Shown: positions 1 to 64,000 of the stretch, piece by piece
Position numbering within the stretch: position 1 is the stretch's first letter
Layout: each line of letters begins with the position of its first letter
NCBI GenBank assembly: GCA_032718475.1
Contig: JAUCBJ010008204.1
Span: 37,173-101,172, forward strand
Source: Nemertoderma westbladi
Lineage: Eukaryota > Animalia > Xenacoelomorpha
Reading direction: 5' to 3'
Length of the DNA stretch: 64,000 bases
Translations under genes and position numbers: made by a program
Notes under the pieces: model-generated
Databases searched by the model: none
What the model was told of the DNA's origin: nothing
The model's input: only the letters and a program-made list of their open reading frames with translations

Positions 1-1799
1 TGAAGTAGCTTTATTCTGAATCATCCTGTTTTACAATGTGTTACCGTACTGCTGTCGTTTACCGTTTTTTATGCAATTTAATGATTATTTATAATATTGT
101 AACTTGCTAGGTCCTATCACGGTGCAAAAGTTGAAATGAAAAATAATTTATGAACAGCGACTGACTATAATGATATAAATTATATTGCGTGTGTGGAGGG
201 ATAAAATCTATTTTTTTTAAACCGCGGAGTGGAAGAATCGTAGTTGATTTCGGTATATCGTTGCTTTATTGGCTCCAAGAATGTTTATGTCGCAGGTAGA
301 ATTTCATCGAATTTTATAATTCCAGGGGATTTTAGATTCGAAGCTAATTTACTTACTAGGTGTGGATTCGTAAGAATGTTCAATCAACTTTAAGTTATTT
401 AGTGGCACTTGCAATTTGCCCGCAAGTGAAAATGTGATCTCAAGCACACATTGACCGCAAATGAAATAAAGTTGTGTTTATTGTCCTGCTCCTTTTCCAA
501 GGGTTTAGATTAAATTAATTTTTAAACTCCAGTAAACAAGTTTACAGTTGTGGGTTCTAATGTAAACCCTTATTGGTAGACGGGGTTTGCGTGTGTTCTT
601 GTTTTTGTTGGCCGTGTTGGTGGATGTCTCTCTCTCTCCCTCCGACCTGCCGTCGCTAAACAAACAGTTATGGGTGGGAGAGTATTGACTTTCGTTGTGT
701 TTACAGCATCAATTGGCTATGGGAGAGCCTCTTCTCACACATCTCCCCCCTGTGTGGGACCCATTTATTCTATGTAACATAAAAGTATGTTATAGTTATT
801 TACATACTTGTGTGTAAAGTAGCGTAAAAAGCGGCGTAAAGTAGCGTGTAAAGTAGTGTGATGATCCGAGTGGCTTTGTTACACGAACGAACGTTAGTGA
901 GTGAGTGAAAATAAAGCCACGAGGATCAGAACACTGTGCTGTATAAATAAATGTAAAAATGACATAAATTATGTTATAAAAAAGTTAGCTTATATTTATG
1001 GTGGCGTTTAGAGACATGTTAACAGTTTATAGCGTCTGGTTATTAATAGCTACCGGTAGGTAATGCAGTAGGTGTAGGCCTATCTGGAAGTCAGGCAATT
1101 AATTATAAATGCCACCTATTGTTTACGTGGTAACCAATGACGCCGTAACTTTACAGTCGCCGTCATTGGTTACCACACAAACAAGGGCATTACAACACCC
1201 AATACAATACTAAATGCACAGGCCAATACAATGCAGCAATGTCCTCTAAAGTTGTAAAGTGCTAAATAACAACTCGCTGTTAATACTAACGGCGTTGAGT
1301 AATGTTACAATTTTGGAATAAAGTAGTATAATAATTCAAAATATAGCATTGAAGCACCTTCCCTTCAGTTCTCAGCCATTCTACCAATGATTCTATTTTC
1401 TATTGCTGTTTTGAGGATGCAGTGAGTTTCTATCTATAATAGATACTCACTATTTATCTATTGTTAGTAAGTAGGTGCAGTGAGTAGGTGCATTGGCGAA
1501 CATTACAGACGCAAATTTCTAATTCAAATTTCAAAATTTTGTACAAAGTTTCCTTTACTTTGCTTTGGAATGAGCCAATAACTAACTATGTTCAACGTTA
1601 TGTCTGAGTAAATTTGTTTGGGTTTGGAGCTCGCTAGCGCATCTCCATTCATTGCGCTGTGCGTAAACGCGACGAGACACCTGCGCTAACTGGTAAAGGG
1701 GGTTCAATTCCAAATTGTAACAATTTGGAATTAGCCCCTGTCATACTTCAAAACTCGAGGTGATGTAGAGCTGATTCAAGCCCTTCAATGAAACTGATT

Positions 1800-1878
1800 G
1801 TATCCATCTGTATTGGATCGAACTGGTGACCTCCAGGTTCTAAGTCTGACGCTCTAACTAACCATTCCGCCTGCGGCA
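1800..1878 (-). mobile_element. tRNA-derived SINE head (degenerate)
   Basis: Minus strand reads GGCGGAATGGTTAGTTAGAGCGTCAGACTTAGAACCTGGAGGTCACCAGTTCGATCC: A-box-like and B-box-like (GTTCGATCC) motifs at tRNA spacing, without a proper acceptor stem. Confidence 0.55.
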
Positions 1879-2259
1879 AAGGTGAAACATAGACCTGGAA
1901 ACGTAGACATGTCCGCAATTTACGCCATGGTCTCACATCAGAGCTGTCAATACCATGATCTGAAAAAACTATTGTGCTCAATATCCTCCTGAACTTGTCC
2001 GTCTTTATCAACTCACTACAATGAAATGTTATTGTACTAACTATCACGGTCTTTTTCTAATGAAAATTATGAATGAAAAATTTATGAAAATAATTATCAG
2101 ACCTGGAGCAACTGTCTGAATGTCAGTAGTGAACCTATCTCTCAGTGGAACGGTAGGTATGTGATAACATCCGGTTATTAGAGTTTAATACCATCTGACA
2201 AGATCTGAGCCCTGAGCCAACTTGAGTCAGCAAAGGGCATTGTAAAATAAGCGAACATC

Positions 2260-3228
2260 ATGGTTGATGTAGAGGTAAAGGCCGATAATCATTCATCGGG
2301 CGATGAGGAGACCTCATCGAAGGGTAAACAACAGGTTGAAGAGAAAAAAATCGTGGCCACTCAAGTTAGCGGCGTTGTAAAGTGGTTTAACGTTAAGGCC
2401 GGGTATGGGTTTATAAATCGTGATGATACGAAGGAGGATATATTTGTTCATCAAACCGCCATCATTAAGAACAACCCATCTAAGTTCTTACGAAGCGTAG
2501 GCGAAGGCGAGGCCTTAGAATTCGATGTCATCGAAGGTTTGAAAGGCCACGAAGCAGCGAATGTTACTGGTCCGGATGGCGGACCAGTACAAGGCAGCAA
2601 ATTCGCGTCAGAGAGGCCGAGGTACCGAGGCTATCGTAGGCAGTACTACCGAGATCGTCGCCAATCTCCTTCGGGAGACGGGGATCGTCGAAGGGATTAC
2701 GACGAAGACGACGAGGATGCCGAAGGGGAGCGACAACCGGCGCAACGGTACCGAGGACGGGGTCGGCGTTCGGGACGAGGTGGGTACAGTAGACGACGAG
2801 CTGGCGGGGGGAAGGAGCAGGGGGATGCATACGAGGGGAGTGGAGGGGAGGAGAATGAGGTGGACGTGGATGATGATAGAAGGGGAGGTCGGGGTCGGTG
2901 GGTTGGAGGAGGGGGGCGGGGTAGACGGGGGAGGGGGCGCGGTCGTGGCGGTTACTATGGGGGTTACGGGGGCGGTTGGTATGGCGGCTACGACTACGGG
3001 TACAGACCGCCGCCGCCACCACGGAGGTACGGCTACTACCGGGGGGACAGTTACTACGAGGAGGACGGGTATCGGGGCGGGCCGCCGCCGAGGGGCGGCT
3101 ACCGGGGTTACCAGGGGGACGCGTCGTACCGGAGGCGGCGTCGTGGCCCCCCCGGGGGGCGGCGGGGGGAACCGCGGAACAACGAGGGCGAAGAGCCCCA
3201 GGGCGAGGAGGTGAATGCCGAGAATTAA
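2260..3228 (+). CDS. YBX1: Y-box binding protein (cold-shock domain + Arg/Gly-rich tail), intronless CDS
   Basis: 322-aa ORF with the CSD signature [31 protein letters not shown]...AANVTGP and an alternating basic/acidic RG-rich C-terminus. Confidence 0.95.
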
Positions 3229-3962
3229 GAAGAATAAATGGTTTTTGGATCTTATAATATCTTTAGAAGAACTCATTGTAGGTGGTTGATAATAATTTTA
3301 TTCTACCAACTTGGCATTATTATTATATAAAAATATATAATTAATCCCTCAAATTTACCAAGAACTATTACTAACTAGGTTTATTTTATTATTATATTGT
3401 GTTATTCTCTTAGAAAGTTTGTTACCATTACCAGTTTGATGCTAAGCTTACATTATAGGTGTTTGTTTATGTGTTTTAATTGTGCTACAGTAGAATACCC
3501 ATCCAATTATTATTACCGTATGTGGCCCGAATAATATTTTCCCGGTAGTCCTACATAAGATTCCGAATGTACAACCAGATATCTTGTGGTGTAGGAACAT
3601 GTGATGTGTTACGAGATTTTAAATGTTATATTTAATCGGTTTATAAAAATTATTATAAAAGCCTTTGAATAACATCGTTTGAACAACATAATATTTGTTT
3701 AGTTTATTTGAGGGGGAGGAGAGTTTGAAAAAGTTGTGGTTTTAAAGGCTGAATTTTTTCATTGGCAATAATTTAATGACCCTGCACAAACACTAAAGAG
3801 CTATCCCACGAAAAAAGAGGACTTAGAACTCAAAAGTAAAACTTCTTGCTAATATTAATTTCTATATCATTTTTTTGTCAATTTTATCCTATATTTCAAA
3901 TCTACTTTTAAAAAATCGAGTGCGGAATAAATTATCACTTTGAAAAATGATGATTTTGTTCA

Positions 3963-4107
3963 TTAGCAAGTCGTGCCCTGATCTCCTTCAGGAACTCGGA
4001 TGTTTCAGGGCCGGGGCGGCCCAAGGTCTCGTAGGCTACCGGATTGAAGAGGTAGCCCCGGTCCATGAGTTCCTGGTACTTGCGGATCTTTACAGTTTCC
4101 GCTTCCA
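3963..4107 (-). mobile_element. Fragment of the restriction-like endonuclease (RLE) domain of a CRE/NeSL/R2-type non-LTR retrotransposon
   Basis: Manual minus-strand translation EAETVKIRKYQELMDRGYLFNPVAYETLGRPGPETSEFLKEIRARLA fits the K..KY...F.P.A.ET.G pattern at the end of RLE domains; GC-rich island in AT-rich DNA. Confidence 0.65.
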
Positions 4108-6389
4108 AAAATTACCACTACCAAAAATTAACGCCACACTTTAAAAAAAAATCGTAAAAAGGTGAGCGTCTAACTTCACTAATACCAGCTACATTTTTTG
4201 CTACCGCGGTAAACAATTATTAATTAGGACTAACGACATTAATAACGATATATAAATATTGGGTGTAATAGAGATTAATTGTAGATTATTATAGAAAAAT
4301 AGAACCATTAATAGCACATGGAAGCACGTAAAAAACAATTATATTCGTAAAAATTAGTATTGTGCTTCATAACCTCATTATAATTAACACAAAACGGTAA
4401 ATTATTGTTTATATACAGTATGTACATGTACAATACACAGTACATAATGTATATAGGCCTACCTATATTGAGTTTTATGGTATATATATTATCAAAGCAA
4501 AAATATATACTATATATACTATATAATACATTTATATATAATATTTATTATTCATTATTGCGGAAGATATATTTCTTGAATATATAAGAAACCGCCGTGG
4601 GATAAGGGATCCGGTTTAGTGTATATATATGTTTGTAAGCATAATATAATAAATAAATTAAATATTATTTTAAATAAACCTAGATCGACCTTAGAAAAGA
4701 ATTCATATATCACTTTATCACTAGCCTTCGATATCATATGTATATCTTTTTCGTTGAAAACCAACTCTTTATAAATTAAATAAATTTAAAACCTAATTTA
4801 AAATTTAATTTAAAATATAAAATAAATTAAATATTTTATTAGTATATACAGTAGTATATATATTTAGTTACACCCATCCGAGAAAAAAATTATATCATCT
4901 CAATGAAAAAGGATCAATTAAGGGAAATCAACTGATTACAGTGGCAATTTATTCTAACCAATACAATAAACTAAAGTCATTAGAACAGGTTACAGTTAAA
5001 AAATAATCAGAAAAAGTAATCAGTTGTTATTCGCATCGATTTGTCCCTGGAGATGGAAACTAATTTTGTCGAAAGCCGCGGTGCAGATTCACATATGATG
5101 AGAATTATTAATGTTTTAGGTTAATTTAACCGCATGAACAGTATAATTTAACACTATACTAATAAACCGTATTTTATTTTATCTGCCAATGAATCCAAGT
5201 AGGTACAGCTACAGCAGTCTTGTACTATCTAACTAAATATTTATACAGTATATGTATAGTATATTTTACAATAATAATGACACAAATTGTATCAGCGACG
5301 GGAAAAAGAAACAAATTTTCGTCGGTGGGGATGATAGAGATTAAAATATAATTTTAGCTCTTGGCTCAAAGTCAGACATGATTACAATATAATTTGTTTG
5401 AAACAATTTGATAATAAAATTGCTTGACACAATAATTAACACTAAAAATATTATTAGTTGGCCACCCTGGAGTGACTTCAATGCATGGATGATACTGATA
5501 CATCAGCTGGCAAAGGCGAGCTCATCCAGGCTTTGGATTTATTAGGACCATTAAAAAAAGGCTTATTGCATCCTGATTGATTTACAATCAATTAGGCCCT
5601 AAACAATAGGTATTAAACAACATTGATTAATCAATTAACTGTCTGTAGCTGATACCTGATACAATAGTTATTGTCAAACCTCCCTCTACTGAAGAAAGGA
5701 ATTTAACACATTGTACTCCTGTATCTCCCCTCCCCCCCCCCCCCCCCCCTTCACTACAAAACCAATTCATTATTACTTTGCTCGTACGATCACCGCGAAA
5801 TATAACTACTGTAGAACAATGACATCATAAATTCACGAAATAATTACTTTATACTTGATTACAATGTTGATTTTTAAAACTGAAAACAATTACTGTATCT
5901 CTTCGAATAAGAACTTTGGCGTTTAAGTTTATAAATTGCCAATTTGGGAGGCGTTTTTTCGGAGAAGGCGTGTAAGTTGCTGATTGGAGGTTCAGGGGTG
6001 CATTTATTCGAGGGGGGGGGGGGGGGGGGGGGGTTGTTATTATTCGAAGAAATACGGTAATTTAATTTGATACGATTTACGACTTTAAGTAATATAGTAA
6101 TGTAATGTAGGTCTGTAGTCATGATCTTATGTTGGGACTGCCTGGGGCGCAAAATCCAATCGGTCCCTGAATATAATGACATAATATAATAAATAAACAT
6201 AATAAAATGTCCATATTTATCTGATTCGAAAACGCTATTGCGCAGCGTTAGTAGAGGACAGACCGCAGAATTACACTCTCAACGACCATGTGTGTGTGGA
6301 AAGCAAACATTGAATGGGGTTAATTACGTTTAGATCAATTTAACACTGATTAGGAGAGAAGGGCGGGGCATCTTAACTCAATCACTCAC

Positions 6390-6696
6390 TTGACCTAATA
6401 AAAACTACAGTATAATAGGACGGGGTATGGGGATTCTAGCTGTATAATTTTTAGGTACCGGTATACCAATTAATTTACTCTTAGTGGAAAATATTTAATT
6501 TCCATGAAAGGACACGTATTTTAGGTCAATTTAATTAACATAATGAACTATTAACTGTCATTAACTGATATTATCTTAGCTTCTCGAAGCCCACACGTAA
6601 ATTCTACTTGGAAAATTTATAAACTTTTGCCAAACAAACATGTGTACCGAGTTTAGTTAGATTTTATCGAGGTTATTGTCGTGGCTCGCCCCACAG
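6390..6696 (-). mobile_element. Partial copy of the interspersed repeat at ~51051-52125
   Basis: Reverse-complement similarity with ~51051-51390, e.g. GTGGCTCGCCCCACA vs TGTGGGGCAAGCCAC and TATCTTAGCTTCTCGAAG vs CTTCGAGAAGCTAAGATA. Confidence 0.65.
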
Positions 6697-6997
6697 TTGC
6701 GGGCCTGCAGCAGTTTAGGTGCTCCATTGCAGCATTGGCAATTGACAGATTAAGCCTAGCCTTTAGTATTCCGCATTACAGCTCTGATTAGCAGCAACTA
6801 GCAGACAGACTGCAGGACTGAATGAATACTGCCAGACTGCACTACCGGTAGCGTAGCATATTGCATTGCTGTATTGTGGTATTGTTGGCGTTTGTCGTGT
6901 GTTGTTTTGCCGTACCGGTACACAGGTGACAGGGGCTGAAAACTAACTGACTAGCCCTAGCTGCTTAGCATACACCATAACGTCTGAACGTGTAGCT

Positions 6998-7636
6998 ATG
7001 CCTCCTAAGGACAAAGATCCAAAGGCGAAAGCCGCCAAACCTGCCGCCGCTGCGAAAGGGAAGAAAACCGATAAAGCGGAGAAGCCAGCGGCTGCCGCGG
7101 CCGAGCCGAAGAAACCGGTGACAAAGGGAAAGGCCGCGCCCGTGGAGAAAAAATCAGCGCCCTCGCGGAAAGGCGAAGGAAAAGACGCGAAAAATATCTC
7201 GAAACAAAAATCCAAAATCGATGCTGCAGTGAAATCGAAGAAGGCCGTGCAAAAGGGAGTTTTCCAGAAGAGCAAGCGGAAAGTGCGTACGTCAGTCCAC
7301 TTCCGTCGTCCCAAAACGTTGAAACAGAAACGGAACCCCAAGTACCCTCGTAGGAGTGTACCGTGGCGGAACCGGATGGACCAGTTCTCAATCATCCAAA
7401 GGCCTCTCAGTACCGAGAGCGCCATGAAGAAGATTGAGGACAACAACACCATCGTATTTATCGTCGACATAAAGGCGAATAAACAGCAGATTAAAATGGC
7501 GGTTAAGAAACTTTACGAGATTCAGGCGAGTAAAGTGAACACGTTGATAAAACCGGATGGAACGAAGAAGGCCTATGTTCGGTTGGCTTCGGATTACGAC
7601 GCACTTGATGTAGCCAATAAGATTGGGATCATATAA
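6998..7636 (+). CDS. RPL23A: 60S ribosomal protein L23a (uL23) with Lys/Ala/Pro-rich N-terminal extension, intronless CDS
   Basis: [14 protein letters not shown]...PKYPRRS...[22 protein letters not shown]...[23 protein letters not shown]. Confidence 0.97.
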
Positions 7637-8377
7637 ACTGGTCGTGTCTTATGTACCGATCATATAAACTGGTCCTTTAAGTTTTCGGCTGTTAACTTCG
7701 TCATTTAGCCTACTGGTTGAGTTGTGTGTAGGTTTGGAAATTTATTTGATTATTAAATGGCCTTTCAGTTCCCGGATTAAGGAATACTTTTTGATTTTCA
7801 CAGTAATTTTTTCATTCCATGTCAACAATGATCTGCACGGGATATTTTTATATATAAATAGAATGGCGTTGAGTTGAGGAAATATTCGATGGGTTTGTCC
7901 AACCAACCCAGCCAACCATTATTTTCTTTTTAAACATCAAACCAGCAGATGCTGCAGTTTTCGATTTCCCATAAATTTGTTCATTTCAATCATTTTATTT
8001 AGTTTACTTCACGTAGTATTTAACGCAGTATTTAACGCAGGCTTGAGATAAAACATTGTATTTTGTATTATTAGAAAAAATAAAGTACACTCTTTCTTTA
8101 TTTTATAAGAACAGAGTTTATAGGAGGAACACGAGGCTCAAAAACACACACCATTATAACGAAAAGCAAAAAGGTTATATTACAGTTAGATGTATATAAT
8201 TAGAATTAGTAATTTATAGTTCAATTCCAATAATAAAAAATTGCAATTAATAGTTGAGTGTAATATTATTACGCCTAGTAGAAATTAATTTTTAGTGTAA
8301 GATTAGTTCTAATAGTTCTTTAGTTTCCAGCTTAGAGGGTTTTATGGACTAATTTAATTTTAGAAGAGTAAGTTTTA

Positions 8378-9971
8378 CAGGGTGTCCCAATAAATTTGTT
8401 CGGATTTTAAAGTTTAATAACTCGTCACAATGAATATCAATCGAAGACTTCATGGTATCATATGAAAGCCCATTAATAGGTGAACTTAGAGTTTGGGAAT
8501 TGTTTCTGATGTGGTAGTTGCTCTTGCTACTAATCAGATAAGTTTACATTAAAACTGTATCTTGAGTGTTAAGATGTGAAATTTGTTCGCGGAAATCCAT
8601 AAATAATAACTTGTTTCCCTGTGAATAAACGACTATTCAAGAATGCCATCTGTAGTTACTAGAGTAGACAAAATTTATGCAATGTTTACAGACGAACAAA
8701 AAGTTTTCATTGTTAAAACCTACTACCGAAAGCACTCTTCCAAGCTTACACAGTTAGAATTTTCTTACCAGTTCGTAGGTGTTCGGCGTCCTACGAGATC
8801 AGACATATCGCGTCTTGTAAGAAAATTTGAGAGTGAAAAAACTTTGTTACGCAAATCAGGCTCTCAAAGGCCTTCGATTAGCCAAGAGAAAGTTTCTGCT
8901 ATAAAACTCACTTCATAACATATCCAGAAACCTCTTTGCGCCGTGTGTCCTTAGCTGTAGGGGTAAGCAGAAGCTCCACTCAAAGGATTGGCAAAAACCT
9001 GAAATTTCGACCATATAAAGTTCAGATGTTGCACGGGCTCAAACCCAGCGACCATTCCAGCAGAGTGAACGCTTCTGACGCTATTCTGCATTATTTAGAA
9101 ATAAAGATCCGGCCCACATTTACTTTAGCGATGAGGCAACATTTCACCTGAGTGGCGCTGTCAATCGGTGGAACTGCAGAATTTGGGGTACTGAAAACCC
9201 CCATAAAGTGGCAGAGCACCTCCGTGACTCACCAAAGTTAACGGTACGGTGTGCCATGTCTTATAAACAGGTTATTATTGGACTATACATTTTCTACGGT
9301 TCGTCTGTCAACGCTAAGAAATATCTGGCAATGCTGCAAGAGTTTCTAATTCCAAGACTGAATCCTAACACCGACAAATGGTGTTTCAGCAGGACGGTGC
9401 ACCGCCACATTTGGCCCTTAACGTTCGTTCCTATTTGGACAATACCTTTCCTGGCAGGTGGTTGGCAGAGACGGTCCTATACGATGGCCAGCTCCCGATT
9501 TGACTCCCTGTGATGACTATTTATGGGGCCATGTCAAGAATCTTGTGTACAATGAAACGGTGACGACACTAGAAGAACTGAGGACGCGCATTAATTCCGC
9601 ACTGGAATCAATTCCGCATCATCATTTACAAAACTGTTTCCAAGAAACGCTCAAGTGGCTTATAAGGGGAAAAAAAGAGGTGGAGGCCACATTGAAATTT
9701 ACAAACCATAAAGTATACTAACAGTCCGATTAATTTAACTTCATCACTAAGCTAAGTATAAACTATTTAAACATTCTAATTGAATAAAAAAAATTGGGAC
9801 TTAATTATAAGGATAATTATTATTTACCATAGCAACAAAATCACCGAGAATGTATTCCAAACTCTAAGTTCACCTATTGGCTTTCATATGATACCAAGAA
9901 GTCTGCGATTGATGCTCATTGTAACGAGTTATTAAACTTTAAAACCGGATCAAATTTATTGGCACACCGTG
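8378..9971 (+). mobile_element. Tc1/mariner DNA transposon, DD41D (rosa)-like, decayed transposase
   Basis: ~120-bp imperfect TIRs (CAGGGTGTCCCAATAAATTTG... / ...CAAATTTATTGGCACACCGTG), TA on both sides (8376-77, 9972-73). Frameshifted transposase 8643-9721 with FSDEATFHL, FQQDGAPPH and WPA-PDLTPCD.YLWG motifs. Confidence 0.92.
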
Positions 9972-10402
9972 TATTTTAAGCAAATTTACAGATATTTTAA
10001 CATGAGGCTCGTTAAATGATGACTAGCCACACCGAATCGAGTTCTTACCAATCCTGGCTGTCGCGACCTTGTTATACCCATTAGCATCTTATTTCGTGAT
10101 TTTAATGACTATTGAAGACAGGTCTGCAAAGGGCCAAATATATAGAAGTATCCCTTTTACATGACACAAATAAAAAAAACTGACACCAACTTAGAAGGAC
10201 GGGTTGTCCTAACAACTTCTTAAAACAGTTGTTGAGTTAGTTCTGCTAAGTATTGGTTCATCGGATTTCGTTCAAAGCTATTCTTTTGATATAAGACGAC
10301 TCAAATAAGAAAATAAAATGAAATAACTAAAATGTTAGTTAAATAAATTGGAGTTGAGCTGTTAGCAATTCAAATTAGCTCTTACTAAATATTATTATTA
10401 CG

Positions 10403-11425
10403 TTATAAACCATAAAACAAAGAAAATACATCAATATCGTCAAGCTTTATTGTACAGAGTTGGGATGGTTTAATGGAAGGCAGTTTACTTTCATTATCTT
10501 TAAACAATTTACTATTCATAACAGCTTTCTCATTGTCAGTAACAATGCTGAATCTTTCGCAAAATCTTCGAAGTTCTTCGTTAGTGTCAATAACTAACCA
10601 TCGTTTTAGGCAGCTAAAATCCAATTTAGTCAAAGAAAAGGCTTTACATATTGTTCGAATAGATTTATCGCGATGTGGGTTGAGTGACGTCAGCAAGGCA
10701 CAACTTGGGACAACATCTAGGTGATTGGTCCAAAAATCGGCGAATCGAATCCAATTACCCAATCGGTAGCATTGCGCGACACGAACAGCTAATCGGACCT
10801 CAGTGGAGTAACGAATGGATTTGGGTAGCTGATAATACCGCGTCTCCCAATGCGAACCCACCAGCAATAATAAGATATAAAGACTTTCAAAAGTAGGTCG
10901 GTTGGGAGATACAAAACCGCTGCTGTACATTCGGAAAAGTATAGAAAACGTTTCAGTTAGAGATGTTAATAACAATTGGGGGTCGGCGTGTTTAATAGGT
11001 TCTTCGTAGTTATAAAACAGCGATAGTAAATAGAATGTTATCGACTTTTCTAGAATGCTGACACAGTTTCGGCTTTCCAGTTGCTGTAAGTGAATATCCT
11101 GTCGGATGGATTTGAGTCTGTCGTCGACGAAATCAAAGACGACGTGCCAAGGTTGGTCGGAACGTCCTAATGCTAAGTCGAACAGTAGATAGTTAGTGGT
11201 CGACTGCAATGCCTCCTCTGTTCGGAGTTCCTCGGCCAGGGACAGCTGTCTACCAGCGGCGCTCCTGCGGTATTCCTTGACAACACGCACCGGGTCGGCT
11301 GTGGGTCGCCGATGTCCCAACGTGGCGGGTGTGACCTCCAACGGGTGGAGTCTCAACTTACTTTCTCTCGCGTGTAGTTCGTTGGTAGGACACATGAGTC
11401 GGCAGGTTCCCCGTATGTTAGCCAT
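10403..11425 (-). CDS. SAC3D1: SAC3 domain-containing protein 1 (SAC3/GANP family), intronless CDS
   Basis: 340 aa; GTCRLMCP..E...RE..LRLHPLE, VKEYRRSAAG, FVDDRLKSIRQD motifs; short length fits SAC3D1 rather than GANP. Confidence 0.88.
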   Translation of the reverse strand: MANIRGTCRLMCPTNELHARESKLRLHPLEVTPATLGHRRPTADPVRVVKEYRRSAAGRQLSLAEELRTEEALQSTTNYLLFDLALGRSDQPWHVVFDFVDDRLKSIRQDIHLQQLESRNCVSILEKSITFYLLSLFYNYEEPIKHADPQLLLTSLTETFSILFRMYSSGFVSPNRPTFESLYILLLLVGSHWETRYYQLPKSIRYSTEVRLAVRVAQCYRLGNWIRFADFWTNHLDVVPSCALLTSLNPHRDKSIRTICKAFSLTKLDFSCLKRWLVIDTNEELRRFCERFSIVTDNEKAVMNSKLFKDNESKLPSIKPSQLCTIKLDDIDVFSLFYGL

Positions 11426-12772
11426 TTTAAGTGAAACAAAGTTAGGCGTTATAATAAAACATGTAATTACAGTTAGAAAACTAATTCAATTGGTATATTT
11501 GAACTAAGTCGCGTAATTATTTGAGGGCTGATTCAGGGTGAATTTAATTTTGAGTTTCTGGACACATTGCTGGGGAATCTTACTAGTAAAAAATATAGAG
11601 ATTACATACCAATTGAAGTAAATCGAATTATTTATTTTTCGATGTTTCATGTAATATGTTGTGTGACGTGCAATTACTGCTGTCCAAATTCTACACATTT
11701 CGTTTTGACAAGCATGCCTGTTACAGTATTACATTATGATTTAAATTCAAGCATGTGTAATGTGTATCATTGTTTTTTAGATGTCTACATGTATTTCTGT
11801 GGTCTGTAGATGAGTAAATGGTAGTACAATAGGTCGAAATATTAATAATGTATGAAAAAATATTGTGTGACAAACAACATGCATTGCTTGACCTATCTTT
11901 CTACAACATTGAGCTGTGAAATCAATAAAATTCGTTTTAGTTTAATTTAGCGCAAAATATTTGATGTAGAGGTCACGCATGGTACTGTAAGGAGCGATTG
12001 CCTCCTGCCAATGTGTACACGTTCTCTGAACTGAACCCAGAGTTATACGGCCATATTTAGGCGAATACGGCAGGGGTTACGTATTAATTATTTTATAATA
12101 TTGGCGGATATTAGTAACTATTAGTAATAATCACATCAATTGAATATCTTAAGTAACTTAATGGATCTCCAACTATCTACAGTATTTATTCGCTATACAT
12201 TTTATACGTATTGTCGTCGTGAAATAAAATAAACTTAAACTTAAACAACACACGACATATTTATTGATGATTCATATTTTATTTTTTATATCATTGGATT
12301 TACAGCAACTACAACTACGCGACTCAGTTCAAATATACCAATTTAATTTCTACGCTATGGTAATACAGTAAAAGTGTATTACATGTTTCATATTTAAAAG
12401 TAATATGTATGTCCATTCCAGCTGCCACATACTAATAATAATAATAAATACCGGTAAGTTAATAAATAACTAATAAATAAGTTGGTTATAAATTGGTCAG
12501 AAAATAAATATATTTTAAAATTGGAATTCAATAAAATAGATAATATTCCAGAAGAATCAGCATAAAATAACCCGAAGTCAATAAAGTCCGGAAGAAAATA
12601 ACCTGAAGTCAATAATAAAGTCCGGAAGAAAATAACCTGGCCAAATACGAGTTGCGGCATAATTTTAAAAATTAAGTTACGTTGCTATTTTAACAATCAA
12701 TATATTTTAGCACAAATATTATTGAACAAATCTAGCTATTTGTATCTATTTCGAAATTGAATTCCATTTCCA

Positions 12773-15700
12773 TTAATTGAAAAAGACCCGAATTGGTGGA
12801 CAGTTTATGTCGTCACCAGCTCCGTCATCAGTATCCATGGTAACCTGTAAATCAGCGTAATTCTGATTGGATGCCAGTTTTATGAGACTCTTTAACTGTT
12901 TCTTCTTCCGCGCCGCGTGCGCCGGCATAAAATCCATGAAGACCATCTTAACGCCGTGGATAACGGAGGTCACCTCGAGGTTGGGTCGGCCAACCCGGGC
13001 CACAATCAGCTTCATAAACTCCTGCAGGGTGAGACTGGGCGACACCCCGAAGTCCCACCGGTCCCACATGGTGTACTCTATACCGGGCACGCACTCCTGT
13101 CGGGGCACTGCGCCCGGCTCAGACGAGATCACGATGGGCAACGCGAGGTTTATAAAGGTATTCCGGTACCTTCCGATATCATCCTCGGATAAACTTCTCT
13201 TAGCTAATTTAATTAGTTCTATGGTGACCAACCCCGCGACGCAGGCTGTTGTAGTAGCGATAGCGGGGACGATTCGACCGGCTATTCGTTTGGTCTGTAA
13301 GCGATCAGCCGGTTCAATCCCGTACATCGACGCGCGGAGATTCGATGCTGCCGTTATAAAATCGATGTGGCCGTTGGAGTCGTCGTCTTTCTCGAAGTCG
13401 ACGGGAAAAAGCGGTTTAACTGAAGGAGATTCTATTCCTTCTAGGTTTAATCGGACGTCGAATAAATCTTCCTCTTCCTCAACCGGGGCCGTTGCCGCTT
13501 CGTCGGTAACTACCGACTTACCGGAGGGTTCAAACTCCGGGACGGGGAATCCCTCGAGCGCGGCGAGGATAGCGGGTTTATCGAACGGAGCACCGCGGAG
13601 CCCGTAAACGTCGGCCCAGAGCCGAGCGAGACTCGCGACGAAGGCGAGATGGTCCGGGAGCTCGGGGTCGAAGCGGATCGGAGTGGGCGGCCGACGGGGG
13701 AGCGTCCAGAACGGAGTCCCGTCCGCCACCGCGCAGTCCAACGGGAAGCAGTGCAGCAGGTTCAAAGCCTTGTGGGTGAAGTACTTCTCGAATTTAATTC
13801 GGGCGAGTTTCACGCAGCCAACGAGGTCCGCGGGACGACGCGAGAGAAGTTTAATCGAATCGGAAAGCCCGTCCGGAGTCGGTTGATTCGAGCTGAGAGC
13901 GGAAAGTAAGCCGGAAGTCGACCAGTTGTAACTCGTCCAGAGTTTATTAAACGACGTAGGTTTCAGGACAAACGCGGATTCGAATTTATCGCGAGCCCAT
14001 TCTATAGTGTGGGTTACCGTGGAGGGGAAGGACTTGAGTGTGCAGTAGGGGATGGCGAGATCGGTGGAGGGGTCGTGTTGGCTCCCGTAGGACTCGGTAA
14101 GGAAGGGGACCACCGTCTGGACGTGGCCTTTAGTCCCGATCGTACCCGAGTCGAGGAGCGCCCGCTGGTTGGTGACGCAACGCGAGTCCACGTACCGCCT
14201 CGCCTCCACGTTATCCAACGCGTTCACGACCACGTCGAGGTCGGCGTAGAAGGCGTCCGGATAAACAACGACCTCCGTTTCCGGGCCCACGCGGTGCTGA
14301 TGGGCCGACACGTTGAGCTCCGGGTTGATCTGTTTGGCGACCGTCGCGGCAGTGCTGCTCTTGGGATGTCGGATGTGCTGCGAACGGAAGAGAAACTGTC
14401 GGTTTAAGTTACTTTTCTCGATGATATCGTTGTCGGTTATTGTTAAACGTCCGACGGTAGACAAACCGATATGCGCAAAGTTTTTAAGCAGTTCGCATCC
14501 GATGGCTCCGCAACCTACCATGAAGCTGTTAACGGAATGGAGTTGGTCCAGCGTCTGTTGTCCGACGCAACGACGCAAATCGCTGTACCTGTCCGGAGAG
14601 GCCGGAAGCGAGACTTCCGGAGGGGCGAGACAGAGAAACTCGCTGTAGAACAGCTGTCTCAAAGGGCTGAACTTCCCGGTCAATGATTTCAGGACCTCCT
14701 GAGCGACGAACCCCCCTAGACACGCCCCTAGCGGTTGGAGGAATCCGCTACTGGTAACGGCGAGACTGCGAAGTAGTCCGGAGTCCAACTGGGTCGGACG
14801 AGTTAGCGACGAGTTCGCGGACTCGCACAGAGCCAGGAACTCGTCCAACTCGCCAGACGAACTCGGCAACTCCCCGTGGAGCTCTGTGTAGCGGTCCAAC
14901 GCAAGGAAACCAACGTGCACGTTGATTGGTGCATCCGGGTTTAATAAATCTCCAATCAAAATCTCAGGATTAATTAATTGGTTATCTAAACTTGTGAAAC
15001 TAATTTTGATTGGTTGTTTAACTTTAATAAATACGCCTCCAGCGGTGTACTCAGGCATTGGTAAAGGAGCATCTACCTTAAAGGTGGACGGCGTTAATAC
15101 ATTGACAGTAAACTGCTTACCGTTCAATGACGTCACAACCTCGCGGAAGGTGATGACGTCACCGGTATCTAGACCGTGCAACCCGTCTGCGTGGGTGGTA
15201 ACCACCCCCTGGTTGTCTATAGAGGAAATAAACTTGGGTTCGATCTCTTCCCCATCGGCGTCGGAGACAAGGAATTCATCGCCCAAATCGACGAATATGG
15301 AACCGGCAAGGCCGTAAACCGAGGCGCATACGAGATGGATCGAGTTCTTACGACAGAACGAATCAACAGCGCGTTGCAGCGATAGAGACGAGTTGCAAAC
15401 CACCACGCAGGTGTAACCAGAAAGGATAAACAAGTTGTTTATCGTGAGGTTGCTATGGGAACAGCGTACGTCCACGTAGGGATTCAACTCGGCGAGTCTC
15501 GGAAGACAAGCCGAGTCCCTCGGTTTCCCGATGTCTTCCGGACGCACGTAGAACTGACTCCCTAGATCGGTTACGGAACACGGAGTCGCGTCGTCTATAG
15601 TGACCGATTTGACCCCGGCTAGGATTAGGTTCTTGGCGATCTCGACTCCGAGCCCGTTTACGGTGTGGAGGAACACGGAGGATCGAGCCATCCGATGCAT

Positions 15701-15787
15701 CGCGGAATCACCGAGGACGTAGCGTTGTCGGCTGTACAAACCGTCGTCTATACCCGAGACATCATCCCTGCTGTTTCCCGAGGCCAT
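12773..15787 (-). CDS. UBA6: Ubiquitin-like modifier-activating enzyme 6 (E1), intronless CDS
   Basis: 1004 aa; YSRQRYVLGD.AM, MVGCGAIGCELLKN, IEKSNLNRQFLFR, catalytic IPYCTLKSFP, FEKDDDSNGHIDFI. RQRY, GCGAIG and LKSFP match UBA6 rather than UBA1. Confidence 0.93.
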   Translation of the reverse strand: MASGNSRDDVSGIDDGLYSRQRYVLGDSAMHRMARSSVFLHTVNGLGVEIAKNLILAGVKSVTIDDATPCSVTDLGSQFYVRPEDIGKPRDSACLPRLAELNPYVDVRCSHSNLTINNLFILSGYTCVVVCNSSLSLQRAVDSFCRKNSIHLVCASVYGLAGSIFVDLGDEFLVSDADGEEIEPKFISSIDNQGVVTTHADGLHGLDTGDVITFREVVTSLNGKQFTVNVLTPSTFKVDAPLPMPEYTAGGVFIKVKQPIKISFTSLDNQLINPEILIGDLLNPDAPINVHVGFLALDRYTELHGELPSSSGELDEFLALCESANSSLTRPTQLDSGLLRSLAVTSSGFLQPLGACLGGFVAQEVLKSLTGKFSPLRQLFYSEFLCLAPPEVSLPASPDRYSDLRRCVGQQTLDQLHSVNSFMVGCGAIGCELLKNFAHIGLSTVGRLTITDNDIIEKSNLNRQFLFRSQHIRHPKSSTAATVAKQINPELNVSAHQHRVGPETEVVVYPDAFYADLDVVVNALDNVEARRYVDSRCVTNQRALLDSGTIGTKGHVQTVVPFLTESYGSQHDPSTDLAIPYCTLKSFPSTVTHTIEWARDKFESAFVLKPTSFNKLWTSYNWSTSGLLSALSSNQPTPDGLSDSIKLLSRRPADLVGCVKLARIKFEKYFTHKALNLLHCFPLDCAVADGTPFWTLPRRPPTPIRFDPELPDHLAFVASLARLWADVYGLRGAPFDKPAILAALEGFPVPEFEPSGKSVVTDEAATAPVEEEEDLFDVRLNLEGIESPSVKPLFPVDFEKDDDSNGHIDFITAASNLRASMYGIEPADRLQTKRIAGRIVPAIATTTACVAGLVTIELIKLAKRSLSEDDIGRYRNTFINLALPIVISSEPGAVPRQECVPGIEYTMWDRWDFGVSPSLTLQEFMKLIVARVGRPNLEVTSVIHGVKMVFMDFMPAHAARKKKQLKSLIKLASNQNYADLQVTMDTDDGAGDDINCPPIRVFFN

Positions 15788-15924
15788 GATCGGCTAGATT
15801 ATTCGTTGTGTTCTGTCGTTATTAGCTTTAACTTCGATGAAAAGTGGAGGCGCAAGAACTACGTTCATGAAAACAACATAAAAACTTTGGGCTTCCGGTA
15901 GACTTGTAGTTATGATTTGCTTTT

Positions 15925-16184
15925 GCAGTTATAGTTCATATGCCAGTATGCGTACCTCTGGTATTTTCGTATTGCAAAAATAAGACTATAAGTATGAAAT
16001 ACCCTATGCTGCTATGTTATTGAGATATTGTTTATTGTTTTGGTTAGAAAAGCCCACCACTGTAACCTGCTCCTTTCCGTTAATTAAGTAATGGCTGAAT
16101 GGAGATTAGTTTATTGTTTTGGTTAGAAAACACCACCACTGTAACCTGCTTCTTTGCCAGAGGTACGCATATGAACGATAACCG
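15925..16184. repeat. Small inverted-repeat (MITE-like) element upstream of UBA6 enclosing two copies of the ~52-bp dispersed repeat
   Basis: Arms GCAGTTATAGTTCATATG..TATGCGTACCTCTGG / CCAGAGGTACGCATATGAACGATAACCGC. Confidence 0.55.
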
Positions 16185-17479
16185 CTTTTGCTAATTTACA
16201 AGGTTTTTAAAATAAAAATATGAATTAATTATTCGTATAAGGAATATCATTAGTATAGGCCTAGGCTAGTAGTATTACAAGTATTACTGTATTAGTAGTA
16301 AGCAAACGCTACGCCGATACTGCTGTACTGGATACCGTCCACCGTCAGACCGTCTACACCCGAATGTGGGCATTCCCCAAAGTGGGCACCAACTTTTTAA
16401 AACTGCTGTAATTTTTGAACTATAATACATTAAACAATAGTGAAAAATTAATTAAATTGGTTTTTTACTAAATCTGCTGACAAATTAATAGGCCTATTTA
16501 TTATCAGTTGATATTATTAAATTTCAGTATAATATGGTGAATCTTTCAGACTGTCAGAGGTAGGTACCACAAAATTGTCGCCTGAAAGTTCGAGCGTCGA
16601 TTTACTAACATTTTCTTACAGGCATTATTTATTAATCAAACACAAACCAATTACACCATTACAATGCTAATGGTTTCAATATTGAAAGTTCTGAAGTTAC
16701 GTTCCGTTTATCCGTAAAATCCGTTTATCTGTTTATTATACGAATATAATGAAACTATAAACTTGAAGTTTAATAGTTTAGAGCACAGACACCTAAAATA
16801 TGTACTATTTATCTAGAAATGTTCTCTTCAAGTGTAGTACAGTAGTACTGTAGTACAGTACCGGTAGTACGGTAGAGTAGATGTACCGGTAGGCTACTAC
16901 ACTACAACATTCAACTACAATGCAATTTGTGAAAAGATAATTAACATTTATAAATCGTAGAATAGACAATAAACGAAAATCCAGAATTCTGATTTATTTT
17001 TAAATTTAATTTCCGAAAATAAACAAAATGCTGGGCATACATAAATCTGTAGGCCCCCTAAATAGTAAATTATTATTATTATTAACGCTCAAATATAATA
17101 AAATATAATAATTTGAGGAGGAAAACAACCAGGATACAAAAAGAACACTGCTAACACTGCATAAAACTGATAGATAACGGCTGCATCAGATACTGTACAA
17201 GTCACAAAAAAGTACAGTGTGAATTAAAATATACGGATATGAGCACTGAGAAAAAATAAAACATATCGGCAATAGGAGCATAGGGAAACAGATGCAATAA
17301 AAATATCCTAAAAAACAAACCTAAAACATATTAATCTAAAAAGCGAAAATATTTGGGCATAACAATTATATGAAACTAAAAACTAATAAAATTAACGAGG
17401 AAAATTATGACGATCGTGATTATACAGTAGGTGTATATTAAAATTACAAAAAGGAAGTAACAAGTAAATCGAGATCTTT

Positions 17480-18360
17480 AACTTTCCGAGTGAAAACTAA
17501 TTTTGTTTTTAGCGCAATCTACGTCAGCTGGAAGCCAGTTCCACATGGGGCCCGACCACCCAGTCTGCGAAAGAGTTCCAGCACCTTTGCAACCGATATT
17601 GCTGGTTGAAGAGCTTAATGGTGGCCTCGAAGACCCGCCATTGGAGCTGAGGCTAAAAAATCAGCACTATTTAAATCTATACGTCATCTATAGATCGCGA
17701 AAATAATACGGCGTACTGTAGTTCAAGTTTCAAGGCAGCAGTAGTAACTACTAGCAGTTCTATCTAAATAACATTTTGGTTCTAAATTACAAGCGTACAG
17801 TATGTAAATACGACGTGTAAAATACCTCTGCACGCGTTCAATTAAGTCAATACTAACTACGTGAAAAGGAGAACACACAGAGGTGTACAGTACTTACGGA
17901 ATAATTGGTCGCACGTAAGATATAATGATAAGTAAAGCAGAAAGTACATTACATTAGTGAGCAGCTTTTTGTAATTGTCGTCTATTAGCCCAATTTTCCA
18001 AACCCGTTAGAGAACCAGACAGGTACAGTAATTACTATGAGAACTTCTAACTCATGTAGCTTTACCGTCCGCAAACAATTTACAGGATACAAATTGCACA
18101 CTACAGTATCAGGCAAATCGTTGATATAAAGGAGAAACATAATGGGTCGCAAAAACACTCCCTTATGGGGTACCGGAGACGACTTTGCAGTCAACAGAAA
18201 TAGAATTTCCAACCACCACGTTTTGAGTCCGATTTGTCATAAAGGAAGTGAACCAAAGGCAAAGCAATAAGTCTTCAGAAACCATAATGTTTCAATTTAC
18301 AGTGAACCACCGAGTCGAAGGCCTTCGCAAAATCGATATAAACCACATCAATCAGGCCTG
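17480..18360 (-). mobile_element. CR1/L2-type LINE reverse transcriptase fragments (degenerate)
   Basis: DVVYIDFAKAFDSVVH and PIMFLLYINDLPD motifs in broken minus-strand frames. Confidence 0.8.
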
Positions 18361-20890
18361 GGCATGGGGCCTGATCAATTAGGCTGTGTGCGCTGCAGCC
18401 CACGGCCAAGCGACTGAACCGGCCCCTCAAAAATTCGAAAATAACCGACGAGTGGCTGAGTAATACAAACTGAAGGTAATCCTTGAAAGAAAGGCCCAAC
18501 TAGGTACCTAGTTAGACGATTTTATACAGTATCACAAAGTTATAAACAGGTTTATAAAAGATTTCCGCTCGCTTCGCTCGCATTTTCAATATAAAACGAG
18601 CTACTGTATAATGTCTAGATAAACCTTTTGTGTTGCGGTATACTGTAATTTAGTATATCAGAGGTTAAGAAATTCTACTCACTGACAGACAACTATATTT
18701 CATCTGTCAGCCGCTAGGAGGAGTGACTAGTTCCACTAATTTAACTGCTGTGTAAAGCCTCGTAAACACACACGGAGGGAAGCCATAAATTTGTGTTCAC
18801 GTTATCGTTTATTGTTAGGAGTATTTAATAAAAATTAAATCTCCTTTCAAACAAAGGTATATTACAATTTTCTATCGTTTTCAAAAGTTTTCTGAAAATA
18901 CTTGAGCAAGAATAGTCGGTAAATTAATATATTTAATTTATACCGCTGTAGTACAGTAATCCCGTTAAGGTACCGCCGTAACATGTCATCTGGATTTGGC
19001 ACTTCAGCAGTCTGAAAACGGACAGAGCAAAGTCAGGGACGGTATTAGGGGGGGGGGGGGGGGGGGGGGGGGGTCAAAAGGGGCAGCTGCCGGGGGCCCG
19101 TAAGTTTGGAAGCGACCCGCAAGTTGGGAGAAATTTACCGAACATTATCTCACTGATAAAACAACCTCAATTATTTATTAATTTCTGGCTCTTCAATAAA
19201 TATTTATATCTCACATATAGACCATCCATAGACAGATAGACCATGCCTGATTAGAGAATGCCATTGAAACAAAATAGAAGGGCCCTTAATGTCGTAAATA
19301 TTCATTCCAGAACATGTAATTATTTAACCTGAGGTGAACTAGTAGTGGGATAAAGCAATGAGTTACATTTACTATAGGCCTATTACCTCGACTCGGCTAC
19401 CCAGGCAGCCAGACTATCGACTAGGCTACTATGTAGCTAGCCAGGGTCAGGGTGAAACTATCAAGCCCCCCCCCCCCCCCCCCCCCCCCCCGTTAATATT
19501 AATTTTTCTAATCATTACAGCCTAAAATAACACTTTCACTTTTCTGATCAATCTACTGTACATACACTGATTCAAAAGACTATCGGTTTGTCATCGTGAG
19601 ACACTGTAACGTAATGTGTAAAGGAAAACATTAGCAAAAAGGTGGATTTAAAATAAGACAACGTCTCAATTCCATGTAATAAATAGTCACACAAAGTCAC
19701 AAAAAAAGGTACGCATTTACACTGCAAATTTGCAATGCTTTTGCCTTGATTTGTTTCTGTTCTGTACAGTAGTAGCTGAGTAGGATCTCAACTCAATCTA
19801 TCAATTGATAGTTAATATCAACAATTAATGCAACAGAACGCCGTTGTCGGCGTCTGTTGCTTGCTTAGCGTTTAAATTTATAGCCTACCGATTATTGACA
19901 GCTGTAATTGATAAAGTCTCTTGTCAGTTATCCTAGGAAAAACAATACGCCTACACAGCAGTGGGTTAAACTAAACTCCGTATTCGTATGCATGCGATAG
20001 CTATCGTATTTGCCTATCGTATTTGGATCAATCGTATATGAATCAATCGTATATGCACTGCTCCTGCTCACAAGCTAAGCACGTATCCTAAATAAGGTTT
20101 TGTGTTAAGTGCCCTACCGCATGATTTCGACTGTATATATTGTAAGCTAAACTTCCTAGACAAAGACGATTATGATTTGCCTATTATTTTTAGTTTTTTA
20201 TTTATTATTTTATTTTGTATTAAAATGTTATTTTTACGCCCATGTAAAGGAATACAATGCAGGATTTCACTTTTCGGTCGACTTTTTATTGTAATTTTAT
20301 ATTTGAAGATTTTTTATTTTTTAAATATATCTTTAATAAGTGTTTTATAGCGCTTAATTCTGTCTTATAACCTGTACATATACTAATTCGTTTATTGTTT
20401 TGGTTAGATTCAGCCCTTCTGTAACCTGTGTTTTTGGTGAAAACCTGGTATTCTTCACATGAGGCTAACTGCAAAGTGAAATATAACGGCAGAAAGTCTG
20501 GTATTCTTCACATGGGCCTTTTTTTATCTAAGTTTAATGCTTAGGCCTACGGACTGCGCTTGGTTGTTTTATTTGGTGTTAAGATTAATCATGTATTGTT
20601 CGCTGATGATTTGTGTCTCTTTCGAATTCTTATTACAGTATTAATATATAATATACACACACATAGCTGTTCTTTTTGCAAATTTATAAATGTATAAATA
20701 TCCCATGAGGATGAGGATAAATAACGGTCATCAAAATATACAAGTTTATTAAACGCAATGATATTGAAGTGGGAAGTGGGCCTATTGATACGGTGATAAC
20801 ATTGTATCTCATACTGTCATAAGCCATACCGGTCAGCCGGTAATGGTATCGAAGTATGAAATAAGTAATAAACAACCAAATAGCAAAACA

Positions 20891-21370
20891 TCACCGTCTC
20901 ATAGAAGGGAAGTCTACTATAGGCCGACCTGTAGAGTCCAGTGCAACCCGTTGTCCTGGTAATGGGGGGCCCGATAGTTTCCTAGGTAACTGAGTCGGTT
21001 GGTTTAGGTCCTCGAGCATTGTGAGCCATCGCTGCACCGTCGTCTGATGACGCTGAATCTGTAGGTTCTTCCGCTCCAATTCGATTCGAAGCTCCCCGTT
21101 ACCTTCTGTGGCGACGTGTTCCGGTAACTCTACTGCGAGGACCAGCCGTTTCTGCAGAAAGAAGGTCTCCAACTGGTGTCCGACGTCGAGGAATCGCGTC
21201 AGACATTGGTCCACGGTGTTTTGTATCTCGGTTTTGTCTATGAGGTTCACATGATCCTGATTCACCAGCGAAGAATAACACGCCTGGAACGCCGCTTCAA
21301 AGTCGTCCACTAGGTTGTTACCGGCAGGGATGGTTTGTTCAGCATTCTGACTTGTCGACTGACAATCCAT
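20891..21370 (-). CDS. MED28: Mediator complex subunit 28, intronless CDS
   Basis: LVDDFEAAFQACYSSLVNQD...VDQCLTRFLDVGHQLETFFLQKRL...ELRIELERK matches the Med28 family. Confidence 0.92.
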   Translation of the reverse strand: MDCQSTSQNAEQTIPAGNNLVDDFEAAFQACYSSLVNQDHVNLIDKTEIQNTVDQCLTRFLDVGHQLETFFLQKRLVLAVELPEHVATEGNGELRIELERKNLQIQRHQTTVQRWLTMLEDLNQPTQLPRKLSGPPLPGQRVALDSTGRPIVDFPSMRR

Positions 21371-22935
21371 TAGGCCTACAGCATTATATTATTGCGACAT
21401 ATCCTGATATCTCGATGACACGCTAACTGGCTAACTCGTCGGTGAGAAAACGATTACGGTACACGCAAGCGGGAAGGCTGCATGGGAGGCCTACCTAGTA
21501 CCTACTGGCCTATGCTATGCCTGTATGCAGATATGTTTTCATCAGCACAGCACGAGCACCAGAGTACAGTTTTTAGTCAATTAGTACTGTAGTAGCAATC
21601 CTGAATCCTACAGAACTGCACAGCTAGCGCTGGATACTGCAGTGCAGTACTGCCAGACTGGAATTGCTCCGAATTCTGGAATTTACCAGTTTACCGTACG
21701 CGGAAGATACGCCGCGTATTTTTGCAATTACAGAATTACGCGGAAGGCAGGAAGCTGGGAAGGCATGTATGAAAATACGCTCGATCGGCGTATTTTCCAG
21801 AATGTACGCGGAAGATACCCCTGTACCCTGATACCAGAAGATTTTAATTTTGTTTATTTTTATTTCACTTTACTACACCTGTACACTGGGTGCACTGTAC
21901 TGCTGTATGTACTACAGTACTACTGACAGCAGACTGAGGGAGCTATTGCAGTATCAGAGTATTGATAATGGGATTTGGCTGTCTGGTGTGTTAAGACCGT
22001 TTTGAGGGTTTGGGATTGGGAGTAATATGCAGTAGTACTTTGCAAACCCCATACGACGTCGGTATTATATATTTATATCGCATTAATTTTAATTTTCACT
22101 AAAACAATCGCCTTTTCCACTAAATTAAATGTTTTTTTGCTATACATTTTGGTCACTAAAATAAATGTATTCCTCCACTAAAATAATATTAATTATCACT
22201 ACAACTATAAATGTATTTTTCTAATCATATAACTGAAACCTGTTTAATTTTGAATTTTGTTTATTGTTTTTGTTATAATAACGTGCCACTCTCTATGTCA
22301 GCATTCTATGTAGTGATAATTAATAGATTTTAGTGATAAATAATATATTTAAGTGATAATTAATTTATTTACTGGAAACTGAATGATTTTATAGTGATTT
22401 AATGTTTAACATTAAGGTAAAGGAAGCATAAGCTTATTGTACCTGTTCAGATATTAAACTGAGGCTATGTATTTACCTACTACTGTACTGTACTACCCTA
22501 CAAATGTTGATATGAAGTATGTAAAATGAGAGGGTGGCGTAAGGTCAAACTTAACCTAACTGGCTAAAAATCATTTACAATACAGTAATTAAAATGTAAG
22601 TACAGGAAGTGCATCTAAAAACCGAGCTTGACACGAGTAATAAAATAGACGTTATAACAAATTTGGCTCACATTTTAATACATCTTAAAAACAATATGCA
22701 GTAAAACAGTATAGGCCCTACTGTAGCTGTGTATAAAAACTATTAAATTGTTTAAAAACGTCAAGTAAATAGGTTCAATCCAATTAAAAATACAGATAGT
22801 ATATTTAGTTATTATAATATAATATAAAATATTAATTTTATAAAGTAGTTGTTAAAACGTAAAGTTTGTGTATGAGAACAAAAGCGTGTATTGGAATGAT
22901 AATTGAATTGAAATTAATATATCATATCTCTCCAA

Positions 22936-22978
22936 ACCACGTACGCGTTTCGACCTTACTGGGTCTCATCAGCGTGGT
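22936..22978 (-). ncRNA. Minimal type I hammerhead ribozyme, copy 1
   Basis: Minus strand: ACCACG-CUGAUGA-GACC(CAGUAA)GGUC-GAAA-CGCG-UA-CGUGGU. Intact core, 6-bp stem I, 4-bp stem II, palindromic stem III (ACGCGU), GUA cleavage triplet with the A at 22942. Confidence 0.88.
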
Positions 22979-23295
22979 GTCGGATTTGAACCTGGGACCA
23001 ATATGAGATATTAATTTCAATAAAAATTACGCGATTCCTAAATTTGTACACTACCCGGTTAAAAAGTACGCATGTGATGGGATTAGTCCTACAATTGCGC
23101 CAATAAAAGATAAGTTATTTTCGGTAAATTAAACTTATCATTCGAGGCTAAGACCCCAAGATCCCTTCCTATAATAAATGTATAATAACAAACACCTCAA
23201 AAACACAGCTTGCCAACACATTGTTACTATCCATAATAAAAATCAGGGGCTAATAAAATGGCAGCTGACTTTGAAATTAATACTCCATATCTCAA

Positions 23296-23356
23296 GAACC
23301 TGTGGCCTAGTGGTTGTAGTCGGCTTCCACCTCGTGGTCCCAGGTTCAAATCCGAC
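23296..23356 (+). promoter_or_regulatory. tRNA-like Pol III type 2 internal promoter directly 5' of hammerhead copy 2
   Basis: A-box TGGCCTAGTGG (23303-23313) and B-box GGTTCAAATCC (23343-23353). Confidence 0.75.
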
Positions 23357-23399
23357 ACCACGCTGATGAGACCCAGTAAGGTTGAAACGCGTATGTGGT
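23357..23399 (+). ncRNA. Minimal type I hammerhead ribozyme, copy 2
   Basis: ACCACG-CUGAUGA-GACC(CAGUAA)GGUU-GAAA-CGCG-UA-UGUGGU. Differs from copy 1 by two C>T changes at CpG sites, each leaving a G-U wobble pair. Confidence 0.82.
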
Positions 23400-23599
23400 T
23401 TGGAGAGATATGAGATATTAATTTCAATAAAAATTACGCGATTCCTAAATTTGTACACTACCCGGTTAAAAAGTACGCATAAGTTATTATCGGTAAAATA
23501 AACTTATCATTCGAGATTAAGACCCCTAGATCCCCTCGTGCTATATTTGGGTGAGCCAAGTCCCAATGAGCTACAGGACGTTGACCCCCACTTTTCAAT

Positions 23600-24549
23600 C
23601 TCAGTCTGTATTCGGCTTCGCGTTCGAATTTGGACATGTCTCTATCAAAGTAGTATCGTATGCTGCCAGCCTCGAATTATTTGCCCGATAGTATTTGGTT
23701 AGCCATGGCGCAAGTGTCGAAAGAGAGGAGCAGTGGTCGGTTTGATGAGTCTTCTCGCGGTTTCCCCAATCGGGAGATTGTCTTATATGGTAGTTTCTCG
23801 TTGAGATAATCAAAGAGCAAATTACTGTCTACTTCTCGCTGTTTGTTGGAAGAATTGTTTCCATTGTCACCAGGAAAGTTTCGAATAACAATGTTATATT
23901 TGCGTTGGTCGTTTAAGTCGGATTATCTTCTCGATACTCACTGAGTCAATTGGTTTAGCAGCACATTTCTGCTCAATATAGTGTCATGGATATACTTGAG
24001 TTTTCTGGCGTTTTTCTTTACAATTTCGACCCAACATCCACCATCCTCCTCATTTACCAATTGAGGGGGTGGAGTCGTTTCTATGGTTACAATTTTAGAT
24101 CGGACTTCACCCTGCGCCACCTCTACATCGCTTAGTCGTACTTCAATCTCATGGCGAAGTGAGGCTAAGTCGTTGCCAAGGATGATTTTATTATCGTCGC
24201 CATCTGACTCAGTTAGAGCACGGAGTTTGTCTAGTTGTAGAATTTCTTCCTCGAGTGCAGTGATCCGTACTGCCGAACAGAAACCACATATACATTTTTT
24301 GGATAAGAAATTGTTTTGTCCAGAAGGTATGGTACTTTCCGTCAACACTGTTGTGCATGCAGAACATTCAACACTTGTGCGCACAAATTTATTGGAGGAT
24401 GCGACTGGTGTGAGTTTGGATTTGCCGTTTTTGGGTGTGACGGTGACGGGGTTGCGTTTCTCACCTACAGATAGCCGTATAATAAATTGTTGTATCGCCT
24501 GGTTTACTCGTCCCAGTTGTGATTGGTTGAGAGTTTGCTCATCATGCAA
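23600..24549 (-). mobile_element. Degenerate LINE ORF1-like sequence
   Basis: 203-aa ORF with CxxC...CxxC and a coiled-coil-like stretch, followed out of frame by QRKYNIVIRNFPGD, resembling the R..NI.I...P motif of CR1/L2/Jockey ORF1p. Confidence 0.55.
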
Positions 24550-24701
24550 TCGTTTATGTTATACAGGGAGTAAGTAGATATAGAGCCCTGCTATACAATA
24601 TTACTGTTGTAAGATTTCCAGTTTGATCAGCTGTATATTGTCCAGTTGTCTTAGGTAAACTCTTCCTCTTGTGCCCCTACAGCACAGCCCTATAAAAAAA
24701 T

Positions 24702-25409
24702 GGTAAAACGAACTTAGATCCTGCAAGGCCTGACTTTGATGAACTTAGATCTTTCCGAACTTAGGTCTATCTATCTGGGCGAACTTAGATCATAACTAGG
24801 TGAACTTAGATCCTAACTAGGTGAACTTAGATCCCAATTTATGCTATTAAAAGCCTTTTGGTAATCATCTCCTAGTCGCGAAGCGAACTTAAATCCCACG
24901 TTGAAAGCAAAGCGAACTTAGATATTAGGTGGACTTATAGATCCAAATTTATGCAAATTCCTTGGCACACGCTAGAGGAGAAGCGAACTTAGATCCCACT
25001 GTCATACTACTGTCATACACATCAAAGTAGTTGCGATCAGTGAATCACCAACAAACTATAATTTGCTAATTAATAGCTAATTCATTGCAATCTATTGGGG
25101 GTGGGATCTAAGTTCGCTTCCCTTCAAGCGTGATAATATTTACATTACAGTAAGGTCTGCTGGCCTACAGTATGGGAATGACATTTCACATTAACACAGC
25201 TACGGTACAGCAATGTATGCAATATATGCGAGATCTAAGTTTCGTACATGTTGAGGATCTAAGTTCGTATGGGAAGGATCTAAGTTCGTATGGGAAGGAT
25301 CTAAGTTCGTATGGTAAGGATCTATGTTCGTCTGGTAAGGATCTATGTTCACCCAAGATCTAAGTTCGTTCAGGATCTAAGGTGCTCTAGGATCTAAAGC
25401 CGAGGAACC
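24702..25409. mobile_element. Non-autonomous TIR element with 9-bp TSD (Merlin- or MULE-like)
   Basis: GGT...ACC termini; perfect TSD TAAAAAAAT (24693-24701, 25410-25418); many GAACTTAGATC repeats on the left arm and GATCTAAGTTC repeats on the right arm. Confidence 0.75.
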
Positions 25410-25827
25410 TAAAAAAATGTATACTTTGCCTATACAGCTATGTATATCTGTACCCTGCAGCACCGTCTGTACAACTGTATGTACACAGCTGTATACTGAT
25501 GTAAATGTGCAATGTAATGTATACACCTGTCAGCCTGTATACTTACCTGCTTCAGGGCAGCAGTGGTTACTGCTGTCAGGCTGTAGGCCTACTCTACTGG
25601 TAAAACAGTATAAGATAAGACAGTAAGATAACCTCTTACAGTCTTACCTTACAGTCTTATGCCCTATCTCTGTACTGTATCTATCTGCCTATGACAGTCT
25701 GCAGTCTGACCGGTGGTAGGGCTTACTACGGACGGCCTACTCTAAATCATAAAACGTCAACCATCAACGGCTGAATATTTTGAAAGAATAACCCTGTAAC
25801 CATCATTTTATTTTGATATTTCCGATA

Positions 25828-28800
25828 ATGAACGCTGTAGATTCGGACTGGGAGGAGCTAGAGAAGCACAACCGAACTATCGAAGACAATCTCAGGAAGT
25901 ATTGGGAGCTCGTGGAGGATGTACAAAAGAACCAGAATCAACTTCGTGTTGAGATAAATGGACAACGAAAGAGACTGCAGAAGTACACGGATTTGATTAA
26001 GGTTAGTACTTCAGTACTGTACGTTACGGTAAGTTCATTTCAGAAGTTGATTGGTAGGCCTAGCTGAGTTACCGAGAAAGATGTAGAAACATCAGACAGA
26101 GATACGTCAGTAGGTAGTGTAGTCGTAGCTCGTAGCGTAGTGTAGGTCTATAACTGCTATCTGCTGACCTGTATACTAGCGAAGCGAACTATGTCGATTA
26201 AGTTCTGAAGTTAGCCTATATATCTTCTCAAAACTTTGACGTATGTTTTTCATAATTAAATAACTTAATAATTAGGTGTAGTTCTGCTCTGCGCACTTGT
26301 GTCAAATAGGGCAGTAGGGGACCCTCCCAATCCATAATCTGCTAATCCTGAAATCACCTAAACTGAAGTAACTTGGGACTTGGGGACTCACTAGTGCCGG
26401 TTAGTAAAGCAGTAAAGGAGCAGGTTACAGAGGCGAGTTGAAAGGAACCAAAACAATAAACGAAAGTTAGGAATATAGTTATCACACCTGCTAAATTTAA
26501 GGATTAGCATGTGATTTAGGATTAGAGATTACAGGATTAGGGCGGTCCCCTATTTGACACAAGTGCCGTAGTTAATCTGTTTAAAAATCTAAACTATAAA
26601 TTAAAGTATCTTTATCTCTGTATCCACTCATGCTATTTAAGCCTCGCCAATATATTTGTTTGTTTTACAGAACGAGGCTAAACAAGGGAAATCGGTGGAA
26701 AATAGTGTGAAGCAGTTAAAAATCCGCGCGAAACAGAAGAGCTTGGAAGAAGTCGAGATATGGCTTCCTAAGGACAACGGGAGGTAAACCTTATTACGTC
26801 AACTCAAACTAATGCATTAATGGTGCCCGAATCGGGATCTTTAACAGCTACCGCCTCGCTATAAAGTAGGGCTCTATCCTGTTTGAGTTTGGGGGCCTCC
26901 CGCCTTTTCAGAGTTCCGGTAGGCCGATACATCTGACTGTTGATTCTCAATAAGATTTGGTTTTATATTTGGTTTTCTATTCTACAACATTCCTTTCTCT
27001 CGTTTATTGTTTTGGTTCCTTTTAACTCGCCTCTGTAACCTGCTCCTTTACTAACCTGCCTGGTTTTGGAGGCCCCCAAACAGATCCCTAGAAACATAAT
27101 CCCTAAAGTAGATAAAACTCGTTTTGTTTCAGATTTGAGATTCTGACAGTTGGAGTTAGGTGTTGTTGACTGTTTTATTTTCATTAAATTCCGAAGGGAT
27201 AGACAGACACAAGACAGGCGGCTCTAATATTTTTTAGACTAAATTTTATATAAACTATCCTGAAAAATAATAGGGAAAATTGCAAGTAATTAATATGAAT
27301 GGAATCATTTTACTTATTATTATATTACTAGTTACTTACATTACTAGTGTATCCTTTGTCCTAGTGTATCCTTTGCCCTAGTGCATCCTTTTTCCTAGTG
27401 TATCATTTGTCCTAGTGTATCGTTTGTCCTAGTGTATCCTTTGTCCTAGTGTATCACTTGTCCTAGTGTATCATTTGTCCTAGTATATTCTTTGCTCTGG
27501 TATATTCTTTTCTCTACTGTATTCTTTTCTCTAGTGTACTCTTTGCTCTAGTGTATTCTTTGCTCTAGTGTATTCTTTGCTCTAGAGTATTCTTTGCTCT
27601 AGTGTATCATTTGCCCTAGAGTATCATTTGTCTAGCTAGAGTACCAATTTACCCATCAGGTTGTTACATCACATCATGTTGATACAGTTCACTGCCTGTG
27701 ATACACTAATTTTTCAGGATACTTGGTACCATTCTCGGTCCGGTTGATATATCCCTGAATACGAGATCCGATAAGTTTCGATATAAATCGAACTACGAGA
27801 GATTTAAACTAACGGTGATGATGTTAAACACGGTATTGGCCATGACCAATCTATGTATCGGAAGTGTGCGGGTGTTGGACGCCTTGCTGAACTATCTGTT
27901 AGGTAAGAACAACGTTCTGTCAGGCATTATTATTTGGTAGTAAGTAATCTTGTACCTGTAGCCTCCTACACCATTGAACGTTTGTTTCAGTTTGGTACTA
28001 TTGTACTTTGACTATCAGGGAACACATACTGATCGTGAACGGGTCTCGCATTAAGAGATGGTGGATCCTTCATCATTATATATCGATATTTCTATCCGGA
28101 ATTCTATTGATTTGGCCGGATTCAGTTTCTTATCAAATGTTTCGGAAGCAATTCCTTATATTCTGTGTATACAACAGGTTAGATAAAGAAAGCATCTATT
28201 TTACTATAATAATTATTATCTTTATAGTTCTGTGTGATGCAGGTCAATAGAGGGTGCAAATATTCTAAGCATGTAAGTGCAGTTTATTTTATTGTTTGAC
28301 ATATAATTATTGTTGGACAGCTTCTAGTATATCGAATATATCTCAGTAGTCAGTAGACCATAGAGGGCGATAATTTATTATAGTAGACAGTAATAGAACC
28401 CCAGGAGACCAGGTCTTTGAATCTTATCGTATACAAATATTATAAAGAATGATTACAGAGGCATACTCGACGATGAGTGTATAGATATAATGTAGTTAAT
28501 AGGTTTAAACAGCTGTTATTCATTTACAGTTGTGTCGCGGTCCTACAGTTCTACTACCAGAACGGATCTCTCTACAGACTCCGGGCTCTCGGACAGTCAT
28601 CCACTATGGCCCTAACCGTTGAAGGTTTCCAGTCCTGGATGTGGAGAGGATTGTCTTTCCTTCTACCATTCCTATTTGCCGGTTACGCTTTTATGGTTAG
28701 TATCGATAGTAACCAGGTTCGAGGGACAGTAGACTGATCAATATTTTAGGATATCATGTAATAAAACATTATGATAAATTATAATAAAAATATCAGCCGT

Positions 28801-31048
28801 CCCGACCCTACTAGGGCTAGAACCCGGGACAACTGAGCTACCAGGACGGATGAATAATTTATTCGCTATGGAGTGGGCTATCATATTTGGCCTTTAACTA
28901 ATCACTCAAAGGTAAGTACAATGCTCAATGCTATTCCCGTGCTCTGTCAGTGATGGCAACCATGCCTCAAAGAATAACTACAGTGTTTTAGAAAGCATTG
29001 TTATCCCGTATGCCAGGCCCAGGCTGATAATAATAAATTAATTGCTGTGGGGTGAATACAAACTCCACATCAGGCAAAAACAAATGCAATATGCGAAACA
29101 CTCAGAAGATAAACTCGTCAGAAGAGGCCGAAACTAATCCATACAGTCTAATGGTCCAAGAAAGGTAAATCACAAACCAGCTGCCCGACAAGTGGGAGGA
29201 CCACTTCACCCACCTCGGAAAACGAATGGAGGATTATGATCAATTCACTGAACTTGCCAATGAATACATAAGTAAACGATGACAATGATAAATCAGCCAT
29301 TTACTGAAGAACTTCAGGGATGACTGTAGAAAGGCGAAAGGGTCTATTTACTGAAGAGGAAGTCAAACGGTAAATCAGGCGGACCAGACCATGTACCCTA
29401 CGAGTGGCTAAAGCATCTCTCCTGTTTAACCTACTCTTTCTAACATCGTTATTCAACGCATGTCTGTCAACTGGAAACTGGAAAAATAGTCTAATGAAGG
29501 TCATTTTTAAAGGTAAGGCATCACGGTTGGACCCAGACGCTTACAGAGGAATTGGTCTTATCTGCAACTTATACAAAATACTAACAGGATTCATAGAAAC
29601 TCGTTTGAGGAAACTACCTTGTAAAATTCCACTGAGCAATTCGGGTTCATGCCGGGGTCATCGACTATGACTCCACTATAGCCCAACTGATAAAATAATC
29701 TTTCATAGACTTCAGAAAAGCATTTGATACCGTTCCAAGATTTAAACTGCTTTCTAAATTAAGAAACACATTCCATATCCGAGGAAACTTGTTAAATCTC
29801 ATCATATATCTCATCATATCTGTTGTTGTATCTTATCTTGAATGCTCCATGTAAGTATCTGCCTAACCCTAAGATGACGTCAAGATTCTTACTTGATAAC
29901 AAACGACGAAATTTATTTATTGACGGACAGATGACGAATCTGCTATGCAGGAAACGACTCCGTATCCCACTGTACGCGTTACAAACGAGAAGAAAATGGA
30001 ATTCGTCTTCTACTAGACCTCTATCACATATCGGACATAACCTCTGGTTCCTTGGTATGTCGTACCACCGTCCAGTTTCTATCATTAATTCATGGGAGAA
30101 ACAGCGAAACCTAGCTAACAGCCGTCGAAAAGAAATATGACCTGCAAGTCCATCCAGATAATACTCGCTAGAGAAAGTTTCCTTGACATATAGCTAGCTG
30201 TCCTTCTAAGAATCACGGATAAATCCCCACCAGGTCTGATTAAATTGATCCTGTAACCTTAATTTAATTTCTAGGATAATTGCATTCTTGTTGTCAATAC
30301 AATTGCTCTGGTCATTCCATAACCATGAGAACCCCAAGGAATTAAGCGGACCCCTGACTGAAGCCGCCCAGCCCAACAACTCCCCGTACCTTCCACCGTT
30401 TTGTTGTATTTCTGTTTCGGTAACCTAGCCTCAGGCATTTTCTAGAGCTTAAACCAGTACCTAATGATCCGTAATTTCCAATTGATCACCAAAGGAAAGT
30501 ATCCAGTCTCACCATATGCCGTAAAATTAGCTGTTGACGATTTCACACCTAAGAAATGTTTAAGGAACTTAAAAACCAATCTATCATCCATAGCTATACA
30601 TTCGTTGAAACCCCATATCTCAGCACCGTAACATAAAATTGGCTTTATCAGTGCATCAAAAAGATGTTTGGCCAGCGAGAAATCAATAAACGGGAACTTT
30701 AGAAAATATTTAATTCAGACAAAGTAGGCCCTTTCCGCCTTCTCAGCTAGAGTTCTCCGAGCCAAGTTAAAAAACACCTATAAAAAACACCTATAAAATA
30801 TGTTTACGTTATTTTTACAATCCCTGTAATAAATATAACATTTTTTGCAGTTGTATAATTCCTACAGTTTATACCACATCTCCCAACACCCAGAATGCCA
30901 CGAATGGCAGGTACTCTGGCTATCTGTGATATTCTTCGTTTTATTTCTTGGTAACTTTGTAACTCTATTGAGAGTTATTGTGGCAAAGATAACTACCGAT
31001 AAGGCGGCGGCGAAACAACTCAGTAGACGTTACAGTATGTGTGACTGA
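25828..31048 (+). CDS. TMEM120: TMEM120 (TMPIT/TACAN family), 6 coding exons
   Basis: Manually spliced GT-AG exons 25828-26001, 26671-26783, 27718-27902, 27991-28177, 28530-28695, 30851-31048. Motifs [70 protein letters not shown]. Confidence 0.93.
26293..26566. mobile_element. MITE in TMEM120 intron 1
   Basis: TIRs GCACTTGTGTCAAATAGGG..GACC / GGTCCCCTATTTGACACAAGTGC; contains a reversed copy of the ~52-bp dispersed repeat. Confidence 0.7.
26821..26896 (-). pseudogene. Degenerate tRNA-like sequence ending in CCA
   Basis: 76 nt, GCCCCCA..CTCAAACAGGATAGAG...TTCGGGCACCA; partial acceptor, D and anticodon stems; T-arm degenerate. Confidence 0.4.
27343..27640. repeat. 17-bp minisatellite (CTAGTGTATCCTTTGTC)n, ~17 copies
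   Basis: Tandem units with drift, in TMEM120 intron 2. Confidence 0.9.
28792..28849 (-). mobile_element. Internally deleted tRNA-derived SINE head
   Basis: Minus strand CCGTCCTGGTAGCTCAGTTG-TCCCGGGTTCTAGCCC: juxtaposed A-box-like and B-box-like motifs. Confidence 0.4.
29080..29790 (+). mobile_element. LINE ORF2 (RT N-terminal part) fragment
   Basis: [11 protein letters not shown]...KVIFKGK...[19 protein letters not shown] and [13 protein letters not shown] motifs with frameshifts. Confidence 0.8.
29792..30770 (-). mobile_element. LINE ORF2 C-terminal fragment with CCHC zinc finger
   Basis: [18 protein letters not shown], and L.IETGRW...RLCPIC...[11 protein letters not shown]; abuts the plus-strand LINE fragment. 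Confidence 0.82.
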
Positions 31049-31349
31049 ATGACGTCATCATACTGCCGAGCCGTTGATTCTGCGAGAGAGAGAACAATGG
31101 TATAGTCATAGGAAATAGAAAGCTCTCATTCTAAGTGGTAAATCACTCGTCCCATTGCAATAGGTTGTCATTGTCATCATTTAATGATGAATCGTGTTAT
31201 TAACTTTCTGTTATTCTATATTATTGGTAATGACTACCGACTTGCTTAAGTTATAATTGAATCATCCACTATCACCAAGTAGGTGTGCTAGTCTCAGGAT
31301 TTAGTATGTTGATTCAACAGCTAGGGATGCCTTTTAGTAGCCTACTATA

Positions 31350-32418
31350 CGGCAGCTCCAAAATCAAAAACCCAGTATGTCAATTTGTTTCGAAATCGAT
31401 TTTTGGAGTTTTTGGGGGCGTCGAATTCATCTGACTCAGTTTCGAAACCTTAGAACTAACCGATTTCACAGTATTAACAATGAATTCATTAACTAATTAG
31501 CTAATTTAGAGCAAATACCACGTCGAAACACAGTAATGCTAGTTACTAGGTTTCGTTTATCCTTTCTGGTGTTATTATGAAAAAGTTACTCCATCAAAAC
31601 CCAGTATGTGCTCAAAAATCCCAAGATCCTACGCCAAAACCCAGTAACTGCACTTACTGGGTTTCGAGCAAAATTCTTTACTGGTTTTTCACCTGGTATT
31701 TTCTGAACAAAATTGAGTATCATTTCCGAAAGACAAATTGTCCAAGTCAAAACCCAGTATGTATATTATCTTTGTCAGATTTACCACGTCAAAACCCAGT
31801 AAACAGAGTTACTGGGTTTCCAGCAGTTTCAGATACTGGGTTTTGACGTGGGATTTCCCGAATGCAGATACTATGCCAAACCAAAACTCAGTAACTCCGG
31901 CAACGCTACAGACGTAGACAAGTAATTAAATGTTCTAGAATATTATATTCTAGAATGTTGCCTCTTTGTTTTCGCTAACCGTTGACGAAGGAAGTCAGAG
32001 TTACTGGGTTTTGGCGAAGGGACTTGTCAGTTACTTGGTTTTCGCATGGGAAAGGTAACTGATTGGAAAAGTTAAATGTTAGTTTACTGGGTTTTGGTGC
32101 GGGCAAATTAGTTACTGTGTACTGTAATGGGAATCATTACGTTACTGGGTATTGATGCATCAAAAGTCACAATTGTTTTCTTTACTACCATACCAAAACC
32201 GTGTAAGTCGATATATAAGAAAGGTAAGGAATAAATTTTAAAAAAGTTTTGGGCTTTTGGTACTAATATATATGTACAATTTGTAAAGGTACACAAAATT
32301 ATAAATCATCAAATTAAATTTCAACCAAATGCCAGCTGTTTAAAGTCCAAAAACTTTAAACGCGATTATCTCGAAAAGTCAGAAAATTTACTTACTGGGT
32401 TTTGGTTTGGAGCTGCCG
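31350..32418. mobile_element. TA-flanked non-autonomous TIR element with oriented subterminal repeats
   Basis: TA|CGGCAGCTCCAAA...TTTGGAGCTGCCG|TA; AAAACCCAGTA copies mostly in the left half and TACTGGGTTT copies mostly in the right half. Confidence 0.8.
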
Positions 32419-33370
32419 TATACCCATTGCAGTGTATAATTAATTGTAGATGTAATTTTTCAGTATTTTGGGTTAATGGTATAAAATATATTCACCACTA
32501 TATTTCAGACACTCACTACTCACACCCACCATTATTTATAATAAATATATCAATTTATTAATTGATTTTATCGTATATTTTGTTGTCTAGAACTCTTAAT
32601 CGCACCATCACTATAACTTACTTTACGTTACATTTCACCTGTTGTACCAGTTCTTCTAGTATAGTAAATACCAAATATCATGCCACGCTATATGTCTATA
32701 TAGCGTGGCCCGGGATTAGGGATTTTTACAGGAGCTACGCATGGCGGGGGCGGGGTTAGGGGATTGACACAAATACAATCTGGGGGATTCAACACGGTTA
32801 ATTACCAATTAAGCTAAAGTAACTGGATACATTGGCAGACTATTCTTCTATCTAACCAAAGCAATAAACTAGAGACACCATAATAGCGCATATGGGTTTC
32901 GGTTGAATTTTAGCCCTTAATTCCTGTTATTTGCGTATTTATTATCAAGCTCCCCCCCCCCCCCCCCCATGTTTTCCGATTATTTTTGTGACAGTTGTAG
33001 GCCTAGTTTAATGTAAGTTAAAATTATTATTATTATTATTATTGTTTATTAACAATTTAATTTAGCTATTTAATTAGAAAATAAAAATTCAGCCCGACGG
33101 CAAATCAACTGTAATAACGGTATTTAACAACGGTATTTAAGTATTTAACGGGCTGGTATTACCGAGATTTCCCTTGCTACCTAATTTATTATTGATATCT
33201 AAAAAAATTTTACATTTTACCTGACAATTAATTTATTTATAGTCCACCACCACATCTATGGCATCACAAATGGCTCAAAATCTAATATTTATACATTCAA
33301 TCAGTATACGCATTCAATCAGTTTTATTATTGAAATCAATCAGCTTACATTGAATTACAATTAAATATAA

Positions 33371-34908
33371 ATATTGAAATAAATTGAAATATATTGAAAT
33401 AAATTGAAATATATTGAAATAAATTGAAATAAATTGAAATATATTGAAATATATTGAAATAAATTGAAATAAATTGAAATATATTGAAATATATTGAAAT
33501 AAATTGAAATATATTGAAATATATTGAAATATATTGAAATAAATTGAAATAATATATTGAAATAAATTGAAATATATTGAAATAAATTGAAATATATTGA
33601 AATAAATTGAAATAAATTGAAATATATTGAAATATATTGAAATAAATTGAAATATATTGAAATAAATTGAAATAAATTGAAATATATTGAAATATATTGA
33701 AATAAATTGAAATAAATTGAAATATATTGAAATATATTGAAATAAATTGAAATATATTGAAATATATTGAAATATATTGAAATAAATTGAAATAATATAT
33801 TGAAATAAATTGAAATATATTGAAATAAATTGAAATATATTGAAATAAATTGAAATAAATTGAAATATATTGAAATAAATTGAAATAAATTGAAATATAT
33901 TGAAATAAATTGAAATAAATTGAAATATATTGAAATAAATTGAAATAAATTGAAATAAATTGAAATATATTGAAATATATTGAAATAAATTGAAATAAAT
34001 TGAAATATATTGAAATATATTGAAATAAATTGAAATAAATTGAAATATATTGAAATATATTGAAATAAATTGAAATATATTGAAATATATTGAAATATAT
34101 TGAAATAAATTGAAATATATTGAAATATATTGAAATATATTGAAATAAATTGAAATAATATATTGAAATAAATTGAAATATATTGAAATAAATTGAAATA
34201 TATTGAAATAAATTGAAATAAATTGAAATATATTGAAATATATTGAAATATATTGAAATAAATTGAAATATATTGAAATAAATTGAAATATATTGAAATA
34301 AATTGAAATATATTGAAATAAATTGAAATAAATTGAAATATATTGAAATAAATTGAAATAAATTGAAATATATTGAAATAAATTGAAATATATTGAAATA
34401 AATTGAAATAAATTGAAATATATTGAAATATATTGAAATAAATTGAAATAAATTGAAATATATTGAAATATATTGAAATAAATTGAAATATATTGAAATA
34501 TATTGAAATATATTGAAATAAATTGAAATAATATATTGAAATAAATTGAAATATATTGAAATAAATTGAAATATATTGAAATAAATTGAAATAAATTGAA
34601 ATATATTGAAATATATTGAAATATATTGAAATAAATTGAAATATATTGAAATAAATTGAAATATATTGAAATAAATTGAAATATATTGAAATAAATTGAA
34701 ATATATTGAAATAAATTGAAATATATTGAAATAAATTGAAATATATTGAAATAAATTGAAATATATTGAAATAAATTGAAATATATTGAAATAAATTGAA
34801 ATATATTGAAATAAATTGAAATATATTGAAATAAATTGAAATATATTGAAATAAATTGAAATATATTGAAATAAATTGAAATAAATTGAAATATATTGAA
34901 ATAAATTG
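33371..34908. repeat. 10-bp satellite (ATTGAAATAW)n, ~150 copies
   Basis: Two variants ATATTGAAAT and AAATTGAAAT, interspersed. Confidence 0.97.
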
Positions 34909-35355
34909 TATTATATTGCAATATTATTGTAACATAAATATTGCAATATATAATTCAAGATGAAATCAGCTGTTTACAGCCCGTCATCAGTTACCTAGGC
35001 AACCAGAGTGAAAAAATCGAAATCTCAGCTTTGGATACTGCTACGTGCAGGCCCATAGAGGCAATATGGGTACCCCTGGGGTAACAGTGTAATGCCATGG
35101 ATGTGTATGTCTGTATCGTATGTCTACAGCCATAAAGGCTAAGACAGCAAAGCAAGGAAGGCTAGTAGTAGCAAGGCCATCATAATACGGCCTTATTACA
35201 GCATATTACGATGAGTATTACGATGGTGTTGGTACTACACCATCGTGTTGGTACCTACACTTCAGTACTAGAAAGATTGCCTTGGCACTCTGGTTGCCTA
35301 GGTAACAACTGATTTGATTTGATGAAACAGCTGATTTCATCTTGAATTATATATT

Positions 35356-36392
35356 GGGTCGATTACGCAAAAAGTGGCCAAAATTGTGTCAGACGTAATT
35401 TCGCCATTCTATGAGCCATAACTCAGCAGAAAATAACCCAAACCATATAAACCTATATATACTTCTAAAGAGCGAATTTTCGCCCATTTTTTGGCATTGG
35501 TTTTAAGCAATTTCACATATATTTTCCTTGGATTACAAGCACGAAATGGACCGATGTCCGATGCTAAGTTTTTGAGATACAAACGATCATAACCAAATGT
35601 CAGTAAGAGATACTTCCAGTAAACTATATATCAGCTAAAAGCTTATTTCATGATCTACAATCCAGTACTAGTCGTTACTGGGGTACACTTCTTTATAGTT
35701 TTGTTTTTTGAGGAATGAAAAATGCTACATGTTCGTTTTTATAAATTTTTTAGGTGTTGAAACGCTCGTATTTGAAACATAACTTTTTATTGTGAAATGT
35801 GTTTGTTTCAAGGTAAGTATTTTCCGAAAGATAATTTTATTGGCTATAAGTCTAACATAAGTTATACCCAAAAGTTAACCAAGCAGTTTTTTAACGTCAT
35901 TGGAAATGCCCATCTTGTAACGCCCTTTTTTTTGCTCTAACTTTTCTTCCACAAATCGGATTTACTTAATGTAAAGTTTATTTATACCGCTTCTGAAAGC
36001 GCTATCTAATGATATACAAGGTCAAGCTTTCACGTTAACCTAATGAGATTGCTAAGCAGGCCCACAGTTTTCCTGCATGTAACGCATTGTAACGCTGTCT
36101 CACTTGTAAAGCATGCACAGAAAAATGTAACGCAAATAAACTGTCGTTAGACTTTTGTTACAGATGTAACGTAACGCATGTTTATGTTTAAACAAGGAAA
36201 TTTATAGAGACAAAACGTTACCGACGAGACATACGTTTTTCGCCCATAACGTTTTTACTATTGGTAGAAAAAATGAACCACTATGAAATTTGAAATCAGC
36301 ACGCTAAGGGCTTTCGAAATATGTATGATTTGATAAAATGACGAAAAAAAAATTTTAACCTTGAATTTGGCCACTTATTGTGCAATCGACCC
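35356..36392. mobile_element. Nested non-autonomous TIR element with 3-bp ATT TSD (PIF/Harbinger-group-like)
   Basis: ATT|GGGTCGATTACGCAAAAAGTGGCCAAA...TTTGGCCACTTATTGTGCAATCGACCC|ATT interrupts the right arm of the host element. Confidence 0.8.
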
Positions 36393-37488
36393 ATTGCAAT
36401 ATTTATGTTACAATAATATTGCAATATGTTTCAATTTATTTCAATATTTATATTGAATTGTAATTCAATGTAAGCTGATTGATTTCAATAATAAAACTGA
36501 TTGAATGCGTATACTGATTGAATGTATAAATATTAGATTTTGAGCCATTTGTGATGCCATACCACATCAAGTTTAACAGTAATGTAAATAATGTTCACCA
36601 AGTAACTTTTAGTTAATTATTATTTATTGTAATTAATTGAATGTTTTTATGCCACTTTAACTATTAGAGCGGCAACCCCCTTATTCAGTTTTATCTATAT
36701 TATTGTATTTATATTAATTCTTCGTTTTACGAGCTTCCCACTAAAATACTTCCTTCTATTAATTTTTTTCTGATATTATAAAATTGTATATTTTCTAAAT
36801 GAGAACACAGATTTTATAAATTCAACATTTTATAGTTTTCTGTTGATAAACTCTATAGTTAACAAACTATTATACCTTGTATTTCTGTGACTAATGTTGA
36901 CTATTATTCCGCGGATACTTTATTAATATTAAACCTAGTTTATAAGAATTAAACTATGGATGTAGTAAAGGAATGTTAAAATCTAATTATAATATTATAT
37001 TTGGTTGAACCGGCCATAAATAATAACCACTCCGATATACACAATAAACCTATGCTGTTATAAAATTCATAATAAAAATGTGTCAGTTTTTGTTCCAGAA
37101 TGAATTATTACTTTTAAAGATAAAGTGATGAACTTCAATTAAAATACTGCAGTATATTTATCATGGGAATGTGGCGATGAATTCGACTCTATGTTCATTT
37201 TTATTACTTCAGAAATGCAATCCAATAATCCTAAATGTGACATACAAACTGCGAGGTAAATAAAGTTAGAGTGTAAAAAGTCTTCAGTTCCGAGTATTTG
37301 TAGATTACGATCAGTGAAGTTATATAATTTAGGTCTTGTATTTATTGAGTCTTTCTTTATATTAGTGAATATATCCCAACAATTTATATGGGTCAAAAAC
37401 TATGGAAATGTTTTTAGTAAAATATCCATTTGTGTTTTACGTGGATTTCAATTCATAGGCTTAACTTAATTGCCAACTTAAGACTTTA

Positions 37489-38583
37489 CTAAAACGTATC
37501 AGCCAGTGATTTAACCGTTAAATGGCTTTTAAATGCCTTTACATTCACTGGATTGGTCGCAATAAATTGAATATTTCGTCGTTTATCAACCAATAAGAAC
37601 GCGTTATCCGAGAACCGTCCTTCAACTGGCCCGCTATCCAACCACACAAACAGGGCGATTCGGTTAGTCTCCACGGCGACATCCAGGGTTCTTGCATCCC
37701 TGGATGTGCTGACACCGGTTATATGGACGCGGCTATCTCTCGGCCAATCGGATCGCTTGAACGACACGGGAAAATACTCGTTTACAGGTGAAACATAGGT
37801 GAGGCCTTTAAAACGAGACACAAAGAAACAATCAGTTGTATTGCGACACGTTGCGTCATTCAATAAAACCGACAAACGTTTAGAAAATATTTTCTTCGAC
37901 CCGCGTTGGTTTAATTTCAATTTTATTAACCAACGACGTTTTGGGGTGAATTCATCCCATGAATAAACGTTTATGATTACCGATCCTTCAACCCCTATGA
38001 CGTCACTTACAATATAACCAACAAGGTAACCGCCCTCTTCGTGCAACGTCACTGTTACTGGGGCGAAGAATTTAACGGCGAAGTAATGGAGGGGCTTCCA
38101 TTTCCCGTTGTATTCCGTCGAGGACCAGCTGGGGGCCGGCCATATATCGTTTAGTTGCCAGTATATCGCGCCGGAAGTAAGGCCCCTGCCATCCGGCAGC
38201 ACTTCCGACTGCATCCGACGGTAGTGTTCCACCTGGTGTTTAACGCAAAGTCCCTGGGTAATCTGAGACAGGTAGACTACAATGTGGAACTGTTCATTAC
38301 CTAGCAACGTATCGGAAAGGATGAAGTTGCTTCGTATTTGTTTGATTATTTGTAAGTTGCCATGGGGATGGTGTTGTCTCCAGGCGACAAAGTTGCTAGA
38401 CCAGTCGCGGTCGCTAAGCGACGATACGTTTTCTAGATAGACAGGCCACGATTGGTAGCCGAACTCAGAAGCCAGTCTGGGCGTGGGGAAACTTCCCAAG
38501 TCCCAGCAGTCTGACGAGTAGTCGTAGTAGTGGATGTCGCCATAGTAACTACTTCCAGGATCTGACGATGTGTAGTTATCAGC
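37489..38583 (-). CDS. MANBA: Beta-mannosidase (GH2), last coding exon
   Basis: Acceptor ttcttag|GCT; ADNYTSSDPGSSYYGDIHYYDY, PRLASEFGYQSWP (nucleophile Glu), GAIYWQLNDIWPAPSWSS.EY.GKWK.LHY, GRFSDNAF. Confidence 0.93.
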   Translation of the reverse strand, partial: ADNYTSSDPGSSYYGDIHYYDYSSDCWDLGSFPTPRLASEFGYQSWPVYLENVSSLSDRDWSSNFVAWRQHHPHGNLQIIKQIRSNFILSDTLLGNEQFHIVVYLSQITQGLCVKHQVEHYRRMQSEVLPDGRGLTSGAIYWQLNDIWPAPSWSSTEYNGKWKPLHYFAVKFFAPVTVTLHEEGGYLVGYIVSDVIGVEGSVIINVYSWDEFTPKRRWLIKLKLNQRGSKKIFSKRLSVLLNDATCRNTTDCFFVSRFKGLTYVSPVNEYFPVSFKRSDWPRDSRVHITGVSTSRDARTLDVAVETNRIALFVWLDSGPVEGRFSDNAFLLVDKRRNIQFIATNPVNVKAFKSHLTVKSLADTF

Positions 38584-39608
38584 CTAAGAAAATAAAGTAA
38601 GCAAATAATTACGTATTGTTGATGATGATGAGATTAAAATATTTTGGTATTTTAATTAAAATCAATAAATCAAGTTAAATATACTGTTAAAATATTGATT
38701 TGCCGGTAACTTTTCGTTTCGGCATGAATGCTTTGAAGGAACAGGCCAGGGCGCATGTTTGCCTTGCATCCTTAGTGGTAGCTAATACTGGAGTTTCCTC
38801 TGGGGAGTAAAGTTATGTGGGGACCGCACTGGAAGTAAGTAGTCAGACTTTGTGCGTAATCCCTGAGTATAGTATAAGTACCCTGAACTTAAATGTTATC
38901 TATAATGTTTCAAATTTACAGTACAATGAATAGGCCTACAGTATTAACACGTTGTCAGTTGTACAGTAATATACGGTAAAGTGATCAGGTGTGACATATC
39001 TTTCCTGTGAAAACCAACGTGATGAAGTTTTGTATCAATTTTCCTAAAAATATTATAACATTAATGCTGCATTTCATAATTAAAACTTCAAAGTAATAGG
39101 CTACATTAATTAATATTTGGCAATATTTATTGTATACAATCGAAGGCAAAGCGATGTCCAGTATTTGATATTATTTATCATAATTTAAAAACTAATACAA
39201 GAGACATTATTTACAATAACTATAATACAGTCATACCAAAGCGCATTTTATGAGTAAATTGTACAATAACGTTAAGAAATCGCCGGTATAAATCTTAAAA
39301 TAAAACTTGCCCCAGTCATCGCCCCCAGTTGACTCGATGGTAGCCTTCTGTATACTGTAGTACCCGGTACGCCTTTACCGGTGTAGCAGGAATATTTGCC
39401 CCTTGTTTAATCTGTCCCCACGGACATAATCTCCTAGGTAATAATTCCCAAGGCATATTTTGTCCTCCCGGACATAATTTCCTTAGTAGAATTTGCCTCC
39501 CATCAGGATAATTATCCTCCCCATTTGCCAGCGCATCACTATCGCGGTTTAGGGTTTGTATCTCAGAAGCCTAAGCCTATTCGTTTATAATCGGTTCTAC
39601 GAATTACC

Positions 39609-40267
39609 GAAATTCTACGTTCTACGAAGGATGGTATGCTTGAGCATGTGGACGACTTCTGTTACCTGGGATCATGGATCCGGAAGTCAGGTGAGGACCT
39701 TCGAATAAGTAAGGGAGAGGCATGGGCAGCCTTGAATAGGCTTTCAAGGATTTGGAAGTCACCTAGAATTAATCGGAAACTTAAGGTCCGATTATTTAGA
39801 GCAGCAGTAGTTCCAGTACTCCTCTACGGGAGTCCATGCTGGGCTCTAACTGCTGAGGACACCAAATCTCTGGATGGCACATTCACAAGAATGCTACGCC
39901 GGGTTCATTGTGTCAAGTACAATGCACACATCTCCAACCAGACACTATATAACATTGGAGGTGTCTCATTGGTTCCCCCAAGCTTGGCACTAGAACAAAA
40001 TCGCCTCCGCTTTGCAGGACATTGCTTTCGCCGTGAGGACCAGCCAGTGCATAATATTGTACTTTGGCAGCCTCATGGAGTGAATAAGCATGGTGGACAG
40101 CCCATGACTTTCTTGAGACGCATCTTAAAGGACACTGGCCTTAAAGATGCGGATGATCTAGCAAATGTCATGGGTGATAGGGAGTTGTGGCGGTGAAATT
40201 TTGTTGACAAGCCGGCACAGCATTCTTAAAAATGCAGCTGCAATGCAGCATGCCGATCCTAGTAGTA
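39609..40267 (+). mobile_element. 5'-truncated RTE-like LINE with 68-bp flanking duplication
   Basis: ORF LEHVDDFCYLGS...KVRLFRAAVVPVLLYGS..W...RLRFAGHCFR; short TAGTAGTA tail; identical 68-bp direct repeats at 39541-39608 and 40268-40335. Confidence 0.88.
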
Positions 40268-41691
40268 ATCGCGGTTTAGGGTTTGTATCTCAGAAGCCTA
40301 AGCCTATTCGTTTATAATCGGTTCTACGAATTACCAAAAAACACAAAATTACCAGAAATATAAAAAAATTAAACAAAAATTTACCCCCAAAAACACAATA
40401 AAACACAATATTTTATCATAACAATTTACCCAAAAAGGCAAAAATAATTTATATCCGATAAAAAGGTATATCTTATACTGTACAGTAGTTCCTCTGTATT
40501 TCGATAGTGCTGCAGTATGTTTTTGTTGTATTATGAATAATACAATAGGTTTGATATTGAATACAGTAATTTTTATATGGTCGGTCAGCCGCAGCCGGTT
40601 GCAAAAAATATAAAATAACACTGTACTGTAACCTATGTTCTTGAGTTGTCTCTTATTGTTTTGGTTACAAAAAACCCACCTATGTAACCTGCTCGCTTTT
40701 CAATGTACAGTATTTGTTAGAAAACAACGCCTCTGTAACCTGCTAATTTCCTTTAAAATACGGAACGAAATGGAAATCAAGTTTTGTTGAGTGTATTTTG
40801 TTAGAAAACACCGCCTCGTTAACCTACTCCTCTCCTTTAAGTTACTGTACGAAATGGAAATCTAGTTTTGTTATTCATTTTCTCGTTTATGTTTTGGTTA
40901 GAATTATGGTTTAATTGTTTACCGGTTGGCCTTCAAACAGTACAACCTGACATACTGTAATATCCTGGGGGCATAATCTCCTAATAGGGGGCATAATTTC
41001 CTCGGATAATATGACTGTCGGGGGGGGGGGGGGGGGGGGGGGGGGGGCATATGCTATAGTGACGTTCCAGTTCGCCCAGGTGCCACCGCCAATGTTACTA
41101 CAGTATGCAGCGTTATCTCGACTGATTGCGGTCACCTACAACCCCCCCCCCCCCCCTCCCCTCCTCCTTATTTTTAACTACAGTACATTACTGTACTATT
41201 CTTATATAGAATCGTATAATACGGTAATAAACTTATGTTCCTTAACTTTACCTACAGTATTACTGTATTTGTCCTATTGAGCATTGTAAACTGTATGTTG
41301 ATGAAGTCCTTGCGCATTTTAATTATTTTTATTTGAAACTAAGTATGCTTAGCCGGTTATTTTAATATTATTTTTTAAAATTTAATTTTAACGTAATTCT
41401 AATTTTTACTTAATAATTAATATGCACCAACTGTATACTGTATGTAAGTACTGTAAATAGTAAATAATCTACCATTTTAATTATTTTATTAATTCTACGG
41501 TACTCAGTCATTGTGTATTTTTATAATAACAGTACATTCATGCTTATTAGCCTACTTTGCCAGATATGTTAATTATGTCTTTAAAATATGTGCAAAATTT
41601 CATATTTTATTGTTATTATGGCGATATTAATAACATAACATAACAAACAGTACTGCACCGGTACTGCCAGACTATTCTAGTCTGTGTGATA

Positions 41692-42511
41692 CGGTGGCCC
41701 ATAGTGGCCACTCTTTACTTACATAAAATATATGTAGGATGCGCGCTCGCGGTGGGTTTTATGTGTGCGCACGTTATTATGAATATACAGTATGTGTGCG
41801 GTGTGCATGCGGTTATGTTGGCGAGCGTGCGGTATTTCATTTGATGTGTGCGCGCGCGGTACTTTATGTGTGTGCGTGCGCATTACAGTAACTGAAATAT
41901 TAGCGCCATTTCGCCTCCTCAGACCTAAGTCATTTAAACGGCGCCGGAGTGATCTGTAGCTTATATTGATATTGTGTCGTAAACCAAGCTGGCGAACAAT
42001 TTCAAAGTAGGCTAATGCCGTCTATAAAATACAATTTGATTTGTTGGTTTAAATTAGCCATTTAATAACTACTGTATTGTATGCAACTAAATTGATTAGC
42101 AGCAATTGTATACAATACAATTCTTTACATTGAAGTACAGTACAATGACGAATTGACATGGCCTTATAGAGGCAATGGCTATTATACACAAATTAACACG
42201 AGGATGGTTGCTAAGTAACAAGTATTCAAGCGCACATTAAATTTAATATTTTTGGAAACTAAAAAATAACCGCACACACACACATAAAATACCGCGCGCG
42301 CGCACATAAAATACTGTGCGCGCGCACACCAAATACCGCACGCACACACATAATACCGCGCGCGCGCACACATGAAATACCGCACTGGCTAAGAGGCTAA
42401 GACTGGCTCGCATAACATAACCGCACGCGCACACATATAATGAAAATACCGCGCGCGCGCGCATCCTGCAAATATTTTGTGTAAGTAAGGAGTGGCCACT
42501 ATGGGCCACCG
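41692..42511. mobile_element. TA-flanked MITE with long imperfect inverted arms
   Basis: TA|CGGTGGCCCATAGTGGCCACTC...GAGTGGCCACTATGGGCCACCG|TA; arms rich in (GT)/(GC) repeats. Confidence 0.82.
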
Positions 42512-43808
42512 TAGTGTGACTACAACTGTAACTGTGTACTGGCTGACTGGACTTGGACTATACTGTAGCTCTGCCTGCCTCTGCGATTGGATATATTTTT
42601 TCTTGTAGGCCTAGAGAAACTGTACCGGTAGTACATAACCTCTCAATAATTATAATAGAAAGCTGATCGCCAGTTGATTTAACTAGTGACGGGCATTAGC
42701 GGCCCGATAAGGAACTGAGTTTTTCTTTCAAACAAAAGAGACAACGAGAAATAGTATAGAACTAATAATTATGTAAAAATACAATCATATTTCATACAAT
42801 AATTATTAATAAATTCTATCTATTATTAGTTGCTCAATTCTAGAACAAAATCGACCTGCAAATAGTGAAGACCTCGTTTTGGCATTTCGAAACCACGCTG
42901 GTGCGATGCGCGATATCGTGTTTAGTTAATAAATTGAAAACTCCATCAATTCATGTGCACCCAGTAATAAGAAATCGCGATAAATGTAATTAAATACAAA
43001 ATATTCTAGAAAAAGTTTCCTCAAAAAGTATGAGGTCTTTGGCATTGGCTAGTGAGATTCAGGATATTGCGTTTAATATAAAAATCGAAAACGCTATCGA
43101 GTTCCGTAAAGGCGTTAATAAAATACTGCAACTTTTTTTGAAATTGGTAAAATTCTAGAAATAGAAAAAATTAATTTTTGAACGGCGATGTTTGGTGTTT
43201 CGAAACATGGATAGGCTGAAAGAGGACATCGAATTAAGTTGAAAAATAAAAACCCCATCGAATTTGGACCAAGCGTTCCGGAGTTAGCGGATCGAAAAAA
43301 ATTTACCCCCACCCCCCCAGTCGCCAAAAATTTAGGGTAATTTAAAATATTGAAAAAAAAATGTTGCGTTATTTTTGATGGCGAATCGATTGGCAGTACT
43401 GGCTACGAAAAAAAGTTTTTTTGAAATTTTTGGTCTGAAAAAAAACATGGAAAAAGTATATTTTTAAAAAGATTTGATGTATTTGCCTATGGTCAGGGAG
43501 TGATCCCACTCTGTAACTTGGCAATCGCTCAAATCCATTCAGCTGAATGGCACAGTAGAGTAAACTAAAGTAAATTCCCTCTACAATGTTCTGAAGGGGA
43601 GACTGACAGAGAGTAATCCGTCTCCATAGTATTAATAGACAGATAGATGAGAGAGTACAGTGCAATAGTAGGCCTACTCTGTAACTAACAGCCATTCATT
43701 CAGCTTGCACGAAATGTCAATCACCTATAAAACATTTTGAATGCCATTCAGTCAGCCTAACAGTCATTCAGCTTACATTAGCAGAGTGAGAAATTGTAGA
43801 TATTCCCA

Positions 43809-44177
43809 TAATAATAATAATAATAATAATAAACTATTATTTATATAGCGCCCAACTCTATAAATAGATTCTAAGGCGCTCATGACCCATTTAGATATTA
43901 AACGCTGTATTGTAGATGTTTTTAAACCGACTATAGAGTGTTTTATTTGAGTAGCAGTTATTAGGTTAAGTGGGAGGCTAGAAACCATTGGCGCGGCGTA
44001 ACTGAAAGATCTCGCCCCAAAGCTTGATAGTTTGAAGGCAGGGACCTTCAGGGTCCGCAGATACTCTGTTCTCGTACAGTTGTAGTTGGCCTCTAACATT
44101 TCGAGTATATATGTCAGAGCGAGACCGTTTAAAGCTTTCCACGCTAAAAGCGCGATTTTATAGTCTATCCTGTACAC
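43809..44177 (-). mobile_element. L2-type LINE 3' end with (ATT)n tail
   Basis: RIDYKIALLAWKALNGL..YI...GARSFSYAAP..SLP followed by a trinucleotide tail. Confidence 0.78.
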
Positions 44178-44247
44178 TACTTGTACTTAACTCTACTTGT
44201 AGTACTACTGTACAGTACTAGGCTCAGACTGATAGATAGACTGCTTA

Positions 44248-45561
44248 CAAGTCCCTAAAAGGTGCCACCCTGCTCCATAGCGCGGGAAATTCAAATGATT
44301 GAAAGACATGTTATTTGTACTGGAAAGGGTGGCAGATCAGATCTGCCACCTATATATTGGCGGTAAATTCAAATCTGTTTTAACATTGAATACATGAATA
44401 GAGTAAGACCAATCTGCCAATGTCAGAATGTAATTCATTGAATCAGAATAAATTATTTATTATCGGTTTAACTCACTCATCCGTTAATGTTGTTGATTTA
44501 TCTATTCTGGGACTTCGAGCAGCACGTGAACAATTAAACCAGCACGCTAACTACCGCTAGTCTGGGGCTTCGAGCACCACGTGAACAACTAAACTGGCTG
44601 GTTACCTAGTCTGGGACTTCGAGCAGCACGTGAACATTTAAACCAGCACGCTAACTATAGGTTGTCTGGGGCTTCGAGCACCACGTGAACAACTAAACCA
44701 GCACGTTAACTAGTCTAGGACTTCGAGCAGCACGTGAAAAACTAAGCTGGCTGGTTAACTAGTCTGGGATTTCGAGCAGCACGTGTACAACTAAGCTGCC
44801 TGGTTAACAAGTCTGGGACTTCGAGCAGCACCTAAACAACTAAGCTGACTGGTTAACTATTTTTATAGTCTGGTACATGTCTGGAACAGATATAGCAGTA
44901 TAGGCAGAAGCATTATACACCTATTGTTATTACAGTAGGCTTACCTGCGATATATTTTACTATCAGTTCCCTGCTATATTGTTATAATTATAATGTTCTG
45001 ATGTAATTATAACTGATACAAGCAAATAATATATGTTCTTAACATTTTACTGATAGAAGTTAAGCTAAACTACTAATCTACTTTAGTTGGTCAGGTGCTG
45101 CTCGAAGTCCCAGACTAGTTAACCAATCAGCTTAGTTATTCACGTGCTGCTCGAAGTCCCAGGCTAGTGAACCAATCAGATTAGTTGTTCACGTGCTGCC
45201 CGAAGTCCCAGACTAGTTAACCGGTCATCTTAGTTGTTCACGTGCTGCTCGAAGCCCCAGATTATTTAACCAGTCAGCTTAGTTGTTTACGTGCTGCTCG
45301 AAGCCCCAGAATAGATAAAACAACAACAATAACTGATGAGTGAGTTAAACCGATATGAAACAAGTTATTCTGATTCAATGAATTACATTTTATTATTTAG
45401 TCTTACCCTATTGATGTATTCAATGTTAAAACAGATTTTAATTTACCGCCAAAATGTAGGTGGCAGATCTAATCTTCCACCCTTTTCAGTACAAATTACA
45501 TGTCTTTCAATCATTTGAATTTCCCGCGCTATGGAGCATGGTGGCACCTTTTAGCGACTTG
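44248..45561. mobile_element. Foldback-like element with internal ~49-bp tandem arrays
   Basis: ~260-bp outer inverted arms (CAAGTCCCTAAAAGGTGCCACC / GGTGGCACCTTTTAGCGACTTG), then ~7 forward and ~5 reverse copies of CTGGGACTTCGAGCAGCACGTGAACAACTAAG... Confidence 0.85.
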
Positions 45562-46584
45562 TGTCATTGTATCCCTTAGACCAGTAGACGCAGGATTCCT
45601 CCGGATACCGTGCACGGCTGTAAGGTGTACCGGTACGTCAGTACGTATGCACATCGGCTGATAGACAATCTGACAATCTGTTACCGGTAGGCTTACAGGC
45701 TTCTGGCAGTCTGGGCTTAGGCTTACCAGCGATACTCCATGTATGACATGACGAGGTAAAGTAGGCCTACAGCTGTACAGAAGTAGCCTACAGACAAACA
45801 GAACTGCAGAAGAAGGCCTATGCCTAATTCTGTAATTACTGAATTACCGTACCGGCTAACTGGCTGACCGGTACTGAACTAACGGTATTCCATTTTCAAA
45901 TAGAGTTCTACAGTACTACCGGCTGAGCGGTCACCGGTACACTACTCTACTGTACAGTAAACATGCAGACATGCGCAATGCACAGCAGCACAGGTAGGCC
46001 TATCAGCATATATCATTCCAACTCCAATACTTTACTATTACTACTCCACTCCTGCACTCCACTCCATCCATACTCAGAACTCAGGTACCGTACCTGTAGT
46101 GCTGTAGTCAGGCTGTCAGGCAGTCAGGCTGAAAACTGGAAATATCCACCACCACTACCAGACTACCTACTGCATAGGACCTACTGCTGTACTGACCTAT
46201 CCCTGTATCCTACTGTCCAAGCTGCCTAGCCTAGGCCTAAAACCAAATTATTTTACGTTTATCTATCGCAATCGCAAACAACTGCAAATAACATCATCAT
46301 ACCTGCATTCTGCATACAGGCTGACTGGTACCGGTACCTTCTGAACTGACCCAGAACTGATACAGATAACTACATCACGATCACACCATCGTACTAAACT
46401 GCAGAACTGAAACTCAACATATAACTGTATACCGGAACAGGAATACGACTACAACAACTAACACCAATACCAATACAAACTTTATTGACAATATTGTCAC
46501 GTCCATCACATAACATTAAACAACCAAGCAGCAAAGCAGCATATCTCTGTATTAACAAAGTCGGCGAGGCAGTTTAAATACAAG

Positions 46585-48231
46585 ATGGGTAGCGAACCAA
46601 GACCTCGACAAGGGATGGGCGATTTAGTCGATATCCCCCCCTTCAGTAGAGTTTTTGTTAACTGTTCCCGTGAATGCAAGGAGGAACAAATTCGCGCGGC
46701 TTTCTCTCCATGTGGGAACATCATGGACATATGGACCCCCAAAGACAAGGTGACAAAGGAACCTAAAGGAATAGTTTATGTCAAATATGAAAAAGCCTCT
46801 CAGGCTGCGAAGGCCGTTGAAGAACTTAATGGTAAAAATATAGAAGGCTCATCGAAACCACTAAAAGTTGTAATAGCTCAAAGTAAATCTTCTAAATCAA
46901 AAGAGCAGTTCAATGAAGCAGAAAGAATGACCAGGCTGTTTATAATGATACCCAGAGATTTGTCGGAAAGTGATTTAGAGAAATCATTTTCCCAATTTGG
47001 GCAAGTGGAGAGTATTCAGATAGTAAAGGACAGGGCTACACAGAAAAGCAAAGGTTTTGGGTTCGTGAAATTCGACAAGGCATCTGAAGCTGCCGTGGCA
47101 ATGGAAGAATGCCATATGTCGTTTAAGGCGCGGTTCGCTGAGCCTAAAGGAACCAAAGTTGTTGGGAAGGACGTTCCAGACGTGCCTAGACCATTCTTCG
47201 ATGGAGGGTTCAGTCAACAACGGATGATCCCCCAAGACCAGCCAATAATGCAGAACCAAACCCTATACGTTGTGTGCAGCAACCACTCAACTCAGGATCA
47301 ACTGACACGTTTATTCGATTTGGTACCGGGATTCGTATCCCTGGTTCTACGAAGTAAATCCGATGGCGACGGAAAGACGAGATCCTTCGCTTACGTCCAG
47401 TACGATAACTACGCGGCAGCGATCTACGCCAAAGAGAAACTCAATATGTTCGAGTTTCCAACCGGTTCTAAATTAATCGTTAGATTTGCCGAGAACGTTA
47501 ACAATTGGGCAGCCAACACCATGCAATCACCTAGCAACCAGTACGATGCAGCAGCCTACGGTAATCCGGCTGGTTACTCCCAGGGGCAAAAGCGTATGGG
47601 GGAGCAACCAGTTAGCAGCGGGGGGTTTGGTGGAGGGTTTCAGCAGAGCTACCCGCCTGCTGACCCTTCGACCTCAGCAATGCAGGCAGAGTTGAGCAGT
47701 CTAAGAGATCAAGTCTCTCAGTTAGTTAACACTTTGAGTGTTAATAGTAGCAACTCTGTTGGCAGTGGCAATAATAGCCAGTGGGGTGCTGCTAGTCAGC
47801 CGTCGTACTCGCAGGAGCAGTACAGTGGCTCTGGTAGCGGATGGCAAGGCCCTTACAGAGGCGCAGACGACTCCCCTATGCTATACGGTATGGATTTGGG
47901 TCCACGACAGAAATTGGCTCTACTTTCGTCGGAATCCGAAGAACGTCTGTTCGTTTCCTTCCATCCCGCCGCGCCGGCTCAATCGGTTCTCGAAGATATC
48001 TTCTGTCGTTTCGGTAACCTCATTGCGGTTAGTATAATGAGAGGAAAGAATTGCGGCTACATTCAGTTTGCTTCAAAGGAGTCGGCAGTTAATGCTGTGG
48101 GTATGTTAAACGGGAAAAACCTTTGTGGTGTTCAGTATAAAGTTATTGTAGCGGATCCGCCTTCCGCAGGTAGAAAGAGGATGCGAGTTGATGGTGAAGA
48201 TAACGGAATGGAAAACCACTCCTACAGATAA
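46585..48231 (+). CDS. RBM45: RNA-binding protein 45 paralog A (4 RRMs), intronless, nested antisense in a MANBA intron
   Basis: PPFSRVFV, KGIVYVKYEKASQA, KVVIAQS, TRLFIMIP, RLFDLVPG, YAKEKLNMFEFPTG, HOA-like ELSSLRDQVSQLVNTL, ERLFV...LEDIFCRFGNLI. Confidence 0.92.
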   Translation: MGSEPRPRQGMGDLVDIPPFSRVFVNCSRECKEEQIRAAFSPCGNIMDIWTPKDKVTKEPKGIVYVKYEKASQAAKAVEELNGKNIEGSSKPLKVVIAQSKSSKSKEQFNEAERMTRLFIMIPRDLSESDLEKSFSQFGQVESIQIVKDRATQKSKGFGFVKFDKASEAAVAMEECHMSFKARFAEPKGTKVVGKDVPDVPRPFFDGGFSQQRMIPQDQPIMQNQTLYVVCSNHSTQDQLTRLFDLVPGFVSLVLRSKSDGDGKTRSFAYVQYDNYAAAIYAKEKLNMFEFPTGSKLIVRFAENVNNWAANTMQSPSNQYDAAAYGNPAGYSQGQKRMGEQPVSSGGFGGGFQQSYPPADPSTSAMQAELSSLRDQVSQLVNTLSVNSSNSVGSGNNSQWGAASQPSYSQEQYSGSGSGWQGPYRGADDSPMLYGMDLGPRQKLALLSSESEERLFVSFHPAAPAQSVLEDIFCRFGNLIAVSIMRGKNCGYIQFASKESAVNAVGMLNGKNLCGVQYKVIVADPPSAGRKRMRVDGEDNGMENHSYR

Positions 48232-49047
48232 ACTGTCAATATGTAACATTTATTGCTACATAACATACCGGTACTTGAGAGATAGGAACATTCACTGAAC
48301 TCCACACCCCAATACTCACTCAAACCATGTTATATTATTAATCGTTATTGTTTAACCATACAGCAGCTATACACATACACAATATGTGGATGAGAATTTA
48401 TTATATGTTTTGTCTTGTCGAAACTGATCGATTCTCACAATTCAAACTTAGGACTATTTGATGTATTGTAATTGTGTTTCTATTTTCTTTATGTTACTAA
48501 TTACTGTTGGTAATTACTTTTTACTTAATTAAGTTACTGATCAATCCACTTATTACTTGAACAGTTTTGAAAATGAATTACGTGAATAACCTTCAAATGA
48601 GCTCAAATCATTGAACGTTTTACCAGCACTAATATATACTACTAAATAGCCACTACAAAATATTTTATTGTACTTGGGATAAAAACTGATCTCCAAATTT
48701 CACTTCCGAGCTTTCTATTTCCAGTGGGACTTGGCGCAATTAAAAACAATTACTGCTGATTGCGAGCATACCTCATACCCAACCCATATACTCATACCTC
48801 AGACTGTAACAATTATCTATCGTTTATTGTTTTGTTAGAATAATATGTCATTGTAACCTGTTCCTTTCCGTTAATTGATATGTTTATAATTATTTACATA
48901 ATTAACTCACAGAGACGATATATTAATTCATCGAGGATGGATTAGCCTCAACATGTCAGTTCCAAACTAACTTTACCAACGAGAACCATTTTTTCCACCA
49001 TTCTGAAGTATACCAACTGAGAACCACGTTTAGTTCCGAACTGAACT

Positions 49048-50115
49048 GTCAACTGAGCTCCCACTTTCAGTACCGATTTATACCAACTGAGCTCCCCCTT
49101 TCAGTACCGATTTATACCAACTGAGCTCCCCCTTTCAGTACTGATTTATACCAACTGAGCTCCCCCTTTCAGTACTGATTTATACCAACTGAGCTCCCCC
49201 TTTCAGTACTGATTTATACCAACTGAGCTCCCCCTTTCAGTACCGATTTATACCAACTGAGCTCCCCCTTTCAGTACCGATTTATACCAACTGAGCTCCC
49301 CCTTTCAGTACCGATTTATACCAACTGAGCTCCCCCTTTCAGTACTGATTTATACCAACTGAGCTCCCCCTTTCAGTACCGATTTATACCAACTGAGCTC
49401 CCCCTTTCAGTACCGATTTATACCAACTGAGCTCCCCCTTTCAGTACTGATTTATACCAACTGAGCTCCCCCTTTCAGTACTGATTTATACCAACTGAGC
49501 TCCCCCTTTCAGTACTGATTTATACCAACTGAGCTCCCCCTTTCAGTACCGATTTATACCAACTGAGCTCCCCCTTTCAGTACCGATTTATACCAACTGA
49601 GCTCCCCCTTTCAGTACTGATTTATACCAACTGAGCTCCCCCTTTCAGTACCGATTTATACCAACTGAGCTCCCCCTTTCAGTACCGATTTATACCAACT
49701 GAGCTCCCCCTTTCAGTACTGATTTATACCAACTGAGCTCCCCCTTTCAGTACTGATTTATACCAACTGAGCTCCCCCTTTCAGTACCGATTTATAACAA
49801 CTAAGCTCCCCCTTTCATTACCGATTTATACCAACTGAGCTCCCCCTTTCAGTACCGATTTATACCAACTGAGCTCCCCCTTTCAGTACCGATTTATAAC
49901 AACTAAGCTCCCCCTTTCATTACCGATTTATACCAACTGAGCTCCCCCTTTCAGTACCGATTTATACCAACTGATCTCCCCCTTTCAGTACCGATTTATA
50001 CCAACTGAGCTCCCCCTTTCAGTACCGATTTATAACAACTGAGCTCCCCCTTTCATTACCGATTTATACCAACTGAGCTCCCCCTTTCAGTACCGATTTA
50101 TACCAACTGAGCTCC
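49048..50115. repeat. 34-bp satellite, ~31 copies, followed by a 120-bp-period duplication to ~50311
   Basis: (CCAACTGAGCTCCCCCTTTCAGTACYGATTTATA)n; each unit contains the inverted pair ACTGA...TCAGT. Confidence 0.97.
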
Positions 50116-51050
50116 ACCCACATTTCAGTTTCATCCTGGCTATAGGAACTGAGCACTACATTTCAGGTCAGATCTGACTATGACTATACCAACTGAACCC
50201 CACATTTCAGTTCCGAATTATACCAACTGAGCTCCACCCACATTTCAGTTTCATCCTGGCTATAGGAACTGAGCACTACATTTCAGGTCAGATCTGACTA
50301 TGACTATACCAAACCAGCTCCTCATTTTAAATCACCGACCGGTATATTAATTTTGAATTAAATTCTAAATTATACCAACTGCACCCCGTGTGTTTCAGAC
50401 TACACCAACTGAGTTCCACATTTCAGTTTCAAACTAACTATACCAACTGGTGTAATGTAGTGTAAAATGCAAATTTTAGAATATAATCTTAGCAAAAACT
50501 TAAACTGAAGTTGCCGATGAATGGCCTTTCAACCTCAACCATAACACACAATCGCTACTTTTTCATTTTTATTGTTGTAATTACCATGATATGTAAAATA
50601 ATACATTATTTGCTCACTACGCTGTTTTATATTTAAAACTTTCTGTAAATGTTAAAACAAAATGTCCTTATTCAAAAGTCGTTCATGTTTCGTTGTATTT
50701 TTTGTTAACATTTTGTTGCTCGCTCTGCTCTCATTTCTCCGTTTAATTACCTTAGTACATACTTTGATACATACTTAACACATTAAATACTAAACGATTT
50801 CGTTGCAAAATTATTACAATAATACGATCCTAAAAAATGGGAATCTCATCGTACTACATTTTTCCTTTGTCACCACACTGGGTGCCGATATGCTGCGCAT
50901 GAGACTCTACTACTACGATCGGCGTGCTGCATTACAGCTGCGTTATATATGAGATACCGTTATTTAGTCCTGAACTGGCAAGTATTATTATATGCATAAT
51001 GTGAATGGTGTGCTTTTTTTATAAATGTTTTTGGAATTCGATTTTTCGAA

Positions 51051-52125
51051 TTGTGGGGCAAGCCACGAAAGTAAGCGAGCGTCGCATACGGGCACCACTA
51101 TCACAACCTGTTTGTCTGTTAATCTGTATATCCAATATTTAAACGTTAAAAACTCTGCCAATACTCAATGAAATCTAACCAAACTTAGTACACATGCAGT
51201 CTGGCGAAAGTTTAGAAATTTTCCGAGTGGAATTTATGTGTGGCCTTCGAGAAGCTAAGATAAAAGCTGTAATTGCTGTAAAACAAAAAAATTTCAGCGT
51301 GTCCTTTATGGAAATTTAGTTATTTTCTACTATCTTATAAATTATACAGCTGAAATCCCTATACTCCCTTCCATTATAGTTTTTAATTAAATTCAATTTT
51401 TTAAAATTAGGCAGCAGCTTATTTTTGGCCATAACTTTAAGCCATTAAGGCGATTTTTTATCGTTGGGAGCTGATTTTGGTCTCATTATATACGGAATAT
51501 AACGATTTTATTCAAAATCCACTTCAAATTTTATGATTTTATCATGTTTTCTCATTCAAAAACGCTGTGAAAAAATACACATTTTTCAAAATTGTTTCAA
51601 CATTCGAGTTTTTGTACTCTAATAGAGCAATAATATAATTATTATAATTATGTATGGGTTTAGAGATTTTACTATAAACTGTTACTCATTAATAGCTACA
51701 ATTTAAGACAGAGAAGCGTCCTTTACAGCTCATTGGTGCCGAAACGAAAATTCCCATGATTTTTATTTCCCAGGATTCCCTTTCATAACGAAAAAATAGA
51801 TTCCCAAACAGTTCGTGAAACTTTAAATTGGGTCTTTGGTATTCACATGCTGCGTGAAGTCCTTTATTTTTTGAGCGACTATTTAGTGTACGCTACCTGT
51901 CAGTTGCGGTCTGTTGATAGATCAGTCGGAAAGTGATTGAGAGGGTGGGCGGGTGGGAAAGTGTGAAAGATACGGTTGGGGGGAGGTGAGATGGGATTGT
52001 GGGAAGATTGGATTGTGCGAAGGTGAATGGGAATGTGGAAGGGAATGCCAGAATATCTTTGGGAACTACAGTATTATTAGTTATTTAAACTAAAGTTACC
52101 CAAAACGCAGCCTTGGTTGCAATTA
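51051..52125 (+). mobile_element. Interspersed repeat, possibly a non-autonomous Helentron/DINE-like element
   Basis: Second partial copy at 6390-6696; short 5' hairpin followed by TGTCTGT-like sequence; 3' ACGCAGCCTTGGTTGC hairpin. Family assignment is inference. Confidence 0.45.
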
Positions 52126-53241
52126 TTATTAAGAAAATGTCAGATTGTCAAGGTGCCTTTTGGAAACTCTTCGTGTCAGATATCAACATATGGTATAATT
52201 ATGCAATGAAATCGTAAAACAAATGTAAGTATGTCACCAGCACCAGCAGTGTGTTCTGATATAGGAATTGATAGATACATTTTAATTTATCCTTATAGGT
52301 TTGGATGTATCATACAGTTGCTGACTCTCTGCATACCAAACCCCCCTTCTCTACAGGTTCGTTGCATCGATGACACCCTCCTTGGTATCGGCTGTTGCCA
52401 TTGGGGAAGTGTTATGTCAAGAGTGCCAACAAAATAACTCATTGGATGGAGATAACGACATTGTTTTGTTTTTTAAACTTCCACAAAAACAGTATGTTAT
52501 GTATTACAGTAGGCCTACTGGAAAATAAACGTTCCAAATTGAGTTTAAGTGGAGTGTAAATAAACGTAAGTTAGACTAAGGTAGGCCTATACTTTTTGGA
52601 TGAACCGCTAGATTAAATTTTATGAAACTTTGAACTCCGATAGACCAAGTATCGGGACAAATATAGAAACAAAAATAAGATCATTGTTTGAAAATTACTT
52701 GTATTTTTCAAAAAAAATTATATATTTAATAAAAAACATCAAGCTGACAAACAATCTGAAGATTTAAGAGGTTGTAACGGGTAGACAGCATTGAGGCTGA
52801 GAATCAGTCAAAATTTCATAAAATGTAGTTCCTGGGAAAAATGTACCATTGTGAAAAACAAAAAACCATGATTCAAAGATTTCAAAACTTCCCGCCAATT
52901 TTGTCGCTTTTATCTCAATCATTCATGGACGGATTTGGTTGAAACTTTGTAAGATGACTGAGGAGTGGTGTGCAAGTCAAGAAACAACCGAATTTCGATG
53001 TTTGTCTGTTCTTTTGTCCGTTTTTGTCGAATTATCCAGACTCTTATATCTCAGTCGCTCACGGACGGGTTTGGCTGCTAACATACCGTACAGTACATTA
53101 TCAACATATTGTAAGTTTACTTGTCAGTCTGTAAAAGTTTGGAGTATTGACTAGATCTTCACGTCTTGAGTGCGTGTAGTACAGCAGTAGGCTCTATTAT
53201 AATATCACACTATACAATACCAAAACAGTACGACATTAATA

Positions 53242-53492
53242 TATCGTTTATTGTTTTGGTTAGAAAAGCCTGCCTCTGTAACCTGTTCCTTCCCCTCCAT
53301 TGGTAACAATATCGCTTATTGTTTTGGTTAGAAAAGCCCGCCTCTGTAACCTATTCCTTTCCGTCAATTTGTAACAATATCGTTTATTGTTTTGGTTAGA
53401 AAAGCCCGCCTCTGTAACCTATTCCTTTCCCTCAATTGGTAACAATATTGTTTTGGTTAGAAAAGCCTGCCTCTGTAACCTGTTCCTTTCCC
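53242..53492 (+). repeat. Four tandem copies of the ~52-bp dispersed repeat
   Basis: TATCGTTTATTGTTTTGGTTAGAAAAGCCYGCCTCTGTAACCTRTTCCTTTCC repeated four times. Confidence 0.9.
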
Positions 53493-54383
53493 TCAATTTG
53501 GTAACAAACATCGTTAAAAACATTACAAACATTGGTTAAAAAAGTCCGCCTTTATTTTTATATACCCTGATACCGGTATATCAGCCTAACATATAAATCC
53601 TTTCGAGACTGATAGTAGTTTAACGTACTGAATCAGCCAGCACTAATGCCGATGATAGGTTCTCTTTATACAGTAGTTATTTTATTCAAATAGCCAATTA
53701 TTGAAGGAAGCGATTATCCTATGATCAATATTAATATCATCTTACAAAGTTTCAACAAAATCCGTCCCTGAAACGGGGAAATTGGAAGTGATGCTGATAA
53801 GTATGGTAAGATGAGATACATTTCTTCTATGAATTGATACTGATGGACCATCAACAAAGAGTATTTTTATTTAAAATGAAATTTTAATGCAAAAATTTTT
53901 GGAAAAAATTTTTTTATGAATTTTTTTATCACTTTACTAGATAAACTCTTTTTATAATATTTAATATTTTTTAATCATAAACATTGAACATAAATATTGA
54001 CAAGAATTTATATTTAATTTAATTAATTAATTAATTAAATTTACTCATTCTTGCAGCTACAGACCACCCCAATGATGAATCCATTGATCTGACCAGTTTA
54101 ACTGGTTTACGCCATCGATCAGCTGCGCAACTGGTCTCCAATGGCTTCCATCACAAACTGTGCCAGTCCCCAGAATGCTTGAGGCCCACTGAAGACTGAA
54201 TTTGCTGGATCTGCCACGGCAAAGTGGTCTCCAAAGACCACTAATCACCTTGCTACGCTCTCCCCCAATTTAACTCCGACCTTGGCAGCTCCCTCCACCT
54301 TGCAAACATCAACCAACCACAGATCAATGACTGACTTTATTCACTTATTTATTTTTATCCCATTCAGGTCACATCATACAGTA

Positions 54384-55081
54384 CAGGCCACCAGAAAACG
54401 CAGATTTGTACAATTGTGAACACATTTTATCAAATGTGTACCAGTGTAATGTAATGTTGTTGAACGGGACAATTGAACATAATTGAACAGAATTGAATTG
54501 GCAACAACCAAAATTTTTTCGCCAAAGGATACAATTGAATACTTTTGAAACGCGTAGTAATCTGGAAACTCTCTGTAGTTTGCCGCGAACTGTCACTCAC
54601 TGCAGCTGGAAATGCGATAAGGATTTTGTTTACCTTTATAGTGTGCGGTTAATAGTGTCTAGTAGGCAGGCCTATAGTTAGTGATGTTAAGGCATCTTCT
54701 GGTGTTTCTCTGTGCCCTCTCGGTGTCAGACTAATGGCGCGACATCTCCCTCCACTAAATTAATTATTCAATGGTCTAGGCTCCTCCATCCATATACCCA
54801 TCCACTCCCATACACTCCATGAACCTCCATGTGGTCTTGTATGTTGTTCTCTCTCTACCAATACAACCCATGTCCGCAATGTTACGCCCTGGGGGCTCTC
54901 TCATCTACCTGATATCAGACATACAGGCGCACCGCACACTAAGCCTTTGTCGGTCCCAGCAAGTTAGCCTCCTGCTGTGTGATCTAGAAGATAACTCGCC
55001 AGAACCTGCCAATCAGATGACTTGAACAAATGTGTTCACATGTGATCACATTGGATGAAATCTGCTTTTTCTGGTGGCCTG
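54384..55081. mobile_element. TA-flanked Tc1/mariner-type MITE
   Basis: TA|CAGGCCACCAGAAAACGCAGATTT...AAATCTGCTTTTTCTGGTGGCCTG|TA. Confidence 0.78.
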
Positions 55082-55676
55082 TACTGTACCAATTTTAGCA
55101 TAATTTTTAGTACTGTATAATTTTTGTAACAGTGTGTCATTAATTCCAAAATGTTTGGTTAATATAATTAAAATTCATTAATTAAATTTATTTATATTTT
55201 TTTATGATTTTTTTTTATGATTTTTGTTATTATATATTTTTATTTTTTTTAATATTTTTATTATAATTTTTTACTACTGTATATTTATTTATTTATTTAT
55301 TTTATTTTTTTAATGATGACATTCAATATAGCACAAACAAACACAAAGCCTTCCAACTAATAATACTTAAAATTAAAAGTCTAAAAAATATTTATTAGTA
55401 TTTATTTTTGTTTATGAATTTTTTTTATTATATTTTTTTGTATTATTTTTTGAATTTATTTTTTTTATATACCCTATTTTTTTATAATTTTTTTATTTCT
55501 TTTTTATGAATTTTTTTATAATTTTTTTTAATTTTTATGTATTTTTCTTTTAAAAAAAATTAATTTAATGTGTGATACTCATGGGCCACCATACTGTAGA
55601 AGTTTGATTTCCATATGGTATCCATTTTTTCTACCCCCATCATACCTTTGCTCCTATTTAGTTTCAGTTAACCAAC

Positions 55677-55864
55677 CTTTGTTTGTTTTCCGTTTCCCGG
55701 GCTGCTTGCAATATAAGGTCTCGTATTATCCAAATTTTCAACCAATTTCCCGATTGTTTCAACGTACAGCTTATAGTAATCGTCCTTATATTTCGTGTAA
55801 TTGTAAGTGGTGTTGTACCAATTAGACGCCAACGCAAGTTCGTTTTCGTTGTTTCCACTCCAAA
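55677..55864 (-). CDS. MANBA: Beta-mannosidase internal exon carrying the acid/base Glu
   Basis: ttcag|TT TGG... WSGNNENELAL..NWY...DYYKLYV...DNTRPYIASSPGNGKQTK|gt; joins in phase 0 to 38583. Confidence 0.92.
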
Positions 55865-56453
55865 CTGAAAGTATAAAATTCAACGTTTAGTAAGAGTAGA
55901 GCAGAAATACAAATAGTACTAGGCCTAGGCTTATAATATAATTGGATATCTCTGCCTGTCTAATCCTTCAACCATCCCTCTGCTGGCCCATGCCGCCATG
56001 TGAGTATTACAGTTTACCGGACTTTTCTGCTGTTTTATTTCCCTTTGCAGTTTAGCCTACCCTCATTGCTCATGCAGTCATGTGAGGAATACCAAGGCTA
56101 GGTAGGTACAGAAAAAGAGCTGAAAATAACCAAAACATTAGTTACGAATTAATGTAAAGTAAAGTAAATTTTCTTCGGCCATTAGGCCAACGAATTATAT
56201 AATATGTAATAATGCCTGAATGCTGTATTATTATAGGCCTAATAATATATTTCTATATTTAACTAGGCCTACTGTCTTTGGTCTTGTCAGAAGACAGCAC
56301 CAACACTCGAACACTGCTGTATAACTTAAATCACTTTTACAAACACTCCGTCTTGCAGTACTACACTACTGCAGGTAGAACACTAACACGGTAACTGCTG
56401 AACTGTAGGCTACTGCATGATATCTGGATAGACAATTTGTTAATAAATGTGTA

Positions 56454-58115
56454 ATGGAACCCGAGCAAAGACGTCCATCCAACCATGTGGACATCCCCCC
56501 GTTCAGTAGAGTCTTTGTTACCTGTTCCCGCGATTGCAAGGAGGAACAGATTCGTGCGGCTTTCTCTCCTTACGGGAGCATCACCGACATATGGATACCG
56601 AAAGATAAAGTAACTAAGGAACCAAAAGGAATCGTTTATGTTAAATATGAGAAAGCTTCTCAGGCCGCTAAATCTTTAGAAGAGTTGAGCGGTAAAACCA
56701 TCGAAGGTTCTAGTAAACCAGTTAAAGTAACGATCGCCCAAAGTAAATCCTCTAAGTCAACAGAACAATTTAACGAATCGGAAAGAATGACTCGATTATT
56801 TGTGATGGTTCCTAAGGAAACCTCAATAGAGGATTTAGAAAGCAGTTTCTCTCAATTTGGCGATATAGAAAATGCCAAGATGATAAAAGATCGCGTTACA
56901 AAGAAGAACAAAGGTTGCGCATTCGTGAAATTTTATAAAGCATCTCAGGCTGCTCGGGCAATGGAAGAGTGCAATAGTAGTTACAAGGCAGTTTTTGCCG
57001 AACCTCAGGTCAGTAAATGGGCTAAAGACCTCCAGGACATATCGAAACCCTTCTTCGACAACGGTTTCTATCAGCAACCGTTAATGATACCAGACCAGTT
57101 ACATAACTCAGGATTAAACACTAGACTCTATGTGGTGTGCAGCAATAAATCAACTCAGGATCAACTGACACGTTTATTCGATTTGGTACCGGGATTCGTA
57201 TCCCTGGTTCTACGAAGTAAATCCGATGGCGACGGAAAGACGAGATCCTTCGCTTACGTCCAGTACGATAACTACGCGGCCGCGATCTACGCCAAAGAGA
57301 AACTCAATATGTTCGAGTTTCCAACCGGTTTCAGGTTGACCGTAAAGTTTGCCGAGGATAGGGATGGACAATGGGGCGGTGGGGGGCAGCTAAGGACTGA
57401 TGGCGCCGCGTACAGCGGGGGCTACCACTACGGGGGGGCAGATAGGGGTTTCGTGGGGGCAGATAGGGCTTACGGGGGTACAGATAATGGTTACGGGGAT
57501 GCGTACAGGGCTTACAGCGGGGCAGATACGGGGCATGGGGGATCAGATAGGGGGCACAGGGGGACAGGCAGGGGTTACGGGGGCTCCGCAGGGCAGGGCA
57601 CCTTGGACATGCATACTGAACTTAACAGTCTAAGGGATCAGGTTTCCCATCTAGTAAACACCCTTGGAGCTGCGAATCTCGGTAACAACGGTATGGGAGT
57701 AGGGGGCTCGCAGGGTCCCCGAGGAGCTGGTTACTCCCAGTACGGCTACTCCCAACCTCCTTACAGAGCCGCAGACGACTCCCCTATGCTATACGGTATG
57801 GATTTGGGTCCACGACAGAAATTGGCTCTACTTTCGTCGGAATCCGAAGAACGTCTGTTCGTTTCTTTCCATCCCGCCGCGCCGGCTCAATCAGTTCTCG
57901 AAGATATATTCTGTCGTTTCGGTAACCTCATTGCGGTTAGTATAATGAGAGGAAAGAATTGCGGCTACATTCAGTTTGCTTCAAAGGAGTCTGCAGTTAA
58001 TGCTGTGGCTATGTTAAACGGGAAAAACCTCTGTGGTGTTCAGTATAAAGTTATTGTAGCGGATCCGCCTTCAGAAGCTAGAAAGAGGATAAAAGCGACT
58101 GACTCCAATGTATAA
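56454..58115 (+). CDS. RBM45: RNA-binding protein 45 paralog B, intronless
   Basis: Same 4-RRM architecture as 46585-48231, with a different Gly/Tyr/Arg-rich linker. Confidence 0.92.
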   Translation: MEPEQRRPSNHVDIPPFSRVFVTCSRDCKEEQIRAAFSPYGSITDIWIPKDKVTKEPKGIVYVKYEKASQAAKSLEELSGKTIEGSSKPVKVTIAQSKSSKSTEQFNESERMTRLFVMVPKETSIEDLESSFSQFGDIENAKMIKDRVTKKNKGCAFVKFYKASQAARAMEECNSSYKAVFAEPQVSKWAKDLQDISKPFFDNGFYQQPLMIPDQLHNSGLNTRLYVVCSNKSTQDQLTRLFDLVPGFVSLVLRSKSDGDGKTRSFAYVQYDNYAAAIYAKEKLNMFEFPTGFRLTVKFAEDRDGQWGGGGQLRTDGAAYSGGYHYGGADRGFVGADRAYGGTDNGYGDAYRAYSGADTGHGGSDRGHRGTGRGYGGSAGQGTLDMHTELNSLRDQVSHLVNTLGAANLGNNGMGVGGSQGPRGAGYSQYGYSQPPYRAADDSPMLYGMDLGPRQKLALLSSESEERLFVSFHPAAPAQSVLEDIFCRFGNLIAVSIMRGKNCGYIQFASKESAVNAVAMLNGKNLCGVQYKVIVADPPSEARKRIKATDSNV

Positions 58116-59621
58116 CGAACTATCGGTAACTATATGTACAGGCGACCGTCGGTTGATCTACTGATTATTTAACCGTTAACTGTAACCGCCAACTTTATTT
58201 TACATGAACAGCACTCTCGTTATAACTTTATTTACTGATCACTCTCACTGCTTTTTTTTCGTTTATGACAACGTCCCATAAAAACCTGACTTTTTCATAA
58301 ATCCTGTCTTATTTACACGTCTTTTTAATACCTTTTCACTGCTTACTGAAACGCTAAATAAATACATTTTATTAAACAAAAAAAAATACGTTTTTATGTT
58401 CGTTTTAATTCCTTTGCCGTTCGAATTCTCGGGTTGATTATTGCAGCTAATATGAATAAAATGACTGATTTATTGCATGGCAAAACATGGACATTTTCCA
58501 ACGATTCTCTCGGACATTTATGGAGCGAAAAATATGTATTTCTTTCACATACCGGTACAATAATAAAAAAAAATTTAAGTTAAGGAACTCAAAACTAATT
58601 CGAAATGCAACCGAACCAATTTATTTTTATTCTACATTATCTTTAGTAATACTCGGAAAACTTGTAGAAAATATATATATATTGCGGATCACTTTCAATT
58701 TCGTGTTTTTTTTTCTTAGCAACACCAACACGCGCCCCAAATGTGGTGCAAATATACTAATAAAGTATTCAACTAACAAGGAAATCATCAATTAATAGCT
58801 GATTTATGTATATATATAATAATTAATATAAACCAAAATTAATAAATAAACTTCACCTATAATTATAAAGCGACACCATTTATAGTATGTCAAATATATT
58901 CTCTAACATTTGTCAAAATTATTAAATGTCGTAGCAGTTAAATTGTATATCACTAATTATTCCCTACGTTACCTTTTATTGGCTTCGCAAACTAAATATA
59001 TTTATAGACTTTTTCCGTGCATTAATTAAAGTAATTATTAAAATTAGTAAATTTATTATTAATTATTAAAAGTAATTTGGAATCCATAAAATGTCTTGAA
59101 TTTTTTACGAATTTATTTTGCTTTTTTTATGCTATATTGATTGACTGGAATATTAAGTATTAAATAAGTATGAATTATTCGTAGGCTTAATAAATAAATA
59201 TTTTGTTTTTATGGGACGTCTAGTTAGATTTGAATGTTATATTATTTACTATCCGTTTTATTGACTAATTTAACGAAACTGCATAACAAACTAACACTGG
59301 ACAAATGAAAATCAATGAATTGAATAATTAACTTCTGGTAATGTATATATTAATATTATAATATTTAATATTATTATATTGTTGATAAGAAATTAATGGT
59401 ACCGGTAGTGCTACGTTGATTATTTTATATATAAGAATGACTGCGTCTAGTAACTATAGATTGATATCAAGGTAATTTAAGGTCAATGATGTTTATTGGT
59501 TATTTTAACTACGTTAAGATCTTTGAGACAATTAATTATGCGCTTTTGATTATTTATTTCTTATTAATTGGACTGTCAAAGTGGATAAATTTATTGATTT
59601 GAATTGGCCACACATTTTAAA

Positions 59622-62295
59622 AACCACAAGCACTCGCGTTGGAACCACAAGCACTCGCGTAGGAACCACAAGCACTCGCGTTGGAACCACAAGCACTCGC
59701 GTTGGAACCACAAGCACTCGCGTTGGAACCACAAGCACTCGCGTAGGAACCACAAGCACTCGCGTTGGAACCACAAGCACTCGCGTAGGAACCACAAGCA
59801 CTCGCGTAGGAACCACAAGCACTCGCGAAGGAACCACAAGCACTCGCGTAGGAACCACAAGCACTCGCGTAGGAACCACAAGCACTCGCGTAGGAACCAC
59901 AAGCACTCGCGTAGGAACCACAAGCACTCGCGTAGGAACCACAAGCACTCGCGTAGGAACCACAAGCACTCGCGTAGGAACCACAAGCACTCGCGTAGGA
60001 ACCACAAGCACTCGCGTAGGAACCACAAGCACTCGCGTAGGAACCACAAGCACTCGCGTAGGAACCACAAGCACTCGCGTAGGAACCACAAGCACTCGCG
60101 TAGGAACCACAAGCACTCGCGTAGGAACCACAAGCACTCGCGTAGGAACCACAAGCACTCGCGTAGGAACCACAAGCACTCGCGTAGGAACCACAAGCAC
60201 TCGCGTAGGAACCACAAGCACTCGCGTAGGAACCACAGCACTTGCGTAGGAACCACAAGCACTCGCGTAGGAACCACAGCACTTGCGTAGGAACCACAAG
60301 CACTCGTGTAGGAACCACAAGCACTCGCGTAGGAACCACAAGCACTCGCGTAGGAACCACAGCACTTGCGTAGGAACCACAAGCACTCGCGTAGGAACCA
60401 CAAGCACTCGCGTAGGAACCACAGCACTTGCGTAGGAACCACAAGCATTCGCGTAGAAACCACAAGCACTCGCGTAGGAACCACAAGCACTCGCGTAGGA
60501 ACCACAAGCACTCGCGTAGGAACCACAAGCACTCGCGCTGGAACCACAAGCACTCGCGCTGGAACCACAAGCACTCGCGTAGGAACCACAGCACTCGCGT
60601 AGGAACCACAAGCACTTGCGTAGGAACCACAAGCACTCGCGTTGGAACCACAAGCACTCGTGTAGGAACCACAAGCACTCGCGTAGAAACCACAAGCACT
60701 CGCGTAGAAACCACAAGCACTCGCGTAGAAACCACAAGCACTCGCGTAGGAACCACAAGCACTCGCGTAGAAACCACAAGCACTCGCGTAGAAACCACAA
60801 GCACTCGCGTAGGAACCACAAGCACTCGCGTAGGAACCACAGCACTCGCGTAGGAACCACAAGCACTCGCGTAGAAACCACAAGCACTCGCGTAGAAACC
60901 ACAAGCACTCGCGTAGAAACCACAAGCACTCGCGTAGAAACCACAAGCACTCGCGTAGAAACCACAAGCACTCGCGTAGGAACCACAAGCACTCGCGTAG
61001 GAACCACAGCACTTGCGTAGTAACCAGAAGCACTCACATAAGAACCACAAGCACTCGCGTAGGAACCACAAGCACTCGCGTAGGAAACACAAGCACTCAC
61101 GTAGGAACCACAAGCACTCGCGTAGGAACCACAAGCACTCGCGTAGAATCCACAAGCACTCGCGTAGAAACCACAGCACTTGCGTAGTAACCAGAAGCAC
61201 TCGCGTAGGAACCACAAGCACTCGTGTAGGAAACACAAGCACTCGTGTAGGAACCACAGCACTTGCGTAGTAACCAGAAGCACTCGCATAAGAACCACAA
61301 GCACTCGCGTAGGAACCACAAGCACTCTCGTAGAAATTACAAGCACCCACGTAGGAACCACAAGCACTCATGTAGGAACCACAGCACTCGCGTAGGAACC
61401 ACAAGCACTCGCGTAGGAACCACAAGCACTCATGTAGGAACCACAGCACTCGCGTAGTAACCAGAAGCACTCGCATAAGAACCACAAGCACTCGCGTAGG
61501 AACCACAAGCACTCGCGTAGAAATTACAAGCACTCACGTAGGAACCACAAGCACTCATGTAGGAACCACAGCACTCGCGTAGGAACCACAAGCACTCGCG
61601 TAGGAACCACAAGCACTCGTGTAGGAACCACAAGCACTCACGTAGGAACCACAAGCACTCGCGTAGAAACCACAAGCACTCACGTAAGAATCACTAGCAC
61701 TCACGTAGGAACCACAGGAACTCGCGTAGGAACCACTAGCACTCACGTAGGAACCACAGGAACTCGCGTAGGAACCACTAGCACTCACGTAGGAACCACA
61801 AGCACTCGCGTAGGAACCACAAGCACTCGCGTAGGAACCACAAGCACTCGCGTAGAAACCACAAGCACTCACGTAAGAATCACTAGCACTCACGTAGGAA
61901 CCACAGGAACTCGCGTAGGAACCACTAGCACTCACGTAGGAACCACAGGAACTCGCGTAGGAACCACAGCACTCGCGTAGGAACCACAAGCACTCGCGTA
62001 GGAACCACAAGCACTCGTGTAGGAACCACAAGCACTCACGTAGGAACCACAAGCACTCGCGTAGAAACCACAAGCACTCACGTAAGAATCACTAGCACTC
62101 ACGTAGGAACCACAGGAACTCGCGTAGGAACCAATAGCACTCACGTAGGAACCACAGGAACTCGCGTAGGAACCACTAGCACTCACGTAGGAACCACAAG
62201 CACTCGCGTAGGAACCACAAGCACTCACGTAGGAACCACAAGCACTCGTGTAGGAACCACAAGCACTCACGTAGGAACCACAGGAACTCACGTAG
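59622..62295. repeat. 21-bp satellite (GGAACCACAAGCACTCGCGTA)n, ~125 copies
   Basis: Homogeneous at the left end, with variant units and higher-order blocks to the right. Confidence 0.97.
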
Positions 62296-62762
62296 ATTGT
62301 TTTTCATTAATGATTTTCTCGGTCTCGGTGCTGCAAGTCACCTCGATGATTGCCGTTGGAATTTGTACCCACGGGTAAATAATTGTTGCCATATGAGTGC
62401 CAAAAATTGGTGGATTAGATGGCAGTCGCTGCTATTAACTGATGTACAAGTCGCGGCGACCACGAGTAAATGTTTACGTTTTTGCAAATGATTTACTAAA
62501 GTTGGATGGGATATTTTATTATGAATTTTGTTGAATGGCAGAGATCTTTTGATTCCGGATTTAAGCCAATTATGGGAATCCAAAAATTGAGCAAATTTAT
62601 AAAAAAAAACGATATCACCAGGTTGCACAGATGCACACACTGTTTAGGGGAAGCACTACTAAAATTAATACGCGGAATTGTCACTCGTCAAAAAATCTTC
62701 AGATTTGTATTATTGTACAAGTTCTTGGTATTCCAATAATTATTATCTATACGACGACGCTA

Positions 62763-63578
62763 TTAATTGTTTTGTTTGTTCCCATGAAAACAACTCCATC
62801 TCCATTGTCCAATACGTATTAATTCCAGCATCCTCTCGAAGTCATTTACTAATATTTTATAATCGGACTGCGTTAGACCAAAATCTAGGAAGCACTGGCT
62901 ATTTCCCAACAACCATTCGTAATTTCTTTTAACTGCTTCTTCAATGCGTTGTGACCAATCGAGGCTAATTACATTTGGAAATCCGGCCTTTCTAAATAAT
63001 TTCGCGTATTCGGCAAGGTGCGGCACTTTTCCGTATCCCCTCTTGTTGTGCTCCTCTTTAAGAGCATCGGATTGCTTTGCTTCTTCAATAGCAGTGAAGT
63101 CAGTTAAACAGAAAGCCCCACCTGGCTTCAACCATTTCAATATGTTATTAAGTGCTTCCTGTTTCTGATCTGTGTTCCAAAATATCAGTGCGTTATATGA
63201 AAAAACAGCATCAAACGAATCAGCTGCAAAGTCAGATTCTATCACATTTCCCAGTTGGAATTTAACGCTACCTTGTAAGTTTTTATCCATACCACGCTCA
63301 ATGGCTAATTCGTAGGAATCCTTTGCAATCTCTATTCCCAGAACATCGACCATGTGTGTATCAGCCATGTAGAAAGCCGGCCCTCCGGTACAACTTCCTA
63401 TGTCTAACACACGCCATCCTTTCTGTAATCCCAACAGCTCCACTGCTGGTTTAGTGGTCTCTAGACCACCTGGACTCATAAATCCGTGACCAAAAACTTT
63501 CTCCCACATCGTTATGTGGTCTTTGTTAAAACGCTCTTCTTCCAAGAACCTTTGCTTATCATCATCTCTGAATGTCAT
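62763..63578 (-). CDS. Class I SAM-dependent methyltransferase, phosphoethanolamine N-methyltransferase-like, single domain, intronless
   Basis: WEKVFGHGFMSPGGLETT, motif I RVLDIGSCTGG, SFDAVFS, KWLKPGG.FCLTDF, terminal QWRWSCF. Confidence 0.8.
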   Translation of the reverse strand: MTFRDDDKQRFLEEERFNKDHITMWEKVFGHGFMSPGGLETTKPAVELLGLQKGWRVLDIGSCTGGPAFYMADTHMVDVLGIEIAKDSYELAIERGMDKNLQGSVKFQLGNVIESDFAADSFDAVFSYNALIFWNTDQKQEALNNILKWLKPGGAFCLTDFTAIEEAKQSDALKEEHNKRGYGKVPHLAEYAKLFRKAGFPNVISLDWSQRIEEAVKRNYEWLLGNSQCFLDFGLTQSDYKILVNDFERMLELIRIGQWRWSCFHGNKQNN

Positions 63579-64000
63579 TATCTCATCCCTTGTTGAGGCT
63601 TCTTTTCAAAGTTCAAAGCGACGCACAATTAGCTTATTAGCTTACTGTAGATGCAAACAAGGTCTGTTCAATAGAGCCAACTAAATAATGAATTATTTTA
63701 TTTTTTATGTGTTTTTTCAGTGAAAGTAGAATAGATACAGTAAGTGAACCAATTTAACTGTCTGTAACGGTCTGTGTGTTTAATTAATTCCCCATTATTA
63801 GCTAAAGAGATTATTATTAGCGGTTAACCGTTTAATTGACATCACATAGGCCGTACTGTAGGTATTCCCTCCAGGAAAAGGTGGCAATGTATGCATAACC
63901 TTTGAATCACCTATTAGGCTTACTCTAGCCAGAATAAGGAAGTGGCGCAAGCGAGTTTGTGATGGTGAAAAATGATCTCCAGCGCATTTATCGCCAAATA

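Follow-up and report, generated by a model that had tools for sequence, protein, structure and literature searches.

A 411-nt repeat family joining a tRNA-like head to a hammerhead ribozyme: a probable Sm-alpha-type retrozyme with Penelope-type insertion marks

The locus, its hammerheads and its tRNA-like head

The stretch of DNA analysed here (64 kb, referred to as the window) holds the following features between positions 22907 and 23537.

22907..23000, minus strand: inverted, 5'-truncated copy with B box, hammerhead, and 35 nt beyond the predicted cut; no A box
22931..22984, minus strand: hammerhead copy 1, type I, with a basal G-C pair in both stem II and stem I; Rfam HH9
23001..23407, plus strand: one complete period in the circularly permuted order of body, head, and ribozyme; its length is 407 bp, against 411 in the family majority
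23118..23121, plus strand: T4 run that may act as a Pol III stop and lies in the paired part of a predicted hairpin; none of the listed family variants falls within it
23181..23240, plus strand: A+C-rich stretch (80% A+C in 23181-23220), followed by a cluster of copy ends
23271..23293, plus strand: 5' arm of a 23-bp inverted repeat, 87% complementary to 23405-23427 and paired in linear and circular folds
23296..23353, plus strand: tRNA-like head (A box 23303-23313, B box 23343-23353), ending directly after the B box
23351..23404, plus strand: hammerhead copy 2, type I, with stem I of 6 bp and a 5-bp extension, stem II of 4 bp, and palindromic stem III
23405..23427, plus strand: 3' arm of the 23-bp inverted repeat, partner of 23271-23293
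23408..23537, plus strand: where the second period sets in, with 73 bp that match 23001-23073 perfectly and, beyond a 38-nt gap, 59 bp at 90%

The 407-bp period proposed in the initial annotation was recovered, with 100% identity of 23001-23073 and 23408-23480 at a spacing of 407; after the 38-nt gap follows a second direct-repeat block, in which 23110-23168 resembles 23479-23537 (90%). On the plus strand, the order of the full period is body (23001-23293), head (approximately 23296-23353), and ribozyme (23351-23404). The segment 22907-23000 is an inverted copy of 23335-23428 at 97% identity, with three differences in 94 positions (22952, 22941, and 22921). As assembled, both outer ends of the locus are 3' ends of the element, and the two arms meet 5' to 5' at 23000/23001. 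The locus comprises 1.3 units plus the inverted copy, and nowhere do two successive units on the same strand each carry a complete ribozyme. Because its single full promoter has only one ribozyme downstream, the copy at the locus cannot free a monomer itself. Of the monomer of approximately 400 nt that had been proposed, the unit stood, at approximately 410 nt and closing head to tail, while its release from this copy's own promoter did not.

The unit has no coding capacity, an ATG within the core reaching a stop at codon 16, and LTR, PBS, and PPT are absent (PBS and PPT judged by eye). The 23-bp inverted repeat closes head and ribozyme into one domain, with a fold z-score of −3.9 and none of 200 shuffles as good. 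A structured circular fold of the unit was also predicted (z −2.5; 1 of 100 shuffles as good).

Both hammerhead cores claimed for the locus were located, with CTGATGA at 23363 (plus strand) and 22972 (minus strand), and in both copies the layout was as described: a stem II of 4 bp with a 6-nt loop, GAAA, CGCG, TA, and a stem I of 6 bp. Stem I of the plus copy is formed by 23357-23362 and 23394-23399, and its predicted cut lies 3' of 23393; the minus copy spans 22978-22936. A hammerhead descriptor (core, stem II, U-H, and no fewer than 5 bp in stem I) matched these two full motifs and no others in the 64-kb window, and at least one hammerhead-shaped motif arose in 1 of 150 windows simulated with an order-1 Markov model. 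Since both hammerheads are copies of one sequence, they do not represent two independent chance events. HH9 was the best-matching Rfam family for both, with 28.8 bits (E 5.4e-5) for the minus copy (22921-22988) and 19.2 bits (E 0.065) for the plus copy (23347-23414), yet both scores are below the gathering score of 52; a scan of the whole 64-kb window at the Rfam gathering score returned no matches. Elsewhere in the window, core-like motifs at 29304, 38562, 45333, and 52958 failed the stem test and were rejected as hammerheads.

The initial annotation had called the ribozyme a minimal hammerhead of the type found in Penelope-like elements (PLEs). Its helices of 6, 4, and 2 bp instead place it in the canonical metazoan type, described by Cervera and de la Pena (2014, PMC4209133) as having a helix I of 6 bp, a helix II of 4 bp, and a short palindromic helix III. 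The PLE min-HHR is described in the same paper with a helix II of 7-8 bp, a helix I of 4-5 bp, and an extra unpaired base before stem II; the min-HHR class was rejected for this ribozyme because its helix lengths do not fit that definition.

Five further pairs lengthen stem I of the hammerhead and reach into the B box. Monomeric ribozyme folds were no better than those of shuffled sequences (z −0.3 and −0.6). For a homodimer of copy 1, the MFE structure was a double-hammerhead fold (−42.7 kcal/mol), as it was for the mixed dimer of copies 1 and 2, and for the copy 2 homodimer the double hammerhead lay 1.2 kcal/mol above the MFE. Both differences between the arms that fall within the ribozyme preserve pairing. 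From these fold models, self-cleavage is predicted to take place as paired (double) hammerheads. Copy 2 contains G-U pairs at 23370/23383, at the base of stem II, and at 23362/23394. As the former takes the place of the G10.1-C11.1 pair, described as highly conserved in hammerheads (PMC4209133), its cleavage may be weak. For frog retrozyme dimers, a 2026 preprint reports that eight of nine did not cut in vitro (bioRxiv 10.64898/2026.07.22.740005).

The A and B boxes of the head form the sole such pair in the 64-kb window, where 0.075 pairs per simulated window were expected; the A/B-box consensus of Pol III promoters was used both for this search and for the call of a full B box. As had been observed earlier, the plus-copy ribozyme abuts the B box, its stem I beginning on the fourth base past it. 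An anticodon-like loop at 23324-23330 contains TCC and was read by eye as Gly-like. The family majority has G at 23348 (more than 99.9% of depth), which makes a full consensus B box; it further differs in the head by A at 23335 and by two extra bases after 23319, and by eye it forms a better anticodon-like arm round the TCC loop. ARAGORN called no tRNA in the head, whose predicted fold is a rod and not a cloverleaf. The T4 run at 23118, the only one on the sense strand of the unit, sits between both cut sites and could stop Pol III. Depletion of T4 runs in the unit, as a sign of Pol III transcription, was not significant (1 seen versus 1.58 expected, P = 0.51). On the strength of its box motifs, the head is predicted to direct Pol III transcription.

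The neighbourhood of the element includes, directly to its right, a broken minus-strand frame (23540-24558) with a Cys-rich motif and a coiled-coil-like stretch, which we take to resemble a CR1/L2 ORF1. This frame stops where the element begins, is not followed by an ORF2, and has no Pfam match. At 24690-25400, two arrays of a 21-bp unit face each other as inverted arms in a foldback- or MITE-like arrangement, and a 49-bp unit forms two arrays at 44498-45318, which seem to run in opposite directions and lie beside the hammerhead-like core at 45333. Long tandem arrays occupy 33373-34923 (10 bp x 154), 49050-50115 (34 bp x 31), and 59622-62295 (21 bp x 128). Apparently intron-free host genes, among them RPL23A and MED28, were found at 12773-15793, 46489-48231, 56421-58115, 6947-7636, and 20891-21388; TMEM120 is split into exons. 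Other intron-free frames presumably correspond to a ubiquitin-activating-enzyme-like protein (1006 aa) and two similar RRM proteins.

The family in public DNA runs

Contigs of public assemblies were aligned to one period of the element. Three DNA runs (X1-X3), of which X2 and X3 derive from one sample and X1 from another, yielded matches in 1196 of 1,581,921 contigs (X1), 2931 of 8,938,268 contigs (X2), and 1606 of 2,536,511 contigs (X3); one of these runs may be the source of the window. In X1-X3, 63-70% of the matching contigs were at least 95% identical to the unit. Summed depth was 2.8e4-8.3e5 in the 29 full bins covering body, head, and ribozyme, and reached hundreds of thousands across most of these parts, as compared to approximately 2-340 per single listed contig. 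On a rough reading the family has hundreds to thousands of copies, the summed depth itself being no copy number. The many contigs in three DNA runs bear out the proposal of a multi-copy element, and with it that of a non-coding unit of approximately 410 nt in which an intact promoter motif is combined with an intact hammerhead; the lack of further copies, which the initial annotation had named as counting against its proposal, is thereby contradicted. The element belongs to a young, abundant, non-coding repeat family.

The copy in the window differs from the family majority at approximately nine places and by three small gaps (approximately 3%). The 12 variable places listed all lie outside the ribozyme (23349-23407); since approximately two would be expected there and this edge is thinly covered, the lack of ribozyme variants says little about constraint. 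No T>C change is listed at 23383, so the family as a whole seems to carry the G-U pair at the base of stem II.

In a further run (X4), which carries another organism label and is taken for RNA by guess, one 441-nt contig reads 23150>23407>23001>23179, corresponding to a 411-nt ring plus a 30-nt assembly overlap. This contig fixes the unit length at 411 nt and demonstrates head-to-tail closure; an RNA circle and collapsed tandem DNA fit it equally. Diverged head-to-tail joints (23386>23003 and 23400>23001) were present in X1 and X3, and several listed contigs hold dispersed copies, in which 110-190 nt of body are flanked by other DNA.

A family-specific pattern gave no matches in GTDB genomes. 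A pattern of B box plus hammerhead matched 2 viral and 18 metagenome loci in collections poor in animal contigs; none of these 20 belongs to the family and, judged by eye from the 60 upstream bases, none couples an A box to a well-formed ribozyme. Several of these loci (L004, L006, L010, L012, and L013/L017) are AT-rich metagenome contigs with short-stem-III hammerheads, unrelated to the 411-nt family and likely PLE relics; in L004 and L012 the hammerheads occur as opposite-strand pairs.

Insertion marks and proposed mobility

A typical PLE insertion has been described as an inverted 5'-truncated copy beside a partial tandem (PMC8557442), and close hammerhead pairs on opposite strands have been reported as PLE relics (PMC4209133). 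The locus, as assembled, shows this pattern, a partial tandem with an adjoining inverted 5'-truncated copy. A further inversion joint, 23090/23320 in X1 and X3, was among the joints shown (15 of 34). Flanked pieces mostly terminate at 23145-23239 and none does so at the cut site (26 of 5956 pieces shown). Among the 18 of 587 loose-end rows shown, copy ends cluster at 23215-23239, and the loose ends past 23231 (X1, X2) and 23237 (X3) run into long, unlike, AT-rich continuations with an agreement of 0.48-0.49. The copy ends shown lie 150-250 nt beyond the cut site, behind the A+C-rich stretch.

For an anole PLE, Frangieh et al. (PMC11167929) place the start of reverse transcription within the RNA, at an AC-rich stem-loop downstream of the hammerhead, and report uncut RNA as the main substrate and ribozyme mutants that still insert, cutting being dispensable for insertion in vitro. 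By its place in the anatomy, the A+C-rich stretch at 23181-23240 is a candidate region for the start of reverse transcription. The locus has no target duplication, its flanks sharing no word longer than 5 nt, and no poly-A tail was seen. Among the 72 frames scanned, out of 82 listed for the window, none matched the RT or GIY-YIG families of Pfam; as no PLE frame was found in the window, it is the anatomy only that points to a PLE partner. On that ground, a Penelope-type enzyme is the likely pasting agent.

The locus holds a copy, slightly decayed, of an abundant non-coding family that is probably a non-autonomous retrozyme of Sm-alpha type, for which Pol III transcription and double-hammerhead cutting are predicted and which was likely pasted by a PLE enzyme. 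Anatomy, abundance, head-to-tail closure, and lack of a coding frame enter this reading as observations, from which we infer the polymerase, the cleavage, the circle, and the partner. In the proposed cycle, the upstream head of a source locus of at least two units would drive transcription across the next unit, and the two ribozymes would pair via their palindromic stem III and then cut. Cutting would free a 411-nt monomer with the promoter close to its 3' end, possibly ligated into a circle. The RT of a PLE would start at an internal site of this RNA, 150-250 nt downstream of the ribozyme, and proceed back across ribozyme and head, which would yield 5'-truncated copies, partial tandems, and inverted pairs. 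Copies exceeding one unit would regenerate the promoter together with a downstream unit.

Placed together, the inverted and direct arms read as an unbroken sense template and overlap by 21 nt. At position 23348 of the B box, the two heads have A, a variant held by less than 0.1% of family depth, and this shared rarity hints at one template copied twice. Such double copying, e.g. of a circle, would account both for the variant and for the identity of the first 73 bp; a recently homogenised tandem source predicts the same two features. In the last 59 bp, three positions that hold private letters in the first period show the family majority instead, an indication of a second template, and the three differences in 94 positions between the arms count against a clean single-template account. 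A bolder version of the retrozyme reading, which we consider conceivable but rather doubtful, is a viroid-like, self-promoting retroelement in which a Pol III RNA would give rise, via double hammerheads, to a 411-nt circle that a Penelope enzyme would copy repeatedly and, at a single break, from both DNA ends. On this view the locus would be a fossil of the process, and the element would have arisen independently, from a different tRNA. If true, this would bring Sm-alpha SINEs, retrozymes, and PLEs together in a single cycle open to test.

It appears unlikely that an autonomous PLE with a tRNA-type promoter has the unit as its terminal repeat (pLTR), most copies then being truncated pLTR pieces. 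In favour of this reading are the same insertion anatomy and two of the six X1 loose ends shown (behind 23157 and before 23282), each of which runs into a single consistent continuation and could branch into a longer element; in X2, record 16 begins at 23293 behind other DNA. However, both at the locus and in the X4 ring, the sequence past the ribozyme returns to the pre-head sequence, which leaves no room for a frame. The stop at codon 16 after the core ATG and the deep coverage of all loop bins in the three DNA runs also argue against a longer element. The branches at 23157 and 23282 (X1) and 23293 (X2) may mark a sister family or an autonomous partner that shares the head, the ribozyme, and the first 150 nt of the body.

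Twin priming gives overlapping inverted and direct arms, and the 21-nt overlap on a continuous template would fit it. The element could accordingly be seen as a tRNA-derived SINE or satellite moved by a LINE (target-primed, with a twin-priming inversion) or spread through DNA recombination, its hammerhead being carried along without function. The window is rich in LINE-like fragments, with a CR1/L2-like ORF1 fragment adjoining the right end of the element, and the G-U pair in stem II would suit a ribozyme out of use. This explanation is nevertheless improbable: insertions do not begin with the promoter, among the listed copies the order is permuted and the ends fall within the body, and the locus has neither tail nor target duplication. 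Moreover, the ribozyme core is intact in both copies and no family variant is listed within it.

It is very hard to credit that the 157-bp block of head and ribozyme is a DNA-level (MITE-like) mobile cassette bounded by the 23-bp inverted repeat: although the inverted arm stops, at its outer side, just where the repeat does (23427/8) and one contig each of X1 and X2 has a joint, 23274>23023, that omits almost exactly this block, the body is covered equally or more deeply, none of the 18 loose ends shown lies at the outer edges of the repeat, and in the RNA fold the repeat simply prolongs ribozyme stem I. The joint 23274>23023 resembles a jump across the base of a hairpin.

Relation to known elements

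The Sm-alpha-type retrozyme reading takes its name from a design described in PMC6765202, in which a Pol III promoter is followed by a hammerhead in tandem units; as the promoter stands at the 3' end of the cut monomer, tandem units are needed. The accounts of Sm-alpha and Sj-alpha of Schistosoma (PMC6765202, PMC8490949, PMC2770079) share with the present family a Pol III promoter of tRNA origin, a canonical type I hammerhead behind it, and very many copies. Correspondingly, the ribozyme of the family, itself of canonical type I, is immediately preceded by A and B boxes, and the family has a high copy number and head-to-tail units. Both units measure a few hundred bases, 335 bp as given for Sm-alpha and 411 nt here. 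The head is Gly-like by eye, whereas the schistosome elements are described as Gln- and Pro-derived, and the 411-nt unit differs from Sm-alpha in the 23-bp inverted repeat round head and ribozyme and in the G-U pair of stem II. A PLE-type inverted insertion is present here, whereas the available accounts of Sm-alpha contain no such report, the two being compared by description and not by sequence. Among the best 120 of 2890 relatives of the RPL23A in the window, none was from a schistosome; by this comparison the host is an animal to which no named species stands near.

Metazoan non-LTR retrozymes, as described in PMC7229834, PMC7761336, and bioRxiv 10.64898/2026.07.22.740005, resemble the family in their low-GC, non-coding tandem units of 150-450 bp and their canonical type I hammerhead. 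According to a 2020 review they seem to hold no promoter, in contrast to the clear A/B-box head found here; the available text of the 2026 preprint (bioRxiv 10.64898/2026.07.22.740005) makes no mention of tRNA, Pol III, or a promoter. Circular RNA is reported as demonstrated for published retrozymes, whereas for the 411-nt unit it is predicted. Mobilisation of animal retrozymes by PLEs has already been proposed (PMC7761336; bioRxiv 10.64898/2026.07.22.740005).

With PLEs and their non-autonomous derivatives, as portrayed in PMC8557442, PMC11167929, and PMC4209133, the family shares the partial tandem with an inverted 5'-truncated copy, 3' ends past the hammerhead, and AT-rich flanks. It departs from the published PLE descriptions in that the 411-nt unit has no RT/GIY-YIG frame, a canonical hammerhead instead of a min-HHR, and a tRNA-type head; the copy ends shown did not define a tail, in PLEs the distance of 30-40 bp between two RT start sites. 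TRIMp3 elements (Cassandra, Helenus, and Ajax) likewise have a Pol III promoter inside the repeated unit, which each copy regains, but are described as LTR-type elements with PBS, PPT, and target duplications of 4-5 bp and as having no ribozyme, whereas the locus lacks a target duplication (PMC10886601). The anatomy of a classical LINE-mobilised tRNA SINE was considered for the locus and rejected, given the permuted order, the missing tail, and flanks with no shared word longer than 5 nt. Full-text literature searches, judged mostly by title and start of abstract and with subscription journals and Repbase outside their scope, listed no tRNA-headed hammerhead element with PLE-type insertions outside schistosomes.

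The design of promoter plus hammerhead is already known from Sm-alpha, and the 411-nt family alone establishes no new mechanism. Its occurrence suggests that this design is not peculiar to blood flukes. On the transcription of animal retrozymes, the 2020 review states that promoters are lacking, and on the enzyme that pastes them, the PLE-retrozyme link as published rests on co-occurrence and pLTR similarity. Young and abundant, and combining a tRNA-type promoter, an intact ribozyme, and PLE-type marks, the family offers a compact substrate for testing promoter, cleavage, circularisation, and start of reverse transcription. It is a further example of the Sm-alpha-type design, and its PLE-type footprint and its promoter open the retrozyme cycle to testing.
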